A stretch of DNA of 64,000 bases from an uncultured Spirochaetota bacterium. GTDB lineage: Bacteria; Spirochaetota; Brevinematia; Brevinematales; JAOACQ01. This document shows positions 1 to 64,000 of the stretch, in pieces (position 1 is the first letter of the stretch; each line of letters opens with the position of its first letter). The position numbers and the translations under genes were made by a program. Where the stretch lies: positions 1,184,001-1,248,000 of the forward strand of contig CAWIGG010000002.1 in NCBI GenBank assembly GCA_963835575.1, given 5' to 3'. Below the pieces are notes generated by a model. It was not told where the DNA came from. It saw only the letters and a list, made by a program, of their open reading frames with translations, and searched no databases.

Positions 1-1
1 C

Positions 2-1813
2 CATTTTGATAATATACTTCCTGACTGGGACCAGTTTAAAAAAGAATTGAATTATATTCTTCATTGTCTTGAAACAAATCAAACGAGAAAATCTGAAGAA
101 TTTTTAAATAATAAAATTCTGAGCCTTATATCAAAACTGCCGATTACCGATATAAAGCCTCTTTCACCTGTCGAAATTGAAGTGGATAATGAGAGCAGCC
201 GGCAATATACTATCCTGAATATTTACTCAAAAGACAGCTTTGCATTTCTATATACTTTTACTAATGTTTTGGCTTTGAGAAATTATTATATCTATAAAAT
301 TGAGATAGATACTCAAGATGATAAAGCTTTTGACCGGCTGTTCATATTGACCCGGGATGGAAAAAAGATAATAGAGGCAAATAATATAGAAAATTTAAAA
401 ATAGCCGTCGCATTCATAAAACAATACTCATCTCTATTACAAAATGCCGTTAATCCTGATAATGCGCTCCGTTATTTTGACGAGCTTCTTTCCAGAATAC
501 TGGAATCAAGTGAGAAAAAGGAACTGCCGATTTTGGGTCAGCAGGATGTACAGGAAAAACTTGCCACTATTTTCGGCATAAGCGATTATTTCTGGGAAGA
601 CTTCATCCGTGTGCAGTATACAGACATGCTGCCCATACTTAATGATCCATCAATAGAGTATTCCTTTTCAAAGAAAGAATTAATTGATCGTTATAATCAC
701 ATCCATTTGCTAAATGAGCCGATGCAAACTGTTAACCTGGATGATTTTAATATACGGATCAATGAATTCAAAGACAGGGAAATGTTCCGCATCGATCTTC
801 GGCAAATCTTAAAAAAGATCGAAATGATACAATTTTCTATAGAGCTGACAGAACTGGCCGAAGCGGTTATTGAACTTGCCGTAAAAAAGATAGAAATTGA
901 ATTGCTTAAAAAATATTCTTTCCGGCAAATTCCGCCCTGGGCCGTATTTGGTCTGGGCAAGTTAGGCGGCAGGGAGTTGGGTTATGCATCCGATATCGAG
1001 GTTATGCTGGTCTATGATAACCCCGGACAATTAAAGGATGCAATTGAAATTGATTCCTATTTTGAAAAAATGATGCAGATGCTTATTCATACGATCCATT
1101 CTAAACGGGAAGGTATTTTTGAAATCGATCTCAATCTGCGCCCATACGGTAAATCTGGAAATTTAGCCGTCTCTAAAGCCAATTTTAAAGAATATTTTTC
1201 ATTAAAGGGACGGGCATATTATTTTGAAAAACAGGCCCTTGTGAAACTGCGCCCGATAGTGAGCAATGAATCCGGTTATTATTTATTTCAGGAAATTGTT
1301 AATTACCGTGATCTTTTTGTCTTCAGCGGGGAAAAGCCTGATATTGAAGCCCTGCTCAATCTCAGGGAAAAACAAATCCAGACCTATATTAAAAATTCTC
1401 AGGATATTAATATCAAATATTCCCGGGGATGCCTTGTTGATATCGAATACCTTGTCCAAAGCTTTCAAATCGTTTATGGAAAAATTTATCCCGGCTTAAA
1501 AAATCCTTCTACAGTGGATGCTATTGACAGCCTATATGAATGCAAAATCATCGATGATTTTGAGCAGAAAACGCTTAAAGAAAGCTATCTTTTTTATAGA
1601 AACTTGATAAATATCCTCCGGATGGTAAAAGGCAACGCGAAGGACTTGACTATTTATCCGGAAAATACCATTGAATACGATTACCTGGTCAAAAGAAGCT
1701 TTTTTGTGGGAATTATTGAAAAAGAAGTGAAAGAATTACTCGCTGACAAAATAAGAGAATTCAGGAAATCCATCATATCAATTCTAGACATTGAAATGAG
1801 TAAACTTAAATAA
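2..1813 (+). CDS. glnE: Glutamine synthetase adenylyltransferase (GlnE) with a GlnD-type ACT domain, 5'-partial
   Basis: Frame is open back to the window edge (HFDNILPDWDQFKKEL). Nucleotidyltransferase motif GLGKLGGRELGYASDIE, plus DLNLRPYG and KYSRGCLVDIEY. Convergent with glnA. Confidence 0.88.
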   Translation, partial: HFDNILPDWDQFKKELNYILHCLETNQTRKSEEFLNNKILSLISKLPITDIKPLSPVEIEVDNESSRQYTILNIYSKDSFAFLYTFTNVLALRNYYIYKIEIDTQDDKAFDRLFILTRDGKKIIEANNIENLKIAVAFIKQYSSLLQNAVNPDNALRYFDELLSRILESSEKKELPILGQQDVQEKLATIFGISDYFWEDFIRVQYTDMLPILNDPSIEYSFSKKELIDRYNHIHLLNEPMQTVNLDDFNIRINEFKDREMFRIDLRQILKKIEMIQFSIELTELAEAVIELAVKKIEIELLKKYSFRQIPPWAVFGLGKLGGRELGYASDIEVMLVYDNPGQLKDAIEIDSYFEKMMQMLIHTIHSKREGIFEIDLNLRPYGKSGNLAVSKANFKEYFSLKGRAYYFEKQALVKLRPIVSNESGYYLFQEIVNYRDLFVFSGEKPDIEALLNLREKQIQTYIKNSQDINIKYSRGCLVDIEYLVQSFQIVYGKIYPGLKNPSTVDAIDSLYECKIIDDFEQKTLKESYLFYRNLINILRMVKGNAKDLTIYPENTIEYDYLVKRSFFVGIIEKEVKELLADKIREFRKSIISILDIEMSKLK

Positions 1814-1815
1814 TT

Positions 1816-1848
1816 AAAGGCGGCATTATTAAATGCCGCCTTTTTTTT
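1816..1848. terminator. Intrinsic terminator between convergent glnE and glnA
   Basis: AAAGGCGGCATT-loop-AATGCCGCCTTT followed by a T-run. Confidence 0.8.
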
Positions 1849-1853
1849 ATCAT

Positions 1854-3272
1854 TTAAACATCATAGTAAAGGAAAAACTCATAAGGGTGCGGCCTCTGCT
1901 GAACAGCCCGCACTTCATTTACCATCTTGTAATCTATCCAGATTTCGATTACATCTTTTGTAAAAACATCGCCTTTAAGAAGCCATTCATGATCATTTTT
2001 CAAGTTATTCAGGGCTTCTTCCAATGAACCTGGAACATTTCCGACTTTTCCGCGTTCTTCAGGGGGCAGGTCATAAATATTTTTATCCAGAGGTTCACCC
2101 GGGTCAATTTTATTCTGGATTCCATCCAACCCGGCCATAAGCATCGCGGCAAAAGCAAGATAAGGATTGCAGCTCGGGTCAGGAGTCCTGAATTCCAGCC
2201 TTTTTGCAGCGGGACTGCTGGAGTACATAGGTATTCTGACTGCCGCGCTTCTATTACGGGCTGAATAAGCCAGGTTTATCGGCGCTTCAAACCCCGGAAC
2301 AAGCCTCTTGTAAGAATTCATCGTCGGGCATGTAATAGCAACTAAAGCATTAGCATGCTTTAAAATACCACCGATATACCAGAGTCCTTCCTGAGAAAAT
2401 CCGGCATATTTATTACCGACAAAGATGTTCTTGTCTTTTTTCCATATGCTCTGGTGGCAATGCATTCCACTGCCGTTATCGCCGAACAAAGGTTTAGGCA
2501 TAAAAGTAACTGTTTTGCCGTTTTTAACAGCGACATTCTTAGTCACATATTTATAAAGAAGCACCTGGTCTGCCATTTTAACAAGATCGGCAAATCGCAT
2601 ATCAATTTCAGCCTGACCCGCTGTTGCAACTTCATGGTGATGTGCCTCAATTCGGATACCGACCTTTTCCAGCATCTGTACCATTTCACTGCGGATATCC
2701 TGCAGAGAATCTGATGGCGGAACAGGGAAATAACCCTCTTTATGCCTGATCTTATATCCTTTATTTCCGCCTTCTTCGATCCTGCCGGTATTCCATACAC
2801 CCTCGTCAGAATCAATATAATAGTATCCTTCTTTTGCATTCTGGCCATATCGTACATCATCAAAAATAAAAAACTCAAGTTCGGGACCAAAATAAACTGT
2901 ATCGCCTATCCCCGTGCTTTTGAGAAAATTCACAGCTTTCTTTGCTATGTGCCTTGGATCTCTTGTGTAATCCTGAAGAGTAATCGGATCCTTAATATCC
3001 GCAATCATTATCAATGTCGGATATTTTGCAAAAGGATCAACTACTGCCGTTGATGGGTCTGGCATAAGAAGCATATCCGATTCATTGATCCCCTGCCAAC
3101 CGCGGATGGAAGATCCATCAAAACCCAAACCTTCTTCAAAAGGACTTTCATCCTTAAATTCAGATACGGGATAAGTACAGTGCTGCCACATTCCCGGGAA
3201 ATCCATAAAACGGAGATCAATCTGGACAATGCCTTCTTTTTTAATCAGTTCCAATACACTTTTAGCATCCAT
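1854..3272 (-). CDS. glnA: Glutamine synthetase type I
   Basis: Motifs [45 protein letters not shown] and RLEFR. Adenylylation-site Tyr in [18 protein letters not shown]. Confidence 0.97.
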
Positions 3273-3307
3273 ATATTATTACCTCCTTTTATATACTGGT
3301 ATATAAG

Positions 3308-3324
3308 TGCAACTCTTATGCCAA
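3308..3324 (-). promoter_or_regulatory. Sigma-54 (-24/-12) promoter of glnA
   Basis: Minus strand reads TTGGCAT-AAGAG-TTGCA with correct GG-N10-GC spacing, about 35 nt upstream of the glnA ATG. Confidence 0.88.
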
Positions 3325-3481
3325 TTAATCTATCATAAGCAATAAATTTATATCTTATTATATGACAAATATTTATATAGTTTTATTAATTCAATTATTG
3401 TCTTTAGTAAAATATTATTTGATTATATATTATTCATCTTTTATAATAGTGGTTAAATAATAGACATTTTGAGGTAAAACT

Positions 3482-5557
3482 ATGGATAATAATTATACTA
3501 AAGAATTGGAAGAGAAAATAAAACGGCTCAAGCTGATCCAATATCTCACCATCGCTATGAATGAAACTGCGGATTCACAGGATCTTTTAAAAATGATGCT
3601 GGATAAATGTATCACCCTGACAGGCGCTGACAGCGGATCCATAATGATTAAAGATCCCAATTCCAAACACCTCCGTTATGAAGTCTTTAAAGGCCTTGAT
3701 GAAGAAATGGTCATAAAGACACCTATTATTGTAGGAGAGGGGCTGACAGGCACTGTTTTTCAAGACGGCATCCCGCGCCTTGTCAATGATGTCGCCATGG
3801 AGCCGGTGTATATCCCTGTCCGTAAGGATATACAATCCGAGCTGGCCGTACCTCTCAGCGTGCATGGGAAAGTGATTGGAGTTGTCAATGTAGACAGCGC
3901 CGGGAAAAACGCCTTTACAGAGGACGATGTTGAGCTTCTTCAAACTATTTCAAACCAGGCCGCTCAAATACTAATAAGAACTAATCTTTACCAGGAACTG
4001 GAAAGAAAAATCAAATTTAAAGATCTCCTCCTCGACATAGCGCAGAGCATAGAAAAGATATTCGAATTAACGGATTCCTTCGAGATTGTCATGAAAAAGC
4101 TGGCGGACAGCTTCGGCATTTTCAGGGGAATGCTGGTCTTATTCGAAAAGGAAGAACCCAATAAACTCTCTGTATTCAGCGCGTATAATATTACTGATGA
4201 AGAGATGTCCCGCGGAATTTATCAAGTTGGTGAAGGCGTTGTCGGAAAAGTTGTGGAAACAGGAAAACCTATTTCCATCCCTGATATTATTAAAGATGAT
4301 TCTTTTCTGAACCGTCTTCAAATTAAAAGAGATAAAAACAGCCCAACCTCTTTTATAGCAGTCCCGATTAAAATTGAAGGTATTGTTGTCGGAGTTATGG
4401 CGATCGAAAAACATTTTGAAAATGAAAATATTCTTGAAGACGAAGAAGATATGATGACGCTCATCGCAAATATAATCGCCAATAAAGTAAAAGCATGGGA
4501 AAGGATTTTTAAGGAAAAGGAAAACCTGATCGCTGAAAATCTGAACCTTAAAAAGGAATTATTAAAAAATTTTGCTGTGGGCAATATCATCGGCAAGAAT
4601 AAAAGCATGATATCGGTATTCGAATTGATCAATACGGTTTCTGACAGCAATTCATCAATATTGATCCTTGGTGAAAGCGGCACCGGAAAAGAATTAGTCG
4701 CGCAGGCGCTTCATGTCGGCAGCGGCAGGAAGGATGCCCCGTTTGTCAGCATCAATTGCGCTTCCATACCTGAAAATCTTCTTGAATCGGAACTTTTCGG
4801 TTATAAAAAGGGCTCTTTTACCGGGGCAATCAGCGACAAAAAAGGTAAATTTCAGCTGGCTAACGGCGGGACTGTTTTTCTGGATGAAATCGGCGATATG
4901 CCCCTTTACCTTCAGGCAAAACTTCTCCGCGCCATCCAGGAGAGGGAAATCGAACCGCTCGGCAGCGAAGTAAAAGTGAAAATAGACATACGCATTGTCT
5001 CGGCAACTAATAAAGACCTGGATAAATTGATAAAAGACGGGAAATTCCGCGAAGACCTTTATTACCGTTTAAATGTTGTCGAAATACTCATTCCTCCTCT
5101 CCGTGAAAGAAAGGACGATATACCGTTATTAGTGAACCATTTCCTTAAAAAATACGCCCAAAGGGACAGTAAAAATGTCCATGGGATCTCCCAGGAAGCC
5201 CTAAGGCTTCTCCAGAGCTATAATTGGCCCGGGAACGTCCGTGAACTGGAGAATATCATTGAAAGGGCTGTTCTGCTCTGCCGCACTCAGACAATAGAAG
5301 TAAATAACCTTCCTCCTTTCCTGATGGATATTGAGGAAGTGCCGGATATTCATATCAGTAAATGGATAGAGGGTTTTATAAAAAATCCTTCTTTCAGCGG
5401 CAAGCTTTATGAAAAAATCATCGGTCATGTGGAAAAGGAATTGATAGCCAAATCGCTTATTTTTAATAACAGAAATAAAGTGAAAACTTCTGATTTTCTC
5501 GGGATTAACCGGAACACGCTGAGAAGTAAAATGGAAGATTATAACATTAAGATGTAA
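3482..5557 (+). CDS. Sigma-54 enhancer-binding protein, GAF-GAF-AAA+-Fis HTH (NifA/FhlA-like)
   Basis: Two GAF-like repeats, Walker A GESGTGKE, ESELFG..GSFTGA, FLDEIG, WPGNVRELEN and a C-terminal LGINRNTL HTH. Confidence 0.92.
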   Translation: MDNNYTKELEEKIKRLKLIQYLTIAMNETADSQDLLKMMLDKCITLTGADSGSIMIKDPNSKHLRYEVFKGLDEEMVIKTPIIVGEGLTGTVFQDGIPRLVNDVAMEPVYIPVRKDIQSELAVPLSVHGKVIGVVNVDSAGKNAFTEDDVELLQTISNQAAQILIRTNLYQELERKIKFKDLLLDIAQSIEKIFELTDSFEIVMKKLADSFGIFRGMLVLFEKEEPNKLSVFSAYNITDEEMSRGIYQVGEGVVGKVVETGKPISIPDIIKDDSFLNRLQIKRDKNSPTSFIAVPIKIEGIVVGVMAIEKHFENENILEDEEDMMTLIANIIANKVKAWERIFKEKENLIAENLNLKKELLKNFAVGNIIGKNKSMISVFELINTVSDSNSSILILGESGTGKELVAQALHVGSGRKDAPFVSINCASIPENLLESELFGYKKGSFTGAISDKKGKFQLANGGTVFLDEIGDMPLYLQAKLLRAIQEREIEPLGSEVKVKIDIRIVSATNKDLDKLIKDGKFREDLYYRLNVVEILIPPLRERKDDIPLLVNHFLKKYAQRDSKNVHGISQEALRLLQSYNWPGNVRELENIIERAVLLCRTQTIEVNNLPPFLMDIEEVPDIHISKWIEGFIKNPSFSGKLYEKIIGHVEKELIAKSLIFNNRNKVKTSDFLGINRNTLRSKMEDYNIKM

Positions 5558-5606
5558 AAAGCAGCGGTTTTGTCTTGTATTAAGGCCAATTTATTTAATC
5601 CGTTTG

Positions 5607-6344
5607 TTATTTGCTCAATCCAATAAATGACAGCATCCTTTCTATCTCTGTGCCGCTCCGGTATGAATAAAAAGCTTTTTCCTTACCGCATTTTGAGCAA
5701 GCCGGATAAGATAATATATTATCTTCCCGAATGCCTTCCATTATCAATTCGCTTTTTACCATCTCTTTTAAATCAAGATAATATTTACCATTTCTTAATT
5801 CATAATGAACTGTATTTAAACTATCTATTAATTCTTTCCCGACTTCATAACAGCACTTATTAATATGAGGACCAATCATTATCATTAATTTTTCTCTTTC
5901 AATCCCCAGTTCTTTATTAACTGAACTGATCATATTTAAATGGATCTTTTTATTAACACCTCTCCAGCCGGCATGAATAACTCCTGCGAAACTCCTTTTT
6001 TGATCCGTATAAAAAATCGGTATACAGTCAGCGGTCAATACTCCCAGAAGTATATCTTTTTGAGAAGTAAATAGACCATCACCCTCAATTAATGAATTAT
6101 TAACAAATTCTTTTAAATTTATGGAATTGATATAATGAATAATATCAGAATGGATCTGCTTTAATGTAATAAGGGAGGAGAATTTTAGATCTTGAATAAT
6201 TTTATTCCTATTTTCGTTTATTTCTTTAATTACTTTGGAATTTCCGGCCGTATGGACGGCATAATTCATTCCCTTTAATGTCGTTCCGCAGATAATCCCG
6301 CTTTTACAGAAATCCGAGTAAAGAATAAACCCGCTATTTATCAT
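5607..6344 (-). CDS. pgeF: YfiH/PgeF family purine nucleoside phosphorylase / laccase-domain protein
   Basis: Motifs QIHS, LTADC, HAGWRG, GPHI..CCYEVG and FYSYR. Confidence 0.88.
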   Translation of the reverse strand: MINSGFILYSDFCKSGIICGTTLKGMNYAVHTAGNSKVIKEINENRNKIIQDLKFSSLITLKQIHSDIIHYINSINLKEFVNNSLIEGDGLFTSQKDILLGVLTADCIPIFYTDQKRSFAGVIHAGWRGVNKKIHLNMISSVNKELGIEREKLMIMIGPHINKCCYEVGKELIDSLNTVHYELRNGKYYLDLKEMVKSELIMEGIREDNILSYPACSKCGKEKAFYSYRSGTEIERMLSFIGLSK

Positions 6345-6349
6345 TTTTT

Positions 6350-7869
6350 GTAACTATCCAGCCGCATATTTAATAGCGGAGCCGTTCAACGCGTCAATAA
6401 GGGCTTGATAAACACTGACGCCCATCTTTTTTACTGTAGATATATAACCCCTGATTCTGCAAAAGGCAGCCGCTCCATTCCAGCTTCTGAATGTACCTGA
6501 TATTTTCTGCTGGACTTTTATCATTCTGATATCCCGTTCCGCCAAATTGTTGCTGAATGGAACATCTTTTTCCCGCATAAATAAAAGGACAGATTCTTTA
6601 TATTTTCTTAATCGGTCTAATAGGCATAAAACCTTGCCCCGCTTTTTTCTGCCGCGTTTAACAAGTCCTTCCGGCTTTTCAGGCGTTGGATTTACAGCAA
6701 ATCCTTTCGCGATGATCCGGTCATATTCCGTATCATATTCTATAATCCTTTCCGCCGGTATTGGAAAACTTGCCTCTTTATCATTCTTAATCCTTATAAG
6801 AAGATTACCCATCTCCTTAGCCCATTCCTGACCCATTTCCTCATGTATCCAGATTAGCTCTCTCAAATGGTGTACATTACACAATCCATGACGGCATAAG
6901 AATTCCAGATAACTTTTCCATCCATCGTGGATAATAATACCGGTAAATCTTGTGAGAATGTCCATCGCACGCATCGCCTCTGTGCCGCGTTTGTCATGAG
7001 AAAAATAATAGGTAAAACGTTCATTCGAGGCAACATGGAGCCATTTTAATAACCCTTTTATCCGAATACCGGTTTCATCACAGTGAAGAACCACTTCTTT
7101 TAGTATCAGTTCTATGACTTTCTGTTCATACTCTTCTAATTTATTGTAGGTCTCCCGGATAAATCCTTCAATCGTTGCCTTGCTGAGCGGCACTCCCAAT
7201 AAACATTCGGCGTATTCCGAAAGCCTTTCATAGGGTATCAACCCATATGTTTTCATATAGACCAGATGCGCTTTAATGTTTTTTCCATACTGTGCCTTAT
7301 TGGTTATGCCTTCCGGAAACTCCGCCGTTACTCTCGCACCGCAATGCGGACAATCTTTTACTTCCGAGCGATGTTCGGTAACTTCCACTTTTATCGGAGG
7401 TATATCGAACACCTGCCTTCTTTCCGTCCGCTTAACTGATTCGGAACTTAAATCAATTCCACAACAGGAACATTTTTCAACCTGATGTTCTATGATCTTA
7501 TCAGGGCTTTCTACTTTCTTCAGAGTATTTCCCTTATGTCCAAACTGGCCGCCTTGTTTTTTACCGCTCTTTTTCCGTAAATTCTTTACTGTATTTTGGA
7601 ATGGATTATCGGAAGACGGCGGTTTATTGCTGTTATGGCTGTCCTTATTAAGCTGTTCTTCCAATTTCTTAATCTTTTCCGCTTGTCTTTGAATGATTAA
7701 ACCCTGCTCCTTTATCTGGTTTTGTAAATCAGCAATGATGCCTTCAAATCGTTTTAAGCAGGCCGCACAGTCTTTTTCTCTTCTATCTTCATTCATGCTA
7801 TAGAATAGCATGGTTTCATGCTCAATGCAAATATTTCATGTGACTATTTTTTAGTGGCTGGATAGTTAC
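6350..7869 (-). mobile_element. IS66 family element (single-ORF type), complete
   Basis: Terminal inverted repeat GTAACTATCCAGCC at both ends. 8-bp TSD CATTTTTT at 6342-6349 and 7870-7877. Confidence 0.95.
6354..7811 (-). CDS. IS66 family transposase
   Basis: Coiled coil, NSNKPPSSD, Zn finger CSCC/CPHC, HCDETG, HDG, CNVHHLREL and NNLAERDIR. Confidence 0.93.
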   Translation of the reverse strand: MLFYSMNEDRREKDCAACLKRFEGIIADLQNQIKEQGLIIQRQAEKIKKLEEQLNKDSHNSNKPPSSDNPFQNTVKNLRKKSGKKQGGQFGHKGNTLKKVESPDKIIEHQVEKCSCCGIDLSSESVKRTERRQVFDIPPIKVEVTEHRSEVKDCPHCGARVTAEFPEGITNKAQYGKNIKAHLVYMKTYGLIPYERLSEYAECLLGVPLSKATIEGFIRETYNKLEEYEQKVIELILKEVVLHCDETGIRIKGLLKWLHVASNERFTYYFSHDKRGTEAMRAMDILTRFTGIIIHDGWKSYLEFLCRHGLCNVHHLRELIWIHEEMGQEWAKEMGNLLIRIKNDKEASFPIPAERIIEYDTEYDRIIAKGFAVNPTPEKPEGLVKRGRKKRGKVLCLLDRLRKYKESVLLFMREKDVPFSNNLAERDIRMIKVQQKISGTFRSWNGAAAFCRIRGYISTVKKMGVSVYQALIDALNGSAIKYAAG

Positions 7870-7875
7870 CATTTT

Positions 7876-9630
7876 TTAAGGTATTTTAAAGACAAGCAAA
7901 GTCATATCGTCCCACTGGTCAACACCGCTTGACCATATGTCCAATTCCCTGAAAACAACATTGACGATAGTAGAGGCATTAAGTGAAGAGTATTCTTTAA
8001 TAATCTTTTTTAAGCGCTCAATTCCGAAATCATTTCCTTTATTATCAACTGTATCAACAATCCCGTCTGTTAAGCAGAAAACAACATCTCCCGAATCCAG
8101 CTGCATGCGCGAAGAAACGTATTTTTCGGTTTTAGAAATTCCAAGAGGAATTCCTTTTGTGGCCAGTGATAAAAACTGGTTTTTTGAAGGCTTATAAATA
8201 TATTGAAGGTTATGACCGGCATTTGAATATTCAAGGATTTTCTGGTTCAAATCCAGCGTACAGTAAAACATCGTTACAAACATCCCTACCCTTGAATCAT
8301 CAACAAGAATTTCATTGGAATACTCCAGAAGCTTATTCGGTTCTCTTGTATGATAAGCATACGCTTTGGCGACACTTCTTGAAACAGCCATATATAGCGA
8401 TGCCGGCAGGCCTTTACCGGAAACATCTCCTATAACAAAGCCGATTCTATTGGGCGTAATCGGATATATATCATAGAAATCGCCGCCGACAACTTCGGCA
8501 GCTTTCATTTTAGCGTAAATCGATATATTTTTAAAATTGCTGAAATCATCAATAAGAAGGGCATTCTGAAGGGTCTTCATGATATCAATTTCCTTTCTTA
8601 TCTTTTCATGCTCGATCCGGTCATTATAACTGAGAATGCTTTCATAGGTATGGCCTACCTGATTCGCTATCGTTTGCAGGGTTTTTATCATTTCCGGGGT
8701 ATACCTGTTGTTCTTATTCGGTTCTGAGATATTAATAACCCCGATAGATATATTTTTCAACTTAATAGGCGCGCAGATAAAACTGTTGTTTTTATACCGG
8801 AAGCGTTTATTCCTTCCAAGCCCGATTTTCTCTATATCATTCGCGTAAAGGGTTTTTCCCTGTTTCATCGTTTTGCTTGATATCTTTTCTATATCCAGAC
8901 TATGCTCCATTTTTCCCACAACTTCTTCAGGCATTCCGACCGCGCTTTCAATGTAAAGATTTCCAGTTTTTTCATTAATGAACATGATTGAAACCCGGCG
9001 AGAATAAAAAACCTTTGAAATTAAATCCACTATTTTTTTGAACAGATCTTTTTTGTCATATATCAGATTCGTGAGATTGCTGATTTGATAAAGGTATTCC
9101 AGCTCTTTAGCCCTGCTCTGCAAAGCTTTATAGAGAAGGGCATTCGCGATTGCCGTTGCCGCCTGCTCGGCAAACTGCTTTAAGAGCACAACATCATCAT
9201 CTGTAAAAATATCTTTTGCCGGATTCATTACTTCAATCACGCCGATCGCCTTTTCATTATGAATAAGCGGCATTGCCAGAAGGTTTCTTGTTTTTAAATT
9301 TGTTTTTTCATCTACAGCTTTATAAAACCTTCTATCATTCTGAGCGTTATAAACTATAACGTGCTGTTTGGTTTCCGCGGCATAACCGGCAATACCTTTG
9401 CCTTTTGGAACAACTACATCGTAGAGCGCGTCCACATTTTCACCGAAAGCCGCTTCAAAAAAGAGATTTCCTGTATCCGAATCAACCAGAAGAATTGAAG
9501 CTCCCTCGGCTCTTAATAGTATGCCGGCATAATGAGAGATATCATTGAGAATACTGCGGACATCTTCGATTGAATTTATTTTTCTATTAATGTCCAGAAC
9601 TGCCTGCAAATCCTTGATATTGAGCGCCAT
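7876..9630 (-). CDS. GAF-GAF-SpoIIE (RsbU-like PP2C) serine phosphatase
   Basis: Two GAF domains. PP2C motifs VGGDFYD, GDVSGKG, TDG and DDMT are intact. Confidence 0.9.
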   Translation of the reverse strand: MALNIKDLQAVLDINRKINSIEDVRSILNDISHYAGILLRAEGASILLVDSDTGNLFFEAAFGENVDALYDVVVPKGKGIAGYAAETKQHVIVYNAQNDRRFYKAVDEKTNLKTRNLLAMPLIHNEKAIGVIEVMNPAKDIFTDDDVVLLKQFAEQAATAIANALLYKALQSRAKELEYLYQISNLTNLIYDKKDLFKKIVDLISKVFYSRRVSIMFINEKTGNLYIESAVGMPEEVVGKMEHSLDIEKISSKTMKQGKTLYANDIEKIGLGRNKRFRYKNNSFICAPIKLKNISIGVINISEPNKNNRYTPEMIKTLQTIANQVGHTYESILSYNDRIEHEKIRKEIDIMKTLQNALLIDDFSNFKNISIYAKMKAAEVVGGDFYDIYPITPNRIGFVIGDVSGKGLPASLYMAVSRSVAKAYAYHTREPNKLLEYSNEILVDDSRVGMFVTMFYCTLDLNQKILEYSNAGHNLQYIYKPSKNQFLSLATKGIPLGISKTEKYVSSRMQLDSGDVVFCLTDGIVDTVDNKGNDFGIERLKKIIKEYSSLNASTIVNVVFRELDIWSSGVDQWDDMTLLVFKIP

Positions 9631-9663
9631 TCTTATACTCCGGATTATACTAAAACCGCAAGC

Positions 9664-10809
9664 TTATAACGCCGCTGAAAATATTTCATGAATTTCATTC
9701 CTGCCGGCTGGGCGCGGCACATAAGATAAAAAATCGTATTGAGAGCCTATCTTTGATGCTTTTTCGATAATTTCCTGATTCACCTGGTATTCAGTGAGCC
9801 TCTGCGGAATATGCAGGTCCATCATAAGCCTTCGTATCGATTCAATGGCCATAATAGCCGCTTCAATAACCGTTATATCCGCGACTTTTTCTCCAAGGGC
9901 CATGGCAACCTGGATAAACCTGTTGGCGGCGGCGGTCAAATTGAATTCCATAACATGGGGAAGAATAACTCCGGAGCTGATCTGCTGCGACAGCTCAGAA
10001 GCCGCGTCCAGACCCATCGCGCATGCCGCTGACATCCCAAGGGAAGAACCATAAATTGATAAAGAGGCCAATAATGTCCCGATACTCAGGTTCCCTTTTA
10101 TTTTTGTATTGGCAGGTTCCAGCACCAGCCTTTTTAAATTGACGCTGAGATACTCGATCGCTTTCAGACTGAGAGCGTCTGAAATAGGCGTCGCTTTCTT
10201 GGAAATATAGGCGTCAAATGAGTACGCGATTGCTTCCAGGCTGGAATAAATCAAATCGTTTAAAGGCACTTCTTCAGTAATGGATGGATCGATTATGAGC
10301 GCTTCCGCATAAGATTCTTTATCTACATACGGCTTTTTGATCTTATCCGTTTCATCAATAACATAGGTTATCGGTAATAATCCCCATGATACGACCTGAA
10401 TGGAAGGAATTTCTATATAACGAACTTTTTTGACGTTTAACTTTTTGGCAGTTTTCTGATCCTCTTTGGTAATTTCCTGTGTGCTGAATTGAGCGATGCA
10501 TTTTGCGACTGACAAAACATTTTCGCCCCCCACGCCTATCACCACATCAGCGCGGCTTGTTTTTGTAATATTAACCCCTTCGAATAATTCTTTTGTATTG
10601 GCATTGGAAGGGACTTCGTAAACTATAATATCATAAGCGTAGCCTTCAATTAATCTTTTAACTTTGCTGGTCAATCCTGTTTCCGATACTTTTTTTTCCG
10701 CTACTATGACGACTTTTTCGCTGTTCGGGCAGGCTATTTCAGAAAGCCTTTGCAGACTTTCCGCTCCGCAGAGTATGTTTGTGGGAACCTGAAACTCTAT
10801 TAAAGACAT
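9664..10809 (-). CDS. Iron-containing alcohol dehydrogenase-fold protein with degenerate active site
   Basis: Fe-ADH-like scaffold (FQVPTNILCG, IIDPSIT, LPHVMEFN, IPQRLTEY), but the GGGS motif and metal-binding His residues are missing. Confidence 0.78.
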   Translation of the reverse strand: MSLIEFQVPTNILCGAESLQRLSEIACPNSEKVVIVAEKKVSETGLTSKVKRLIEGYAYDIIVYEVPSNANTKELFEGVNITKTSRADVVIGVGGENVLSVAKCIAQFSTQEITKEDQKTAKKLNVKKVRYIEIPSIQVVSWGLLPITYVIDETDKIKKPYVDKESYAEALIIDPSITEEVPLNDLIYSSLEAIAYSFDAYISKKATPISDALSLKAIEYLSVNLKRLVLEPANTKIKGNLSIGTLLASLSIYGSSLGMSAACAMGLDAASELSQQISSGVILPHVMEFNLTAAANRFIQVAMALGEKVADITVIEAAIMAIESIRRLMMDLHIPQRLTEYQVNQEIIEKASKIGSQYDFLSYVPRPAGRNEIHEIFSAAL

Positions 10810-11023
10810 GGAATTTCTCCCCTTCGAACATTATTATTTTATCATAACAGAACAGAATAATCTATTATAATAAAGGAATTTACAATATTTATCGGAAGTA
10901 TTTACAAGAAAATAAGAATACTTCTTAAAACTATTTTATATAAAGAGATATGAATAAACCAAAATCAATATTAATATAAGCTGATAACCAGAAAAATATT
11001 TCAACAAATAACAAGAGTGTTGA

Positions 11024-11933
11024 TCAGCCCCTGTTCAAAACAAAAATGATCCCGCTTAAGCTGATAATACTGAAAATGAGAGAAACGAATACAACTTCGC
11101 TTGCAAGTCCGGCATCGCTGTCAAAATGACTTGCAAGGATCGAGCAATAAATAGCTGAAGGCATGGCTATCTGTGTCAGCGTTACTTTAAAATCCAATCC
11201 CTGAATATTAAATAGAATAAGAATAATATAGGCCAGAACCGGCACAATAATCAATTTTATTAGACTGATGATGGAAACGGTAAAAAACTTCTTATCAATA
11301 CGGATTTCTGATAACGTAATCCCCACAAACAGCAGATTGAGCGGAATTACCGCTGTAACCCAGTGACCGTATTGGAAGTATAATCTGTTCAGGAATGGTG
11401 ATCTTAAAATAATTAAGAAAAAGAGCGGCTGAAAAAGCATAAAAAACAGGGACTCTAAGCATCTGCATAAAAGCCTTCTTTTTTGAGCTTTTATCGGAGG
11501 CCGCGACATAAATCCCTACAGTATGAGTATAAAAAATATAAGCTACCATGACAATGGTGCCGATTGTCAACCCTTCTTTGCCGAAAGCGTATTCAGTAAT
11601 AGGAAGCCCGAAATTTCCGGAATTGGTTAAAATCAGGGTCAGAGTCAGAATGACTTTAAAGCTTCTCTCAAAATGAAAGATTTTATCCAGTAACTCAATG
11701 ATTAATATAGTTAAAAAAATGACAAGAGTTATAACAATGAATATCTTAAATGTTGCTGCGGTAAAAAAATTCTGATATTCATATACGGCAACAAAAACAA
11801 GCGCGGGCGTCAGAATATAAATTGATATTATTGAAAAGGCCTTTTTATCCAATGGGAAAAGTTTCCCGATTATATAGCCGGCGGTAAATATAAAGAGAAC
11901 TGGGAATAATACGTTTATAAAAACAGTTATCAT
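11024..11933 (-). pseudogene. AEC (auxin efflux carrier / malate permease) family transporter, frameshifted near 11354
   Basis: N-half has TPALVF and NSGNFGLP; the C-half in another frame has VIPLNLL, KLIIVP and AMPSA. Break at GGT TAC A GCG GTA ATT. May be a sequencing error. Confidence 0.8.
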
Positions 11934-13265
11934 TTAAAATCTCTTTAAATTACTCTTATAATATTTCAAGACATTGGGCTCTTTTCTTATTTCTTTGCCG
12001 ATTCTGATGCTCTTGCAGATTAAGTCCTCAGCTCTTTTCTTTTCAAGCAGATGTATCATATCCGCGGCAAGCTTCTGGGGATGAATCGGATTAATATAGA
12101 TTTTTGTATTGCCTTCAAATCCGGCCGGAGTATGAATCCGGAGTTTTATGCAGATATGCCAGGGCAGATTATAGACTGTATCGATTGGAGCATAATACCA
12201 TTCTTCATTACAAGTTGTCTGGCTTGTAATGACACTATGGACCGCATGAACAAGATTGCTCATACCCCTGATTTCATCTATATTTTGATCAAATGGACGG
12301 CTTTTATCGCTTTTTGAGTAAATGACGATTGTCGGGAACCTATGCCCTATTTCCGCAACAGCGACAGCATAATCATTCTCAGCGATACAAAGTGAATGAT
12401 AAAGACCGAAATTAATTGAAAACTCATTATAAAGATTGGGATTTTTAACGAACTCAGCTATCTCTCTTTCCATCTGGACGCCCCATTCATCCAGACTGAC
12501 CAGCTGTTTATGCAGGTGGTCGAAAGAAGCCCCGGCCGGCCGCAGCCAGTTCTGAAATACGCTGATATAACGGATAAAAGGGTTTTGTTCATAAATATCC
12601 CTTATGCTTTCCACAGTAAAAAGAATATATTGAAAATGTTCATCTTCCGATAATTCGCCTGAAGAACAGAGTTCATGGGAATAAAGCGCGCCTTCCTTGT
12701 AATGCCGCCGGCCGATAATAATATCATGACAGCCGCCGAAAAAAGGGTTCAATTTTTCCAGTTTTTCTTCTAAGGAATAAGAATTGAAATCGATATTGAT
12801 CTTGTTAAATTTATATTCCAGCATAAACAGGGCATGTTCAAGTCCAATGGAAGAATGAAGATACCGGTCCTTCCAGTCCTTGTTTTCTTTAGTCATTTTA
12901 TAGTGATAATTTTTTGTCCAGTAGTCATAAGTAACAATTTCAAAAAGATTACCGAGCCTGCGGAAATCCGCATAAGTTTTATTCATTTCCTCTGGAGCTA
13001 TCTGGTAAATCTTCTGCCAGTTTCCTTTTTCGTCTTTAAAAATCCTCGCTTTTTCAGGAGTGCATAAATGATAATTTACGCTGCAGAAATCACAGTAGTT
13101 TTCAGGCGAGCTGCGCTGAATAGGAACCGGGTTTTCAGGCACGTTATTGATCAGAGGCCCTCTTTTCCTCTCTTCGACGCACCAGACTTCAGTCCCATTA
13201 TACGGATTGATCTGTTTAAGAGTGCCGTCCGGCATTTTGTAATAATATTTATCATAAATCGACAT
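11934..13265 (-). CDS. DUF4921 family, GalT-like HIT-fold nucleotidyltransferase
   Basis: N-terminal MPDGTLKQINPYNGTEVW. FQNW..AGASFDHLHKQ carries the GalT-type HxHxQ motif. Confidence 0.78.
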   Translation of the reverse strand: MSIYDKYYYKMPDGTLKQINPYNGTEVWCVEERKRGPLINNVPENPVPIQRSSPENYCDFCSVNYHLCTPEKARIFKDEKGNWQKIYQIAPEEMNKTYADFRRLGNLFEIVTYDYWTKNYHYKMTKENKDWKDRYLHSSIGLEHALFMLEYKFNKINIDFNSYSLEEKLEKLNPFFGGCHDIIIGRRHYKEGALYSHELCSSGELSEDEHFQYILFTVESIRDIYEQNPFIRYISVFQNWLRPAGASFDHLHKQLVSLDEWGVQMEREIAEFVKNPNLYNEFSINFGLYHSLCIAENDYAVAVAEIGHRFPTIVIYSKSDKSRPFDQNIDEIRGMSNLVHAVHSVITSQTTCNEEWYYAPIDTVYNLPWHICIKLRIHTPAGFEGNTKIYINPIHPQKLAADMIHLLEKKRAEDLICKSIRIGKEIRKEPNVLKYYKSNLKRF

Positions 13266-13362
13266 GGCTTCAATCCTTATTTTATAAATTTAATAAAGAA
13301 GGAAAATTATAAATATGATGCAAAAATAAATCAAAAATAGAGAAAGGCCTGAATTATAAAAT

Positions 13363-13392
13363 AAAGGCGGCGGTTCAAACCGCCGTCTTTTT
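13363..13392. terminator. Hairpin terminator downstream of the TonB-type receptor gene
   Basis: AAAGGCGGCGGTT-CA-AACCGCCGTCTTT. Confidence 0.7.
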
Positions 13393-13419
13393 AGAAAAAT
13401 AATATGTAAAAATCATTAT

Positions 13420-15771
13420 TTAAAACTCAACCCTCATCCCTCCAAGTACCATAAATGGAAAATCCCTGACGGCAACTTTAGACAATTCTCCGTTTTTGAC
13501 CCAGTAAAAGTAATTAATGGTGTTATCATAATTCAGAGAATTGATAAATGATATATAGGATGTGGATTTCACATTCATTCCCAGAAGATTCAGAAGAGAG
13601 AAAAGTGAATAAGGGATTGTTACCGTTAGATCCAGCCTGACTTCCCATGGAGTCAGATCACTATTATATTCCCCATTAAAATAATGATACTGAGTGCCCG
13701 CCTCAGGCGTATCATAGGAAATGAAATTCGTTACAGGGGTGTAAGGCTCTCCGCTCAAAACGCTTAAATCCATGGACAGTTTCCATTCGTTCAAAAAATC
13801 AAGAAATAAAGGTTTATCAGGATTCCTATAATAAGTCATCTCCATTACTGCTGACAACGTATGGCTTCTAAGCCATTCGGGTGTAATCCATTGATTAAGC
13901 GGCGGATTTGATTCATAATCAAATAGAGATGTTGCCGGCGACCTGTCTAATACCTTTGAAGCTAAGTAAACATATGTGTATGAAATCCAGCCCGAAAGCC
14001 AATCTCCCTTCTGCGCTTTCTTCTGTAAATAGATATCACCGCCGTAAGCGTTTCTTATTCCATTGTTATTCCATGTAAGCTGGGAATCATTTTCCCACAT
14101 ATCATAATAATACTTGTAAAAACCCTCCAGGCGGAAAGAATATGCATTGTCGGAATAGTCCATGCCTGTAATCAGGTGATTAACTTTTTGACTCCGGAGG
14201 TTCGGGTTTCCATACTGGCTGTCAACCATCGTAATATCAAGAGGAAACAGGTGATATTCTCCACCTCTCAGGTACAGGTCAAATTCTTTCGTAATCTCCC
14301 ACTTAATGCCTGCCTGAGGATTGAAAGCATATTCATTATTCAGCGAGAAATATTCCTCACGAACCCCAAGTTCCAGGATAAGAGATGGAATAATTTCCCA
14401 GTTATCCTCAATATAGACGCCTCCGTATGTTAGTTTTGTAGAATTGTAAGTCTTAACCATAGAAGTATTCGTCCAAACACCATCTTTTGAAAGGAAATAG
14501 TCATGGTAATCGATGCTGGTTTGCGGATCATCATAGACAATGGTACCTCCAAACTGGATCTTATGCCCTATCATGGAATTCAGATAATAATTGGCGCCGG
14601 ATTGAAATAAATTTTCATTAACACTATCATCAAATGACTGTACCGGGCTTCCGCTTTGTGTATATTGCCCGTAATGGGGTGTGTAGCCTAAAACTGCGTC
14701 AAATGCGTCGCCCGATTCGAAGCGATGGGAGTATCTGGCACTGCCGATAACATTGATGTCCTGGTAAACAAAACGGCCGCTCATGTTTCCTTCCTGTTCG
14801 GGGCCATTGGGATCACCGCTCATGCTCATTTTCATCCCTTCTATTGAACCATAGCCCTCAAAGGTTAAACAATCCCATGGTGTTACATCCCAGTTAATCT
14901 TCAATATTCCATCCATAAGATAAGGATACTGTACTCCTGCCCTCTGGTCCGGCGGCAGGAAATAAGGCATAATGAAGTCATAAAATGTTCGTCTAATATC
15001 AAAAAACACAGTTAAATTGGAGGCAGCCGGCCCTTCCAGCTGTATCTCGGATGTTGCTGTAGACATGTCGATAAACCCTTTCCACTTCTCATTATTACCC
15101 TTTTTTGTTTCCACAGTTACAATTCCCGATAGGCCCTGGCCGTATATGGCAGGATAACCCGCAGTATAAAGATCGATTTCTTCAATGGTATAAGGATTAA
15201 ACATTGATATTCTTCCACCCCAGCGGTTGGGATTCATAATGAACAGCCCGTCCATTTCAGCTACCCATTCATTGTTTTTACCCCCCTGAATATACATACT
15301 GCTGTCGAACATGCTCCCGCTTCCTGACACACCCGGCATCGATTGAAGGGTTTTAACCGCATCCTGAATATAGCCCTGTGAATTTGCCTTTAGTTCTTCC
15401 TGTCTGACAGTCGATTGGGTTGTTACTTTTCCTTTGTTCCTTTTCGACTTAACGGTAATTTCACCCATACTGAATGTCACTTTGTTAATCCTGATCGAGA
15501 CATTTTGATGGCCGCTGTTTATTTCGACCGGCGCGCTGTATTTTTCATAACCAGCCAGAACAGCAATTATAGTGTATTTTCCGTCTGGAATGTTTTTAAA
15601 TATAACCTGCCCATTTTCATCGGCGAGTAAATTTAATTTTAATTCCGTTATCGCAACCGTGGTGTCCGGCAGGGAAATTCTTCCGTCTGTGATTTTTACG
15701 GTCAAATCCCCGGCAAAAAACAATACAGTGCAGCTGAAGTTCAGCAAAAAGATTAGTAATATTTTTCGCAT
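13420..15771 (-). CDS. TonB-dependent receptor-like outer-membrane protein
   Basis: Signal peptide, N-terminal carboxypeptidase-regulatory-like domain, plug (LQSMPGV; IDLYTAGYPAIYG..LSG), beta-barrel and terminal Phe. Confidence 0.82.
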   Translation of the reverse strand: MRKILLIFLLNFSCTVLFFAGDLTVKITDGRISLPDTTVAITELKLNLLADENGQVIFKNIPDGKYTIIAVLAGYEKYSAPVEINSGHQNVSIRINKVTFSMGEITVKSKRNKGKVTTQSTVRQEELKANSQGYIQDAVKTLQSMPGVSGSGSMFDSSMYIQGGKNNEWVAEMDGLFIMNPNRWGGRISMFNPYTIEEIDLYTAGYPAIYGQGLSGIVTVETKKGNNEKWKGFIDMSTATSEIQLEGPAASNLTVFFDIRRTFYDFIMPYFLPPDQRAGVQYPYLMDGILKINWDVTPWDCLTFEGYGSIEGMKMSMSGDPNGPEQEGNMSGRFVYQDINVIGSARYSHRFESGDAFDAVLGYTPHYGQYTQSGSPVQSFDDSVNENLFQSGANYYLNSMIGHKIQFGGTIVYDDPQTSIDYHDYFLSKDGVWTNTSMVKTYNSTKLTYGGVYIEDNWEIIPSLILELGVREEYFSLNNEYAFNPQAGIKWEITKEFDLYLRGGEYHLFPLDITMVDSQYGNPNLRSQKVNHLITGMDYSDNAYSFRLEGFYKYYYDMWENDSQLTWNNNGIRNAYGGDIYLQKKAQKGDWLSGWISYTYVYLASKVLDRSPATSLFDYESNPPLNQWITPEWLRSHTLSAVMEMTYYRNPDKPLFLDFLNEWKLSMDLSVLSGEPYTPVTNFISYDTPEAGTQYHYFNGEYNSDLTPWEVRLDLTVTIPYSLFSLLNLLGMNVKSTSYISFINSLNYDNTINYFYWVKNGELSKVAVRDFPFMVLGGMRVEF

Positions 15772-15920
15772 TTAAAACTCCTATAAAATACATTGATTTT
15801 ATATGAGCAACTATTATACCAAAATAATATTTATATGTAATTCATTATAATATAGATATTTATGATAATATGTTAAGTATAACTAATTGAAAATATCACT
15901 TTTGATATATCAGTAAGGAT

Positions 15921-15962
15921 TAAGGGCAGTTCCAAAAACCATGGTTTTTGGAACTGCCCTTA
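15921..15962. repeat. Perfect 42-bp palindrome (mini-MITE/REP-like family)
   Basis: TAAGGGCAGTTCCAAAAACCA|TGGTTTTTGGAACTGCCCTTA. Related copies at 26498, 26642, 41651 and 50619. Confidence 0.9.
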
Positions 15963-16032
15963 TATTAATTTGTTTATTTTCGCTTATTTTGATACAATAC
16001 TATTTAAATAATTTTATAATACAGGTAACAAG

Positions 16033-18009
16033 ATGTTATATGCTGAAGTGGCAATAAATATACCTCTCGATGACAATTTTTATTATCTCATTCCAGAAGA
16101 TTTAAATGTAAAAAGACTTCAGAGAGTTTTAGTTAATTTTTCAGGAAGGCAGGAAACAGGTTTTGTAATTCAAGTTCATACTCAAGATGAAATCTGTGAA
16201 AAAATAAAAGATATTAACATTAAACCGGTCCTTGAAATTATTGATGAGGACCCTATAATCAATGAGTCGACCCTGGAAATCGCAAGCTGGATGAGTAATT
16301 ACTATTTCTCCACATTTGGTGAAACTCTTTTTGCAATCACTCCTTCGGCAAAAAGATGGAAAAAGTACCGACATTCCTTTCAGTACACCGGCCACCTGGC
16401 GCATCTAAACGATGAGCAGAACTCTGCTCTACAGGAAATCGAATCCGGTCTGGGAAAAAACAAGACTTTTCTTATTCAAGGCATAACAGGCTCCGGTAAA
16501 ACAGAAATCTATAAACATCTTGTTAAAAAAATGCTTTCTCTTGGAAAATCATCCATCATATTAATTCCTGAAATATCCTTGACGCCCCAGACGCTTGAAC
16601 GTTTTTATCAGACCTTCGGCGAAGAGGTCTCGATTTATCACAGCAAGCTCACGCAAAATGAAAAGCTCGGCGAATGGCTGCGCGCATTGCATGGCGAAGC
16701 CAAAGTTGTTATCGGACCCCGGTCCGCCGTATTTATGCCAGTTATCAATTTGGGGCTTATCATCATTGACGAGGAACATGAAACATCCTATAAATCCAAT
16801 AATTCGCCGCGCTATCATGCCCGGCAGGTCGCTTATCACAGAGCGAAAAAAAATAAAGCTGATCTTATCCTGGGATCGGCGACGCCGCAGCTGGAAAGTT
16901 ATTACTATGCCAGAAACAATGTTTTTCATTTAATTGAACTGAAGAAGCGCTACGGCGGGAGTAAATTACCGTCGGTTGAAATAGCCGATTTAAAAAACGA
17001 AGAAAACAAAAATTTTATCACGGAGAAATTCCTTAAAAAAATAATAGAAACGGTAAATCAAAAAAAACAGGTCCTGATTTTTTTAAACCGCCGCGGATTT
17101 TCTCCAGTTCTGATCTGCCGGGACTGCGGCCATACTTTTTTATGCCCGAACTGCAATCTCTCCCTCACCTATCATAAAAGCATCCGGAAAATAACCTGCC
17201 ATCACTGCGGACATGCGGAGTCAATACCTGATATCTGTCCGAATTGCGGCAGTTCCAATTTGAAAGAACTGGGCAGCGGAACCGAAAAGATTGAAAGCAT
17301 TTTATCCAGCCAGTTTCCAGCATACCGTATTGATAGGATGGACCTGGATACTACAAAAAAAAGGGACAGTTATCTTACAATACTTCAAAAAGTCAAAAGA
17401 AAAGAAGTGGATATTCTCATCGGCACACAAATGGTAGCAAAAGGTCATGATATAGCGGGCATACAATTTGTCGGTGTCATTCTTCCAGATATTATGCTCA
17501 ATATTCCTGATTTCCGCTCAGTCGAAAGGACATTTGTTCTTCTTACTCAGGTCATCGGAAGAGCGGGAAGGCGCGATATCCGCGGCGAAGCGATGATCCA
17601 GACCTATCTTCCGGATCATTACGCGATCACTCTGGCCGCCGAACAGAACTACCTTGCTTTTTATCAGAGGGAAATTGAGGTCAGAAAAGCTTTTCTCTAT
17701 CCGCCTTTTGTCAGATTGGGCAGGATTGTTTTCAGGAGCACAAATATTGATAAATTAAAAGCCTTTGTTGAAGAAACTAAAATATGGCTGAAGAAAAATC
17801 CGGCAAACAAAAAGCTGATAATATTCGGCCCTATCAGCTGTCCGCTGGAAAAGTTGAAAAATAATTACAGGTATCATATAATAATTAAATCTCAGGATAT
17901 CAATGAGATAAGTAAATTTATCCAATTAATAAAGACGTTTTTCAAAAAGCTTCCTTATTCCCGTTTTCTTTATATGGAAATTGATATTGATCCTCTCTCG
18001 ATCGTTTAA
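16033..18009 (+). CDS. priA: Primosomal protein N'
   Basis: GITGSGKTE, PEISLTPQ, DEEH, SATP, Cys-rich Zn region and QVIGRAGR. Confidence 0.96.
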   Translation: MLYAEVAINIPLDDNFYYLIPEDLNVKRLQRVLVNFSGRQETGFVIQVHTQDEICEKIKDINIKPVLEIIDEDPIINESTLEIASWMSNYYFSTFGETLFAITPSAKRWKKYRHSFQYTGHLAHLNDEQNSALQEIESGLGKNKTFLIQGITGSGKTEIYKHLVKKMLSLGKSSIILIPEISLTPQTLERFYQTFGEEVSIYHSKLTQNEKLGEWLRALHGEAKVVIGPRSAVFMPVINLGLIIIDEEHETSYKSNNSPRYHARQVAYHRAKKNKADLILGSATPQLESYYYARNNVFHLIELKKRYGGSKLPSVEIADLKNEENKNFITEKFLKKIIETVNQKKQVLIFLNRRGFSPVLICRDCGHTFLCPNCNLSLTYHKSIRKITCHHCGHAESIPDICPNCGSSNLKELGSGTEKIESILSSQFPAYRIDRMDLDTTKKRDSYLTILQKVKRKEVDILIGTQMVAKGHDIAGIQFVGVILPDIMLNIPDFRSVERTFVLLTQVIGRAGRRDIRGEAMIQTYLPDHYAITLAAEQNYLAFYQREIEVRKAFLYPPFVRLGRIVFRSTNIDKLKAFVEETKIWLKKNPANKKLIIFGPISCPLEKLKNNYRYHIIIKSQDINEISKFIQLIKTFFKKLPYSRFLYMEIDIDPLSIV

Positions 18010-18038
18010 CTTTCCGCTAAAAAAGAGGTAAGGTTTTC

Positions 18039-19871
18039 ATGCAGGAACTGGCCTATAAGACTAAAAATAGACTTCTAATCATTTTTATTGTGATATATTC
18101 ACTCGCCGGACTGATTTTCCTCAGGCTGATTTACATTCAGTTGATCCGCGGAAGGGAATATTATAATCAGGCAATGGAAAACAGGACCCAGATCATTAAA
18201 ATTCCCGCCTACCGCAGCGTTATATTTGACAGAAACGGCCAGAATAAGCTGGCTTTCAATAGAAAATCGCTCAGCATCATTGCCACACCGGCATATCTTC
18301 CGGATAATCCGGCTCAAAAATCACAGGTCATTTCCAATACTTCCAAACTTCTTAAGATGTCCATTAATGATATTGAAAGCACTTTAAAAGAAGAGGCTCT
18401 CGATAAATATACCCCCGTAATCCTGAAATATGATGTTGACACAAAAGTGCTTATCCAATTTAAGGAACATTATGAGCTCTATCCCGGTCTGGATTGTGAA
18501 AATAGGCCCAGAAGAATTTATCCTTTAAGAGAAAAAACGGCTCAGCTCATAGGATATACCGGTATTATCAGTAAAGAGGAATTAAAAAAATTAAAATTAA
18601 ATAAAGAATTTCATTTCGGCAGTACAGTCGGAAAAATGGGAATAGAAAAATATTATGACAATATTATAAGAGGCAAAGAAGGTATTCTTGAAAGAGTTGT
18701 CGATGTCAGCGGGAATGTTCTGGAGCAGAATATTGACAAGGAAGCAGTTTCAGGAAATGCGGTATTTTTGACAATTGACCAGGATATCCAGGAATTATGT
18801 TATGATCTTCTTGGGGACAAAACCGGCGCTATAATCGTATCAAAACCGGCCACAGGCGAAATTCTTGCCCTTGTGAGCAAGCCTTCTTTTGATCCGAATA
18901 TTTTTACCGACCGGTTTACCCTGGATGAATTTTTTGTATTAAAAAATAATATTGATAAACCATTCCTCAACAGGGCTATTCAGGGAACATATCCCCCAAG
19001 TTCCATATTTAAACTCATTACGGCTTCAGCGGCTTTAAAAACCGGAGTTCCAATAAATAAAGGGATCAATTGCCCCGGCTATATGCAGATAGGCAACAGG
19101 ATTTTCAAGTGCTGGAATGTGCATCATTATATCAAAAATCTGGTTTCAGGCATTGCTAATTCCTGCGATGTCTATTTCTATACAACCGGATTGACAGTCG
19201 GAAGGGACGAAATTATGTATTTTGCTCAAAATTACGGGATCAATAAAAAAACAGATATAGACCTGCCCGGGGAAAACACAGGACTTCTTCCTGAAATGGA
19301 ATGGTTTAAGAAAAAATATAACCGCCCCTGGCAGAAAGGAGACACGGCTAATATTTCAATCGGTCAGGGCGACCTTCTCATCACTCCTGTTGAAATGAAC
19401 GCGCTCACAATGGCTATCGCAAATGACGGTGTGGTTATGCGGCCTCATATCCTTGAAAAAATTGTCTCATTGTCTGATAATAAAGTGATTACAAACATTA
19501 ACAGTGAGGTCCTCAGGACTATTAATCTGTCAGGCGAGCAGATTGATATACTTAAACAGGGAATGTTCGGCGTGACGACATTCGGTACCGCGCGTTGGCT
19601 GAAATATGCCTCTCCGGTACCGATCGCGGGTAAAACAGGAACCGGCGAAGCGGGCAAGGAACAGGAAACGCACGCCTGGTTTACGGCATTCGCGCCTTAC
19701 GGGGAAACAAACAAGGACGATATGATCGCTGTCACAGTTGTTGTGGAACATGGCGGCGGCGGTTCAGGAGTAGCCGCGCCGATAGCTCTTGAAATCATAA
19801 ATTATTATTTTAAAAATAAAGTGATTTATAAAGTCAAAAAAAATAAAGGTGCCAATAATGCTGAAGGATAG
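18039..19871 (+). CDS. mrdA: Penicillin-binding protein 2
   Basis: N-terminal TM. Motifs SIFK (SxxK), SCD and KTGT. Directly followed by rodA. Confidence 0.93.
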   Translation: MQELAYKTKNRLLIIFIVIYSLAGLIFLRLIYIQLIRGREYYNQAMENRTQIIKIPAYRSVIFDRNGQNKLAFNRKSLSIIATPAYLPDNPAQKSQVISNTSKLLKMSINDIESTLKEEALDKYTPVILKYDVDTKVLIQFKEHYELYPGLDCENRPRRIYPLREKTAQLIGYTGIISKEELKKLKLNKEFHFGSTVGKMGIEKYYDNIIRGKEGILERVVDVSGNVLEQNIDKEAVSGNAVFLTIDQDIQELCYDLLGDKTGAIIVSKPATGEILALVSKPSFDPNIFTDRFTLDEFFVLKNNIDKPFLNRAIQGTYPPSSIFKLITASAALKTGVPINKGINCPGYMQIGNRIFKCWNVHHYIKNLVSGIANSCDVYFYTTGLTVGRDEIMYFAQNYGINKKTDIDLPGENTGLLPEMEWFKKKYNRPWQKGDTANISIGQGDLLITPVEMNALTMAIANDGVVMRPHILEKIVSLSDNKVITNINSEVLRTINLSGEQIDILKQGMFGVTTFGTARWLKYASPVPIAGKTGTGEAGKEQETHAWFTAFAPYGETNKDDMIAVTVVVEHGGGGSGVAAPIALEIINYYFKNKVIYKVKKNKGANNAEG

Positions 19872-21174
19872 TTTTAAGAACGTCTCCGCGGTTTTTATTA
19901 TCATCCCGGTCGTTTTATCCATTCTCGGGCTTGTTTTTATTTTCAGCACCGGCGTCAACCCTGACGGCACAAACAATAACCATTATTTAAAACAGCTGAT
20001 CTGGATCATAATCGGTATCGGCCTTGCGCTGCTGATCATCAATATTGATTATTACAGACTGGTGGAAACGTCTCTCTATTATTATATTGCCGGGATACTG
20101 TTCCTTATTATAACTCTCATATTCGGAAAAGAAATCAGGGGCTCAAAAAGCTGGCTTGGCATTGCCGGATTGGGGATCCAGCCTTCCGAAATCATGAAAA
20201 TCTGCTACATTCTCTTCTTCGCGCGTTATTTGTCCAATGCGCCGGTCAATGAGAAAAAAACAAAAGTTTTTTTTGTTTCATTACTTATCATGATCATTCC
20301 GTTTGGCCTTATCATGCTCCAGCCAAATTTAGGTACTGCAATCGTTTTTATTGCCATTTTTACAATCATGGCATATCTGGGAATGGCTGACGACACTTAT
20401 GTCCGCTATTTTATATTCAGCGGCCTCATCAGCGCCGTTATTATATTCGGGATCGGTTTTTATAAAAATTATCTTGAAAAAGGGGGAAGTTCCCTGGAAG
20501 TACTGGATATATTATTGAGCTTTAATACGCTCCTGATTGTTTCTATAACCATGTTTCTTTATTCTATAATTTCCCTCTTTATTGACTTCTTTTCACCCGT
20601 TCCGATTATTAAAAAACTGCTGCCTGTAACGTTCATAATAGGTATTTCTTTCTTATTTTCAGCTGTCGCAGTAAAGATTTTGAAAACTTATCAGTGGAAA
20701 AGAATTCTGGTTATGATAAGCCCGGAATTTGATAAAAAAGGCTCCGGTTATAATATTATTCAATCAAAAATAGCCATAGGCTCGGGAGGATTTTTTGGGA
20801 AAGGCCTGTTCAGAGGAACTCAGAATATTCTGGGCTTCCTTCCGGAAAAACACACCGATTTTATTTATTCCATAATAGGAGAGGAACTGGGATTTTTCGG
20901 CGGCAGTATTATCATTATTCTTTTTATCATATATTTTTATTATATCACTAAAACAATACAAAGCGCCAAAGATAAGGAAGGCATGCTGATAGCGAGCGGA
21001 ATACTGGCGATGTTTTTTACTCACTTTTTTATTAATATCGGAATGACGCTGGGTATCATGCCTGTCACCGGCCTTCCTTTACCTTTTATAAGCTATGGTG
21101 GATCTTCTTATATTGCATGTATTGCGGCTGCCGCTCTTCTATCAAATATTTATTCGAGAAGATTTGTACATTAA
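19858..21174 (+). CDS. rodA: Rod shape-determining SEDS protein RodA (likely start ATG 19858)
   Basis: IQPSE, GYNIIQSKIAIGSGG, LPEKHTDF and GLPLPFISYGGSS. Confidence 0.93.
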   Translation: MLKDSFKNVSAVFIIIPVVLSILGLVFIFSTGVNPDGTNNNHYLKQLIWIIIGIGLALLIINIDYYRLVETSLYYYIAGILFLIITLIFGKEIRGSKSWLGIAGLGIQPSEIMKICYILFFARYLSNAPVNEKKTKVFFVSLLIMIIPFGLIMLQPNLGTAIVFIAIFTIMAYLGMADDTYVRYFIFSGLISAVIIFGIGFYKNYLEKGGSSLEVLDILLSFNTLLIVSITMFLYSIISLFIDFFSPVPIIKKLLPVTFIIGISFLFSAVAVKILKTYQWKRILVMISPEFDKKGSGYNIIQSKIAIGSGGFFGKGLFRGTQNILGFLPEKHTDFIYSIIGEELGFFGGSIIIILFIIYFYYITKTIQSAKDKEGMLIASGILAMFFTHFFINIGMTLGIMPVTGLPLPFISYGGSSYIACIAAAALLSNIYSRRFVH

Positions 21175-21227
21175 TCAATAAAATCTAATATCTTCAGTAT
21201 TTCAACTGGACAACTTCACATTGCCTT

Positions 21228-22319
21228 TTAAATATTTTCACCGATTATGCGGGCATATTCCTTTAAAAGGTCTTTTTCTTTCTGTTTTAAATTTTTCGGG
21301 ACATCAATAAACACTTCATAATAAATATCGCCCCTGATTTTTGTACGGATATCAGGAATTCCTTCATTCTTTAACCGGATTTGATGATTTGACTGAACGC
21401 CGGCCGGAATATTTATTTTTTTCTTTCCTTCCAATGAATCTACCTCTATCTGGCCGCCGAATACCGCTCTGGGATAACTGATATTAAGTTTATTATAAAG
21501 ATCAGTGCCTTTTCTCTCAAAGCTTGTATTATTCCTGATGTGTATGAGTACATAAAGATCCCCTCTCTGACCCCCGTTCTTCCCCGCGTCCCCTTCATCA
21601 GCAACCCTGAGGCGCATCCCGTCATCAACACCGGCCGGAATTTTAACATTGATCAAAGAATCTTTGTCTATAACACCTGAACCCCGGCAGTTCGAACAGG
21701 GGTCGGTAATAACAGTACCTGTACCATGACAGGCAGGGCATGTTGTGGAAATGCTGAAAAAACCCTGTGTTGTCCTTACCGAACCTCTTCCGCCGCATGT
21801 CGGGCATGTCCCTGCTTTACCTCCGCTCCGGCTGCCTGTTCCATGACAAACTTCGCAGGCTTCATTCCGTCTGACTTTTATTTTCAGGCTCTTGTCAGAT
21901 AGAACGTCCTCAATATTGAGAGAAATATCCGCACGGATATCGGACCCCCTGACAGAAGCGCTTCTCGCGCGCGACCGCCTGGAAGTCCCTCCCCCAAAAA
22001 AAGTATTGAAAATATCTTCAAACCCTGACCCTCCGAAAATATCTTCGAAATCAAAAGAAGTCCCTCCGCCCTGACCGCCGAAACCTCCCTGGCTGAAAGC
22101 GGAATGTCCGAACTGGTCATACATTCTTCTTTTTTCAGGGTTGGATAAAACTTCATAGGCTTCGTTTATTTCTTTAAATTTTTCTTCGGCGACCTTATCT
22201 CCCGGGTTTCTATCAGGGTGGTACTGCATGGCCAGTTTTCTATACGCCTTTTTCATCTCTTCATCCGACGCGCTTCTCGATACGCCGAGTAATTCGTAAT
22301 AATCTTTTTCTGTCGCCAT
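21228..22319 (-). CDS. dnaJ: Chaperone DnaJ
   Basis: J domain with HPD, G/F region and four CxxCxGxG repeats. Confidence 0.97.
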
Positions 22320-22335
22320 CTTTTTACCTCAATTA

Positions 22336-22366
22336 CAAAAAGCGACGATTTAAATCGTCGCCTTTT
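22336..22366 (-). terminator. Hairpin between dnaK and dnaJ (attenuator-like)
   Basis: Perfect 20-bp palindrome GCGACGATTTAAATCGTCGC (22342-22361) followed by TTTTTG on the minus strand. Confidence 0.65.
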
Positions 22367-22432
22367 GATTTGAATTTATTAAATTTACTTTCATATTATC
22401 AGTATTAATATCATCCGTTAATGCGTTTGAAT

Positions 22433-24385
22433 CTATTTCTTCTTATTATTTTTATCTTTATCCTTATTATTATCTTCAACCACCTCAGCGTCAACAACTT
22501 TTTCCTCGCCTTTGGTTCCGCCTTCGCCTTCCTTTCCTTCCGCTCCGCCGGCAGCACCCTGTCCCTGCTGGCTCTGCTGATAGGCGGTATTTTTATAAAG
22601 AGCTTCGGAAATCTTATGCGATATTTTATTAAGATCATCCAGAGCGGATTTGATCTTAGCTTCATCATCGCCTTTAATCGCTTCTTTTACATCTTTTATC
22701 TTCTGTTCGACTTCAACTTTATCTTTAGGATCGATCTTATCGCCATGTTCACGGACTGTTTTCTCCATGGAATAGGCTAAATTATCCGCCTGATTTTTAA
22801 GTTCGATCAGTTCCTTCACTTTTCTATCAGCTTCGGCATTCTTTTCCGCTTCCTGCTGCATCCTCTTAATTTCCTGTTCATTCAGACCGCTTGACGCTTC
22901 AATGCGGATCTTCTGTTCTTTTCCTGTGCCCATATCCTTAGCAGAAACATGAAGAATTCCATTCGCGTCAATATCAAATGTTACTTCAATTTGAGGAACT
23001 CCGCGCGGGGCAGGCGGTATTCCTTCAAGCATAAACATGCCCAGAGTCCTGTTGTCTCTAGCCATCGGTCTTTCACCCTGAAGGACATGTATCTGGACCG
23101 CCGTCTGATTTTCTTCAGCAGTTGAAAAGATTTGCGACTTCTTGGTAGGTATAGTTGTATTTCTCGGAATGAGAACCGTGCCTACACCGCCGAGAGTCTC
23201 GATCCCCAATGAAAGCGGAGTGACATCCAGCAAAAGCAGATCTTTCATTTCCCCGGTTAAAACCGCGCCCTGTATTGCCGCGCCTACTGCCACAACTTCA
23301 TCCGGATTGACACCCTTGGAAGGTTCTTTTCCGAAAATACTCTTGACAGTCTGTACAATCAGCGGCATTCTTGTCATACCGCCGACAAGTATCACTTCAT
23401 CAATTTTTTCCTTTGATAAATTCGCGTCCCGTAATACATTCAAACAAGGCTGTATAGACCTTTCAACAAAAGAACGGGCTATATTTTCGAGCTGGCTTCG
23501 CGTAATATTCATCTGCAGGTGTTTGGGACCGCTTGAATCCGCGGTAATATAAGGCAGATTAACCTGTGTTTCCATCTTTGATGAAAGCTCTATTTTGGCT
23601 TTTTCAGCAGAATCTTTCAGCCGCTGAATCGCCATCGGATCTTTAGAAAGATCGACGCCTGTATCCTTTTTGAATTCCTGAATCATATACTCCATGACGG
23701 CATGGTCAACATCATCGCCGCCGAGATGTGTATCGCCGTTTGTCGCTTTTACTTCAAAAACACCGTCGCCGATTTCAAGGATAGAGATATCAAAAGTCCC
23801 TCCTCCAAAATCATAAACAGCGACAATGCCTTCTTTCTTTTTGTCCAGTCCGTAAGCAAGAGCGGCGGCTGTAGGCTCATTAATAATACGTTCTACCTTA
23901 AGTCCGGCTATTGTGCCGGCATCTTTTGTCGCCTGACGCTGGGAATCGTTAAAATAAGCGGGAACTGTTATAACCGCCTTTTCTACTTTTTCACCCAGAT
24001 AATCCTCGGCAGCCTGTTTTAATTTCATCAAAACACGGGCTGATATTTCCTGAGGACTGAAATCACCGGCCCTGGTCGCAAACCGGATATCATTATGAGG
24101 CCCCGATTTTACTTTAAAAGGCACCATTTTGACTTCTTTTTCCGATTCCTCAATTCTTCTCCCGATAAATCTTTTTGCCGAATAAATCGTATTATCGTGA
24201 TTCGTTATCATCTGGTTTTTTGCCGGCTGGCCTACTACCACTTCGCCTTTATCAGTATAGGCAACTATGGATGGAGTAGTCCGGGAACCTTCCTGGTTTG
24301 GTATAACGGCAGGCTGGCCGTTTTCAACAATAGATACAACAGAATTTGTCGTACCCAGATCGATTCCTATAATTTTCCCTGGCAT
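22433..24385 (-). CDS. dnaK: Chaperone DnaK
   Basis: [26 protein letters not shown] and [13 protein letters not shown]. Confidence 0.98.
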
Positions 24386-24401
24386 ATCTATCTCCTTACT
24401 A

Positions 24402-25019
24402 TTACTTTTTTTTCTTTTTTGCCACTTTTACCTTGCTGTGGCGGATGACGGCATCGCCCAGCATATACCCTTTCTCCAGTTCTTCAACAACTGTTGTCTC
24501 ATAGGGCAAGTTTTCTCTTTCTTCCATAAAAACGGCTTCATGAAGATTTGGATTAAATTCCTGCCCGATTACTTCCATTGGTTTTACGCCAATATGACCA
24601 AAGAAATGAAGAATACCATTATAAGTGATTTTTAAACCGTCATATAACTGATTAAAATCCTTATTATTCTCGGAGTTTTTCAGGGCCCTGCCGAAATTAT
24701 CAAATATCGGCAGTATATCCGATGCAAATTTCTTAATTGATTCGGCTGCGGAATCTTCCATCTGTTTCAGGACCCGTTTTCGGTAATTATCAAACTCGGC
24801 AACTTTTCTTTTATATGAATCATCCAGATTTGCATTTGCATCTTTGAGTTTAACCATTTCTCCTTTCAATATATCTAATTCTTCTTTCAGCTTCCTGCAT
24901 TCCTTGCATTCCTTCCGATGCTCATGATGGGAAGCATCATGAGCTTTTTCATGCTCTTTTGTTTCATATACTTTTTCTTCCTTTAAATCGCCATCATTAT
25001 GCTCAATATGATTTTCCAT
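24402..25019 (-). CDS. grpE: Nucleotide exchange factor GrpE (likely start ATG 25019)
   Basis: [17 protein letters not shown] and [25 protein letters not shown] before MENHIEH. Confidence 0.95.
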
Positions 25020-25059
25020 TAATAATTCTCCCTGGAATTTATACGATTTATTTGAAATA

Positions 25060-25088
25060 AATTTAATCATTTCTGTTAGAAACGTCAA
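25060..25088 (-). promoter_or_regulatory. Sigma-70-type promoter of grpE-dnaK-dnaJ
   Basis: TTGACG-17 nt-TAAATT on the minus strand. Confidence 0.6.
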
Positions 25089-25118
25089 GTATATGGAAAT
25101 AAGATTGCATTAATTATA

Positions 25119-26402
25119 GGGCGGTTTTAAAAACCGCCTAATTTATCAACACTTCCCTGATAATAGAAAATATTTTCAAAATATTTCTGCCAACAGGTTA
25201 AAAACTGTTTCTATTACCAAAATTCAGCCAAACACGGGCAATATTATCCATATCTTCTGTATTTTAAGCCGCACAAGACGCAATTCGACCTTTTACCACA
25301 ACATACCGTGCTAAATTATAAACCAGATTCATCAGCCCGATTTGGCTCTCTGCCCTTTCTTTTCCTATCGATCGTATTGTACTGCCGTTCATACTATTTT
25401 CAACAAAACCAAAAACATGCTCAACACGAACTCGGATGCGGCTCTTTCTTCTATTTTTTTCTTTCTGCTTCTCCGTCAATGGCTTATTTCTGTATCCTTT
25501 TTCGTGAATCCGGTTTTTCATCTCAAATTTTTCTAATATTCCTGCTACCGTTGGGCCAACATATGCGCTGTCCGCGTAAAACGGCTTCCCTTTGTCTTTC
25601 TCATTCAATAGAGGTTCAACTACCTGTGAATCGTGAACGCTCGCATCTGTCGTGACATAAGAACGAATAAGTTTTGACTTCACATCAACCTTTGTATGGT
25701 TTTTGTATCCGTAATGCCTCTCTTTATTCTTGGTCATCCAGCGCGCATCCGTGTCTTTATGGGAAAGCTTATGCGTATTATCTTTCCAATCTTCCGGAAC
25801 CTCGCCTTCTTTTATTTTCTTGTTTTCTTCGCGGCTGTTCCTCTGCCGGGGAACATCCACAAAACTTGCGTCTACCATAACGCCCGCTTTCCCTATCACA
25901 CCTTTATTCTCAAGATTCTCATCGAATATTTTAAAAAGTTTCTCTATTGCTTTCGCTTTCGTCAGTTTTTCCTTGAATTCCCAGATTTTACTGTAGTCCG
26001 GAACTTTGTCCGAAAGTGTTATCCCAAGATATCGCTGAACGGATAACCTGTCATTGATCTGAAATTCCGCTTGCTCATCGGAAAGATTGTAATACCTCTG
26101 GAATATCAGTATCTTGAACATGAAAACATAGTCATAATGTGGCGCTCCACCCGGCGCCTTCTGCTCTTTCGGCGCCAAAATCTCTGTTAACAGCGGCCGG
26201 AACATCTCAAAGTCTACAACTCTGTTAAGCTTATCCAGCGGTGTTTTTACGCCGCTTAGCTTTTCCATCCGCTCCTGATATTCAAACAAGTTACGGTCTT
26301 TCCGCTTAATTTTTGTCATAGCCTTACCTCTGTTTTCTTTGACTATGATTATATGTTTTTATATACTATTTGTATATGATACGTGGGTTTTTCAAACCGC
26401 CC
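25119..26402 (-). mobile_element. IS5 family element, complete
   Basis: TIRs GGGCGGTTTTAAAAACC / GGGCGGTTTGAAAAACC. 4-bp TSD TATA at 25115-25118 and 26403-26406. Confidence 0.92.
25264..26319 (-). CDS. IS5 family transposase
   Basis: YNLSD, VPD, VDAS, DTDARW, YGYKNH, ADSAY and RVRVEHVFG. Confidence 0.93.
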   Translation of the reverse strand: MTKIKRKDRNLFEYQERMEKLSGVKTPLDKLNRVVDFEMFRPLLTEILAPKEQKAPGGAPHYDYVFMFKILIFQRYYNLSDEQAEFQINDRLSVQRYLGITLSDKVPDYSKIWEFKEKLTKAKAIEKLFKIFDENLENKGVIGKAGVMVDASFVDVPRQRNSREENKKIKEGEVPEDWKDNTHKLSHKDTDARWMTKNKERHYGYKNHTKVDVKSKLIRSYVTTDASVHDSQVVEPLLNEKDKGKPFYADSAYVGPTVAGILEKFEMKNRIHEKGYRNKPLTEKQKEKNRRKSRIRVRVEHVFGFVENSMNGSTIRSIGKERAESQIGLMNLVYNLARYVVVKGRIASCAA

Positions 26403-26440
26403 TATATTTATTTCCCCGAAAATATTCAAAATTATCGGTC

Positions 26441-26478
26441 AATAAAAAATCCGCCAGAAAATTGGCGGATTTTTTATT
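26441..26478. terminator. Bidirectional intrinsic terminator
   Basis: AATAAAAAATCCGCCA-GAAAAT-TGGCGGATTTTTTATT. Confidence 0.8.
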
Positions 26479-26497
26479 CCGTATTCAAATATCTTTA

Positions 26498-26701
26498 GGG
26501 CAGTTCTAAAAACTCAAATATTTAGAACTGCCGCTATTGTATGAGTTCATGCTACCGCTCGAGTTCGCTGTCTGAAAAGAAAGCCGACCAGCGAACTCTA
26601 TACGGTAGCGCCATTTGCATTCACAAAGAATTTTTTAACCGGGGCAGTTCCAAAACCTGTTGTGGAAATATCTGATAAATTTTTAGTTTTTGGAACTGCC
26701 C
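26498..26701. mobile_element. 204-bp non-autonomous MITE-like element
   Basis: Ends GGGCAGTTCTAAAAACT / AGTTTTTGGAACTGCCC, flanked by direct repeat TTTA (26494-26497, 26702-26705). Nested hairpins inside. Confidence 0.72.
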
Positions 26702-26709
26702 TTTATATA

Positions 26710-28074
26710 TTAAAAAAGTAATGAGGCGCTCATACCGACAGCCAGCGCATTTCCGGTGAAAGTATATTCTGTATTATCATCCCCGATATAAGCATAAAGG
26801 AATAAACTGATATTAAAATCGTATATCGGATTCCAGACAATAGTCGGGTTGAGCGCAAAAGAATTATCGACAAAATTACCGATAGCATTCAGAAATAATG
26901 TCAAATTAGGATTAAGGAATTCATTGATGCTCGTCAAAAGGGCCCAGTTGTAAGCGTAAAAATCACTCTGGACAAAGTAGCTTACCCCTCCATAAGGAAA
27001 AGCAAACATTAATTTATCACTATCATTCTTCAATAAATTCTCCGTATAACCGTCCGACTTGTAATAAAATTGAGCCGTAACCGAAATCCTGTCCTTGAGT
27101 TCCCAGTCAAATGTTTTTGTTATGCCGAGCGACACTTTTGTGACGAACTGATTTGTCACGCTGTAGGGGACCGCATAATTAGAGGTAACAAAAGTATTTG
27201 ATAATTTTTGGCCCATATCGTAATCGGCAAAGCTGGCTTCCCCCGTCACATCGAACATGCTGAAGAGCCGCAGATAAAATTCGCAGGCATAAACCGGATG
27301 GAAATCCTTTTTAGCCCAGATCGATCCGGAAAATTGAAAAGCATCTATTAAAAATTCCGCTTTTCCGGCAAAGGCCGTATCGTCCAATTTGGTTATTCCG
27401 GTCATATTAAGAAAGCTGTATAAATTAACTGCCGTCCCGAACGGGATATGCATTTTAAGCCCGTAGCTTCCCTCTAAATAATTATTGTAGGCATTCAGAG
27501 TAAAGAAAGACTGTTTCTGTATATTGATCAAATCGCTGGGAGTCCAGAAATTGACCGTGCCCCATTGAAGCACCTGTTTTCCCACGCGGAAGTATACCGC
27601 ATTATTTATATTGGCATCCAGGAAAAATTCCTGCAAAGTCAGTGTAGTATTGTTAGTCTCATATAAGGTTTCATTATAGGGCGGCGTACTACTAAAGAAA
27701 TTATGCTGGACTGGAATACCCGTTGGCGTATAAGTCGCCTGAATATTTCCGAAGGCCTTTACCCCCTGTGTCAGGCGGATATCCAGGAACAGGTTCCCCT
27801 GCATTGCCGGAGTCCATTGATTTAAATCCGAATTTGTGCTTCCCTGAAGATATTTCCTCGTCATTCCATAAATCGCTATACTCTGGATATTCCCGGTGAG
27901 AGACACGCTCTTCTGGTTTACATTACTGGTTATGGTGTTATTGATAACCTTATTGGTATCAACCATAGTATCGCCGGAAAACATACTGCTTTCATCTGTA
28001 TTTAAATCTTCTGCGGATAGTACTGCCGCTGTCAGGAAAACTGCGCTGATAATAAAAATGATTCTTTTAATCAT
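26710..28074 (-). CDS. Putative outer-membrane beta-barrel protein
   Basis: Signal peptide, RVGKQVLQWG motif, alternating aromatic beta-strands and terminal Phe. Confidence 0.7.
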   Translation of the reverse strand: MIKRIIFIISAVFLTAAVLSAEDLNTDESSMFSGDTMVDTNKVINNTITSNVNQKSVSLTGNIQSIAIYGMTRKYLQGSTNSDLNQWTPAMQGNLFLDIRLTQGVKAFGNIQATYTPTGIPVQHNFFSSTPPYNETLYETNNTTLTLQEFFLDANINNAVYFRVGKQVLQWGTVNFWTPSDLINIQKQSFFTLNAYNNYLEGSYGLKMHIPFGTAVNLYSFLNMTGITKLDDTAFAGKAEFLIDAFQFSGSIWAKKDFHPVYACEFYLRLFSMFDVTGEASFADYDMGQKLSNTFVTSNYAVPYSVTNQFVTKVSLGITKTFDWELKDRISVTAQFYYKSDGYTENLLKNDSDKLMFAFPYGGVSYFVQSDFYAYNWALLTSINEFLNPNLTLFLNAIGNFVDNSFALNPTIVWNPIYDFNISLFLYAYIGDDNTEYTFTGNALAVGMSASLLF

Positions 28075-28140
28075 AACTCTCTCCTAAAATATAAGGACAG
28101 CCGGGCATATCTTACCCGGCTGTTATCTATTATTAATGAA

Positions 28141-28914
28141 TTACTTACTGAGATTTTCAAGATAAGCTTTTGTAAAAAGCGAATCGCTGAGCCCCGCCAA
28201 TGAAATACCAGAAAGCTCAACAATGGATTTATTGCCTTTTTCAAATTCATCGACAAATATGGACTGGACCCAGATGTATTTTCCTTCAATTGTTGTCCAT
28301 TTCGGTGTATAGCTTGAGGCCATCAATGTACCGGATAATGAAAAACTTTGTATTTTTAGAGGCAGAAATGTGTCTTTTTCCACCCAGTAGATCTGCTTGG
28401 GATATGTGACATCATTCACCTTGGCGATCAAGATGATTTTATAGACATCCTTTATGCCCAGCTTTTCCTCCTCAACGATCTCTTTTCCATTTGCGTTAGT
28501 CTCAGCCTGGTAAAGATCATACAGCTTCCGTTTTTCAAAGTCGCCGGCCTTGGCGTCGGTCCCGCTGATGCTTTCATCCCGGTTGATTGTCTGGAAAGTG
28601 CGCGTATTCTGTCTGTATAAGAAGTTATTATTTCCGACACGGAGATAGCCGTTTCCTTTTTCAGCGTCAGGAGCTAAAAATACCATCAAGAAGGAGTCGG
28701 TTTTGTCTTTTCTGTAAAAGAGCATCTCATAGTTTTTAATCCCCTGTCCGACTTTCTGCTGTACAATATTCACTTTGCATGTTATATCCGAAGCCTGGTC
28801 CTGCATATAGTCTATTTTCTTTATGATTTCCGTAGCTGTCGGCAGTCCCCATAAACTCACGCCTGAAAGCATGATAAGCCCTGTCATTAAAATTAAGATT
28901 ATTCTTTGTTTCAT
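28141..28914 (-). CDS. Outer-membrane lipoprotein-sorting (LolA-like) protein (likely start ATG 28914)
   Basis: Signal peptide. FLAPDAEKGNGYL, GTDAKAGDF, YPKQIYWV and LFTKAYL are typical of this family. Confidence 0.75.
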   Translation of the reverse strand: MKQRIILILMTGLIMLSGVSLWGLPTATEIIKKIDYMQDQASDITCKVNIVQQKVGQGIKNYEMLFYRKDKTDSFLMVFLAPDAEKGNGYLRVGNNNFLYRQNTRTFQTINRDESISGTDAKAGDFEKRKLYDLYQAETNANGKEIVEEEKLGIKDVYKIILIAKVNDVTYPKQIYWVEKDTFLPLKIQSFSLSGTLMASSYTPKWTTIEGKYIWVQSIFVDEFEKGNKSIVELSGISLAGLSDSLFTKAYLENLSK

Positions 28915-28955
28915 ATTATTTCTCCTATTATATCTAAACAATACTTATTCTTTCT

Positions 28956-30847
28956 TTATTCATAATGCCTGAGCGCAGAAGCCGCAGACATACCGGCCGC
29001 TCTTTTCGCCGGGAAATAAGCGATAGCCACAAGCATCTGAAGTATTAAAATCAGATAAGTCAATATGCCGTTGCCGGAAGCGCTTGTAAAAAATCCAATC
29101 AATACAAACAGGATAAGAAAAGGATTGACAATCCATTTCGGTAATATCCTGTCCAGATTGATCAGTAATACTTCAATACCGAAAAACACCAGGAGTATTA
29201 CATTTACATACCATCTGCCCAGAGATGGCGTGAAATTCAAATGTTTCTCATAAAGTAGTATGCTGAAAACACTGTCGGTATCTATTTTTATCAGTGAAAT
29301 AATACCGATAACCATTAATCCCAAAACAATGCCTGCAAGACAACCCAGGAGCGTTAAATTAAATGTTTCCATAACAAATGAGCTCAACACATCCTTTTTC
29401 TGCATACCGATGGCCCGTATTGTTCCGATTTCCCTTGTTCTTTCGCGGATAGTCATTCTGAGTGTGTTTATTACCCCGATTAATATAACAAAAAAGAGTA
29501 TCAGGACTGCGATAAGGGAGACTAAATTTAAAGCCGATTCCATCTGAAGAATGAAGCTGGCCACTTCATACATCGTGCTGACATCAAGATAAGCACCTTC
29601 CCATTTTTCCTTGTATACGGTTCTCATTTTATCACGGTATGCATCAGAGTTTGGCGTTCTTTTTAGAAGCTTCCATTCCGTCGCAAGGGCCGGATAGAGT
29701 ACGCTGTTTGTAGCCGGCATGTAAGCCGTTTTATAATTTGTGATATCCTGCGGCATGGTTTTATAATAGCCGGGATAAAAATTATTTTCGCTGATCAGAA
29801 TAACATTTTCGCCGAGTACATTCCCGGATTTAAAGATTGCCGATACTGAGTAAGTATTGGTAGTGCTTCCTTTTTCAAATTTATTCTGATAAATGCCGGT
29901 TATTTTTGAACCGACAGCCGTGCCTATCTTTTTCGCCAATACAGAACTGATTAAGATAGTATTGGAATTTGTCGCGTTCTCCCATTTGCCGGCTGACAGC
30001 GCCAATTGATTTGTCAACACCGTCATGGCATTGGTATTGGAAAAAAATGAGAGTACTGTAGCCTCTGTTTTTGGGCCGGATGAGTAAAAATCACCGTAAT
30101 AAGCGGCCAGATTCGGTTTCAGAAGCTTATGGATCTGTTCAGCCACTACGAGAGCCGCCTGTGGACTATCCATTTTATTGAGAATAACCTGGAGAGGCCC
30201 GGTTTCATAAGAGCGGTATCCTAAAATCTTTTTCATGTTTCATGCGGAATATAAAAAGCAGTGCTCTGCATAAGATTACCCGCTTTCATGATGCAGACAA
30301 GCGTCAGTTTTGCCGTCTGGACCTGACCTGTCACGGTTGTCAGACGCACATTCAGCGCATCGCCGATTTTTACATTGAGGTCCTTGGCTTTATTTTCCGC
30401 CATAACAACCGGATTTTCAATCGATGTATTGGTGAAATCATATATATTGCCGGCTTTTGATTCGCTTTTGAAATATTCCAGTCCCCGATCAACCGGCATT
30501 CCGACAAGGGCCATCATTTCCGCCTTTCCGTTGCCGATAACCCGCGTATAGGAAGCCATATACTGATTCACTTCCTTTATGCCCTTGACGCTTTTAATAA
30601 TATTGATGATCCTATCCTTATCCCTGTTTATATTAGGCTGACGCTTGCCGTTTTCAGTAAAGGTTACGCTGACATGGCCGAATGAATAGACCAGCATTTT
30701 ATTGAGTATCATATCTGTGAGACCCCGCGTAAACGAGCTGGTCACAACAAGGATCATCATACCGATCGCTATCGCCAGGCCGAGAAAGAAGCTTCTTTTT
30801 TTCTGCCTTAATAGATTCCTTAAACTTATTTTAAAAATTAATCCCAT
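28956..30847 (-). pseudogene. MacB/FtsX-type ABC permease, split at 30233-30236 (1-nt shift or ATGA overlap)
   Basis: N-part has ISLRNLLRQKKRS; C-part has RERTREIGTIRAIG and YFPAKRAA. The junction YIPHET/MKKILGY aligns continuously with the neighbouring paralog (LLDLDSFRECFGY). Confidence 0.78.
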
Positions 30848-30857
30848 ATCATTCTCC

Positions 30858-32387
30858 TTATTCCCGGGCAATCGCTTCTAAGGGCGTAATATGCCTGGCT
30901 ACAAAAATAGGATATAGCACGGCAAATAAAGTAACAATTAACAATAGAAAGATGCAGAAAATAATATCGCCCGAATGCAGGATGGGTTTGAATATATCAC
31001 CTCCGAACAAAAGCTGAAGCGCTTCATTTGTACCGCCGCTGATCTTTAAAGTGTAGAGAATTTGAGAAGTTATACCAGCCGCCAGAATCCCAAAACCTCC
31101 GAAGACGGCGGATAAGAGGAATGTTTCACCCACAAACATTCCTGATATAAAATTCCTGTCGGCTCCGACAGCGCGCATCATCCCTATTTCAGTTGTTCTC
31201 TCAAGGGCCGCCATTGAAAGCGTATTCGTTATGATGATGACAGCCACAAAAAAGAGCAGAACCACAAAAACTATCAATATTATTTTCATAATCGTAGCGG
31301 TATCGCCGATTGTACCCGCCGCTTTCTTCCATGTAATAGCTTTAACGCTTAACTGGTTATTGCTGATAACCTTATTTAATTCAATTAAATTCTTTTCAAT
31401 CTTTTTACCGTCTTTCAGTTTAATAAAGACTATATTATAAATACCCAAGTCTTCATCCATTTTGACCAGGGCTTTCTTTTCTGTCCTTTTTAAACTGCCC
31501 AGCCTGTATACTTGTTTACCAGTTTCAACTCCTTTAACAACGGTTTGTTCGCCGAATAGTTTATCAAGGTTCTCGTCTTCACTTAATATAGCCTTCTTTT
31601 CCTGGGAGATATTAACAGCGGTATCCTCTGTAGTAACATATCCAAAACATTCGCGGAATGAATCCAGGTCAAGAAGGTTGTATGATTCCCAGAAATTATT
31701 GAGATATTTGTATTTAAAAACGCCTCTGACAGGCGTCCTGATATCCATCTGATTTCCATCGGCGCTCATACCCATTAGAACAACATTGGACTGAATATTC
31801 AAACCGTCCCTGTTTGACATGGCGTCCGGAGATAAATGTGTCTCTATGAACGGGCTGTCTGCCGGCGTCAGCCAGATACCCATATCCCTGTACATATTTT
31901 TTCTTGAGCCGGTAGAGACTAGCGATCCTCTTTCGGCTACGGATAACGTTCTGCCTTCCTCTACGACTATATTTGTCAGAAAAAACTTCTGGTATTTATC
32001 AAAATCCACGCCGAGTAAAAATGTAAAACCCATATCCCCGGATTCATTAAGCACCATCGATACTCCCCGGCAGACAGGAAGGAAACTGTTAATATAATCC
32101 TGTTTTTGAAGAATCATTTTGACGTTAGTATATCCACTCAGTACTTCAGTAGCCGTCAGCATTCCACCGGCAATAACTGCTTCATCCTTCTGGTTGGTTG
32201 AAATAAGTACAATATCGCCGGTAAACCGCTCTACAATATTTTTCTGCATTCCTTCGTCCATTCCGGAGATCACAGCGCTGCCTAACGTCATGAGAAAAGC
32301 GCCTAGAAAAAGGATTATACCTATAATGAAGCTCTTACCTTTATGGCGGAGAATATTTCGCCATGCTATTTTAAAAATGAGGCTCAT
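30858..32387 (-). CDS. MacB/FtsX-type ABC permease
   Basis: IAWRNILRHKGKS, ERTTEIGMMRAVGA and YP..A..ITPLEAI. Confidence 0.9.
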   Translation of the reverse strand: MSLIFKIAWRNILRHKGKSFIIGIILFLGAFLMTLGSAVISGMDEGMQKNIVERFTGDIVLISTNQKDEAVIAGGMLTATEVLSGYTNVKMILQKQDYINSFLPVCRGVSMVLNESGDMGFTFLLGVDFDKYQKFFLTNIVVEEGRTLSVAERGSLVSTGSRKNMYRDMGIWLTPADSPFIETHLSPDAMSNRDGLNIQSNVVLMGMSADGNQMDIRTPVRGVFKYKYLNNFWESYNLLDLDSFRECFGYVTTEDTAVNISQEKKAILSEDENLDKLFGEQTVVKGVETGKQVYRLGSLKRTEKKALVKMDEDLGIYNIVFIKLKDGKKIEKNLIELNKVISNNQLSVKAITWKKAAGTIGDTATIMKIILIVFVVLLFFVAVIIITNTLSMAALERTTEIGMMRAVGADRNFISGMFVGETFLLSAVFGGFGILAAGITSQILYTLKISGGTNEALQLLFGGDIFKPILHSGDIIFCIFLLLIVTLFAVLYPIFVARHITPLEAIARE

Positions 32388-32396
32388 ATTTCCCCC

Positions 32397-33089
32397 CTAA
32401 TGGTTCAGATTTTCTATGGAAACAATTTGACCGTCCTTAATTTTAACAACATCTTTTGCGTATTGAAGAACATCCGGATCATGTGTTGAAAAAATAAAAG
32501 TAGTTTTTTCAATTTGATTCAGCTCTTTCATAAGCTCAAGAATTGTTGCCCCGGTTTCGGAATCAAGGTTTGCAGTCGGTTCATCGGCAAGAATGATATC
32601 AGGATTTGTTACAAGAGCCCTGGCTATGGCCACTCTCTGCCTCTGACCTCCTGATAATTCAGCAGGCCTGTGCTTGACATAATCTTTTAAACCGACTTCC
32701 TCAATGAGTTTTTCCGTTCTTTTCCGGATCTCATCTTTTGAGAATTTTTTCATAAGAAGAAGCGGAAACTCAACATTTTCCTGTACATCAAGAACAGGAA
32801 TCAGGTTAAAAGTCTGAAAAATAAAACCGATCTTATAGAGACGCAAATCGGTCAATTGCTTATCCGTCATAGATGTAATTTCCTGACCATGGATTTTAAT
32901 ACTCCCTGTTGAAGCATTATCAATACACCCGATTAAATTAAGAAGGGTTGTTTTGCCGCTTCCTGAAGGACCGACTATTGAAAGGAAGTCCCCTTCTTCA
33001 ATAGTAAGATCCACGCCTCTTACCGCGTGAACTGTTGTATTACCCAGAGGATAATCTTTTTTAACACCTTTTAATTCAATAATATTCAT
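32397..33089 (-). CDS. ABC transporter ATP-binding protein (LolD/MacB-like)
   Basis: GPSGSGKTT, LSGGQRQRVAIARAL, ADEPTANLD and STHD. Confidence 0.95.
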   Translation of the reverse strand: MNIIELKGVKKDYPLGNTTVHAVRGVDLTIEEGDFLSIVGPSGSGKTTLLNLIGCIDNASTGSIKIHGQEITSMTDKQLTDLRLYKIGFIFQTFNLIPVLDVQENVEFPLLLMKKFSKDEIRKRTEKLIEEVGLKDYVKHRPAELSGGQRQRVAIARALVTNPDIILADEPTANLDSETGATILELMKELNQIEKTTFIFSTHDPDVLQYAKDVVKIKDGQIVSIENLNH

Positions 33090-33481
33090 GGCGCCTCCCT
33101 TTCTATACTATTATTGAGATAATTTTTCGGATATCATAAATCTAAATTAAAAATATTACAAATTCATAAAATTACATTTTATATGTTAGCAATATTTATA
33201 CCACTATAATTTACTCTTAATATTATACCATTTAATTGAATGAACTCATCATTTCCGTTCTTTTTAATCAAAAATGATATATCAGATGTGATAAATTATC
33301 ATAATTTTACTATTATTAATTTTAAATATATTATTATTTGACGATAACGGCAAGAAAATATTGCATTTTATAAAAGTTAAATGTTTTAAGTTTATAAACA
33401 AACTGAATTCATAATCGCCCAAATCAAATATAGAAAATATTAACCGATTTGATATCGTTATGTAATATATCGTATTGATAT

Positions 33482-33510
33482 ATTTTATAATGATATAATT
33501 TTTTTGTCAA
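33482..33510 (-). promoter_or_regulatory. Sigma-70-type promoter facing the ABC operon
   Basis: TTGACA-17 nt-TAAAAT, about 390 nt upstream of the ATPase ATG. The region is very AT-rich. Confidence 0.5.
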
Positions 33511-33625
33511 GAAATATTTTAGTTTTTTAATTAATCAAATTCCTTAATTGCAGGCATAAATATCTTGAAGCAAACGTTTTTTTAATCAAAACTTCTAAAA
33601 AATAAAAACTCCGCTCAGATTATCA

Positions 33626-35021
33626 GAGTTATAATAGAAAGTTGTGTATAGGAATAAATATTATAAAAAAGATGGCGTACCCTCTATAATTTATTTACGA
33701 CAATAAACAAAAGGAGGAATACGCCATATGCCGAAGCACAACGAAGATTTTAAGCTCTTAGAGGCTTTTAATCAAGATGAAACAGTAGAATTTTTATGTC
33801 TTGAAGAATTGGCAAGGATCGGGGCCAGGGAAATAATCAAGAAGGCTCTGGAAGATGAAATTAATGGGTTTCTTCAGGAGAGAGAGCATTTAACTATCGA
33901 AGACGGGAGAAAGGCAATAGTAAGAAATGGGTATCATAAAGCCCGTCAGATTCTCATTGGTGGAGGGGCTATTGATGTATGTATTCCGAGAACAAGGAAC
34001 CGACTCGGAGGCGACAATTTTCAAAGCCTAATAGTACCGCCGTATATGAGAAAAAGCCTGAGAATTGAGGAAGCCATTCCATTGTTGTATCTCTATGGAG
34101 TCTCAGAGATGGATATGGAGAATGCCTTGAGAGGATTGCTTGGTGAAGAAGCGAAAGGATTATCAGCCTCAAGTATAAGCAGAATGAAACAAGGATGGGG
34201 TAAAGAATATGATGAGTGGCGGACATCCGATTTAAGCGATAAAAAGTATTGCTATATATGGGTTGACGGCATTTACTTCAATGTACAGGGCAGCGAAGAC
34301 CGTTTATGCACTCTTGTAATGATCGGAGCCAATGAGAATGGTGAAAAGGAGATTATTCTTGTTGAAGAAGGTTACAGAGAGAATTCCGAGACTTGGTTAG
34401 GGATATTAAGAAACCTAAAAGAAAAAGGTTTGAAAGGTCCTATTCTTTTTATCGGAGACGGAAGCCTTGGATTCTGGAAAGCAGCCAAAGAAGTATATCC
34501 TGAATCCAGATGGCAGAGATGCTGGGTTCATAAGATAAAGAACATTCTAAACAAGCTGCCCAAAGTATTACAGTCAAAGGCAAAAGAGATGCTTCATGAG
34601 ATATGCAATGCTCCTGATAAGGATAATGCTATCAAAGCTTTTGAATTATTCCAGGCGGTTTTTAATCCTAAATATCCAGCAGCTGTCGAATGTTTAGAAA
34701 AGGATTGGGAGCTTATGATCGAATTTTATAACTGTCCGGCGGAACATTGGGTACATATCCGTACGACAAACGTAATAGAATCTACCTTCTCTACAGTTCG
34801 ATTAAGAACTAAAAAGATGAGAGGCTGCGGAACCAGGGAAACGATTCTAATAATGGTCTATAAATTACTGGATAAGGCATCCAGGCGATGGAGAAAATTA
34901 AGAGGTTATGAAAAGATTAGCCTTGTATTGGAAGGCGCTGTTTTTGAGAACGGAGAGCTTGTAAAAAAGGCAGCATAAAAAAATGAGAGGGTATGTCATA
35001 CACAACATTTGACAAAAACTC
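33626..35021 (+). mobile_element. IS256 family element, complete
   Basis: Imperfect TIRs GAGTT...GTTGTGTAT. 8-bp TSD GATTATCA at 33618-33625 and 35022-35029. Confidence 0.93.
33728..34978 (+). CDS. IS256 family transposase
   Basis: RNGY, WVDG, GDG, QRCWVHK and IRTTNVIES. Confidence 0.95.
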   Translation: MPKHNEDFKLLEAFNQDETVEFLCLEELARIGAREIIKKALEDEINGFLQEREHLTIEDGRKAIVRNGYHKARQILIGGGAIDVCIPRTRNRLGGDNFQSLIVPPYMRKSLRIEEAIPLLYLYGVSEMDMENALRGLLGEEAKGLSASSISRMKQGWGKEYDEWRTSDLSDKKYCYIWVDGIYFNVQGSEDRLCTLVMIGANENGEKEIILVEEGYRENSETWLGILRNLKEKGLKGPILFIGDGSLGFWKAAKEVYPESRWQRCWVHKIKNILNKLPKVLQSKAKEMLHEICNAPDKDNAIKAFELFQAVFNPKYPAAVECLEKDWELMIEFYNCPAEHWVHIRTTNVIESTFSTVRLRTKKMRGCGTRETILIMVYKLLDKASRRWRKLRGYEKISLVLEGAVFENGELVKKAA

Positions 35022-35087
35022 GATTATCAATATTTGTTTGTTAATGATAAAATAATTCAAATTATCTCAATTTATTATATAATATTA

Positions 35088-36345
35088 CATTGCTGTCCAA
35101 ATTAGGAAAAATTCAAACACAATTGAGAGTCTTGTGATATCGAAGCTTTCTGGTGAAAAGGAGCATTTAACCAATCCCACAAGTCCCTTCTGGCAAAAAG
35201 GTTGGTCGGAAGCACAGAACAAAGGGTGTAAATCCTCGATTTAAATTTTAAATAACTTAAAAGCAGATAAGCGATCAGAGCCACCCATAATTGGGACAGC
35301 AGAGCGTTTTTTGAAGTGCCGATAAAGCTCTTAACTTTCAATTGCTGTTTAAGAGTCTTGAAAAATAATTCAATCTGCCATCTTTCCTTGTATATTTTCG
35401 CGATGGTTAAGGGAGACCAATCAAAGTTATTGGTCAACAGAACAACCGTCTTTCCGGTTTCAGGATCGATTGCCCTGATCCTTCGGAGCTTACCGGGATA
35501 TTTTTTCACGGAAGTCAGCCCGGTCCATTTGATAATCTGATCGGATGTGATCGTCGTTTGTCTTGTAACGTCATTCCGTTCCAAAACTCTATATTGATAG
35601 TTGCATTTCAATCGGGTGACAAATGTAATTCCTGTATTATCAAGGGATTGAAACCATTCAAAACGGTTATAACCTTTGTCGAAAACAACTACATCGCCCC
35701 TTTCAAGAGGTATCAATGGAGCAATATTTTGTTCATGAATACTGCCTTCTGTAACTATAGCAAAAGCGGGTAGATAACCGGAATGATTGAGCTTCACATG
35801 AAGCTTGACCGCTCCTTTTGTTTTACGGAAAGTCGCCCAATCATAAAGAGACAGACATAAATCAATGGTCGTGGCGTCCAGACTGTAGAGAGGATTCTTG
35901 AAACGGAATTTATGCCGGGGCGCCGCTTCTTCACATTTGGACAGCATACGGTAAAAAATGTTCTCAAAAAGTGATTGAGTCCGATGTTCGTTAGCATATG
36001 CCAGAGTGGAACGGTGAATCGGCCTGATTCCAAGATGATAAAGCGTTGAAGCTTGCGTCGCCAATCCCGCTTCAATCCCCCTTAAACTATCCTGGCCGGC
36101 CAATTGACCAAAAAGCATAGCTGTAAAATGATTCCAGGAACTGAAACCGCGGGAATGATATTCGGCTCCAGTCTCAATAACAGCTTTCTGAAATTCAAAT
36201 CTCGGAAACATTTGCATTATCTGCCCCATTATTGTATGATTATTCATAAGCCTAACCTCCTTGATATGTAATGATTTAGGTCTGCTAACCCTTATCATTA
36301 TAAGGCAAGGTTAGGCTTTTTCAATTTCTAATTTGGACACGTGTG
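35088..36345 (-). mobile_element. IS4 family element, complete
   Basis: TIRs CATTGCTGTCCAAATTAG / CACACGTGTCCAAATTAG. 9-bp TSD ATAATATTA at 35079-35087 and 36346-36354. Confidence 0.93.
35102..36247 (-). CDS. IS4 family transposase (likely start ATG 36247)
   Basis: MLFGQL..DSLR, LDATTI, FDKGY and YKERWQIELFFK (YREK motif). AAGGAGG RBS. Confidence 0.93.
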   Translation of the reverse strand: MNNHTIMGQIMQMFPRFEFQKAVIETGAEYHSRGFSSWNHFTAMLFGQLAGQDSLRGIEAGLATQASTLYHLGIRPIHRSTLAYANEHRTQSLFENIFYRMLSKCEEAAPRHKFRFKNPLYSLDATTIDLCLSLYDWATFRKTKGAVKLHVKLNHSGYLPAFAIVTEGSIHEQNIAPLIPLERGDVVVFDKGYNRFEWFQSLDNTGITFVTRLKCNYQYRVLERNDVTRQTTITSDQIIKWTGLTSVKKYPGKLRRIRAIDPETGKTVVLLTNNFDWSPLTIAKIYKERWQIELFFKTLKQQLKVKSFIGTSKNALLSQLWVALIAYLLLSYLKFKSRIYTLCSVLPTNLFARRDLWDWLNAPFHQKASISQDSQLCLNFS

Positions 36346-36368
36346 ATAATATTAAAAAGGAATTCTTT

Positions 36369-37238
36369 ATGTATTTAGAAAAAGAGGCAATTGAATATTT
36401 TAGAAAATACGATTTCTTAAAAAACATATTACTTAAGATAACTTCTCATGATTTTGGAGAAATACCTTCGCGCCGGATCGGCAGAAATATGGAATTTGAA
36501 CAATACAGGGAATATATCCCCGGTGATGAAGTCCGTGATATAGATTGGAAAGTATATGCCAGAAGCGGTAAAGCCTTTATTAAAAATTACGGAAGCGACG
36601 CCAGCTTCAAGATCCGGATTATACTGGATAACAGCCTTTCAATGAATTATCCCGGCGGCCCTGATTCAAAATTAGAAACAGCCAAAAAAATTATCGCAGT
36701 ATTAACATATCTTCTCATCAATGCTAAAAACAATATTTTCTTATCTGTTTTAAATGAAACTTATACTGATCTGGGCAGGATAAGCCTAAATTATCTGGAA
36801 GATATTTTGCGCCAGGTAAATCCGGCAAATAAAACAGATATAGCCGGAATCAAAATGCCGCCATCTAAAGAAATATGTTATATTATCAGTGACGGTTGGT
36901 GGGATATTAACAACAAACCCGATGAATCGGTTCATTTTCTTATTAATAACAAGATAAATTTTTTACATATTTTATCTCAGGAAGAGATCTCATTGAATTT
37001 CAGCGGCAATTTTGAGCTTACAGACAGTGAGACTTCAGCGAAAACCGATATCATTGTCTCTGAAATAAGATCAGAATATATAAAAAAAATAGAGGAAAGA
37101 ATCCGTACATACAGAACCGCATTTTTAAAAAACGGACTTCTATACGATATATTTCCGCTTCATATTCCTTATTATGTTAATTTAAAAAACTGCCTTGATA
37201 GATCTATTTTTATGACAAATAAAAGGCAGGTATTATAA
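36369..37238 (+). CDS. DUF58 family (MoxR-associated vWA) protein (likely start ATG 36369)
   Basis: EFEQYREYIPGDEVRDIDWKVYAR and MIDAS-like DNSLSM. Confidence 0.88.
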   Translation: MYLEKEAIEYFRKYDFLKNILLKITSHDFGEIPSRRIGRNMEFEQYREYIPGDEVRDIDWKVYARSGKAFIKNYGSDASFKIRIILDNSLSMNYPGGPDSKLETAKKIIAVLTYLLINAKNNIFLSVLNETYTDLGRISLNYLEDILRQVNPANKTDIAGIKMPPSKEICYIISDGWWDINNKPDESVHFLINNKINFLHILSQEEISLNFSGNFELTDSETSAKTDIIVSEIRSEYIKKIEERIRTYRTAFLKNGLLYDIFPLHIPYYVNLKNCLDRSIFMTNKRQVL

Positions 37239-37240
37239 AA

Positions 37241-38923
37241 ATGAGTTTCCTCCATCTTTATTTTCTTTATTTTATTCCTCTTATACTTATCCCTCTTTTA
37301 AGCTTGCTTCTATTCCGTATGAACAGAAAGAAGATGGTGTTTCCGTCTCTGGAAATCATTCAGGGGATCATGAAAAAAAAACTTTCGCATAATAAGCTGA
37401 AAATACGCTTAAAACAATTAATACGTTTTATTATTATCGCCCTTGTTATTCTGGCTTTTGCCGGACCGGTTCCAGGATCTCATAACAATAATCAGGAATA
37501 TACCGTTATCATTGATAATACTCTCTCCATGAGCCTTTTTGAAATAGACAAAATACTTTCCGGCCTTAATGACAAATATACAATTAATAAAACGTATTTC
37601 GGGAAAGAACTTTATGATCCTGAAAAAAAACGCTGGGATTATCATTCTGAACAGACTATCGATATTTTATCATCCGTTCTGGCTAAAGAAAATATCAGAA
37701 AGGCTATTCTGATTACAGACGGTCAGAAAGCCAATTTTAAAAAAACAATCCAGGGCTATAATAAATTACAGGAATTAATCATTATTATTCTTAAAAAAGA
37801 AGAGTATCCGAGAAATATATATATTAAGGACTTTTCATATTTTCCTTTAAGCGCCATTTCAGGAAAAAAAACAGAATTCACTATAAATGTCGGCGGCGAC
37901 TGCAGGAAAAACGATAAGCTGACGCTTATAATTAATGATAAGATAATATTTTCCGGCACTGCTGAACCGAAACTGCGGTTTTCCCGCTTTTTGGAAAATA
38001 CTACAGTTCACCGAGGTTTAAATTGGGGAATTATCAGGTTAGAAGGCGATGATTTTACAAATGATAATTATTACTATTTCCCCATTTTAGCTATTCCAAA
38101 ACCTAGAATATATAATGATTTTGATTCCTCTATCATAACCAGGATCATGAACAGCATTTTTGATTCATATTATTTTACAAGAAATCCATTATCAGCAGAT
38201 ATCGTCTTTTCAAGTACTCTCAGCCGCTTATCGAAAGGAAAGATCAATATCGCTTTTTACGATAACAATGATGCCATAGAAAACGCTCTGCGTCCGCTTT
38301 TAATTTTCCCTGAATTTAAAAACAATCTGACAAAAGATAAAATCAATTCTTCTTTTCCGATTCTCGGCCTTTTGCAGAATGTATCCCTGAAAACCAGGTT
38401 CGTTTTAAAAAATGACAATCCATCGGCTAAGCTCTTAGCCGGTTCAGGGAATATTCCTCTTTTATATGAAATTGAGAACAAAGATATGTCATTTTATTTA
38501 TTCACTTTTTCAATAAAAGAAAATGAGGAAAAACTGAATAATTCTTCTTTTCTTCTTTTGACCGTTAACGAGGTCCTGATGCGGCATTATATAAAGCAGT
38601 TTATTATTGATAAAGAAGAAAAAACATCCGGTCTTTTTTATGATCAAAAAGGACGTATTGCTGATGTAAAAGAAGGCCCCGGCATTTATATGGAAAAAAC
38701 GACCGGCAAGTATATAGTTGAAAATATTCAGGATGAATCGGTTTTTGATTATTATACTGAAAAAGAGCTTTTTAAGATGATTGAACCTGGATTGAAAAAC
38801 AAAACACAGATATTGTCTTATTCTGATAAAACTGAGCAGGGTTCCTCTAACCCGCTTTTTTCATTATCATCGCTGATTATATTAATAGCGATTATACTGA
38901 TGCTAGTGGAAATATTTTTATAA
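37241..38923 (+). CDS. BatA-domain / vWA membrane protein
   Basis: N-terminal MSFLH..FPSL...R..II..AFAGP (BatA), IIDNTLSM, ITDGQ, DDFTNDN and a C-terminal TM. Confidence 0.78.
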   Translation: MSFLHLYFLYFIPLILIPLLSLLLFRMNRKKMVFPSLEIIQGIMKKKLSHNKLKIRLKQLIRFIIIALVILAFAGPVPGSHNNNQEYTVIIDNTLSMSLFEIDKILSGLNDKYTINKTYFGKELYDPEKKRWDYHSEQTIDILSSVLAKENIRKAILITDGQKANFKKTIQGYNKLQELIIIILKKEEYPRNIYIKDFSYFPLSAISGKKTEFTINVGGDCRKNDKLTLIINDKIIFSGTAEPKLRFSRFLENTTVHRGLNWGIIRLEGDDFTNDNYYYFPILAIPKPRIYNDFDSSIITRIMNSIFDSYYFTRNPLSADIVFSSTLSRLSKGKINIAFYDNNDAIENALRPLLIFPEFKNNLTKDKINSSFPILGLLQNVSLKTRFVLKNDNPSAKLLAGSGNIPLLYEIENKDMSFYLFTFSIKENEEKLNNSSFLLLTVNEVLMRHYIKQFIIDKEEKTSGLFYDQKGRIADVKEGPGIYMEKTTGKYIVENIQDESVFDYYTEKELFKMIEPGLKNKTQILSYSDKTEQGSSNPLFSLSSLIILIAIILMLVEIFL

Positions 38924-39122
38924 TTAAATTATTTTTATCTAACAGTTCTATTTAAACCTTTTATTAAAAGCGGATTGGTCAAGCCAGGCGGGTTTCGGTT
39001 TCTCTACGGTCCTGGCTGATAAAAATGAGATATTTGTCATATCAGATTCTGAATGGGGAAAAATAAGCAGATAAATACAATATCCGCTATATAAAAAAGG
39101 GATTATAAAAAGCCCTTTTTTA

Positions 39123-39599
39123 TTACTCAACGTTTTCCATTTCTTTATCGCTTTTAGCGATGATGGTTTCATCACTCTTTTCATAATTAGGTTCCGCTGT
39201 ACCAAGCTGCTTATCCAGTTCAGCGTCTGATGGAACATTGGATAGCTGTTCTTCTTTATTAAGTTCAGCTTCCTTCGGCACATTGTTTCCCTTATTTGCT
39301 TTTATTGCCAGTATGGCCAGCAATCTCGCCCGCCTGGAATGAAAAACAGCCCTTAAGAACTCTCTTTTATTGAATAGGAGTTTTGAATATTTTTGATGAG
39401 CTGCGGCTTTTGCCAGATCCCCAGTATAAATTTTTCCTTCTTTGACCGCGTTTTTAGCTGCAATTAAAACAATACTTGTTCTGACAAGGAATCTCCTCGA
39501 CGCCATTTTTGTCATAATAATGTTTCTTGAAAAAAGCATAGGAGTGGATAGAATTAATAATGCCAGGGATAATAAAAAGATCCTCTTGGTTAATTTCAT
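39123..39599 (-). CDS. Hypothetical secreted helical protein (likely start ATG 39599)
   Basis: AAGGAGG RBS, signal peptide and its own promoter. Confidence 0.75.
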   Translation of the reverse strand: MKLTKRIFLLSLALLILSTPMLFSRNIIMTKMASRRFLVRTSIVLIAAKNAVKEGKIYTGDLAKAAAHQKYSKLLFNKREFLRAVFHSRRARLLAILAIKANKGNNVPKEAELNKEEQLSNVPSDAELDKQLGTAEPNYEKSDETIIAKSDKEMENVE

Positions 39600-39629
39600 A
39601 TAACCTCCTTTATTCAGCATAATAAAAGA

Positions 39630-39658
39630 ATTATAAGAAAATACCGGCAAATCGTCAA
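39630..39658 (-). promoter_or_regulatory. Sigma-70-type promoter
   Basis: TTGACG-17 nt-TATAAT. Confidence 0.7.
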
Positions 39659-39726
39659 GACTAATTTCAGAAATAAAGAATATTACTTTTTTCTTATTGA
39701 ACGTATTGATATACGGATAGGATAAT

Positions 39727-39798
39727 TACCCCCTGAGGGAATCGAACCCTCGCTGCAGGGTTGAAAACCCTGTGTCCTAACCACTAGACGAAGGGGGC
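39727..39798 (-). tRNA. tRNA-Glu (anticodon TTC), CCA not encoded
   Basis: GCCCCCTTCGTCTAGTGGTTAGGACACAGGGTTTTCAACCCTGCAGCGAGGGTTCGATTCCCTCAGGGGGTA. Cloverleaf with GGTTCGATTCC T-arm. Confidence 0.97.
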
Positions 39799-39826
39799 AA
39801 ACAATGTTGCCCTTGAAAGGGAAAAT

Positions 39827-39855
39827 ATTATACTATGAACCTGTGTTCCTGTCAA
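39827..39855 (-). promoter_or_regulatory. Consensus sigma-70 promoter of tRNA-Glu
   Basis: TTGACA-17 nt-TATAAT, a perfect consensus. Confidence 0.85.
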
Positions 39856-40022
39856 AAAACAGGACAATTGAAATTATTTTGAAAAAAATTTGAAGCGATT
39901 TTATTATTTATTGAAAATATTCTTTTTGATATCCGGCATAACCCACAAGAGCCGGACAATTTCCGTAATCGGGAAAGATTCTTTTTCTCTTCAATAAATA
40001 TTTCTAAAAAAAATATTCTTCT

Positions 40023-40051
40023 TTGACAAATTATTCTTATTTTAATATTAT
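40023..40051 (+). promoter_or_regulatory. Sigma-70-type promoter of the aldehyde dehydrogenase gene
   Basis: TTGACA-17 nt-TATTAT. Confidence 0.65.
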
Positions 40052-40124
40052 TATAGCTGTATTGTTTCAGATTTTAAACTTTAAATGGATCCAATTAAGC
40101 TAAATAATTAAAAGGAGTCATGAT

Positions 40125-41600
40125 ATGGAAAGCATTTTTTCTAATATAAGGTCTAAAAACCCGAAGGGCATTTATGAATATAATATACTCATTGACGGCT
40201 GCTGGAAATGCGTTTCCAGCGGCAAAAGATTTGATGTCACCAATCCCGCTACCGGAGAAGTAGTCGGAACAGTACCTTCCTGTAATGAAGCGGATGTGCT
40301 GCAGGCTGTGGAATCCGCCAAACAGGGTCTGAATGAAAAAGATTTCGAGCCGGTCCAGAGGCTTGAAGTTATGGATAAGGCGCGTGATATATTATTGGAA
40401 AATCAGAAGGAAGTAGCTGAAATGATTACTCTCGAAAGCGGCAAAGCTATCTCTGTTTCCAATGGCGAGGTTAAATCGACAGCGGAAAGGCTGAAGCTGA
40501 CTATGGAAGAAGCCCGTGTCCTTTACGGCGAATACCTTCCCGGTGAATGGGTTGAGGACACAAAAAGCAAATTCGCCATAGTTCTCCGCAAGCCGCTGGG
40601 TATAGTGGCTGCCATCTCCCCGTTCAATTACCCCCTGTTCCTGGCCGCTTCAAAGATCATACCGGCGCTTCTGGCCGGAAATACTGTGATCGCAAAGCCC
40701 GCAAGCGATACGCCGATCAGCCTGATCATGTTCGCGTGCATACTGGAAAAAGCGGGCCTGCCTAAAGGCGCCCTTCAAATCATAACCGGAAGGGGTTCCA
40801 GTATCGGCGATGCCATCATCACAAATCCGGATATATCCGCAATCAGTTTTACCGGTTCGACCGGCGTAGGTGAAACAATACCTCCCAAAGCCGGCATTAA
40901 GAAACTCCACCTTGAACTCGGCGGAAAAGCATCTGCCATCATTCTTCAGGACGCTGACATCAAACTCGCCGCCTCGCAAATATGCCGCGGCGTCTTCAGG
41001 AATTCCGGCCAGCGCTGCGACGCGGTCAGCCGAGTCCTTGTTGAAAAACCTGTTAAAGAGGAACTAATCTCACAAATCTTGAAAGAATCCGAAAAATACA
41101 AAACCGGCGATCCGATGAACCCGGACACACAGGTCGGCACAGTTATTAATCAGCAGGCGCTGGAGAGGATTCATGGCCTTGTAGAGGACGCTCTGGCAAA
41201 AGGCGCTGTTCTTCTAAAAGGCGGTACTTTTAAGGGCCTCTTTTATGAACCGACTGTCCTGGACAATGTAACCTCGGATATGCGGATCGCATGGGAGGAA
41301 ATATTCGGCCCCGTACTTCCCGTCATTACCGTCAAAGACTGCGATGAAGCCGTTAAAATGTCCAATGCGTCCGAATTCGGCCTGGACAGCTGCCTTTTTA
41401 CTAGAGACTTAAGCCTTGCGCTTAAAATCGCCGGAGAACTGCAGGACGGGAGCGTGACGATCAACTCCGCTCCGGCTCATGGCGTCGGGCATTTCCCGTT
41501 CGGCGGCAACAAAAAATCCGGCCTGGGCCGAGAAGGCATCAAATATTCCATAGACGAACTTACCAAGCTCCATACCATTATAATTTCTGAAAATATTTGA
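40125..41600 (+). CDS. gapN: Aldehyde dehydrogenase family, probably non-phosphorylating glyceraldehyde-3-phosphate dehydrogenase (GAPN)
   Basis: ISPFNYPL, FTGS, LELGGK, GQRCDA (catalytic Cys), IAWEEIFGP and HFPFGG. Confidence 0.72.
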   Translation: MESIFSNIRSKNPKGIYEYNILIDGCWKCVSSGKRFDVTNPATGEVVGTVPSCNEADVLQAVESAKQGLNEKDFEPVQRLEVMDKARDILLENQKEVAEMITLESGKAISVSNGEVKSTAERLKLTMEEARVLYGEYLPGEWVEDTKSKFAIVLRKPLGIVAAISPFNYPLFLAASKIIPALLAGNTVIAKPASDTPISLIMFACILEKAGLPKGALQIITGRGSSIGDAIITNPDISAISFTGSTGVGETIPPKAGIKKLHLELGGKASAIILQDADIKLAASQICRGVFRNSGQRCDAVSRVLVEKPVKEELISQILKESEKYKTGDPMNPDTQVGTVINQQALERIHGLVEDALAKGAVLLKGGTFKGLFYEPTVLDNVTSDMRIAWEEIFGPVLPVITVKDCDEAVKMSNASEFGLDSCLFTRDLSLALKIAGELQDGSVTINSAPAHGVGHFPFGGNKKSGLGREGIKYSIDELTKLHTIIISENI

Positions 41601-41650
41601 AGCGGAATTAATTTTATTAATCTGTTCATTCAGTCCTTATTATTATTCAA

Positions 41651-41686
41651 GAGCAGTTACAAAAACTTTAGTTTTTGTAACTGTCC
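41651..41686. repeat. 36-bp mini-MITE/REP-like palindrome
   Basis: GAGCAGTTACAAAAACT-TT-AGTTTTTGTAACTGTCC flanked by direct repeat TCAA. Confidence 0.8.
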
Positions 41687-41755
41687 TCAAATAATTTGAC
41701 CATTAAGAAATTTCTTTCTATTATTAAAGATGATGGTTTTTATAGGAGCACAATC

Positions 41756-42139
41756 ATGAATCAATTCATAAATCCTGAATCTGGTCCACAGCCGGCCGGG
41801 CCTTATTCAACAGCCGTATTGACCGCAAACGGCTTTTTGTTTCTTTCCGGTCAGATCAGCCTGGACCCGGCGACAGGGAATCTAAATGGAAGGACTGTCT
41901 CTGAGCAGGCGGTTATCATTCTCAATAATATTAAGAATATTGTTGAAGAATGCTCTTTTTCTCTGCAGGATATTATAAAAGTCGTCATTTATATTACGGA
42001 CATATCACAATTTGCCGAACTCAATAAGCTGTATGAACAGTTTTTCGGCAGTCATAAACCCGTCAGGACAACTGTGGAAGTTTCCCGTCTGCCCAAAGGA
42101 GCGCTGGTTGAAATTGAAGCCGTCTGTTTTCATAGTTAA
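41756..42139 (+). CDS. ridA: RidA (YjgF/YER057c/UK114) family protein (likely start ATG 41756)
   Basis: GPYS, SGQI, PVRTTVEVSRLP and VEIEA. AGGAG RBS. Upstream TTGACC-17-TATTAT. Confidence 0.9.
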   Translation: MNQFINPESGPQPAGPYSTAVLTANGFLFLSGQISLDPATGNLNGRTVSEQAVIILNNIKNIVEECSFSLQDIIKVVIYITDISQFAELNKLYEQFFGSHKPVRTTVEVSRLPKGALVEIEAVCFHS

Positions 42140-42170
42140 TCTTATCAGATAAAAAAAGGAGTAAATATTT

Positions 42171-43523
42171 ATGGAACGCAATAAAAGATTGGGCGAGGAG
42201 AAGATCGGCAAACTCCTCTGGTCTTTTTCCCTCCCCGCCATCAGCGCCATGCTTTTAAATGCCCTGTACGGCGTTGTTGACCGGATTTTTGTCGGAAGGG
42301 GCGTCGGTTCTCTCGCTATCGCAGGAGTGATGGTCGGACTTCCTATAATGCTGCTCATTATGGCCTGCGGAATGCTTATCGGTATCGGCGGAAGCGCCGC
42401 GCTTTCGATATTTCTCGGGCAGAATAAGAAAGAAGATGCTGAAAATACCATAGGAAACGCTGTGACGCTCTCCCTTATATTCAGCTTCCTGATAACTTCC
42501 TTAGGGCTTATTTTTCTTCATCCCCTTCTTCGTTCTTTCGGAGCGAGCAATGAAACCATACCCTATGCCGAAAAATTTGTCCGCATCATCCTGTCCGGTT
42601 CCCTGTTCGGGTTTTTAAGTTTCGGCATGAGTAATATCATCCGCGCGGAAGGCAACCCGATGTTCAGCATGGTAACGCAGATGACCGGCGCCGTTTTGAA
42701 CGCGGTTTTCTGCTATGTATTTATTTTCATATTCAAATGGGGTATTGAAGGTTCCGCCGCAGCTACAGTATTGGCGCAGTTCATCACAAGTGTTATGGTA
42801 ATGGGCTATTTTTATACCAAAAAAAGCATCATTCATGTACACTGGAAAAATTTAAGACTGAAAGCGGATATTGTTAAAAGAATACTGTCGATAGGCCTAT
42901 CGCCTTTTTCGATTCAGGCGGCGTTGGGAATTATGATGGCGATTTTTAATTTTCAGCTTGGAAAATACGGCGGCGATATCGCCATATCCGCCTGGGGCGC
43001 CATTAACAGCATCATGCTTTTTATCCTGATGCCGATCTTCGGCTTAAACCAGGGATCACAGCCCATCATAGGCTTTAATTTCGGCGCTAAAAACTGTCCG
43101 AGGATACGGGAAACGCTGAAATTGACGATATTTGTCTCCACCATAATTGTATTTACCGGCTTTATAATCATCCAGATTTTCGCCCGGCCGATCATCAGCG
43201 CTTTTTCAACAAATGACGCCCATCTTGTCGATGTCGGCTCAACAGGCCTGAGAATCTTTCTTGCAATGCTGCCCGTTGTCGGTTTCCAGATCAGCGGCTC
43301 TAATTATTTTCAATCGATAGGCAAGCCTCTTTATTCCATTATGCTCACATTATCACGGCAGATCCTGCTTCTCATCCCTCTGGTCTTGATCCTTCCCCAC
43401 TTTCTTGGTCTATTCGGTATCTGGCTGGCGGGCCCTGTTTCGGATTTTCTTTCATTCCTTCTGACACTGACATTTATTTTAAGGGAACTCAAGAAGCTCA
43501 AAACATTAGAGCGCTGTGTATAA
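42171..43523 (+). CDS. MATE family efflux transporter (MepA-like)
   Basis: About 12 TM segments. Motifs VDRIFVG, IIRAEGNP, QPIIGFNFGA and FQSIGK. Confidence 0.92.
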   Translation: MERNKRLGEEKIGKLLWSFSLPAISAMLLNALYGVVDRIFVGRGVGSLAIAGVMVGLPIMLLIMACGMLIGIGGSAALSIFLGQNKKEDAENTIGNAVTLSLIFSFLITSLGLIFLHPLLRSFGASNETIPYAEKFVRIILSGSLFGFLSFGMSNIIRAEGNPMFSMVTQMTGAVLNAVFCYVFIFIFKWGIEGSAAATVLAQFITSVMVMGYFYTKKSIIHVHWKNLRLKADIVKRILSIGLSPFSIQAALGIMMAIFNFQLGKYGGDIAISAWGAINSIMLFILMPIFGLNQGSQPIIGFNFGAKNCPRIRETLKLTIFVSTIIVFTGFIIIQIFARPIISAFSTNDAHLVDVGSTGLRIFLAMLPVVGFQISGSNYFQSIGKPLYSIMLTLSRQILLLIPLVLILPHFLGLFGIWLAGPVSDFLSFLLTLTFILRELKKLKTLERCV

Positions 43524-43535
43524 GGAGCTTATGCG

Positions 43536-44078
43536 ATGAAATTTCTTGAATTGATTAAAAAACGGTATAGTGTCCGGAGTTATCAGAATAAAAAAGTTGA
43601 AAAAGTTAAAATTGAGCGCTGTATTGAGGCAGCCCGGCTGGCCCCATCGGCCTGCAATGCCCAGCCCTGGAAATTTATTGTTGTTGATGATCCGCTGTTA
43701 AAGGAAAAAGTAGCAAAAGCGACTTTCGGGAATGTCATATCTTTCAATCATTTTACCATGCAGGCGCCTGTCATGATTGTAATCGCGGCGGAAAAACCCG
43801 CCGTCCTGCCCTCAATCGGCAGTCAGATTAAAAATCTCCCCTATTATCTTATGGATATAGGCATGGCCGCTGAGCATTTCTGCCTTCAGGCCGCTGAGGA
43901 AGGCCTGGGAAGCTGTATGCTCGGCTGGTTTAATGAAAAGTCTGTAAAAAAAACACTTTCTATTCCGAAAAGCAGAAAAATAGCGCTTTTACTTACGCTC
44001 GGTTATCCGGCAAAAGAAGAAACACCCAAAAAAATACGCAAAGAACCGGATCAGATTTCAAGTTATAATATCTATTAA
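43536..44078 (+). CDS. Nitroreductase family protein
   Basis: RYSVRSY, APSACNAQPW, GLGSC and LGYP. Confidence 0.92.
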   Translation: MKFLELIKKRYSVRSYQNKKVEKVKIERCIEAARLAPSACNAQPWKFIVVDDPLLKEKVAKATFGNVISFNHFTMQAPVMIVIAAEKPAVLPSIGSQIKNLPYYLMDIGMAAEHFCLQAAEEGLGSCMLGWFNEKSVKKTLSIPKSRKIALLLTLGYPAKEETPKKIRKEPDQISSYNIY

Positions 44079-44155
44079 AGCTAATTATACTCTTGCCTAA
44101 TTTTTCATTTCACAGTATTATTATTGGAATAAACATCAGATAAAGAGGATTATTT

Positions 44156-45796
44156 ATGTCCCGTGATGCGAATGAGATCATAGGTAAATTTATCAGGCGC
44201 GCTTTCTGGATGACAGACCCGCAGTCCGCCGAATTCAGGCTGTTTTTTCTGGAAATGATCACGGAACTCAGAAACCTGTCCGGCAGGGATTTTAACGCGG
44301 ATATAACACTGGATGATCTGAAACGGACCGTATCGAATATTACCGACAAATACCCTGTCATAAAAAAGATTTCCCTCAACACCGTCTTTAAAACACTCAA
44401 CGCCATGGATTCGTTTGCCAAAGCCGGAGATCTTTTTTCCATCGCTTCGGCTGTTTCGACCTCTTTTCTATCAATCGGAATGCTCTTTATAGGCCCTATG
44501 CCGTATCTTTTATTAAAAGTATTCGCCCCTAACCGTTTAAAATGCGGTGTGATCATGGGAGTGGGCGGCTTGATCGGACTCGAGCTGTATGATACAAAGC
44601 CCACGCCGGTTATACGGAAACGGAATAAATTCTCACCGGCCACAATCATATCGGGCATTTTTTTTACGGTTCTCCTCCTGTTGTCCATCTTTTTAATCCA
44701 GGTACCATTTTTTTATCGTCTTCTAACTTTTCTCTGTTCCGGTATTCTTTTCTTATTCTTTATCTCGAGCCTCAGCCTCGATATTTTCAATCTGAATAGC
44801 AGAAAGAAAACAAAGGATCCCGCTGATCATGAAATTTTTCAGTTTAATATCAATACCGATAGAACGCTTTCTTCCCATTTCAAACTGGATAATGAAGAAG
44901 CCCGCTTTCTTTTCAGTCTTCAATATACCCTGGCCGAATCCAACATCGAGATGACCGTGGATCCGAAAATCAAAGGGAATAAAAGGATCTGGCTTGATAA
45001 ATGGAAAACCAGCATAGAAGCCGAAATCAGCCGCAAACTTGTCACCAGCCGGGCAATATTGGAAGAGGCTATTTTCGGGCCCATGCAGCGCCTATCAAAA
45101 TTAAAAAGAAACCTGATCTATCTTGAGTGCGCTCTTTTTAAGCCGTTTTTCCCCATTGTGGAATTAAAAAATATAGTCATTCCTGAAAAGGAAAGGACAA
45201 TTTCCCAGAATAATCTGACGGAACTTTCCCGGTCAATGAACATTACAATCCCGCCGAAGATTATTCAAAGTACATATCAATCTTCAATTCAGACGATCAG
45301 TGTGGTCAATCTGATAAAAAAAATCACACAGAGCCTGATCACGCCGTCTTTCGGAGGCTTTGCTCCTTTTTCCGTGATCCAGGATTATACCGGACTGGTC
45401 AAGACATCAACGGCAGTGAGCATCGGAGGCATCGGTAAAATACCGAAAAAAAAGGACCTGATTACTCAGGAAAATTCCTATATCATAGGCGGAGGGATTA
45501 TTCTTGAAAAAGAAATGTTCCCGCTTCTCAGCCAGATAGCGGAATACAGCTCCAATGCCGTACTTTCACAGCTGGCCCGGCTGGCTGCTTCATTTAAATT
45601 ATTTTCCGGCGAACTGCCGGATTATATAAACCAGCTGGAATCGATGCTAACGCTTGAAACCCAGCTGAGAGATACGCTGGTAAAAGTATATAATAATAAA
45701 GGAGCGGACCGCGAAGAACTCCGGCAGTCAATTCATTTCCTGGAAATGGGTATAAAATTAAGCAGGGACACGGCCGAGAAAGCAAAGAGGAGATGA
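44156..45796 (+). CDS. Hypothetical membrane protein
   Basis: 546-aa ORF with AGAGGA RBS, upstream TTGCCT-17-TATTAT and several hydrophobic segments. Confidence 0.7.
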   Translation: MSRDANEIIGKFIRRAFWMTDPQSAEFRLFFLEMITELRNLSGRDFNADITLDDLKRTVSNITDKYPVIKKISLNTVFKTLNAMDSFAKAGDLFSIASAVSTSFLSIGMLFIGPMPYLLLKVFAPNRLKCGVIMGVGGLIGLELYDTKPTPVIRKRNKFSPATIISGIFFTVLLLLSIFLIQVPFFYRLLTFLCSGILFLFFISSLSLDIFNLNSRKKTKDPADHEIFQFNINTDRTLSSHFKLDNEEARFLFSLQYTLAESNIEMTVDPKIKGNKRIWLDKWKTSIEAEISRKLVTSRAILEEAIFGPMQRLSKLKRNLIYLECALFKPFFPIVELKNIVIPEKERTISQNNLTELSRSMNITIPPKIIQSTYQSSIQTISVVNLIKKITQSLITPSFGGFAPFSVIQDYTGLVKTSTAVSIGGIGKIPKKKDLITQENSYIIGGGIILEKEMFPLLSQIAEYSSNAVLSQLARLAASFKLFSGELPDYINQLESMLTLETQLRDTLVKVYNNKGADREELRQSIHFLEMGIKLSRDTAEKAKRR

Positions 45797-45816
45797 GGGC
45801 TGTATTATTCATGCAT

Positions 45817-45887
45817 AGACTTATCCAAAAAGTTTTGAAATAGACCCGCTGGTTTGTACCAAATGCGGCAGTGACATAAAGATCATT
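45817..45887 (+). pseudogene. IS91-family (Y2) transposase C-terminal remnant
   Basis: RLIQKV-[frameshift]-EIDPLVCTKCGSDIKII. Confidence 0.68.
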
Positions 45888-46046
45888 CCGGTTTTACAGA
45901 CCGGTTGTTAGTGAGATGTGATGATTTTTTTCTATCAATCTGGCGGCAGAGGGCGCCACAACGCCGGAATGCGGTCTCTCACTCATCTTTTCAATCGGGA
46001 CTTACCCGCCAAAACCCTTGCTTTTGCGGCCTGAGAAAATTTACGG

Positions 46047-48524
46047 TTATTCCTGGTTGAGGAGGGCGTTTAAAAGGGAAAAGATATAGGAATGATACCC
46101 GAGATAATTCAACTGATAATCCTTGAGCAGTTCTACCAGGCCGGATTTATTATTAACCCCTGTCTTGGAGTAAATAAATCCGATATGTCCTTTGACAGTA
46201 CTTTCAGAAATAAACAATTTTTTTGCGACTTCACGGGTTTTATATCCCTGTAAAAGCAGTAAAAGGATCTCTTTTTCCCTTGGGCTCAAACGGTATTTCT
46301 TGAAGAATTCATCCTGCGGCATGGTTACAGATGACAGGATCGGTTTTACATCAATGGCATTCCACCGGAGAGTATCAGTTTTATCCGGTTTTCTGACAGC
46401 AGAAATATTTACCAGCAAGGTACTGATATTCTCAGCAGATTTATATGATTGTTTTCCTGATTTTGGTATAATTTTTAACTCGGCATATTGAACTTCCTTT
46501 CCAGCCAGGGCTTTTCCGGCCAGCACTTTCATATATTTCTGTTCTTCCGGCCGGAGAAAATCCAGTAAAGATATTTCCCGGATTAAATCCGAGTTACTGA
46601 TATTAAGGCTTTTTTCACCCATCCGGTTGATAAATTTTATAACAAAATTCAGGTCTGTCTCTATCAGTATAGTCGGGAGAAGTATAGCCATTTCACGGAA
46701 TCGTTCTTCTTTTTTTTCTATTTCAATTTTTGCCGTTCTAAGATTTTCCAGTGCCTTTTTCCATTTATCAAATAAATTGATCACATGAAGTATGTTTGAC
46801 ACTTCTTCACGGATCGTGTCATAAGCCAGGGGATTAATTTCTGAGATTTCGAAACGGATAATCCCAAAACGGTTATTTTCATAAACAATCGGTAATAATA
46901 AAACTACAGAAGGTTTTTCTACCGGATAGAGAATATCAGAAAAAATATCTCCTGTTTTTTTTTCCTGATGAATTTCTGAAGCCATGTTCCTCTGGTTCTT
47001 ACGATAGTTCATTAATATAAGGGTTTGCTCAGGTATATTCTCATGAATCCCCGGTATATTTGGAAATAGTTCTATAGTACAGCCGGGAATGCCCATCTGG
47101 GGAAGTTCACGATTGAGAATATTTGCCAGTTTGTCATAATCCGGTGAAAGACTCGTATCCCGGGTAATAATTCTGAGATGATAGAGTATTGCCTCCATAC
47201 CTTCAGCTCTGGCTACTTCGCACCTTTGAATCCATTTGGTCAGAAGAAAAGAGGCGTTTAAAAAAATACTTTCAATATTATTCTGTTCCAATATGGGCAT
47301 CTCAATAATTTGACTCAGAATTTCATCTCTGATAATTGTCAGTATTTTCTGCCAGCTGACAATATTGATAATCCGGGAAGAATGCTGCCCTAGAATTTCA
47401 TTAAAAACCATTAAAAACATAGGATTGGATTTCCTGTTTTTTAAATCAAAATACAGTGAATCTAAAAGAACCGTTATGCTATGGCGGAGATTAGAGATCT
47501 CCTTATTTTCCAGGATCATCTCTTCAATTCTATCGGAAACCGCTGTCTTTACCAGATTAAATTTTTCATCAAGGCTATCCGGCCAAATATCCGGTGATTC
47601 ATCATAACCAGAAACAGTTTTTAACGATTTTTCCGAAGCCGGTATATTCCTCCTGTAAACCGGAAAACATCCGCAGGATTCACGAATAATCAGCCTTGTC
47701 GGCAGGAACAATTCTTGAGGAACTTCCTGCCCCTGAGCAGCCTGGAACAGAATTTCCAATGCTTTCCGGCCTTGTTCAAAAATCGGCTGATAGACGGTCG
47801 TGAGCGGCGGATTCATCAATTCTGCATCCGCCACATCATCAAATCCGACCAGGCCGCAGAAAGCAGGAATATCCAGCCCATGAGTACGCAAAACCCTCAG
47901 AAAAGAAATTGCCATATCATCATTGGAGGATACAACGGCATCGAGTGCTATCTTCTTCTTCAGAATGTTTTCCGCGATATATCCCCCATATTCATAACTG
48001 AAATTTCCGGAAAAAATATACTTTTTCTGAAAAGGAATACGATATTTTTTCAGGGCATCGATATATCCGCGAAGCCGTGCGCGTGCTTCCATATTACTCA
48101 GAGAACCGGTAATAAAGCCGATCCTGCTGTAACTATGGGTCTCTATAAGATGTTCCACAGCCTCCCGCATTCCATTCCGGTTATCTATAAATACACCGGG
48201 TATTCCGGGAATCCGGACACCAATACTGACTTTCGGTCCCGGAAAAAGATCACAGTATTCCCGGAACCGGTCATATCCCATGAAATTTCCCAGTGAACTG
48301 GATGCAAAAATCAGTCCCTCTATTTCCGGTGAGTGTGCCAGATCATAAATAAAATTGTGATTATTATCTTCAGGTATTGGCGAATCAAGATTTCTTCCTG
48401 AAATCATTGCAATCCGTACTGATCTTTCCCTGGCTGCGGAGATAACACCTCTCCATAGAGGTAAATGATACCTACCTTCAATCTGGTTGATTAAAAGTCC
48501 AAATATTTTACTGCTGGTTTTCAT
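46047..48524 (-). CDS. Hybrid regulator: LacI-type sugar-binding domain + PAS + LuxR HTH (likely start ATG 48524)
   Basis: IDNRNGM, R..GY, SNDDMA, GFDD and PPLTTVYQP. EERFREMAILLP (PAS entry). LSPREKEIL...LFISESTVKGHI..IY.K (LuxR). Confidence 0.88.
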   Translation of the reverse strand: MKTSSKIFGLLINQIEGRYHLPLWRGVISAARERSVRIAMISGRNLDSPIPEDNNHNFIYDLAHSPEIEGLIFASSSLGNFMGYDRFREYCDLFPGPKVSIGVRIPGIPGVFIDNRNGMREAVEHLIETHSYSRIGFITGSLSNMEARARLRGYIDALKKYRIPFQKKYIFSGNFSYEYGGYIAENILKKKIALDAVVSSNDDMAISFLRVLRTHGLDIPAFCGLVGFDDVADAELMNPPLTTVYQPIFEQGRKALEILFQAAQGQEVPQELFLPTRLIIRESCGCFPVYRRNIPASEKSLKTVSGYDESPDIWPDSLDEKFNLVKTAVSDRIEEMILENKEISNLRHSITVLLDSLYFDLKNRKSNPMFLMVFNEILGQHSSRIINIVSWQKILTIIRDEILSQIIEMPILEQNNIESIFLNASFLLTKWIQRCEVARAEGMEAILYHLRIITRDTSLSPDYDKLANILNRELPQMGIPGCTIELFPNIPGIHENIPEQTLILMNYRKNQRNMASEIHQEKKTGDIFSDILYPVEKPSVVLLLPIVYENNRFGIIRFEISEINPLAYDTIREEVSNILHVINLFDKWKKALENLRTAKIEIEKKEERFREMAILLPTILIETDLNFVIKFINRMGEKSLNISNSDLIREISLLDFLRPEEQKYMKVLAGKALAGKEVQYAELKIIPKSGKQSYKSAENISTLLVNISAVRKPDKTDTLRWNAIDVKPILSSVTMPQDEFFKKYRLSPREKEILLLLLQGYKTREVAKKLFISESTVKGHIGFIYSKTGVNNKSGLVELLKDYQLNYLGYHSYIFSLLNALLNQE

Positions 48525-48561
48525 GCATTCAGCCCCGTTTAAAAAACGAACATCTAAAGCT

Positions 48562-48590
48562 ATTATAGGAACACCCTCCTTATTTGTCAA
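48562..48590 (-). promoter_or_regulatory. Consensus sigma-70 promoter of the hybrid regulator
   Basis: TTGACA-17 nt-TATAAT, a perfect consensus immediately after the operon terminator. Confidence 0.82.
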
Positions 48591-48591
48591 T

Positions 48592-48624
48592 AAAAAAAAA
48601 GCCCCGCGCTAGCGCGGGGCTTTT
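48592..48624 (-). terminator. Intrinsic terminator of the lipoprotein operon
   Basis: AAAAGCCCCGCGCTAGCGCGGGGC followed by T9 on the minus strand. Confidence 0.88.
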
Positions 48625-48643
48625 AACTATTTTGATTCCGTTT

Positions 48644-49438
48644 TTACCATAGATTTGAAACAGCAAGATTGTCCAGATAGAATATTGTATCCTGATTGGT
48701 GGAGGAGCTGACAAACTGGATTCTAACCTTGCTAAAGTTCGTCCATGAGGCAGTGTTGGTGAGAGAACTGCTGGCATAGCCGATAATGCTGTTTGTGTTA
48801 GAGATGAAAGAAGAAATGTGGCACCATGTATCGGCGACAACGGAAGAAGTATAATAGACTGAATAAATCGGGCTATAGGAGGGAGTATAAAACTCCCATT
48901 GGATAGCTGTCATGTTAGCGCGGCAGGCGGCGGGAACATAAATGTCAAAATTTATGGTGAAATTCTGTCCGCTCATGTCGATCGTCCCTGACAAATTCCA
49001 TTGTATTTCCACACCGGTGGAACCGCTTTGATTCGTTGAATATGCATGCACCTGAACACATGCGTTGGCGCCGACATTTGTTAAGATGGCATTATCGGTA
49101 ATGGCCGGACTGCCGCTGGTAAGATTTCCTTTAGACAGATAGGGCCCGCCGGCCGAAGTATCGAAGTTCTGGTTGATAGCCACTATCGATATGAAACTGC
49201 TGGCACTGCTGCTCGATATTTCCGAGGACGCTGATGATGCTGCTAACGAACTGGCTGCCGCAGAGGAAGCCGTAGAAGCGCTTGAGCTCGATGAATCCAA
49301 CGAACTGGCTGGTACAGAGGACGCTGAAGATACGCTTGAGTTCGAGGATGTGTCGGACGAGGAAGAGTTCGGGGCAGTCGAACATCCCATTAAAGTGAAT
49401 AACGCTAAAACAGATGCTGCAAATAATAATTTTTTCAT
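48644..49438 (-). CDS. Lipoprotein with long Ser-rich linker + unrecognised beta-rich domain (paralog 3)
   Basis: Lipobox LMGC, ~60-aa Ser/Ala linker, and motifs TGVEIQW, NFTINFDIYVP, ADTWCHIS and KVRIQF. Confidence 0.85.
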   Translation of the reverse strand: MKKLLFAASVLALFTLMGCSTAPNSSSSDTSSNSSVSSASSVPASSLDSSSSSASTASSAAASSLAASSASSEISSSSASSFISIVAINQNFDTSAGGPYLSKGNLTSGSPAITDNAILTNVGANACVQVHAYSTNQSGSTGVEIQWNLSGTIDMSGQNFTINFDIYVPAACRANMTAIQWEFYTPSYSPIYSVYYTSSVVADTWCHISSFISNTNSIIGYASSSLTNTASWTNFSKVRIQFVSSSTNQDTIFYLDNLAVSNLW

Positions 49439-49503
49439 AAAACCTCCTTTAATTTTATACTCTAGATTTTGTACTTAAAATTTTATACAAAATATCTGTT
49501 TTG

Positions 49504-50598
49504 CTAGGGAGTTACTGTCAGGGATCCGGCATCCATCGATATTTCGTAAAACCCATGCGGGTCCCAGTTTAACACGTTTGTTCCCTGCTTGACCGTGCCG
49601 CCGCCGTTGCTGATGCGGAGATACATACCGGCCGGAAAGTGGTCCGGAAGGGCCCAGCTCCATATCGTGTTGCTTCCGGTATCAACCGGTGTTACTGCCG
49701 ATAAAACCTTCTGCGCTCTCCAGTAGGCCCCGACCCTGGCGACTGTGTCAATCCACATCCAGCCCAGAGCTTTGGCATGCTCCATGCTTCCAGTGACATT
49801 TGCGGTATCGACAGGGGCATACCAATTGGCTCCAGGCAGGATTGTATGGTAGAGGAAAACCAGCCATGTTCCGTTTATATAGTCTGAATCAAGATGACCA
49901 TTCAGGTCTGATGCGGTTTCTCCGCCGGATGCCATATAGACCGGCAGTCTGAACGGGTCTGTGCCGTCGTTCGGCGCAATTGTTCCATTGGCGACCCCGC
50001 GGTTGAGAAAGTACCTATTACTTGCGTATGTTATCCATTGTGTATCACCGTATGGAGAAGCCATGGTCACGACATTGCTCCCGCCTAACTGATCGATAAT
50101 ATATTGCATGTTCGAATCGATTTCTTCAAGCTGGGTGGAAAACGGCGTTCCGCCTGTGCCGGAGTCTGAAAGATCGGCATGAGAATGATGAAATGTGTGA
50201 TTGCCGATCTCATGCCCGTCTTTGACTGCCTGAGACCAGAGGAATTCAAAATTAGCCGATGTATTGCTCCATCCGGCACAGATATAAAATGTCAGGTGAA
50301 CGCCTTCCTCCTGAAGCAAGCTGTAATTCTGGACCTGTGAAGGCTGACCGTCATCGAAAGAGTACGATACTGCGGCCTTAAATCCTGCCCAGTTCAATAT
50401 GATCAGGCTGCCGGGAGCGCCGGCCGGCTTGGGCACATTGGTTGCCGGAGGATAGGGCAGCCCGGAAATTGTACTGTTCCCTTCCGACCCGAATGAAGGG
50501 ACGGATGAAGAGTTGCTGCTGGTGGAAGATCCGGAATCGGAAGAGGGCTGGACTGAACAGGCCGTCAGCATTATAAAGAAAAAAGTGAATACTTTCAT
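49504..50598 (-). CDS. Lipoprotein polysaccharide deacetylase (CE4/NodB fold)
   Basis: Lipobox LTAC, Ser linker, and motifs SFDDG, HEIGNHTFHH, PYG and LYH. Confidence 0.85.
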   Translation of the reverse strand: MKVFTFFFIMLTACSVQPSSDSGSSTSSNSSSVPSFGSEGNSTISGLPYPPATNVPKPAGAPGSLIILNWAGFKAAVSYSFDDGQPSQVQNYSLLQEEGVHLTFYICAGWSNTSANFEFLWSQAVKDGHEIGNHTFHHSHADLSDSGTGGTPFSTQLEEIDSNMQYIIDQLGGSNVVTMASPYGDTQWITYASNRYFLNRGVANGTIAPNDGTDPFRLPVYMASGGETASDLNGHLDSDYINGTWLVFLYHTILPGANWYAPVDTANVTGSMEHAKALGWMWIDTVARVGAYWRAQKVLSAVTPVDTGSNTIWSWALPDHFPAGMYLRISNGGGTVKQGTNVLNWDPHGFYEISMDAGSLTVTP

Positions 50599-50618
50599 AA
50601 ATAAACCTCTGTAATCCG

Positions 50619-50654
50619 GGACAATTCTAAAAACTTAGTTTTTTAGAACCGCCC
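50619..50654. repeat. Degenerate mini-MITE/REP-like palindrome
   Basis: GGACAATTCTAAAAACTTAGTTTTTTAGAACCGCCC. No TSD visible. Confidence 0.65.
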
Positions 50655-50682
50655 AACATTTTATGCGGCTGTTTGGATGCAA

Positions 50683-52623
50683 TTATTTACCAAACTGCCA
50701 GTAATCAATTACAAAAGAATTGACAACATTTACAGTGAACCGCAAATAAAGGTCATGCACACCGCTTATATTACTGACTGCCGTAGTGATATTGGTCCAA
50801 CCGGAAGTATTGGTAAAAGTCAGGGAACCTATTTTTGAACCGGAACCCTGCGGACTGTCAATCCATATATCAATTCTCCCGCCGGCCGATCCTGCTGATA
50901 CTTTAGCGGTAAAGGTCACTGCTCCGGTGTCAAAATCCACGCTTTTATATTTAATACAGCTTCCATTGATAATATTGCTGACAATGATCTGACCGGCGGA
51001 CAGAGCCAGCGTCTTAATATATCCGTACTGCCGGTTCATAGTTTCAGCCTGAACAACAGAGTAAGGGTCCATATTTTTCAATTTCTCCACCCCGTTGGTC
51101 GTCTGAACTACTCTGATAATCAATCCATCCGTATCGTAGTAAAGCCGGTCCATGCAGACACTTCTATGATACGCCGTGGATGCGCCCTCCAGGGTTGCCA
51201 GTGTCCGGTCATGGTAGAAGATGTACCAATTCGTACCGATCTGACCGATGGATGCATGATTGTTGTTGCCGTAATTGACAGGAGGATTATCCAGAATCGT
51301 ACCTTTATAGACAAAATTGGACATCGGATTGTCGCTTATCATATAATCAATTGTGGCGTTAGGAGCGCCGGAAAAGTCGGTGGAATAGGAGAAGTAATAT
51401 TTTCCATTGTATTTATGCATATAGGAAGCCTCGAAAAAGCGCGGGGCATCAATTGTCAAAGCCGTTCCGGCTGTATCCAGCATATCAGCGCTGAGTTTGA
51501 TTACCCGTGCATTTCCCGGGCCGCCGCCGCCGAAATACATATAGCCCTGCCCGTCATCATCCACAAAAACCGCCGGATCAAAGCAATAAGTAAGATTGGA
51601 AGCTCCGGGAGTATTTCTGGTAATGATAGCATGGCCGACAGGGTCAGTCCAGGGCCCTTTAGGGGATGAGCTGGTAACGACTCCTATGTTATCTCCGCCG
51701 TTGCCGAAATACATATAATAAATATTGCTTCTGCAGACGATGGAAGGCGCATAGGTGTGAAAAGCCCAGGGTACGGTTTCTACTGTTGATACCGGCTCCC
51801 CGAGATCAGTCCAGTTGACCAGGTCATCCGATGAAAAGACGGAAACATCATTTATAACGTACGAGCTCTGACTGTCCAGATCGTGGGAAGTATAAAGATA
51901 GACCCGGTTATTGTAAAATCCGAAAACAGGATCCGCAGTGAATTTCTGGGAGATAATTGGATTCCCGAGATCCATAAACCATTGCGGTATATTTCCGCTC
52001 AGGTCCGGTATACTGCTGGAAGAGGAAGAACTGCCGGTCTGGCTTCCTGACGTCCCGCGAAAATAGGCGGCTTTCAAATCGAATTCCAATACCCCGGTGC
52101 CGTCAAAATGAATGCCCATAAGGCGCGGTATTTCCAAGGCATAGCCTACAATCTGGTTGACCGGAATGACCACCGTATGCCACTGGCCGTCGCTAACAAG
52201 GCCGTAAGGCGTCAGATCATTCCACCCGGGATAATCCGGTTCCAGCTGGATATTCAACTGGGCTGTAGCGGCAGCGAGCCGGATGATGAGGACAAGACTT
52301 CCGTTGGTAAAACGGCTGAAATCGGTTCCGTTTACCGGACCGGTACTATCCGGGTTTAGCTTGACACCGCTGCTTCCGGAAGTCTTATCTGCCCTAATAT
52401 GGACATAATTACTTCCATCAGTATCAACTCTGTTGGAAACGGTTGCCGTTCCCCAGGTATCGATATGGGAATGCGGCATCAATGGAAGACCGTCGCCGTA
52501 AAACGCAAGGATTTCAGCGCTTTGGGATGGTGCAGATGATTTAGAAGCCGAAGAACCGGAGTTTCCTGCCTGGATTGAACATGCCGACAGCAATACAAAA
52601 GCCAGGATACAAAACACTTTCAA
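50683..52623 (-). CDS. Lipoprotein GH43 glycoside hydrolase (arabinofuranosidase/xylosidase-like) with N-terminal beta-domain and C-terminal CBM6 (likely TTG start 52623)
   Basis: AGAGGAG RBS 7 nt before TTG, giving MKVFCILAFVLLSAC. GH43 motifs TADP, FDPAVFVDDDG, FFEAS and NNH. CBM6-like VQAET...VDF...GVHDLYLRF...DYWQF. Confidence 0.88.
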   Translation of the reverse strand: MKVFCILAFVLLSACSIQAGNSGSSASKSSAPSQSAEILAFYGDGLPLMPHSHIDTWGTATVSNRVDTDGSNYVHIRADKTSGSSGVKLNPDSTGPVNGTDFSRFTNGSLVLIIRLAAATAQLNIQLEPDYPGWNDLTPYGLVSDGQWHTVVIPVNQIVGYALEIPRLMGIHFDGTGVLEFDLKAAYFRGTSGSQTGSSSSSSSIPDLSGNIPQWFMDLGNPIISQKFTADPVFGFYNNRVYLYTSHDLDSQSSYVINDVSVFSSDDLVNWTDLGEPVSTVETVPWAFHTYAPSIVCRSNIYYMYFGNGGDNIGVVTSSSPKGPWTDPVGHAIITRNTPGASNLTYCFDPAVFVDDDGQGYMYFGGGGPGNARVIKLSADMLDTAGTALTIDAPRFFEASYMHKYNGKYYFSYSTDFSGAPNATIDYMISDNPMSNFVYKGTILDNPPVNYGNNNHASIGQIGTNWYIFYHDRTLATLEGASTAYHRSVCMDRLYYDTDGLIIRVVQTTNGVEKLKNMDPYSVVQAETMNRQYGYIKTLALSAGQIIVSNIINGSCIKYKSVDFDTGAVTFTAKVSAGSAGGRIDIWIDSPQGSGSKIGSLTFTNTSGWTNITTAVSNISGVHDLYLRFTVNVVNSFVIDYWQFGK

Positions 52624-52706
52624 AAACAGTCTCCTCTTTATTAATATTTTTGCCATTGCAAAAAACCGGACTGCGCCCGCAGGACTCAGTCCGGTCCCTT
52701 TATTTT

Positions 52707-54337
52707 TCAATAAAATGATATATTTGTAGCGTATGCATTGATGTTGAAACTTGCGTTGGCATCGGTCAGTGATGTAATGGTGTTTCCATTAATCTTAAAG
52801 TTGTAAAAACTAACCCCATCGATAGTATTGGTTTTACCATAAGCCGGGCTGTTGGTATCTGTTATCCAGGAATGATCTGTACCGACAAGACGGCATTCCC
52901 TGTTTATATTTGCTGAAATATTGGAAAATATCGTATTGGATATGGAACCAATCCCGAAGGCCGTTCTCCAGTTGATACTCTGGACATCCATATCCAGATC
53001 TATAAGCCGTCCGGTGACATACTCGATCCTGATATTATTAAAAAGGGTGCCTGAAATAACAGCCGTATCATCTGCGTCAATGACCAGCGCCCGGTCGACA
53101 AGAATGACATCCACATCGTCATAGGTGACGTTTGATATGGTATCCCCGATGGTCTTGGTTCCGATCTTGCATGCGCCGTAGCCGAAGCAGACGATCTTCC
53201 GGTGAGTAATGCCGTTCACACTCATATAAGGACCGGTTGTCGGATCGACAGTAGTACCATAGGATTGCCCGTCGGGAATATCATCGCTTTTCACGGCCAT
53301 GCAGTCGTCGCCGTCATAGAGGAAGGCGTTGTAAAGGCTGCAGTTGATGCAGTTGTCAAAGTCAACGCCGTCGGTTTGTTCCATGTTGATGACAGCCGGT
53401 TGTTGATAACTTTATAATTGGTGATGGCGATACCGGTGCTCCGGTAAATCAGGGTGGTCCAGAAGCAGGAATCCCGGGAAATGATGCCTTCGACTATGCA
53501 GTTGGTGCTCCCCTCAATTTTTACAAGGAACATCTTTCTGCCGGAAGATTTCAGAACCTTGCCGTTGCCGTCGATGGTTCCTCTTCCCATCAGCCGGGCA
53601 TTGATGACGCCGTTCATACTGATAAAGCCCTGGCTGCACCCCTCGATTATGACATATCCTGCAGGATTAGCCAGCAGTTCGCCCGAAGTCGTGGCGCATT
53701 CCAGAACAGCCCCATCGGCCAGATACATGGTCATGTTGTTCTTTAGATTGAGGGTTTTGGTGCGGTATGTCCCCGGCGGAAAGTAGAGAATATTCCGTGC
53801 CGCGCCTGAAGCCTGATCAATCGCCCCCTGGATGACCGCAGTCACCAAAGTTCCTCCGGTATTGTCCATCCCCGCATAATCCATGATGTTTGTGACATTG
53901 GCATCACCCGGCTTCGGAGGGCTAACCTCGGCGGGATCAATCAGGATAAAAAGCCGTTCCACTCCAAAGGTCTGTGACTGGAGGACCAGATAACCTGGTT
54001 CGGTTGCCGTGAAAGTTATCGTATTTCCTGAGACAGACAGGCTGATGTTTTTGCTGAGCGGACTCAGGGTATAGCCGGAAGCGGATCCGCTGTTTACGGT
54101 CACTGCCACTGAACAATTGGAGCCGGGCCAGTTTAAACGGACATAATTTACCGGGACATCGTATTTGGAAACCCTTTCAACCGCTGCCGGCGATCCGTTT
54201 ATTGCGACCGAATAAATGGAAGCCGCGGATGTCGAACTGCTTGAGGTTCCATTATTGGAGGATGCCGGATTGACGCTGCAGCCGGTAAAGATCAATAAAA
54301 ACAAAAATATTACATTGATAAACCATTGCTTTTTCAT
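52707..54337 (-). pseudogene. Lipoprotein right-handed beta-helix glycoside hydrolase (GH28-like), 1-nt frameshift near 53378
   Basis: Lipobox FTGC. Motifs IQGAID, LYFPPGTY and GRGTIDGNG, then W-N-[Q]-TDGVD, GDDC and CKIG in the shifted frame. May be a sequencing error. Confidence 0.8.
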
Positions 54338-54377
54338 AATAACTCCTCCTGATTTCCCGGGATTGTAAAATAGCGCA

Positions 54378-54411
54378 ATTGCCGGCGAGTTCTGAATAAA
54401 TCGCCGGCAAT
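54378..54411. other. Intergenic hairpin inside the lipoprotein operon
   Basis: ATTGCCGGCGA-loop-TCGCCGGCAAT. A second hairpin ACCGGACTG...CAGTCCGGT lies at about 52665-52696. Confidence 0.6.
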
Positions 54412-54424
54412 CAATTTAATCTTT

Positions 54425-55087
54425 TTAATTAGTATTCAAAACAACGAGATTGGCAATATCAAACATAATATCCTGACCGTCAGCAGGGCTGAGAAACTGG
54501 ATCCTGACCTTGTCAAAGATCCAATCTCCAGGATTTTTTGCGAAACCGCTATAGGTAATATACTGACCTACTTTAATGGGCACGCTTATATGGCACCATG
54601 TATCAGCAGCTATGACTGATTTATCAAAGTAGCATGAATAAATCGGCGTATAGTCGGCCGTGATGGTATTATAAAACGCGAATTGAACAGCGGTCATCAT
54701 TGATCTGCTTGCGGCAGGAACATAAACATCAAAATTAATGGTGAATTTCTGGTCCTTCATATCAGTCGGTTGTTGTAAATCCCACTGTACTTCAACACCG
54801 GTGGCGCCGTATAAATTCTGCGAATAGGCATGGACCTGAACGCAGCTTTTACCGCCGTTTGTTACAATAATACCGTTGTCGGAAATATTTGGACCTGCGC
54901 CGGAAAGCCTCCCTTTAGACATAAAAAAACTGCCGGCTGAGGCAGCGAAACTCTCATCGACGGCCACTACAGGTTTGAAACTATCGCTAACGATACTGCT
55001 GTTACTGCGGACTGTATTGGAACAAGCCGCCAGGATAGACAAAAGCATTGAAGCAAAAATGCTCAGGAAAATCTTTTTCCTTATCAT
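54425..55087 (-). CDS. Lipoprotein with unrecognised beta-rich domain (paralog 2; likely start ATG 55087)
   Basis: GGAGG RBS, lipobox LAAC, and motifs TGVEVQW, FTINFDVYVP, ADTWCHIS and WIFDKVRIQF. Confidence 0.85.
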   Translation of the reverse strand: MIRKKIFLSIFASMLLSILAACSNTVRSNSSIVSDSFKPVVAVDESFAASAGSFFMSKGRLSGAGPNISDNGIIVTNGGKSCVQVHAYSQNLYGATGVEVQWDLQQPTDMKDQKFTINFDVYVPAASRSMMTAVQFAFYNTITADYTPIYSCYFDKSVIAADTWCHISVPIKVGQYITYSGFAKNPGDWIFDKVRIQFLSPADGQDIMFDIANLVVLNTN

Positions 55088-55341
55088 ATAAATCCTCCAG
55101 CCCGAGGGCTTTTCAAATGTGATCATCATTTCTGTATATTTGAAACAGCAAGATCGGCCAGATAGAACAGGATTTCATTACCGGCAGCGGTATCGAGAGT
55201 TCTTAACTGGATTCTGACCTTGTCAAATATCCAGTCTCCGGGATTGCTGGCAAAACCGCTATAGCTGACATTGCTGCCCCCGGTAGTTGAGACATAACCC
55301 TTAATGTGGCTCCATGTATTGGAGACAACGGAGCTTTCATA

Positions 55342-57042
55342 CAGACTGTGTGAAAAAAGAGAATACATTTATAAGATCAGCCATCTAAAGGTTCCTGCTT
55401 ACTTTAAAGAAGAGCCTGAATAAAAAATTACTGATAATCATTGAAATTCAGACTATATTGCGGCTAATAACTTATCAAAACCAGCAATATTCAGAACTCT
55501 TTTAAAATTATAGATAAATGCCGTGAAATTAAACTCGCTTTTTACTTTATCAATCCCCTTCAGCAAGAAATTATTATAACCAAAATTTCCTTTTATTGTT
55601 CCAAATGGATGTTCTGCCAACTCTTTTCTGATTGCAACAATCTTTTGCCCCAATTCACTTCGGACCTTCTCATCGAATTTATCCATATCTTCCTTTCGCA
55701 CCGATAACTTTACCGTCCTGCCTTCTTTGCTTTTTGTGCATAAATGCTTCTTCTCACAATTCTCGTTCCTGCACTTGAATTCCGCTACAGTAATCCCCGT
55801 GTTTTTATCCTGATATACACTTTGATTATTTAATCGTAATCCTTGCGGACAAATCAACTGGTTCTTCTCTTTATCAATCTTGAAATCTTCTGCCAGATAT
55901 CCTTTTGCCGGGATACTTTCTTTCTGCTGCTCTTTGTACCTGGACTTTTTTTCTTTTTCATCGCGCGGGCTTGGAATATAGATTTCATGACCCCCGTCTG
56001 TAAGCGGTAATATCTCACTTTCGCAATAATATCCGGCATCCAGGACATGTATGGTTTTTAATCCCGGTTCGGCTTCAAGTTCTTTCTTTATTTCTTCAAC
56101 TTTATTAACCATATTTCCCGCTTGATGAACATCATTACTTTCATTGGTTACATCCACCGCGACAATCAATTTATTCTTTTCGTCCACTGCTATCTGCGCG
56201 TTGTACAAAACATCCGTTTTCCCTTTATCTTTCCCAATTCTGCCGTCGGGATCATTCCCGTAAACGATTTCAAGTTCCGGATCGGCCTCAAACATTTTTT
56301 TTATCGCTTCTACTTTTTCTTTTCTTGTCTTGAGGCTGTCCAGCTTTTTTTCAATGTTGCTGGATAAAAACTCAAACTCGTTTTCTTCCGATTTATCATT
56401 TTTATCCAATTCCAAAAGATATTTGTCTATTTTTTCATTAATCTTTTTCTCAACTCCTTCAATGCTTTCCCGCCTATAAATATTACCCAGACTGTTTTGC
56501 CCACTTATTTTCGTTCCATCTGTCGCTGTTAATTTAAATGTCAGCAGTTCTAATTTGCGGCATACTTTCAAAAACTCTTTGAAAATGTTTTTTATGCCCT
56601 TAATATTATCCCTTCTGAAATCCGCTATGGTCTTAAAATCAGGCGCTAAGCGGCAGGTCAGCCATATCAGTTCCGTATTCCTTTTACATTCGTTTTCTAA
56701 TTTCCTCGTGGTCCTGACTTTGTTCAAATATCCGTAAATATATATTTTCAACAATACATCCGCTGTGTAGGATGGACGCCCTTTTTTCGCCTCTTTAATT
56801 TTGAATCCCAACCTCCTGATGTTTAGTCTGCTCACATATGCGTCTATAATTCTTACAGGGTTCTTCTCTTCTATCAAACCATCAATAGTTTCCGCGTAAA
56901 GTACTATCTGGTCTCTTGGCTCTCCTGTTATATGGTTCATCTTACACACCTCAAATTTGATTACATATTATACCTTATTAAAATAAATTTGAGGATTTTT
57001 CTCCGCCTTTATTGTCTTACACCGCCTTTTTCACACAGTCTG
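55342..57042 (-). mobile_element. IS1182 family element, complete
   Basis: Perfect 16-bp TIR CAGACTGTGTGAAAAA. 3-bp duplication ATA at 55339-55341 and 57043-57045. Confidence 0.93.
55453..56940 (-). CDS. IS1182 family transposase (likely start ATG 56940)
   Basis: GRPSY, PDFKTIADFR, DGTK, YNAQ, DAGY and EHPFGTIK. Confidence 0.93.
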   Translation of the reverse strand: MNHITGEPRDQIVLYAETIDGLIEEKNPVRIIDAYVSRLNIRRLGFKIKEAKKGRPSYTADVLLKIYIYGYLNKVRTTRKLENECKRNTELIWLTCRLAPDFKTIADFRRDNIKGIKNIFKEFLKVCRKLELLTFKLTATDGTKISGQNSLGNIYRRESIEGVEKKINEKIDKYLLELDKNDKSEENEFEFLSSNIEKKLDSLKTRKEKVEAIKKMFEADPELEIVYGNDPDGRIGKDKGKTDVLYNAQIAVDEKNKLIVAVDVTNESNDVHQAGNMVNKVEEIKKELEAEPGLKTIHVLDAGYYCESEILPLTDGGHEIYIPSPRDEKEKKSRYKEQQKESIPAKGYLAEDFKIDKEKNQLICPQGLRLNNQSVYQDKNTGITVAEFKCRNENCEKKHLCTKSKEGRTVKLSVRKEDMDKFDEKVRSELGQKIVAIRKELAEHPFGTIKGNFGYNNFLLKGIDKVKSEFNFTAFIYNFKRVLNIAGFDKLLAAI

Positions 57043-57692
57043 ATAGAGAACCGAGTAAACCGGGACATAACTGTGAAGAATAGTATCATAAAATGCCCAC
57101 TGGATACCGTTAACTCCGGTAAAGCCTCCTCCATTAGTATAGGTAACATCGGGGACATAAACATCGAAATCAATGGTAAAATTTTCTCCTCTCATATCGG
57201 TCTGCTGGAATAAATTCCACTGCACCTCCACACCTGTGGCTCCGTTGGCGTTCACTGCATTTGCATGCACCTCAAGGCATGCATGGCCTGCGTTACTGAC
57301 TATCGTGTTATCTCCGGCAAGTGCGCCCCCCTTTGAAAGGTAAAAGCTGCCGGTCGAAACATCGAAATTATTGGTGTAGGCCACAACCGCTGTGAAACCG
57401 GCACTGGAACTGGAACCACCGCCGCCGCCGGAAGATGCCGGTGAGGTTGAACATGCCGTAAAAACCGATATTACTATAATTCCCAATGCAAAAAGAACAC
57501 TTTTCATATTTAAAACCTCCACTCATTATTTTTTTATACTTTTCATCCGCTTAATAACAAAATCAGAACAAAATATTATAATGGCAGGATCAATCATTTG
57601 ATAGGTGCAAAAAGTCGGGTTTAAAAAAATATTCCGAGGAATTTGCTTTATGTTTTTCAATTTTCAAAATTTATTTTAATTTAGTGAACAAC

Positions 57693-57711
57693 CCAGTACT
57701 ATTAGTACTGG
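57693..57711. promoter_or_regulatory. Perfect 19-bp palindrome, candidate operator of the lipoprotein operon
   Basis: CCAGTACTA-T-TAGTACTGG, about 185 nt upstream of the first lipoprotein ATG. Confidence 0.65.
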
Positions 57712-57822
57712 TGGATAAAAGATGATATCTTTTAATTTTCCAGTTTAATTAAATTCAGGAAGATTATCCGCTTGCAGAGTAATTAATGACTGTCTACGCT
57801 TATTTTCAATGCAGTCCAGGTA

Positions 57823-57852
57823 TTCAAAAACTTTCTAAATCAGCCGTGCCCA
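57823..57852 (-). pseudogene. IS91-family transposase remnant
   Basis: WARLI*KVFE, with the Q codon mutated to TAG. Confidence 0.55.
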
Positions 57853-57873
57853 TACCAGATCAGGTTTCTTATT

Positions 57874-58152
57874 GTGCGGAAAGAATTCAATCCGGCATTG
57901 AGTGATTCCGCCGTTAATGAATGCTTTGGTTTTTCGGACTGTGAAGCAGAGATTACAGCCAGACTCATTAAGGGAATGAGCTATAACAGCATCAGGCAGA
58001 GCCTCTTTATCAGCCTGGACACAGTCAAGACTTATGTCAATAGAATCTACCGTAAAACCGGCATCAGTAAACGGCAGGAACCGCAAAGGGTATTGCAGAA
58101 TGACGTAAGAGAAAGGAAATATTTTTTCCGGGGCCGGAAAAACTGTTCATGA
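57874..58152 (+). pseudogene. Isolated LuxR-type HTH fragment
   Basis: FSDCEAEI..LIKGMSYNSI..SLFISLDTVKTYVNRIYRK. No sensor domain and no clear RBS; abuts the IS91 remnant. Confidence 0.6.
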
Positions 58153-58156
58153 TCTT

Positions 58157-58834
58157 TTAAGCCCCGCAGTTCTTTTTTACCAGATCATAAATAAATCGGG
58201 CGGTAATGCCCCAGATGATCTCGTCCTGCCAGCGGTATAGATAAATCGCCTGGACGGCATTACCCCAAGGTTTTGAGTAGTATTCAGGGAGGTTCAGTTC
58301 CCTGGCCGGAAAGAGAATGATTTCTTTGCCGTCTTTATCAGTATAGGAAGGATGCACCATGAGACGGGCTTTGTATATTTCAGGTTTATTATTTTCAAAA
58401 TAGGAAACGGGAACGGTAAACACCTTCTCCACCTCTTTATGATTAATAGACAGTTCCTCCAGGTTTTTTGTTTTCGCCAGCCCGACAAAACCGTCTATTG
58501 TCGCGCCCATTGAAGCCACAACTGTATCAACACAGCCGATGATTTCAATTTTATTGCCCGGAATGCCCAATTCCTCGGTTGTCTCCCTGAGGGCCGTATC
58601 CCTGAAATTCCTGTCCATCGCCGGGTCGAACATCCCGCCCGGAAAGCAGATTTCGCCGCCATGCCTGACCTGCTCCGATCTCTTTTGAAAAATAAAATGC
58701 AATTCGCCTTCAATTTTCATCAGCAGTATCAGGACCGCCGTATTGATATATTCATCCCTGCCGTTGATGCCGGGACATGCGGGCAGTTTTTTCTTTAAAA
58801 AATCCAGTTTTTCTTTAAGCAAAATGAACCTCAT
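58157..58834 (-). CDS. Nudix hydrolase, CoA pyrophosphatase family
   Basis: AVLI, R..HGGEICFPGG, ALRETTEELG and IWGITA. Confidence 0.9.
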   Translation of the reverse strand: MRFILLKEKLDFLKKKLPACPGINGRDEYINTAVLILLMKIEGELHFIFQKRSEQVRHGGEICFPGGMFDPAMDRNFRDTALRETTEELGIPGNKIEIIGCVDTVVASMGATIDGFVGLAKTKNLEELSINHKEVEKVFTVPVSYFENNKPEIYKARLMVHPSYTDKDGKEIILFPARELNLPEYYSKPWGNAVQAIYLYRWQDEIIWGITARFIYDLVKKNCGA

Positions 58835-58949
58835 ATATCAATTTAATCTTAATCATAGTCCATAAACTTTCTTTTATCAATAAAACCCTTTCATTTTTTT
58901 GCAAAAAAAAGTGTTCTATTTTAATCTAAAAAAGAGGGGACATTTTACA

Positions 58950-60947
58950 ATGCCGAAATTTAAGGTCCATGCCAATTACAAACCTTCCGGCGACCAGCCG
59001 CTGGCCATAGAGCAGATCACTGAGAATTTCCTGAACGGAAATAAGGCCCAGACGCTTCTCGGCGTCACAGGAAGCGGGAAGACATTTACAATGGCCCATG
59101 TCATTGAGAATCTGCAGGTGCCGACCCTGATCATGTCGCACAATAAAACTCTGGCTGCCCAGCTTTTCCGCGAGTTCAGGGACTATTTTCCGGACAATGC
59201 CGTCGAATATTTTGTGTCATACTATGATTATTACCAGCCGGAGGCTTATGTGCCTCAGCGCGACCTTTATATAGAAAAGGATGCTAAGATCAATGATGAA
59301 ATCGACAGAATGCGCGTTTCCGCCGTCGCATCGCTCATGGACAGGCAGGACGTCGTCATTGTCGCTTCCGTTTCATGCATCTACGGGCTGGGCGCACCGG
59401 CCGACTACAAACAGCTTATGCTTTTAATTAAAAAAGGAATGGATTCCGGGCGCGACGACATCATCCATCAGCTGATAAAAATCCAGTATGAGCGGAGCGA
59501 TTTCGACCTCACGCGCGCGGCCTTCCGCGTCAAGGGCGATATCATTGATATCCATACCGCCTATTCCAGGGAAGTGATCCGCGTCGGGTTTTACGGGAAC
59601 GAGATCGAATCGATAAAGAGAATGAATTACCTCACCGGCAAATTCATCGAGGAACTCGACAGGGTCGTCATATACCCGGCGAAGCTCTTTCTGACGACCG
59701 ATGATAAAATGAAAGCGGCTATTGTTTCCATTGAGCTTGAGCTGGAGGAAAGGCTTAAACAGCTCAAATCGCAGGGCAAAGAGATAGAAGCCTACAGGCT
59801 TGAGTCCAGGACCCGCTACGATATCGAAATGATGCAGGAAATGGGCTACTGCAGCGGGATAGAGAATTATTCGCGCCATCTCTCCTTCAGAAAGCCGGGG
59901 GACAGGCCTTTTGTCCTGCTTGATTATTTTCCATCCGGTTTCCTGACGATTATAGACGAATCCCATCAATCCATTCCGCAGATAGGCGGAATGTTTAACG
60001 GCGACCGTTCCCGGAAACAGGTCCTGGTGGACTTCGGATTCCGCCTGCCTTCCGCGCTGGACAACCGCCCGCTCAGGTTTGAGGAATTTGAAGGCATGAT
60101 CGGAAAGACGCTTTATGTTTCCGCAACGCCGGCAGATTATGAATTGAAAAAAAGCAGTGCTATAGTTGAACAGATCATCCGGCCGACCGGCCTGATCGAC
60201 CCCGAGGTCGAGATACGAAAGACCGCAGGACAGATTGACGACATCATACTGGAAGTGAAAGCAAGGATCAAAAATCACGAAAGGACACTGATCACGACCC
60301 TGACTAAAAAGATGGCCGAGGACCTTTCGGATTACCTCACTGAAAACGGATTGAAGGTCGCCTATCTGCATTCGGAAATAGAAACGATCGAAAGGGTCGA
60401 GATTTTAAAAAAGCTCAGGCTCGGCACTTATGATATCCTTGTCGGCATCAATCTCCTGAGGGAAGGGATCGATCTTCCGGAAGTCTCACTTGTGGTCATA
60501 CTGGACGCCGATAAAATGGGATTTCTGCGCTCGGCGCGGTCACTGATCCAGATCATCGGCAGGAGCGCCCGGCATATCAATGGAAAAGTCATCATGTACG
60601 CCGACAATATGACCGATTCCATCAATGAGGCGTTGCGGGAAACCAACCGGAGAAGAAAAATACAGATGGAACATAATATAAAAAACAATATTACCCCGAA
60701 GACGATACAGAAGGAAATTACCGATATACTGGAAAGAAAATTAGAGGCTGAGGTAGAAAAAGTCGATAAAATAGCGGAATACAAGAAAAAATATATCGAA
60801 AAGAAGAGTTTATTAAAAGAATTGGAAAAATTGATGTATCATTACTCGGAAAATCTTGAATTTGAAAAAGCGGCCGAGGTCAGGGATGAAATCCTGGCCC
60901 TTGAGGGAAAGAAGAAACCCGCGCCGGATATTCTCCCGGAAGGTTAA
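58950..60947 (+). CDS. uvrB: Excinuclease ABC subunit B (likely start ATG 58950)
   Basis: GVTGSGKT, YYDYYQPEAY, DESH, FGFRLPSA and a C-terminal UVR domain. Confidence 0.98.
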   Translation: MPKFKVHANYKPSGDQPLAIEQITENFLNGNKAQTLLGVTGSGKTFTMAHVIENLQVPTLIMSHNKTLAAQLFREFRDYFPDNAVEYFVSYYDYYQPEAYVPQRDLYIEKDAKINDEIDRMRVSAVASLMDRQDVVIVASVSCIYGLGAPADYKQLMLLIKKGMDSGRDDIIHQLIKIQYERSDFDLTRAAFRVKGDIIDIHTAYSREVIRVGFYGNEIESIKRMNYLTGKFIEELDRVVIYPAKLFLTTDDKMKAAIVSIELELEERLKQLKSQGKEIEAYRLESRTRYDIEMMQEMGYCSGIENYSRHLSFRKPGDRPFVLLDYFPSGFLTIIDESHQSIPQIGGMFNGDRSRKQVLVDFGFRLPSALDNRPLRFEEFEGMIGKTLYVSATPADYELKKSSAIVEQIIRPTGLIDPEVEIRKTAGQIDDIILEVKARIKNHERTLITTLTKKMAEDLSDYLTENGLKVAYLHSEIETIERVEILKKLRLGTYDILVGINLLREGIDLPEVSLVVILDADKMGFLRSARSLIQIIGRSARHINGKVIMYADNMTDSINEALRETNRRRKIQMEHNIKNNITPKTIQKEITDILERKLEAEVEKVDKIAEYKKKYIEKKSLLKELEKLMYHYSENLEFEKAAEVRDEILALEGKKKPAPDILPEG

Positions 60948-60953
60948 AAATAT

Positions 60954-61844
60954 ATGCCGGATTACAGAGATGATTTTCAAATTTATCTTACATACGAAAA
61001 AAAGCTGGCTAAAAATACCATTTCCGCTTATATGCAGGATATAGAGGAATTTCTTTTTTCCCTGGACGAAAATTTTTCTGTTGAAGAAGTAGACAAAGAT
61101 GATATTCTTGAATTTATTATATCTCTTAATGAAAGAGGGATTTCCAACCGCAGTATTGCACGTAAAATCAGCAGTTTAAAAGCCTTTTTCATCTATCTTT
61201 TAAAAACCGAAAGAATTGAAGAAAGCCCCATTGAGAAAATCGATTCGCCTCAATACCTTAAAAAACTGCCTCATTATCTGAACCTGGATGAAGTGGAAGC
61301 AATGATCCGGCAGGGCGAAGGCAGGCCGAGAGACATCCGGGATTCTTGCATTATAGAACTGCTTTATTCCTGCGGGCTGCGCGTCAGCGAACTCTGCGGT
61401 CTGAAAACAGGGGATATTTCCTTTGAAAACAGGGTTATAAGGGTGATGGGCAAGGGAAGCAAGGAAAGACTTGTCCCTATCGGCGGAAACGCAATCCAGG
61501 CTGTTAAAAAATACTTCACTTACCGGAGGGAATTATCGCCCCGTAAAGCCCTTCCTGATTTTCTATTTATTTCGAGGCTCGGTAAAAAGCTCACCCGCGT
61601 ATCGGTCTGGTCTCTCATAAAAAAAAGGGCGCTCAATGCCGGTATTGAAAAAGACATCACGCCCCACACGCTCCGGCACAGCTTCGCCACACATCTCTTG
61701 AATAACGGCGCGGACTTGAGGAGCGTCCAGGAAATGCTCGGCCACAGCGATATTTCGACGACGCAGATCTATACCCATGTGTCTTCCGATATTATCCGGG
61801 AAACGCATAGGAAATACCATCCGCTGGAAAAAGGGAACGGGTAA
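60954..61844 (+). CDS. xerD: Tyrosine recombinase XerD-like
   Basis: GLRVSE, GKGSKER, PHTLRHSFATHLL and LGHSDISTTQIYTHV. No integron-integrase insertion. Confidence 0.85.
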   Translation: MPDYRDDFQIYLTYEKKLAKNTISAYMQDIEEFLFSLDENFSVEEVDKDDILEFIISLNERGISNRSIARKISSLKAFFIYLLKTERIEESPIEKIDSPQYLKKLPHYLNLDEVEAMIRQGEGRPRDIRDSCIIELLYSCGLRVSELCGLKTGDISFENRVIRVMGKGSKERLVPIGGNAIQAVKKYFTYRRELSPRKALPDFLFISRLGKKLTRVSVWSLIKKRALNAGIEKDITPHTLRHSFATHLLNNGADLRSVQEMLGHSDISTTQIYTHVSSDIIRETHRKYHPLEKGNG

Positions 61845-61845
61845 T

Positions 61846-61958
61846 CCGCTAAGGCACGCGAAGAAACGCGAATCAATAGGAAGGCTTATTATACTGACCC
61901 CAATTCGGCAGGATTTACAGGATTAAACAGGATGAGCAGGATTGAGGAATTACAGGAA
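61846..61958 (+). repeat. Short purine-rich tandem repeats
   Basis: ACGCGAA twice (to 61872) and CAGGAT four times with 9-10 nt period (61909-61942). Confidence 0.65.
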
Positions 61959-62085
61959 GATGGAAGGCGGGAAGAGTGAATTGTAATACTAAATCTGTTC
62001 ACTATTTTAGAGTTTTTCGACAGGTCGTTGTGCGAAGGGCTTGGCAACCGTCGATACGAAAAACGGCACGGATGCCGTTTTCTTA

Positions 62086-62667
62086 CTATTTTTTTGTCCG
62101 ACTATTAAAATTTTTTATAATAATAGATACCCTTTCTTTTATAGTAAAATATTCTAATGCATTATAAAAGTCTTCATCTTTTAATTTTTTAATTTTTGAT
62201 CCAATATCTTTTCTCATACTTTTTATTAAGTTTATATATAATTTACGATTTTCATCTTTAGTATAAAATTGCCTATAAAAGACATCTATATTTTGAGTTG
62301 TAGCTGATTTACCATTCTTCTCTCGATATTCATTGCTTTTTGCTATAACATATTCAAAACATTTAATATTAATGATTGATAGATTATTTATTACATCTTC
62401 ATTAGCATATAACACTAATTTTCTTTCTAATTCTTCAAATTTTGCTTCAATAATTATTTTTTCATTTTCATTTGAAAAAATATTATTATCCCATTTCGTT
62501 TGTAATTCAATAAATTCCTGATAAATTTTAGTTTTTGTGTTTCTAATATCCCTGATTGTTTCTTGGCGTTTTGTAACAAAATAAGTAAGAAATGCACCTA
62601 TTACTAATGTTATTAATGGCCAAGATTTATTTAATATTGATAATAAGTTTGATAGTGTTTCATTCAT
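62086..62667 (-). CDS. AT-rich hypothetical protein with N-terminal TM helix
   Basis: 193-aa ORF, WPLITLVIGAFLTYFV TM segment, composition clearly more AT-rich than uvrB/xerD. Confidence 0.7.
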   Translation of the reverse strand: MNETLSNLLSILNKSWPLITLVIGAFLTYFVTKRQETIRDIRNTKTKIYQEFIELQTKWDNNIFSNENEKIIIEAKFEELERKLVLYANEDVINNLSIINIKCFEYVIAKSNEYREKNGKSATTQNIDVFYRQFYTKDENRKLYINLIKSMRKDIGSKIKKLKDEDFYNALEYFTIKERVSIIIKNFNSRTKK

Positions 62668-62728
62668 TTAAAAACCCCCGATTAAATCCGCCACGACGGC
62701 GGATATATATATTATAAAAAAAGCCGGC

Positions 62729-64000
62729 GGTCCGACTTCAAGACATAGGTTACACTTTAGCTTCAGGACATCGGTAACCCTTTTTGAGTACAAAATGCCC
62801 TTGAATTACTATTTCAGTATAGACCTAAATATAAAAGTATTCAAGTCCATACTACCTATCAGATTATTTTCAAACCACACATCCATAAAAGCTTTGCTTT
62901 TACTTTTTAAACCAATATGATAACCATCCAACGCATTTGTAATAAATACACGCCGACCTTTATAATAAATGTAACCTCTGTTATTAACCTTTCTGCTGAT
63001 GTATCCCTTGGGATATACAACCCAATCGGCTATCCCATCATAACTCCTAACCGATTTTATATAGACCATTGCTGGTGTTTTCATTCCAAGGCTTTCATGC
63101 GGTCTTTCCTCGTTGAACTCTTTTCTCCATTCGTTGAATACTGCCTGGTGCAGCTTCAGGCTACCGCTGATTTTGTTTTCCAGTTCCTTTTTCATATCCA
63201 GGTGCATCCTTTCATGTGCTCCGTTCTGATAGGGAGAGCCGGGATCAATTCTGTCCAGCTTTATGCCCAGAGACAACCACCATGCTGATAGTCTGGTTAA
63301 ACCAAGTAAACCCTGTGTACTGGCAAACGGCGGCCCATTATCGGATTTTATCATACTCGGTAATCCATATTGCTTGAAGAGTCTGTCAAATTCAAATTTG
63401 ACGGAACTAATATCACCTTTTTGCAGTATGGCTATGGATAAAATATATTTGGAATAATCATCACGTACTGTAAGTGGTTCGCATCTTTCCTGCTCGGAGG
63501 TATACCACCAGCCTTTGAAATCCACTGTCCAGATATCATTTGGTTTTTTCGGTGCTACCCTGTTCTGTATTCTTTCCGGATGTATGTGTCGTCTTCTTTT
63601 CCTTAATTCTACAAATCCGGCCTTTTTCAATATCCTTTCGACAGTGCTTAATGAAGGAATTTTATTATCCGGGTGGTTCCTGACATAAACCGACCTGATT
63701 TTCTTAGGTCCCCAATTCTGCTTCGTTTGCTTGATACGGATGATCTCGCAGATTATTTCTTCAGAAAGTTGATTAGGGCTTGAAAGCGGTTTCCTAGATT
63801 TTTCTTGAAGACCGGACAACCCTTCTTCATAAAACCTTTCTTTCCACTTATAACCGGTTTTTGTGCTGATCCCATATTCAGTACAAAGCTCGGTAAAGTT
63901 CACACCTTTTTGGAATGACTTTTCAATAAAAGCTAATTTCAGCTTCATGATATTAACCTCCTTCCAGGGCATTGTCAGCCTCCTTAATGAGATCTGACCT
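62729..64000 (-). mobile_element. IS481 family element, other end outside the window
   Basis: Subterminal repeats CTTCAAGACATAGGTTACAC (62736-62755) and CTTCAGGACATCGGTAACCC (62761-62780). End coordinate is approximate. Confidence 0.82.
62809..63972 (-). CDS. IS481 family transposase
   Basis: MPWKE, TGYKW, WGPKKI, WTVDFKG, SDNG and QNGAHERMH. Confidence 0.94.
   Translation of the reverse strand: MPWKEVNIMKLKLAFIEKSFQKGVNFTELCTEYGISTKTGYKWKERFYEEGLSGLQEKSRKPLSSPNQLSEEIICEIIRIKQTKQNWGPKKIRSVYVRNHPDNKIPSLSTVERILKKAGFVELRKRRRHIHPERIQNRVAPKKPNDIWTVDFKGWWYTSEQERCEPLTVRDDYSKYILSIAILQKGDISSVKFEFDRLFKQYGLPSMIKSDNGPPFASTQGLLGLTRLSAWWLSLGIKLDRIDPGSPYQNGAHERMHLDMKKELENKISGSLKLHQAVFNEWRKEFNEERPHESLGMKTPAMVYIKSVRSYDGIADWVVYPKGYISRKVNNRGYIYYKGRRVFITNALDGYHIGLKSKSKAFMDVWFENNLIGSMDLNTFIFRSILK

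Follow-up and report, generated by a model that had tools for sequence, protein, structure and literature searches.

The 64,000-nucleotide window analysed here, a stretch of the genome of an uncultured Brevinematales spirochaete, carries an inserted block of genes beside uvrB. On balance, we favour reading this block as an accessory, lipid-anchored cassette built around a divergent GH28-like enzyme and three paralogues of an undescribed lipoprotein with a predicted CBM fold. At the cell surface, it would remove side groups from xylan on behalf of xylanases and transporters whose genes lie elsewhere. Observed directly are lipobox-like signals, Ser-rich tethers, an empty site in congeners, and the co-occurrence, adjacency and fusion of the lipoprotein domain and the beta-helix enzyme.

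An inserted cassette beside uvrB

The block is a true island. Flank comparison found it absent in 4/4 congeners, in which the conserved 546-aa gene on the left directly abuts NUDIX/uvrB. ORF positions bear out the gene order of an earlier, sequence-only preliminary description, with all the claimed genes on the minus strand:

44156..45796, plus strand: left flank, conserved 546-aa gene, adjoining NUDIX/uvrB in congeners
46047..48524, minus: regulator, cytoplasmic, 825 aa; LacI-type sugar sensor, (PAS-like), LuxR/GerE HTH (PF13377, PF00196)
48562..48590, minus: sigma-70 consensus promoter of the regulator (12/12, 17-nt spacer)
48597..48624, minus: intrinsic terminator closing the lipoprotein operon
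48644..49438, minus: lp3, lipoprotein with long Ser tether and CBM-fold domain (predicted), intact
49504..50598, minus: CE4-family deacetylase lipoprotein (PF01522, E 1e-14)
50625..50648, no strand assigned: inverted repeat between GH43 and CE4 genes, core of an RNA hairpin
50683..52656, minus: lipoprotein, CBM30/ExoP_C-like N-domain, GH43, CBM6 (Pfam), intact
52660..52700, minus: GC-rich hairpin and U-tract 3' of the beta-helix gene
52707..54337, minus: GH28-like beta-helix lipoprotein, frameshifted at 53378
54376..54411, minus: hairpin between lp2 and the beta-helix gene
54425..55087, minus: lp2, lipoprotein with CBM-fold domain (predicted), intact; source of the AlphaFold model
55126..55341, minus: lp1, 3' part, severed by the IS
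55342..57042, minus: IS1182-family element, 1701 bp, splitting lp1
55453-56949, within the IS: IS1182 transposase
57043..57507, minus: lp1, 5' part; signal peptide, lipobox, Gly/Ser tether, first two thirds of the domain
57693..57711, no strand assigned: perfect 9-1-9 palindrome upstream of lp1
57874..58152, plus: small divergent LuxR/GerE HTH ORF, 92 aa, at the island edge (PF00196, E 2e-8)
58157..58834, minus: right flank, NUDIX gene
58899-60947: uvrB, divergent, beyond the NUDIX gene

The block had been described as self-contained and free of ABC transporters. The second point stands: ORFs and Pfam searches over 45797-58156 revealed no ABC, MFS or PTS transporter, which sets the block apart from Gram-positive-type PULs and from CAZyme gene clusters that include one. 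The first does not, as the block holds neither a transporter nor a backbone xylanase. The host (genome G000) encodes xylanases and an ABC sugar transporter elsewhere (C2:222-241 kb and C2:422-438 kb), the transporter locus lying about 800 kb from the island. The same six-gene set was absent from every other genome or locus examined. Two of the 43 genomes of the class besides the host, G007 and G011, carry the domain and beta-helix genes as a cluster, which in all three genomes lies divergent from uvrB. Because the G007 and G011 clusters contain no GH43, CE4 or regulator gene, these three are not part of the conserved module; they would be strain-specific additions to the core.

Two of the six lipoprotein genes are broken in this assembly

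Two of what had been presented as six working genes, lp1 and the beta-helix gene, are disrupted in this assembly, the former by an IS insertion and the latter by a frameshift, both of which had been overlooked. The element has 16-bp terminal inverted repeats and a 3-bp target duplication, as expected of IS1182; its transposase matches NF033551 at 318.8 bits (cut-off 270), and six further copies (99.7-99.9% identity) are present in the genome. Excising it in silico restores an lp1 open frame of 225 aa. The frameshift, at 53378, falls immediately before the catalytic xTDG motif. When 33 conserved G000 genes were checked, the beta-helix gene alone was split (a single false call, caused by neighbouring ABC paralogues, was removed), so frameshifts are not a general feature of the assembly. 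A separate 1989-bp contig carrying lp2 is exactly as long as the stretch between the frameshift site and the IS branch point. This length by itself suggests that reads disagree at base 53378, and the frameshifted form may be just one allele of two. In three DNA sequencing runs, coverage fell mainly over the IS and left the frameshift site uncovered.

These lesions raise the alternative that the core is dead in this strain and that the GH43, CE4 and regulator genes are unrelated occupants of a variable site, with no coordinated function left. With two of six genes broken, the split beta-helix gene standing alone among those tested, an IS in the first gene that may be polar, a U-tailed hairpin between the core and GH43/CE4, and GH43, CE4 and regulator missing from the G007 and G011 clusters, decay deserves consideration. 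We nonetheless judge it unlikely, as the 3' half of the beta-helix gene is about as conserved as the 5' half (57% versus 54% to the G011 copy), the lp2 contig suggests a mixed base at the frameshift, and the domain is fused elsewhere to a similar GH43-CBM6.

A conserved pair of lipoprotein domain and GH28-like enzyme

The domain shared by lp1, lp2 and lp3 occurs in three of the 43 class genomes, and these are also the ones that carry the beta-helix enzyme. Across the 33 genome loci of the beta-helix family, the domain was fused or adjacent in all seven with a beta-helix of 48-100% identity (one is a contig-end fragment and three are G007/G011 themselves) and in 0/26 at 44% or less. The 72 metagenome loci, many of them near-duplicates, came from contigs scanned with the beta-helix alignment, the domain alignment being too divergent; the domain lay directly upstream in 3/6 loci of at least 48% identity and in 0/66 of the remainder. 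In L108 (beta-helix 50%) it was absent within the 8 kb upstream seen. Adjacency or fusion also occurs in Myxococcota-type loci. The conserved core is a domain lipoprotein and one divergent GH28-like enzyme, which distant bacteria encode next to each other or as one protein.

Intact beta-helix orthologues in G007 and G011 comprise 544 and 535 aa. PF00295 is above cut-off in intact relatives and below it in the window's two halves. The best curated matches (PDB, NCBIfam) are GH28 pectin enzymes, far below cut-off, with NCBIfam scores all under 100 bits against cut-offs of 500-800. When the catalytic Asp motifs were aligned, GH28 motifs I and II proved to be retained ((E/N)TDG and GDD), the RIK of motif IV was replaced throughout by VID or similar, and motif III was variable, with His only in G007-type copies. 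The beta-helix enzyme does not show the combination of motif III (G/S)HG and motif IV RIK described for GH28 polygalacturonases (PMC10239142). It shares the beta-helix and motifs I/II with GH28 enzymes (polygalacturonases, the rhamnogalacturonidases BT4146/BT4153 and xylogalacturonan hydrolase), and is set apart from them by the missing RIK, the variable motif III, an extra N-terminal domain and xylan-type neighbours. Since the Asp motifs are kept and RIK is missing, its expected action is the release of a uronic acid linked to a neutral sugar, not the cleavage of polygalacturonan. GH28 enzymes with a neutral +1 sugar would likewise be expected to lack RIK. A dockerin-fused relative occurs in a Bacillota locus (L051).

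Neighbouring genes suggest xylan rather than pectin

Of 30 genome loci outside Brevinematales, 9 have xylan-type neighbours (GH8, GH10, GH11, GH30, GH43, CE15), against a single PL9-like gene; this raw count includes CAZyme-rich myxobacteria, and the CE15/GH30 neighbours are mostly those of the outer beta-helix clade without the domain. L107 runs MFS, GH8, GH10, FGGY kinase, domain, two beta-helices, GH10, and L047 has GH8, domain and beta-helix adjoining an FGGY kinase and a ROK regulator. L046 has a fusion gene immediately preceded by KDPG-aldolase and PfkB genes, which is also compatible with pectin, and the neighbours in L048, L049, L105 and L106 were uninformative. No xylan genes lie beside the G007 and G011 clusters. 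G000, G007 and G011 have three to four GH10 genes each and no PL1 or UxaC match; neither G000 nor G011 yielded a class II xylose isomerase, and G000 has only a sub-threshold xylose-isomerase-like barrel beside its FGGY kinase. Together, the neighbours suggest xylan over pectin as the substrate.

The GH43-CBM6 and CE4 assignments proposed earlier passed Pfam cut-offs. The GH43 is of the arabinoxylan arabinofuranohydrolase type, its catalytic Asp, Asp and Glu aligning with those of its best PDB matches (5a8c, E 3e-102; 3c7e, E 5e-81), a type that we take to be subfamily 16. It shares the triad and CBM6 tail with these enzymes and differs in having a lipid anchor and a CBM30/ExoP_C-like N-domain (a lead from the ESM Atlas, score 0.95), not a dockerin or plain signal peptide. 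From this close homology, it would remove arabinose from arabinoxylan. The CE4 protein, whose best PDB match is at E 3e-4 and whose homologues (29% identity only) occur in 2/42 other class genomes and not in the G007 and G011 clusters, would act as a deacetylase, with a weakly supported substrate.

The block could instead serve pectin breakdown as a side module, with the beta-helix protein hydrolysing rhamnogalacturonan or xylogalacturonan, the domain attaching to pectin, and GH43 and CE4 removing arabinan and acetyl groups. In PDB and NCBIfam, the best matches of the beta-helix are without exception GH28 pectin enzymes, RIK loss would accord with a neutral +1 sugar in GH28, and the L046 genes and the PL9-like neighbour fit as well. 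We assign pectin a low probability, given the lack of PL1 and UxaC matches in all three genomes, the 9 to 1 ratio of xylan-type to pectin-type neighbours and the closeness of the island GH43 to arabinoxylan enzymes.

Beyond our preferred reading of a xylan-directed cassette, we advance tentatively, as a doubtful extension, that the beta-helix clade may be an undescribed glycosidase taking uronic acid off xylan, and that its partner may be a new CBM family recognising the epitope that this enzyme attacks and acting as a free SGBP-like surface lipoprotein outside Bacteroidota, common to spirochaetes and myxobacteria. Example targets of such a xylan uronidase are the galacturonic acid of the glucuronoxylan reducing-end sequence and side-chain uronate freed by CE15.

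The lipoprotein domain is a candidate new CBM family

The domain (about 175 aa, three paralogues in the island) had no match above cut-off in Pfam, none in NCBIfam and no significant match among PDB sequences (best E 0.4); the window copies stayed below the curated cut-offs of existing CBM families (CBM15, 22, 27, 30, 4_9 and SGBP_B_XBD). An AlphaFold model of the lp2 domain (pLDDT 85.6) predicts a CBM-type jelly-roll, matching CBM15 (Z 13.2), CBM44 (13.1) and CBM22 (13.0); such fold matches had Z 12-13 and rmsd 2.6-3.1 Å over about 140-150 residues at 8-18% identity. Foldseek placed a gingipain adhesin at the top, with CBM15 and CBM27, at about E 1e-5, and SGBP-B was absent among the listed fold matches. 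A single-sequence model (pLDDT 58) gave no usable fold match and was discarded.

A word-based search with lp2 returned only lp2 itself; relatives were found by profile search. The family forms 104 clusters at 50% identity, including circular permutants, with nearly invariant Trp/Tyr residues. Its members match PF18329 weakly, 3/43 exceeding the cut-off (P0191, P0209, P0216) and the window domain, at E 0.08, remaining far under it. Across the phylum, with seven candidates per genome scored, 5 of 401 genomes had the domain; the two carriers beyond those already named (G104, G171) have circular permutants, next to which no CAZyme genes were seen. In a quick tree the three window copies group together (SH-aLRT 86) and the G007 and G011 copies pair up; with the window copies clustering together, one-to-one orthology with G007's three paralogues is unsupported.

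Elsewhere the domain is fused to the beta-helix in five proteins (P0014, P0026-28, P0139) and to a GH43-CBM6 46% identical to the island GH43 (P0138), and it is combined with an SGNH esterase in two (P0139, P0206). The fusions are joined by long, acidic, low-complexity linkers, which are typical of CBM tethers. A shared jelly-roll fold does not establish function; the predicted fold, conserved aromatics and fusion to CAZymes are together features of CBMs as a functional class, and the domain is likely an undescribed, candidate new CBM family. It resembles Type B CBMs (CBM15, CBM22, CBM44, CBM4, CBM27, CBM11) in its predicted jelly-roll and its fusion to GH and CE domains, and departs from them in its 8-18% identity, its mostly stand-alone lipoprotein form and its circularly permuted members. 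The modelled fold and the fusions support the proposal that the lipoproteins with the unknown domain probably bind glycans, have no catalytic role and cooperate with debranching enzymes. The stand-alone lipoproteins would bind soluble glycan, like SGBP-B-type or CBM-only proteins, and would do in trans the job that the domain does in cis within the fusion proteins.

That they are instead adhesins, or that they partner the beta-helix enzyme by docking or stabilising it, we regard as highly improbable: the domain's tight linkage to one beta-helix clade, the gingipain adhesin domains heading the Foldseek list and a role beyond binding reported for CHU_1279 (PMC12016534) are outweighed by the CBM-type linkers, the additional fusions to GH43 and SGNH enzymes, and structural matches that are mostly CBMs.

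Regulatory elements

The regulator, previously labelled LacI-PAS-LuxR, has the LacI-type and LuxR domains; Pfam did not detect a PAS domain here and found one only in a 38%-identical homologue. It is one of more than 20 paralogues of its sensor in the host genome, and its 37-38% homologues in G002 and G006 adjoin GH10/GH12/GH1 or GH26/GH5 and ABC sugar-binding genes. The operon would be turned on when the LacI-type sensor binds a sugar taken up by the cell. Its promoter is the sole 12/12 match among 63 sites, and the strong terminator is a perfect 14-bp inverted repeat with a T-run. Both hairpins fold as described (native sequence alone): that after lp2 at -23.1 kcal/mol, with the whole gap folded, and that after the beta-helix gene at -26.4 kcal/mol, followed by the U-tract. 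The latter is a candidate terminator-like or mRNA-stabilising element. The perfect palindrome upstream of lp1 exists as claimed; its role as an operator is unsupported because it is unique, is absent upstream of the G007 and G011 clusters, and inverted repeats are common in a 400-kb control (about 0.8 8-bp repeats per kb, nested counts). Its single genome-wide match at two mismatches or fewer rules it out as a regulon motif. The small LuxR ORF at the island edge, missed earlier, matches other LuxR tails (tblastx) and is a candidate remnant or second regulator.

A known design with a new core

A home-made filter confirmed a lipobox-like Cys on all six genes; the 40 residues after it include 10-23 Ser, the lp2 tether being short. 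This is the host genome's ordinary design: a heuristic filter found at least 8 Ser in 40 residues in 37 of 238 lipobox-like ORFs of at least 150 aa, and a GH9/GH5/GH10-CBM2 array has it too. Such anchored, Ser-tethered carbohydrases and CBM-only proteins, working without SusC/D or a cellulosome, are described for Saccharophagus degradans, strain 2-40 having 34 lipobox carbohydrase or CBM genes (PMC2386152 and PMC3124978). By the same heuristic, many systems across the host genome follow that pattern. What the island shares with S. degradans is lipobox anchoring, Ser tethers, debranching lipoproteins and the lack of a cellulosome; what differs, relative to those sources, is the spirochaete host, the single operon, the three stand-alone domain paralogues and the divergent GH28-like partner. 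The claims of a distinct arrangement and a candidate new system thus fall; the system-level idea is already known, and the new part is the core pair.

Neither dockerin nor cohesin matched any island protein in Pfam. SusD matches were absent from G000, G007 and G011, so that the reported lack of SusC/SusD holds for SusD genome-wide as well as for the locus; G000 has just two TonB-dependent receptors, the nearest 31 kb away. The island thus has co-located CAZymes and a regulator (Pfam), as in a Bacteroidota PUL, and not the SusC/SusD pair. With Bacteroidota SGBP-B proteins (B. ovatus XyGUL, PMC4850273; CHU_1279, PMC12016534; PF18329) it shares a non-catalytic beta-sandwich lipoprotein beside surface enzymes; it differs in lacking SusC/SusD and in having a single domain without Ig spacers. 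A tether role is described for Borrelia lipoproteins, from an organism other than Brevinematales (PMC2987989). The categorically new, self-contained "enzyme lawn" proposed earlier is very improbable and already largely refuted, for its lipobox-like signals on all six genes, the SusD-free genome and a real island with its own regulator are set against a design found throughout the genome and already reported from S. degradans, the absence of a backbone enzyme and a transporter from the block, and a six-gene set seen in none of the other genomes or loci examined.

Spirochaete lipoproteins can be periplasmic. Weighing against our preferred reading, a surface cassette that strips xylan side groups, are this possible location, the two TonB receptors of G000, the top-ranked gingipain adhesin, the pectin enzymes as best matches of the beta-helix and the lack of xylan genes beside the G007 and G011 clusters.

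We found no description of the domain, the GH28-like clade or Brevinematales CAZymes in the literature outside subscription journals; CAZy or supplementary tables may list the clade. The core pair gives two specific targets that would be inexpensive to pursue, the candidate new CBM family and a GH28-like clade with a suggested non-pectin substrate. If true, a xylan uronidase of beta-helix fold would be a missing accessory activity for hemicellulose breakdown. As judged from sequence, free-living Brevinematales appear to deploy surface-type lipoprotein CAZymes and stand-alone binders without SusC/D.

The island and its conserved core

Inspection of the 4.39-Mb host assembly (94% complete), in which the window spans C2:1184001-1248000, bore out the gene order of the preliminary description, the lipobox-like Cys residues with Ser tethers, the GH43-CBM6 and CE4 assignments, and the terminator and perfect promoter. 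Its gene set stands only in part, because two defects had been overlooked: an IS in the lipoprotein gene lp1 and a frame change in the beta-helix gene. The structural genes of the island have a GC content of 47%, compared with 42% for the genome.

In three congeners (G002, G003 and G004), the 546-aa left-flank gene directly adjoins NUDIX-uvrB, and in a fourth (G001) 385 bp lie between it and uvrB; positions 45797-58156 are therefore missing from this site in all four. The left-flank product (44156-45796) is a membrane protein of no known family, kept beside NUDIX-uvrB-xerD in 4/4 congeners. The XerD-like gene is followed downstream by an AT-rich orphan of 193 aa and a transposase of the IS481 type (62086-63972).

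Two genomes of another genus in the family (G007 and G011) carry an lpA-lpB-beta-helix-lpC cluster immediately upstream of uvrB, in divergent orientation and with the enzyme intact; in G011 an lp fragment precedes a further beta-helix gene, and G010, of the same genus, is without the cluster. Of 43 class genomes, three carry the lipoprotein domain, and it is these three that carry the beta-helix, whereas homologues of the window GH43 and CE4 elsewhere in the class reach only 29-34% identity. The conserved unit is therefore domain plus beta-helix, and GH43, CE4 and the regulator are additions to this core here. The core may have arisen in these genomes either by vertical descent with losses or by transfer to a place next to uvrB; the window lp paralogues cluster with one another rather than with those of G007 (quick tree, weak support) and share 70-84% DNA identity over stretches.

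The LacI-type regulator has more than 20 paralogues in the host, two of which look frameshifted (C3:7802-9542 and C6:121739-123560). In G002 and G006, the regulator's nearest homologues adjoin GH10/GH12/GH1 or GH26/GH5 and ABC genes; for that in G008, no CAZyme neighbour was evident by eye.

Two defects in the window copy

The first defect is a mobile element:

55342-57042, IS1182 element, interrupting lp1

It has 16-bp terminal repeats, a 3-bp target duplication and six near-identical copies elsewhere in the genome, and its removal restores an open frame of 225 aa. About 15 MITE-like elements of 99 bp across the genome carry the same terminal repeat (for example, C2:60488-60586 and C4:730448-730546).

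The second, at 53378, lies directly 5' of the first catalytic motif of the beta-helix gene (52707..54337, minus strand). This was the only split gene among 33 host genes covered by relatives' proteins (one extra call was an artefact of adjacent ABC paralogues), so the assembly is not riddled with errors. A separate lp2-bearing contig measures 1989 bp, the exact distance from 53378 to the IS repeat branch point (55366), and no 30-mer is repeated within 52700-55300. From this length alone, we infer that reads probably conflict at base 53378.

A candidate carbohydrate-binding domain

A profile built from 8 sequences retrieved 104 representatives of the domain, 79 at E<=1e-10, mostly in proteins of 200-330 aa with a lipobox-like Cys. 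The window copies reached no curated family in Pfam, NCBIfam and PDB sequence searches; relatives match SGBP_B_XBD weakly, and the ESM Atlas, taken as a lead only, places the domain near CBM27/CBM30/SGBP-B-type clusters (0.94-0.96). Its AlphaFold model (pLDDT 85.6) has a jelly-roll fold, and the nearest structures are CBM15, CBM44 and CBM22, tied at Z 13.0-13.2; the top Foldseek hit was a gingipain adhesin, followed by CBM15 and CBM27.

Five proteins fuse the domain to the same beta-helix, and P0138 fuses it to a GH43-CBM6 with 46% identity to that of the window, so each of the island's two types of glycosidase is found joined to it elsewhere. The position of the domain in P0138 is taken in the window GH43 by an N-terminal domain (52027-52518) that resembles ExoP_C/CBM30 clusters and is present only once in the host genome. 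Domain proteins P0139 and P0206 include SGNH esterases. The family also has circularly permuted members (P0146, P0163, P0164, P0175, P0177, P0188, P0206 and L090:9586-10185), which in other Spirochaetota are secreted or lipoproteins; CBM folds are seldom permuted in nature.

The enzyme clade and its likely substrate

Relatives of the beta-helix keep (E/N)TDG and GDD, with RIK, a motif thought to touch the substrate carboxylate according to passages of PMC10239142, replaced and the His motif mostly absent. The domain accompanies the enzyme in 7/7 genome loci with at least 48% identity (three from G007/G011, two Polyangiaceae, one Deltaproteobacteria and one Proteobacteria) versus 0/26 remaining loci, and in 3/6 inner-clade metagenome loci (at L108 the domain is truly absent; loci L109 and L172 begin within the gene) versus 0/66 others, many outer loci being short. 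The domain is thus tied to the inner clade only. Outer-clade enzymes without it (L056, L058, L066, L070 and L110-L170) often have a glucuronoyl esterase of CE15 and a GH30 as neighbours in loci of the Polyangia type, and a Bacillota member (L051) has a dockerin. Tandem GH28-like pairs behind a single binding-domain gene (L105:1134-4501, L107:7773-11199 and G011 C4/C52) suggest two specificities.

The neighbours scanned were 44 chosen ORFs and 122/202 listed ORFs, the rest having been scanned already or dropped by eye. Among 30 non-Brevinematales genome loci, 9 had xylan-type neighbours and 1 a PL9-like gene. Single-sequence probes of 72 metagenome loci, which are not independent of one another, found CE15 in 15, GH30 in 10, GH43 in 3, and GH10 and GH8 in 2 each, and none with PL9, the sole pectin family probed. 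The inner clade includes just two clear xylan loci, L047 and L107. All three Brevinematales carriers have GH10s and gave no match to PL1 or UxaC, which suggests that the enzyme takes off a blocking group rather than feeding uronate catabolism. The xylan reducing-end sequence contains galacturonic acid. Passages of PMC6852159 attest only to the existence of a reducing-end sequence in xylan and to the involvement of GAUT12.

Place of the cassette in the genome

The cassette had been proposed as self-contained, yet contig C2 also encodes a GH9, GH5 and GH10 array with CBM2 tails and lipoprotein-like N-termini (222-241 kb; 8 genes examined) and, at 422-438 kb, a locus that combines GH43 and GH10, an ABC transporter for sugars and an FGGY kinase. 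Next to this kinase, a xylose-isomerase-like barrel (436527-437672) fails the class II XylA model and is possibly a divergent xylose isomerase. Nor is the design new: a home-made lipobox filter (ORFs of at least 150 aa; Ser counted in the 40 residues after Cys) found 238 lipobox-like host ORFs, 37 with at least 8 Ser, and passages of PMC2386152 and PMC3124978 describe lipobox carbohydrases with polyserine linkers in S. degradans, including debranching enzymes and CBM-only proteins. The cassette is no PUL, no cellulosome and no new class; by analogy, its predicted function is that of an SGBP with debranching enzymes of the S. degradans lipobox type. What is new here is a candidate CBM family and its link, across spirochaetes and myxobacteria, to an uncharacterised clade of GH28-like enzymes.

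Follow-up and report, generated by a model that had tools for sequence, protein, structure and literature searches.

Lipid-anchored proteins that bind a glycan beside the hydrolase acting on it are already known, and the locus described here would add to them a new family and no new principle. SGBP-B of Bacteroides ovatus is lipid-anchored, carries a C-terminal beta-sandwich domain that binds xyloglucan (PF18329) and sits beside its cognate hydrolase (PMC4850273). Three paralogous proteins encoded in a 64,000-nucleotide stretch of DNA from an uncultured Spirochaetota bacterium (hereafter the window) resemble SGBP-B in having a lipobox, a predicted C-terminal beta-sandwich and a hydrolase alongside. 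They differ from it by a Ser-rich linker instead of an Ig-like stalk and by a locus without a SusC/SusD pair (none among the locus ORFs; the genome's two TonB-type barrels sit elsewhere). Under PF18329 (SGBP_B_XBD), paralog B reaches 13.5-14.2 bits against a gathering cut-off of 26.4, paralogs A and C give no match, and the Foldseek TM to 7k44 is 0.40; among 75 relatives, 13 match at E ≤ 0.01 and one exceeds the cut-off (26.8 bits). The domain is thus not wholly unrelated to known models, these scores pointing to a weak kinship to SGBP-B.

By predicted fold, the domain also resembles CBM22, CBM15, CBM11, CBM27 and CBM30 over its whole length (Z 12-14, rmsd 2.6-4, ~145-155 residues aligned), and some of its members are likewise appended to glycoside hydrolases. 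In contrast to these CBMs, it shows 10-17% identity to their structures, no profile match and circular permutants inside the family, and it consists mostly of stand-alone lipoproteins instead of enzyme modules. A natural precedent for a permuted CBM sandwich is 2xhh, whose entry title describes a circular permutation linking two CBM families. There the permutation links two families, whereas here permuted and unpermuted forms coexist within one. The two families of 2xhh are presumably CBM36 and CBM60. As for the neighbouring enzyme, it recalls the GH28 exo-polygalacturonases (2uve, 3jur) by a beta-helix profile match and by its NTD and DD acids; it differs from them by an extra N-terminal domain, a mostly absent HG motif, its lipoprotein nature, xylan-type neighbours and scores under the NCBIfam cut-offs.

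In our best reading, to which we give a probability of about two in three, the three proteins would belong to a new family of CBM-like envelope lipoproteins that lack catalytic activity and likely hold a plant polysaccharide near a GH28-like enzyme. The ~180-aa domain would bind this polysaccharide without cleaving it and keep it close to the neighbouring membrane-anchored enzyme, the glycan being captured at the envelope and passed to enzymes in trans or, by fused members, in cis, much as SGBP-B or a free-standing CBM would do. In this reading, the lipoproteins would be displayed at the cell surface. Such a function suggests SGBP-like glycan capture outside Bacteroidota.

Three paralogous lipoproteins and their relatives

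Paralogs A, B and C lie on the minus strand of the window and share 45-50% pairwise identity over ~185-220 aa (E 1e-28 to 1e-56), values at which chance similarity was rejected. Paralog A (48644-49438) is an intact 264-aa lipoprotein with a lipobox cysteine at residue 19, a Ser-rich linker of ~63 aa and the domain at 48647-49195, while paralog B (54425-55087), also intact, has 220 aa, Cys22, a ~15-aa Ser-rich linker and the domain at 54428-54979. Paralog C is cut by an IS1182 element: its 5' part (57043-57507) encodes the lipobox with Cys19, a ~19-aa Ser-rich linker and the first ~118 aa of the domain, and its 3' part (55126-55338), in frame with the former, the last ~70 aa. These N-terminal signals are of the SGBP-B type and predict lipidation. 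No fourth copy of the domain was found in the 4.39-Mb genome. The original prediction of three paralogs of a ~180-aa lipoprotein domain is borne out by the identities and lipoboxes, and the shared motifs that it listed are seen in the alignments.

Beyond the window, the family comprises ~75 other clusters at 50% identity, most of its members being stand-alone proteins. Finding these relatives required a full HMMER scan (78 matches), word-seeded homolog searches having returned 3, 0 and 8; a single-protein scan of genome contigs confirmed none of 82 candidates. A literature search, in a collection with few subscription journals, did not find the family described; it has no name, so it is hard to find by words.

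Predicted fold, putative cleft and circular permutants

The AlphaFold model of paralog B (pLDDT 97) is all-beta and adopts a CBM-type beta-sandwich of the galactose-binding-like kind that characterises the CBM superfamily. Its best structural matches are CBM22 (2w5f; Z 13.9, rmsd 3.0, 144 aligned) and CBM15 (1gny; Z 13.7, rmsd 2.6, 144 aligned), followed by 2c4x and CBM11. Foldseek returned 178 matches at E ≤ 0.001, headed by CBM27, CBM11, CBM30 and CBM15, and the named atlas neighbours of the model are CBM27, SGBP_B_XBD and CBM30 at 0.94-0.95. At the sequence level, no Pfam or NCBIfam family was above cut-off for A, B or C; the Pfam models of CBM4/9/22, 6, 11, 15, 27, 30 and 35 matched none of the three at E ≤ 0.1 and none of ten members of A2 at E ≤ 1, and three domain profiles run against the sequences of solved structures brought up no credible match. 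Relationships to FlaA (TM 0.38 by Foldseek) and to PBP-Tp47_c (E 0.02-0.04, under cut-off) were rejected. The original prediction had proposed a CBM-like jelly roll from no established family, displayed at different heights above the membrane, to be checked by a Pfam search, structure prediction and a fold search. The first stayed below cut-off and the latter two gave a CBM-type sandwich, which, together with fusions to glycoside hydrolases, argues for a CBM-like and unrecognised domain; the different heights fare less well, as discussed below. The shared fold of the model would not show function, and the identity to CBM structures is low.

Polar and aromatic residues are conserved at alternating strand positions, namely E63 (48/52), Q65 (43/52), Q99 (45/54), Y114 (51/54) and R159 (50/53). 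Along with Y110, Y143 and Q161 (numbering of B's domain), they may line a putative cleft on the concave sheet, an assignment based on the alternation of strand positions and on the topology of CBMs, not on the model coordinates. Members of this candidate CBM family are expressible at 180 aa, and the conserved residues make a small set of targets for mutation. Circular permutation, with the two halves of the domain swapped, is seen in nine of the 79 relatives, which largely keep the putative cleft residues. One cut point is clear, weaker signs exist of two more, and a single clade of permutants was rejected by a tree test. For a permutant model (pLDDT 79, weaker than that of B), Foldseek returned nothing at E ≤ 0.001 and the best Z was 5.6; the lack of a match would be no proof of a new fold. 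Permuted and unpermuted forms with a conserved putative cleft provide a natural test set for circular permutation arising from tandem paralogs.

Partner enzyme, ligand and alternative readings

The conserved partner of the domain is a GH28-like beta-helix lipoprotein, encoded on the minus strand between B and A (52707-54337) in two frames (53291-54337 and 52707-53384). The hallmarks of GH28 include the HG and RIK motifs. The catalytic NTD and DD aspartates, as N(E/N)TDG and GDD, are kept across the 23 rows of our alignment, and HG is present in one of the six rows that cover it. PF00295 is above cut-off in fusions (54-56 bits), not in the window's two pieces, and no GH28 model of NCBIfam comes near its cut-off; the nearest characterised relatives are pectin-acting GH28s (E 1.8e-21 to exo-polygalacturonases). 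This uncharacterised clade, 41-51% identical across two phyla, is flagged here in a xylan-type context. Its sister clade lacks the domain in all ten neighbourhoods read, which are mixed, some with GH11, GH2, GH31, GH88 or GH43-CBM6 (57/77 ORFs scanned), and gave no firm pointer to the substrate.

The domain is a module within a carbohydrate-active enzyme in three fusions, which the window copies are not: with the GH28-like enzyme and SGNH in P0014, with the GH28-like enzyme in P0027, and with a GH43_16-type GH43 and CBM6 in P0030. The enzyme of P0030 and the GH43 encoded in the window share 45.5% identity, a different CBM-like domain filling that slot in the latter. In six of the 11 loci examined (the window, L012, L014, L023, L024 and L025), the domain gene adjoins or is fused with the GH28-like enzyme; two further loci place it beside an SGNH or CE4 esterase, L062 and L064 have no carbohydrate enzyme near it, and L061 is ambiguous. 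In the host's family, the same three of 12 genomes have both domain and enzyme. G066 and G231 belong to one genus and are not independent. Two domain genes occur in G508, where no GH28-like match was found, and among the 301 genomes of its class, 20 have the enzyme family and only three the domain.

This context leans to xylan over pectin, and decorated xylan is probably a better candidate ligand than homogalacturonan. L024 is a xylan/xylose locus with GH43, a xylose-isomerase-like TIM barrel, an FGGY kinase and GH8. GH10 occurs in all five carrier genomes tested and UxaC in one, a count made on some incomplete genomes and missing other uronate routes. A minor though real possibility is that the domain binds homogalacturonan or rhamnogalacturonan and serves an ordinary polygalacturonase-like enzyme, a variant of our best reading in which the ligand alone differs. 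The partner's GH28 acids and exo-polygalacturonase match fit it, and the conserved Arg might form a pair with a uronate; the rarity of UxaC, the xylan-type neighbours and the low NCBIfam scores argue against it. Somewhat less likely again is a bolder form of the glycan-binding reading, in which a new CBM family of spirochaetes and myxobacteria-like bacteria, permuted more than once in nature into a strand order without a good solved match, would serve the GH28-like clade in acting on xylan and not pectin, e.g. on the tetrasaccharide with GalA at the reducing end of xylan.

Coupling to one enzyme subclade in two phyla, with the sister clade devoid of the domain, would also be expected if the domain mainly docked to the GH28-like enzyme or stabilised it, instead of binding a glycan. 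We regard this as improbable, as the domain is also fused to the unrelated GH43-CBM6 of P0030, lies apart from the GH28-like gene in 5/11 loci and is separated from the enzyme by an acidic low-complexity linker in both fusions. No more probable is a catalytic role for the domain itself, for instance as a small lyase or esterase acting through its conserved Glu, Gln, Tyr and Arg: these residues are near-invariant even in permutants and most members stand alone, but the best structural matches are non-catalytic CBMs, the inferred cleft face has only one conserved acid and the domain takes the accessory slot in enzyme fusions. The display of one binding site at graded heights, suggested by the window linkers, is the least likely reading. 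The long linker occurs in copy A only, linkers in the five kin copies of G066 and G231 measure ~15-29 aa, copy C is inactivated in this assembly, and the window copies are not one-to-one with those of G066 in a tree, though with weak support.

Neighbouring genes and apparent lesions of the locus

Between the GH28-like gene and paralog A, the minus strand encodes a GH43 + CBM6 lipoprotein (50683-52710) with an N-terminal CBM30/Exop_C-like domain, the closest solved relatives of its GH43 being 5a8c and 3c7e, and a CE4 polysaccharide deacetylase lipoprotein (49504-50598). A terminator-like 12-bp hairpin (48597-48624, minus strand) after paralog A ends this run of minus-strand genes. The element in C (55342-57042, minus strand) has the traits of the IS1182 family, namely a transposase (55453-56949) over the NF033551 cut-off (318.8 bits against 270), 16-nt perfect terminal inverted repeats and a 3-bp target duplication, and is present in seven near-identical copies across the genome. 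In this assembly, the GH28-like gene is one base short at ~53378, within the WNETDG motif. Judged from the assembled sequence, the locus looks damaged by the insertion and the frameshift, with C and the GH28-like gene broken and A and B apparently intact. The original prediction mentioned neither C's interruption nor the frameshift. Since the reads of four public sequencing runs fall mainly over IS1182 and leave both the frameshift and the IS junctions uncovered, the frameshift may be a real lesion or an assembly error; no RNA run was listed among the public runs. Downstream of paralog A, a regulator combines a LacI-type sugar-binding domain with a LuxR HTH (46047-48590, minus strand); a perfect sigma-70 consensus at 48590-48562 suggests a true start further inside the ORF.

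Lipobox paralogs and their predicted CBM-like fold

The A/B/C-type proteins are, with a probability of about two in three, lipid-anchored, non-catalytic putative glycan binders: their single ~180-aa domain would capture glycan and so concentrate substrate for co-encoded envelope enzymes, in a proposed working mode like that of SGBP-B or a free CBM. As originally predicted, the window encodes three paralogs, all on the minus strand with 45-50% identity, namely A (48644-49438), B (54425-55087) and C, whose two halves remain in frame on either side of an IS1182 element (55342-57042); a search of the host genome found no further copy. A lipobox is present in every copy, and the Ser-rich linker measures ~63 aa in A, ~15 aa in B and ~19 aa in C. 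The proposal that linker length sets display at different heights found little support, as it lacks conservation.

The CBM-like fold of the original prediction held up in structure prediction and fold searching. The AlphaFold model, built on a 54-row alignment, is all-beta (pLDDT 97, pTM 0.92). Structurally it comes closest to CBM22 (Z 13.9) and CBM15 (Z 13.7), level with several other CBMs, at identities of 10-17%; Foldseek and Atlas agree on CBM-type matches. E63, Q65, Q99, Y114 and R159 (numbering of B's domain) are conserved in the family, and Y110, Y143 and Q161 less strictly so. Judging from strand alternation and CBM topology, these eight residues would form a putative concave-sheet cleft. 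W128, W153 and F83-D84 are also conserved and probably belong to the core. SGBP-B is described in PMC4850273 as binding xyloglucan on its concave face via an aromatic platform.

None of A, B or C matches a Pfam or NCBIfam family at cut-off. When 1.84 billion representative sequences were scanned with the domain profile, 78 proteins matched at E<=0.001, of which three are either encoded in the window or identical to its copies. The xyloglucan-binding domain of SGBP-B (PF18329, SGBP_B_XBD) is matched weakly by 13 of the 75 relatives and passes its cut-off in one. The family belongs neither to PF18329 nor to any CBM family that has a Pfam model. Its carriers amount to 5/401 sampled genomes in the host's phylum and 3/301 in the class of genome G402, and its members include one Polyangiaceae record and one Deltaproteobacteria MAG. 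By a rough pattern, 54 of 75 Met-starting members have a lipobox; many of those that do not match appear truncated.

Coupling to envelope enzymes and candidate ligand

In reading direction, C is followed by B, then by three further lipoprotein genes (GH28-like beta-helix, GH43-CBM6 and CE4), by A and by a terminator-like hairpin. In G066 the locus past uvrB reads domain, domain, GH28-like, domain, an order matched in G231, of the same genus as G066, as far as its contig end. Across 11 loci with readable context, the domain gene adjoins or is fused with the same GH28-like subclade in six, lies beside an SGNH or CE4 esterase in two and beside a weak esterase match in one; in the other two, no carbohydrate enzyme was found nearby. 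Within the host's family, domain and GH28-like enzyme co-occur in the same 3/12 genomes. The link is therefore strong without being absolute, given that a GH28-like sister clade occurs without the domain and that genome G508 carries the domain but no match to the enzyme. In three fusions the domain is N-terminal to hydrolases: GH28-like plus SGNH (P0014), GH28-like (P0027) and GH43 plus CBM6 (P0030). In P0030 it takes the slot of the CBM30-like domain in the window's own GH43.

The GH28-like family (window 52707-54337; L012, L023, L024, L025, L041-L055) consists of uncharacterised beta-helix lipoproteins with an extra N-terminal domain. Its two subclades are marked by PVNYV, with a domain partner, and MQVHYAH, without; identity is 38-58% across phyla and 87% inside one genus. 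In this assembly, the window's gene lacks one base within the WNETDG motif and is read in two frames. The nearest matches of the GH43 are 5a8c and 3c7e, which we take to be GH43_16 arabinoxylan arabinofuranosidases, and its relative P0030 bears the JGI name 'arabinoxylan arabinofuranohydrolase'. The unnamed N-terminal domain of the GH43 gene (52045-52527, residues 62-222) has no Pfam match; its Atlas neighbours, at 0.95, are Exop_C, CBM30 and SGBP_B_XBD.

Regarding the ligand, the nearest characterised relatives of the GH28-like enzyme are GH28 pectinases. However, a xylan-related ligand is more likely than pectin, because L024 is a xylan/xylose locus and GH10 occurs in 5/5 carrier genomes, against 1/5 for UxaC, the marker tested for uronate use. 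PMC6397879 states that xylan terminates in a Xyl-Rha-GalA-Xyl tetrasaccharide, which is, speculatively, a candidate target of the GH28-like enzyme in a xylan locus. As general context only, a preprint (10.1101/2021.07.06.451402) reports xylanases and pectin lyases as enriched in Myxococcota MAGs. The xylose-isomerase-like protein of L024 has no tblastn match in the host genome at E<1e-8; this genome has four GH10 matches and one xylulokinase-like gene, and may use a different isomerase type or route.

Circular permutation

When 79 proteins were scored against profiles cut every 4 positions, nine gained 45-74 bits with a cut near 88-92, P0039 gained 19 bits at cut 164 and P0024 13 bits near 28; the remaining 68 gained at most 6.2 bits. 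Reciprocally, a permuted profile matched the window copies as two swapped halves and single ORFs in genomes G067 and G143 at full length, and HHalign gave 99.4% for one half. The model of permutant P0050 (pLDDT 79) shows a matching strand series in rotated order, although its best Z among 48,161 chains is only 5.6, versus 13.9 for the unpermuted form. Of the putative cleft residues, R159 and Q65 are retained in 9/9 permutants and E63 and Y114 in 8/9, whereas Q161 is lost.

A single clade of the nine permutants was rejected by the AU test (p 0.0007). Repeated origin or reversal of the permutation is thereby suggested, and is put no more strongly because the tree was quick, with long branches, and 32 of its 81 rows were picked after a first tree that itself lacked a completed careful search. 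Tandem paralogs such as A, B and C are a plausible substrate for permutation, for which the entry title of PDB 2xhh offers a precedent between CBM families. In one permutant clade (P0073, P0074, P0076, P0077, L064), there is a signal peptide only and the lipobox is seemingly absent; going by sequence, these proteins may therefore be soluble rather than anchored.

Neighbouring genes and IS1182

A regulator combining LacI-type sugar sensing with a LuxR HTH lies at 46047-48590; ~30 related stretches in the host genome, a few seemingly split between frames, form a large expansion. Divergent from the locus, a short LuxR/GerE HTH ORF (57874-58152, plus strand) is possibly a regulator remnant. The window also encodes a 546-aa membrane protein without a credible Pfam match (44156-45796, plus strand) and, close to its end, what looks like a second transposase-like ORF (62809-63972, minus strand). 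The host genome has four FlaA genes versus none in 14 control genomes, which makes the host very probably a spirochaete.

The IS1182 element interrupting C has 16-nt inverted repeats and a 3-bp duplication, and is one of seven near-identical copies across the host genome. A direct 3-bp duplication flanks five of these and is absent at the other two; the target sites have a semi-palindromic look (e.g. GTGCACAGA / TCTGCGCAC).
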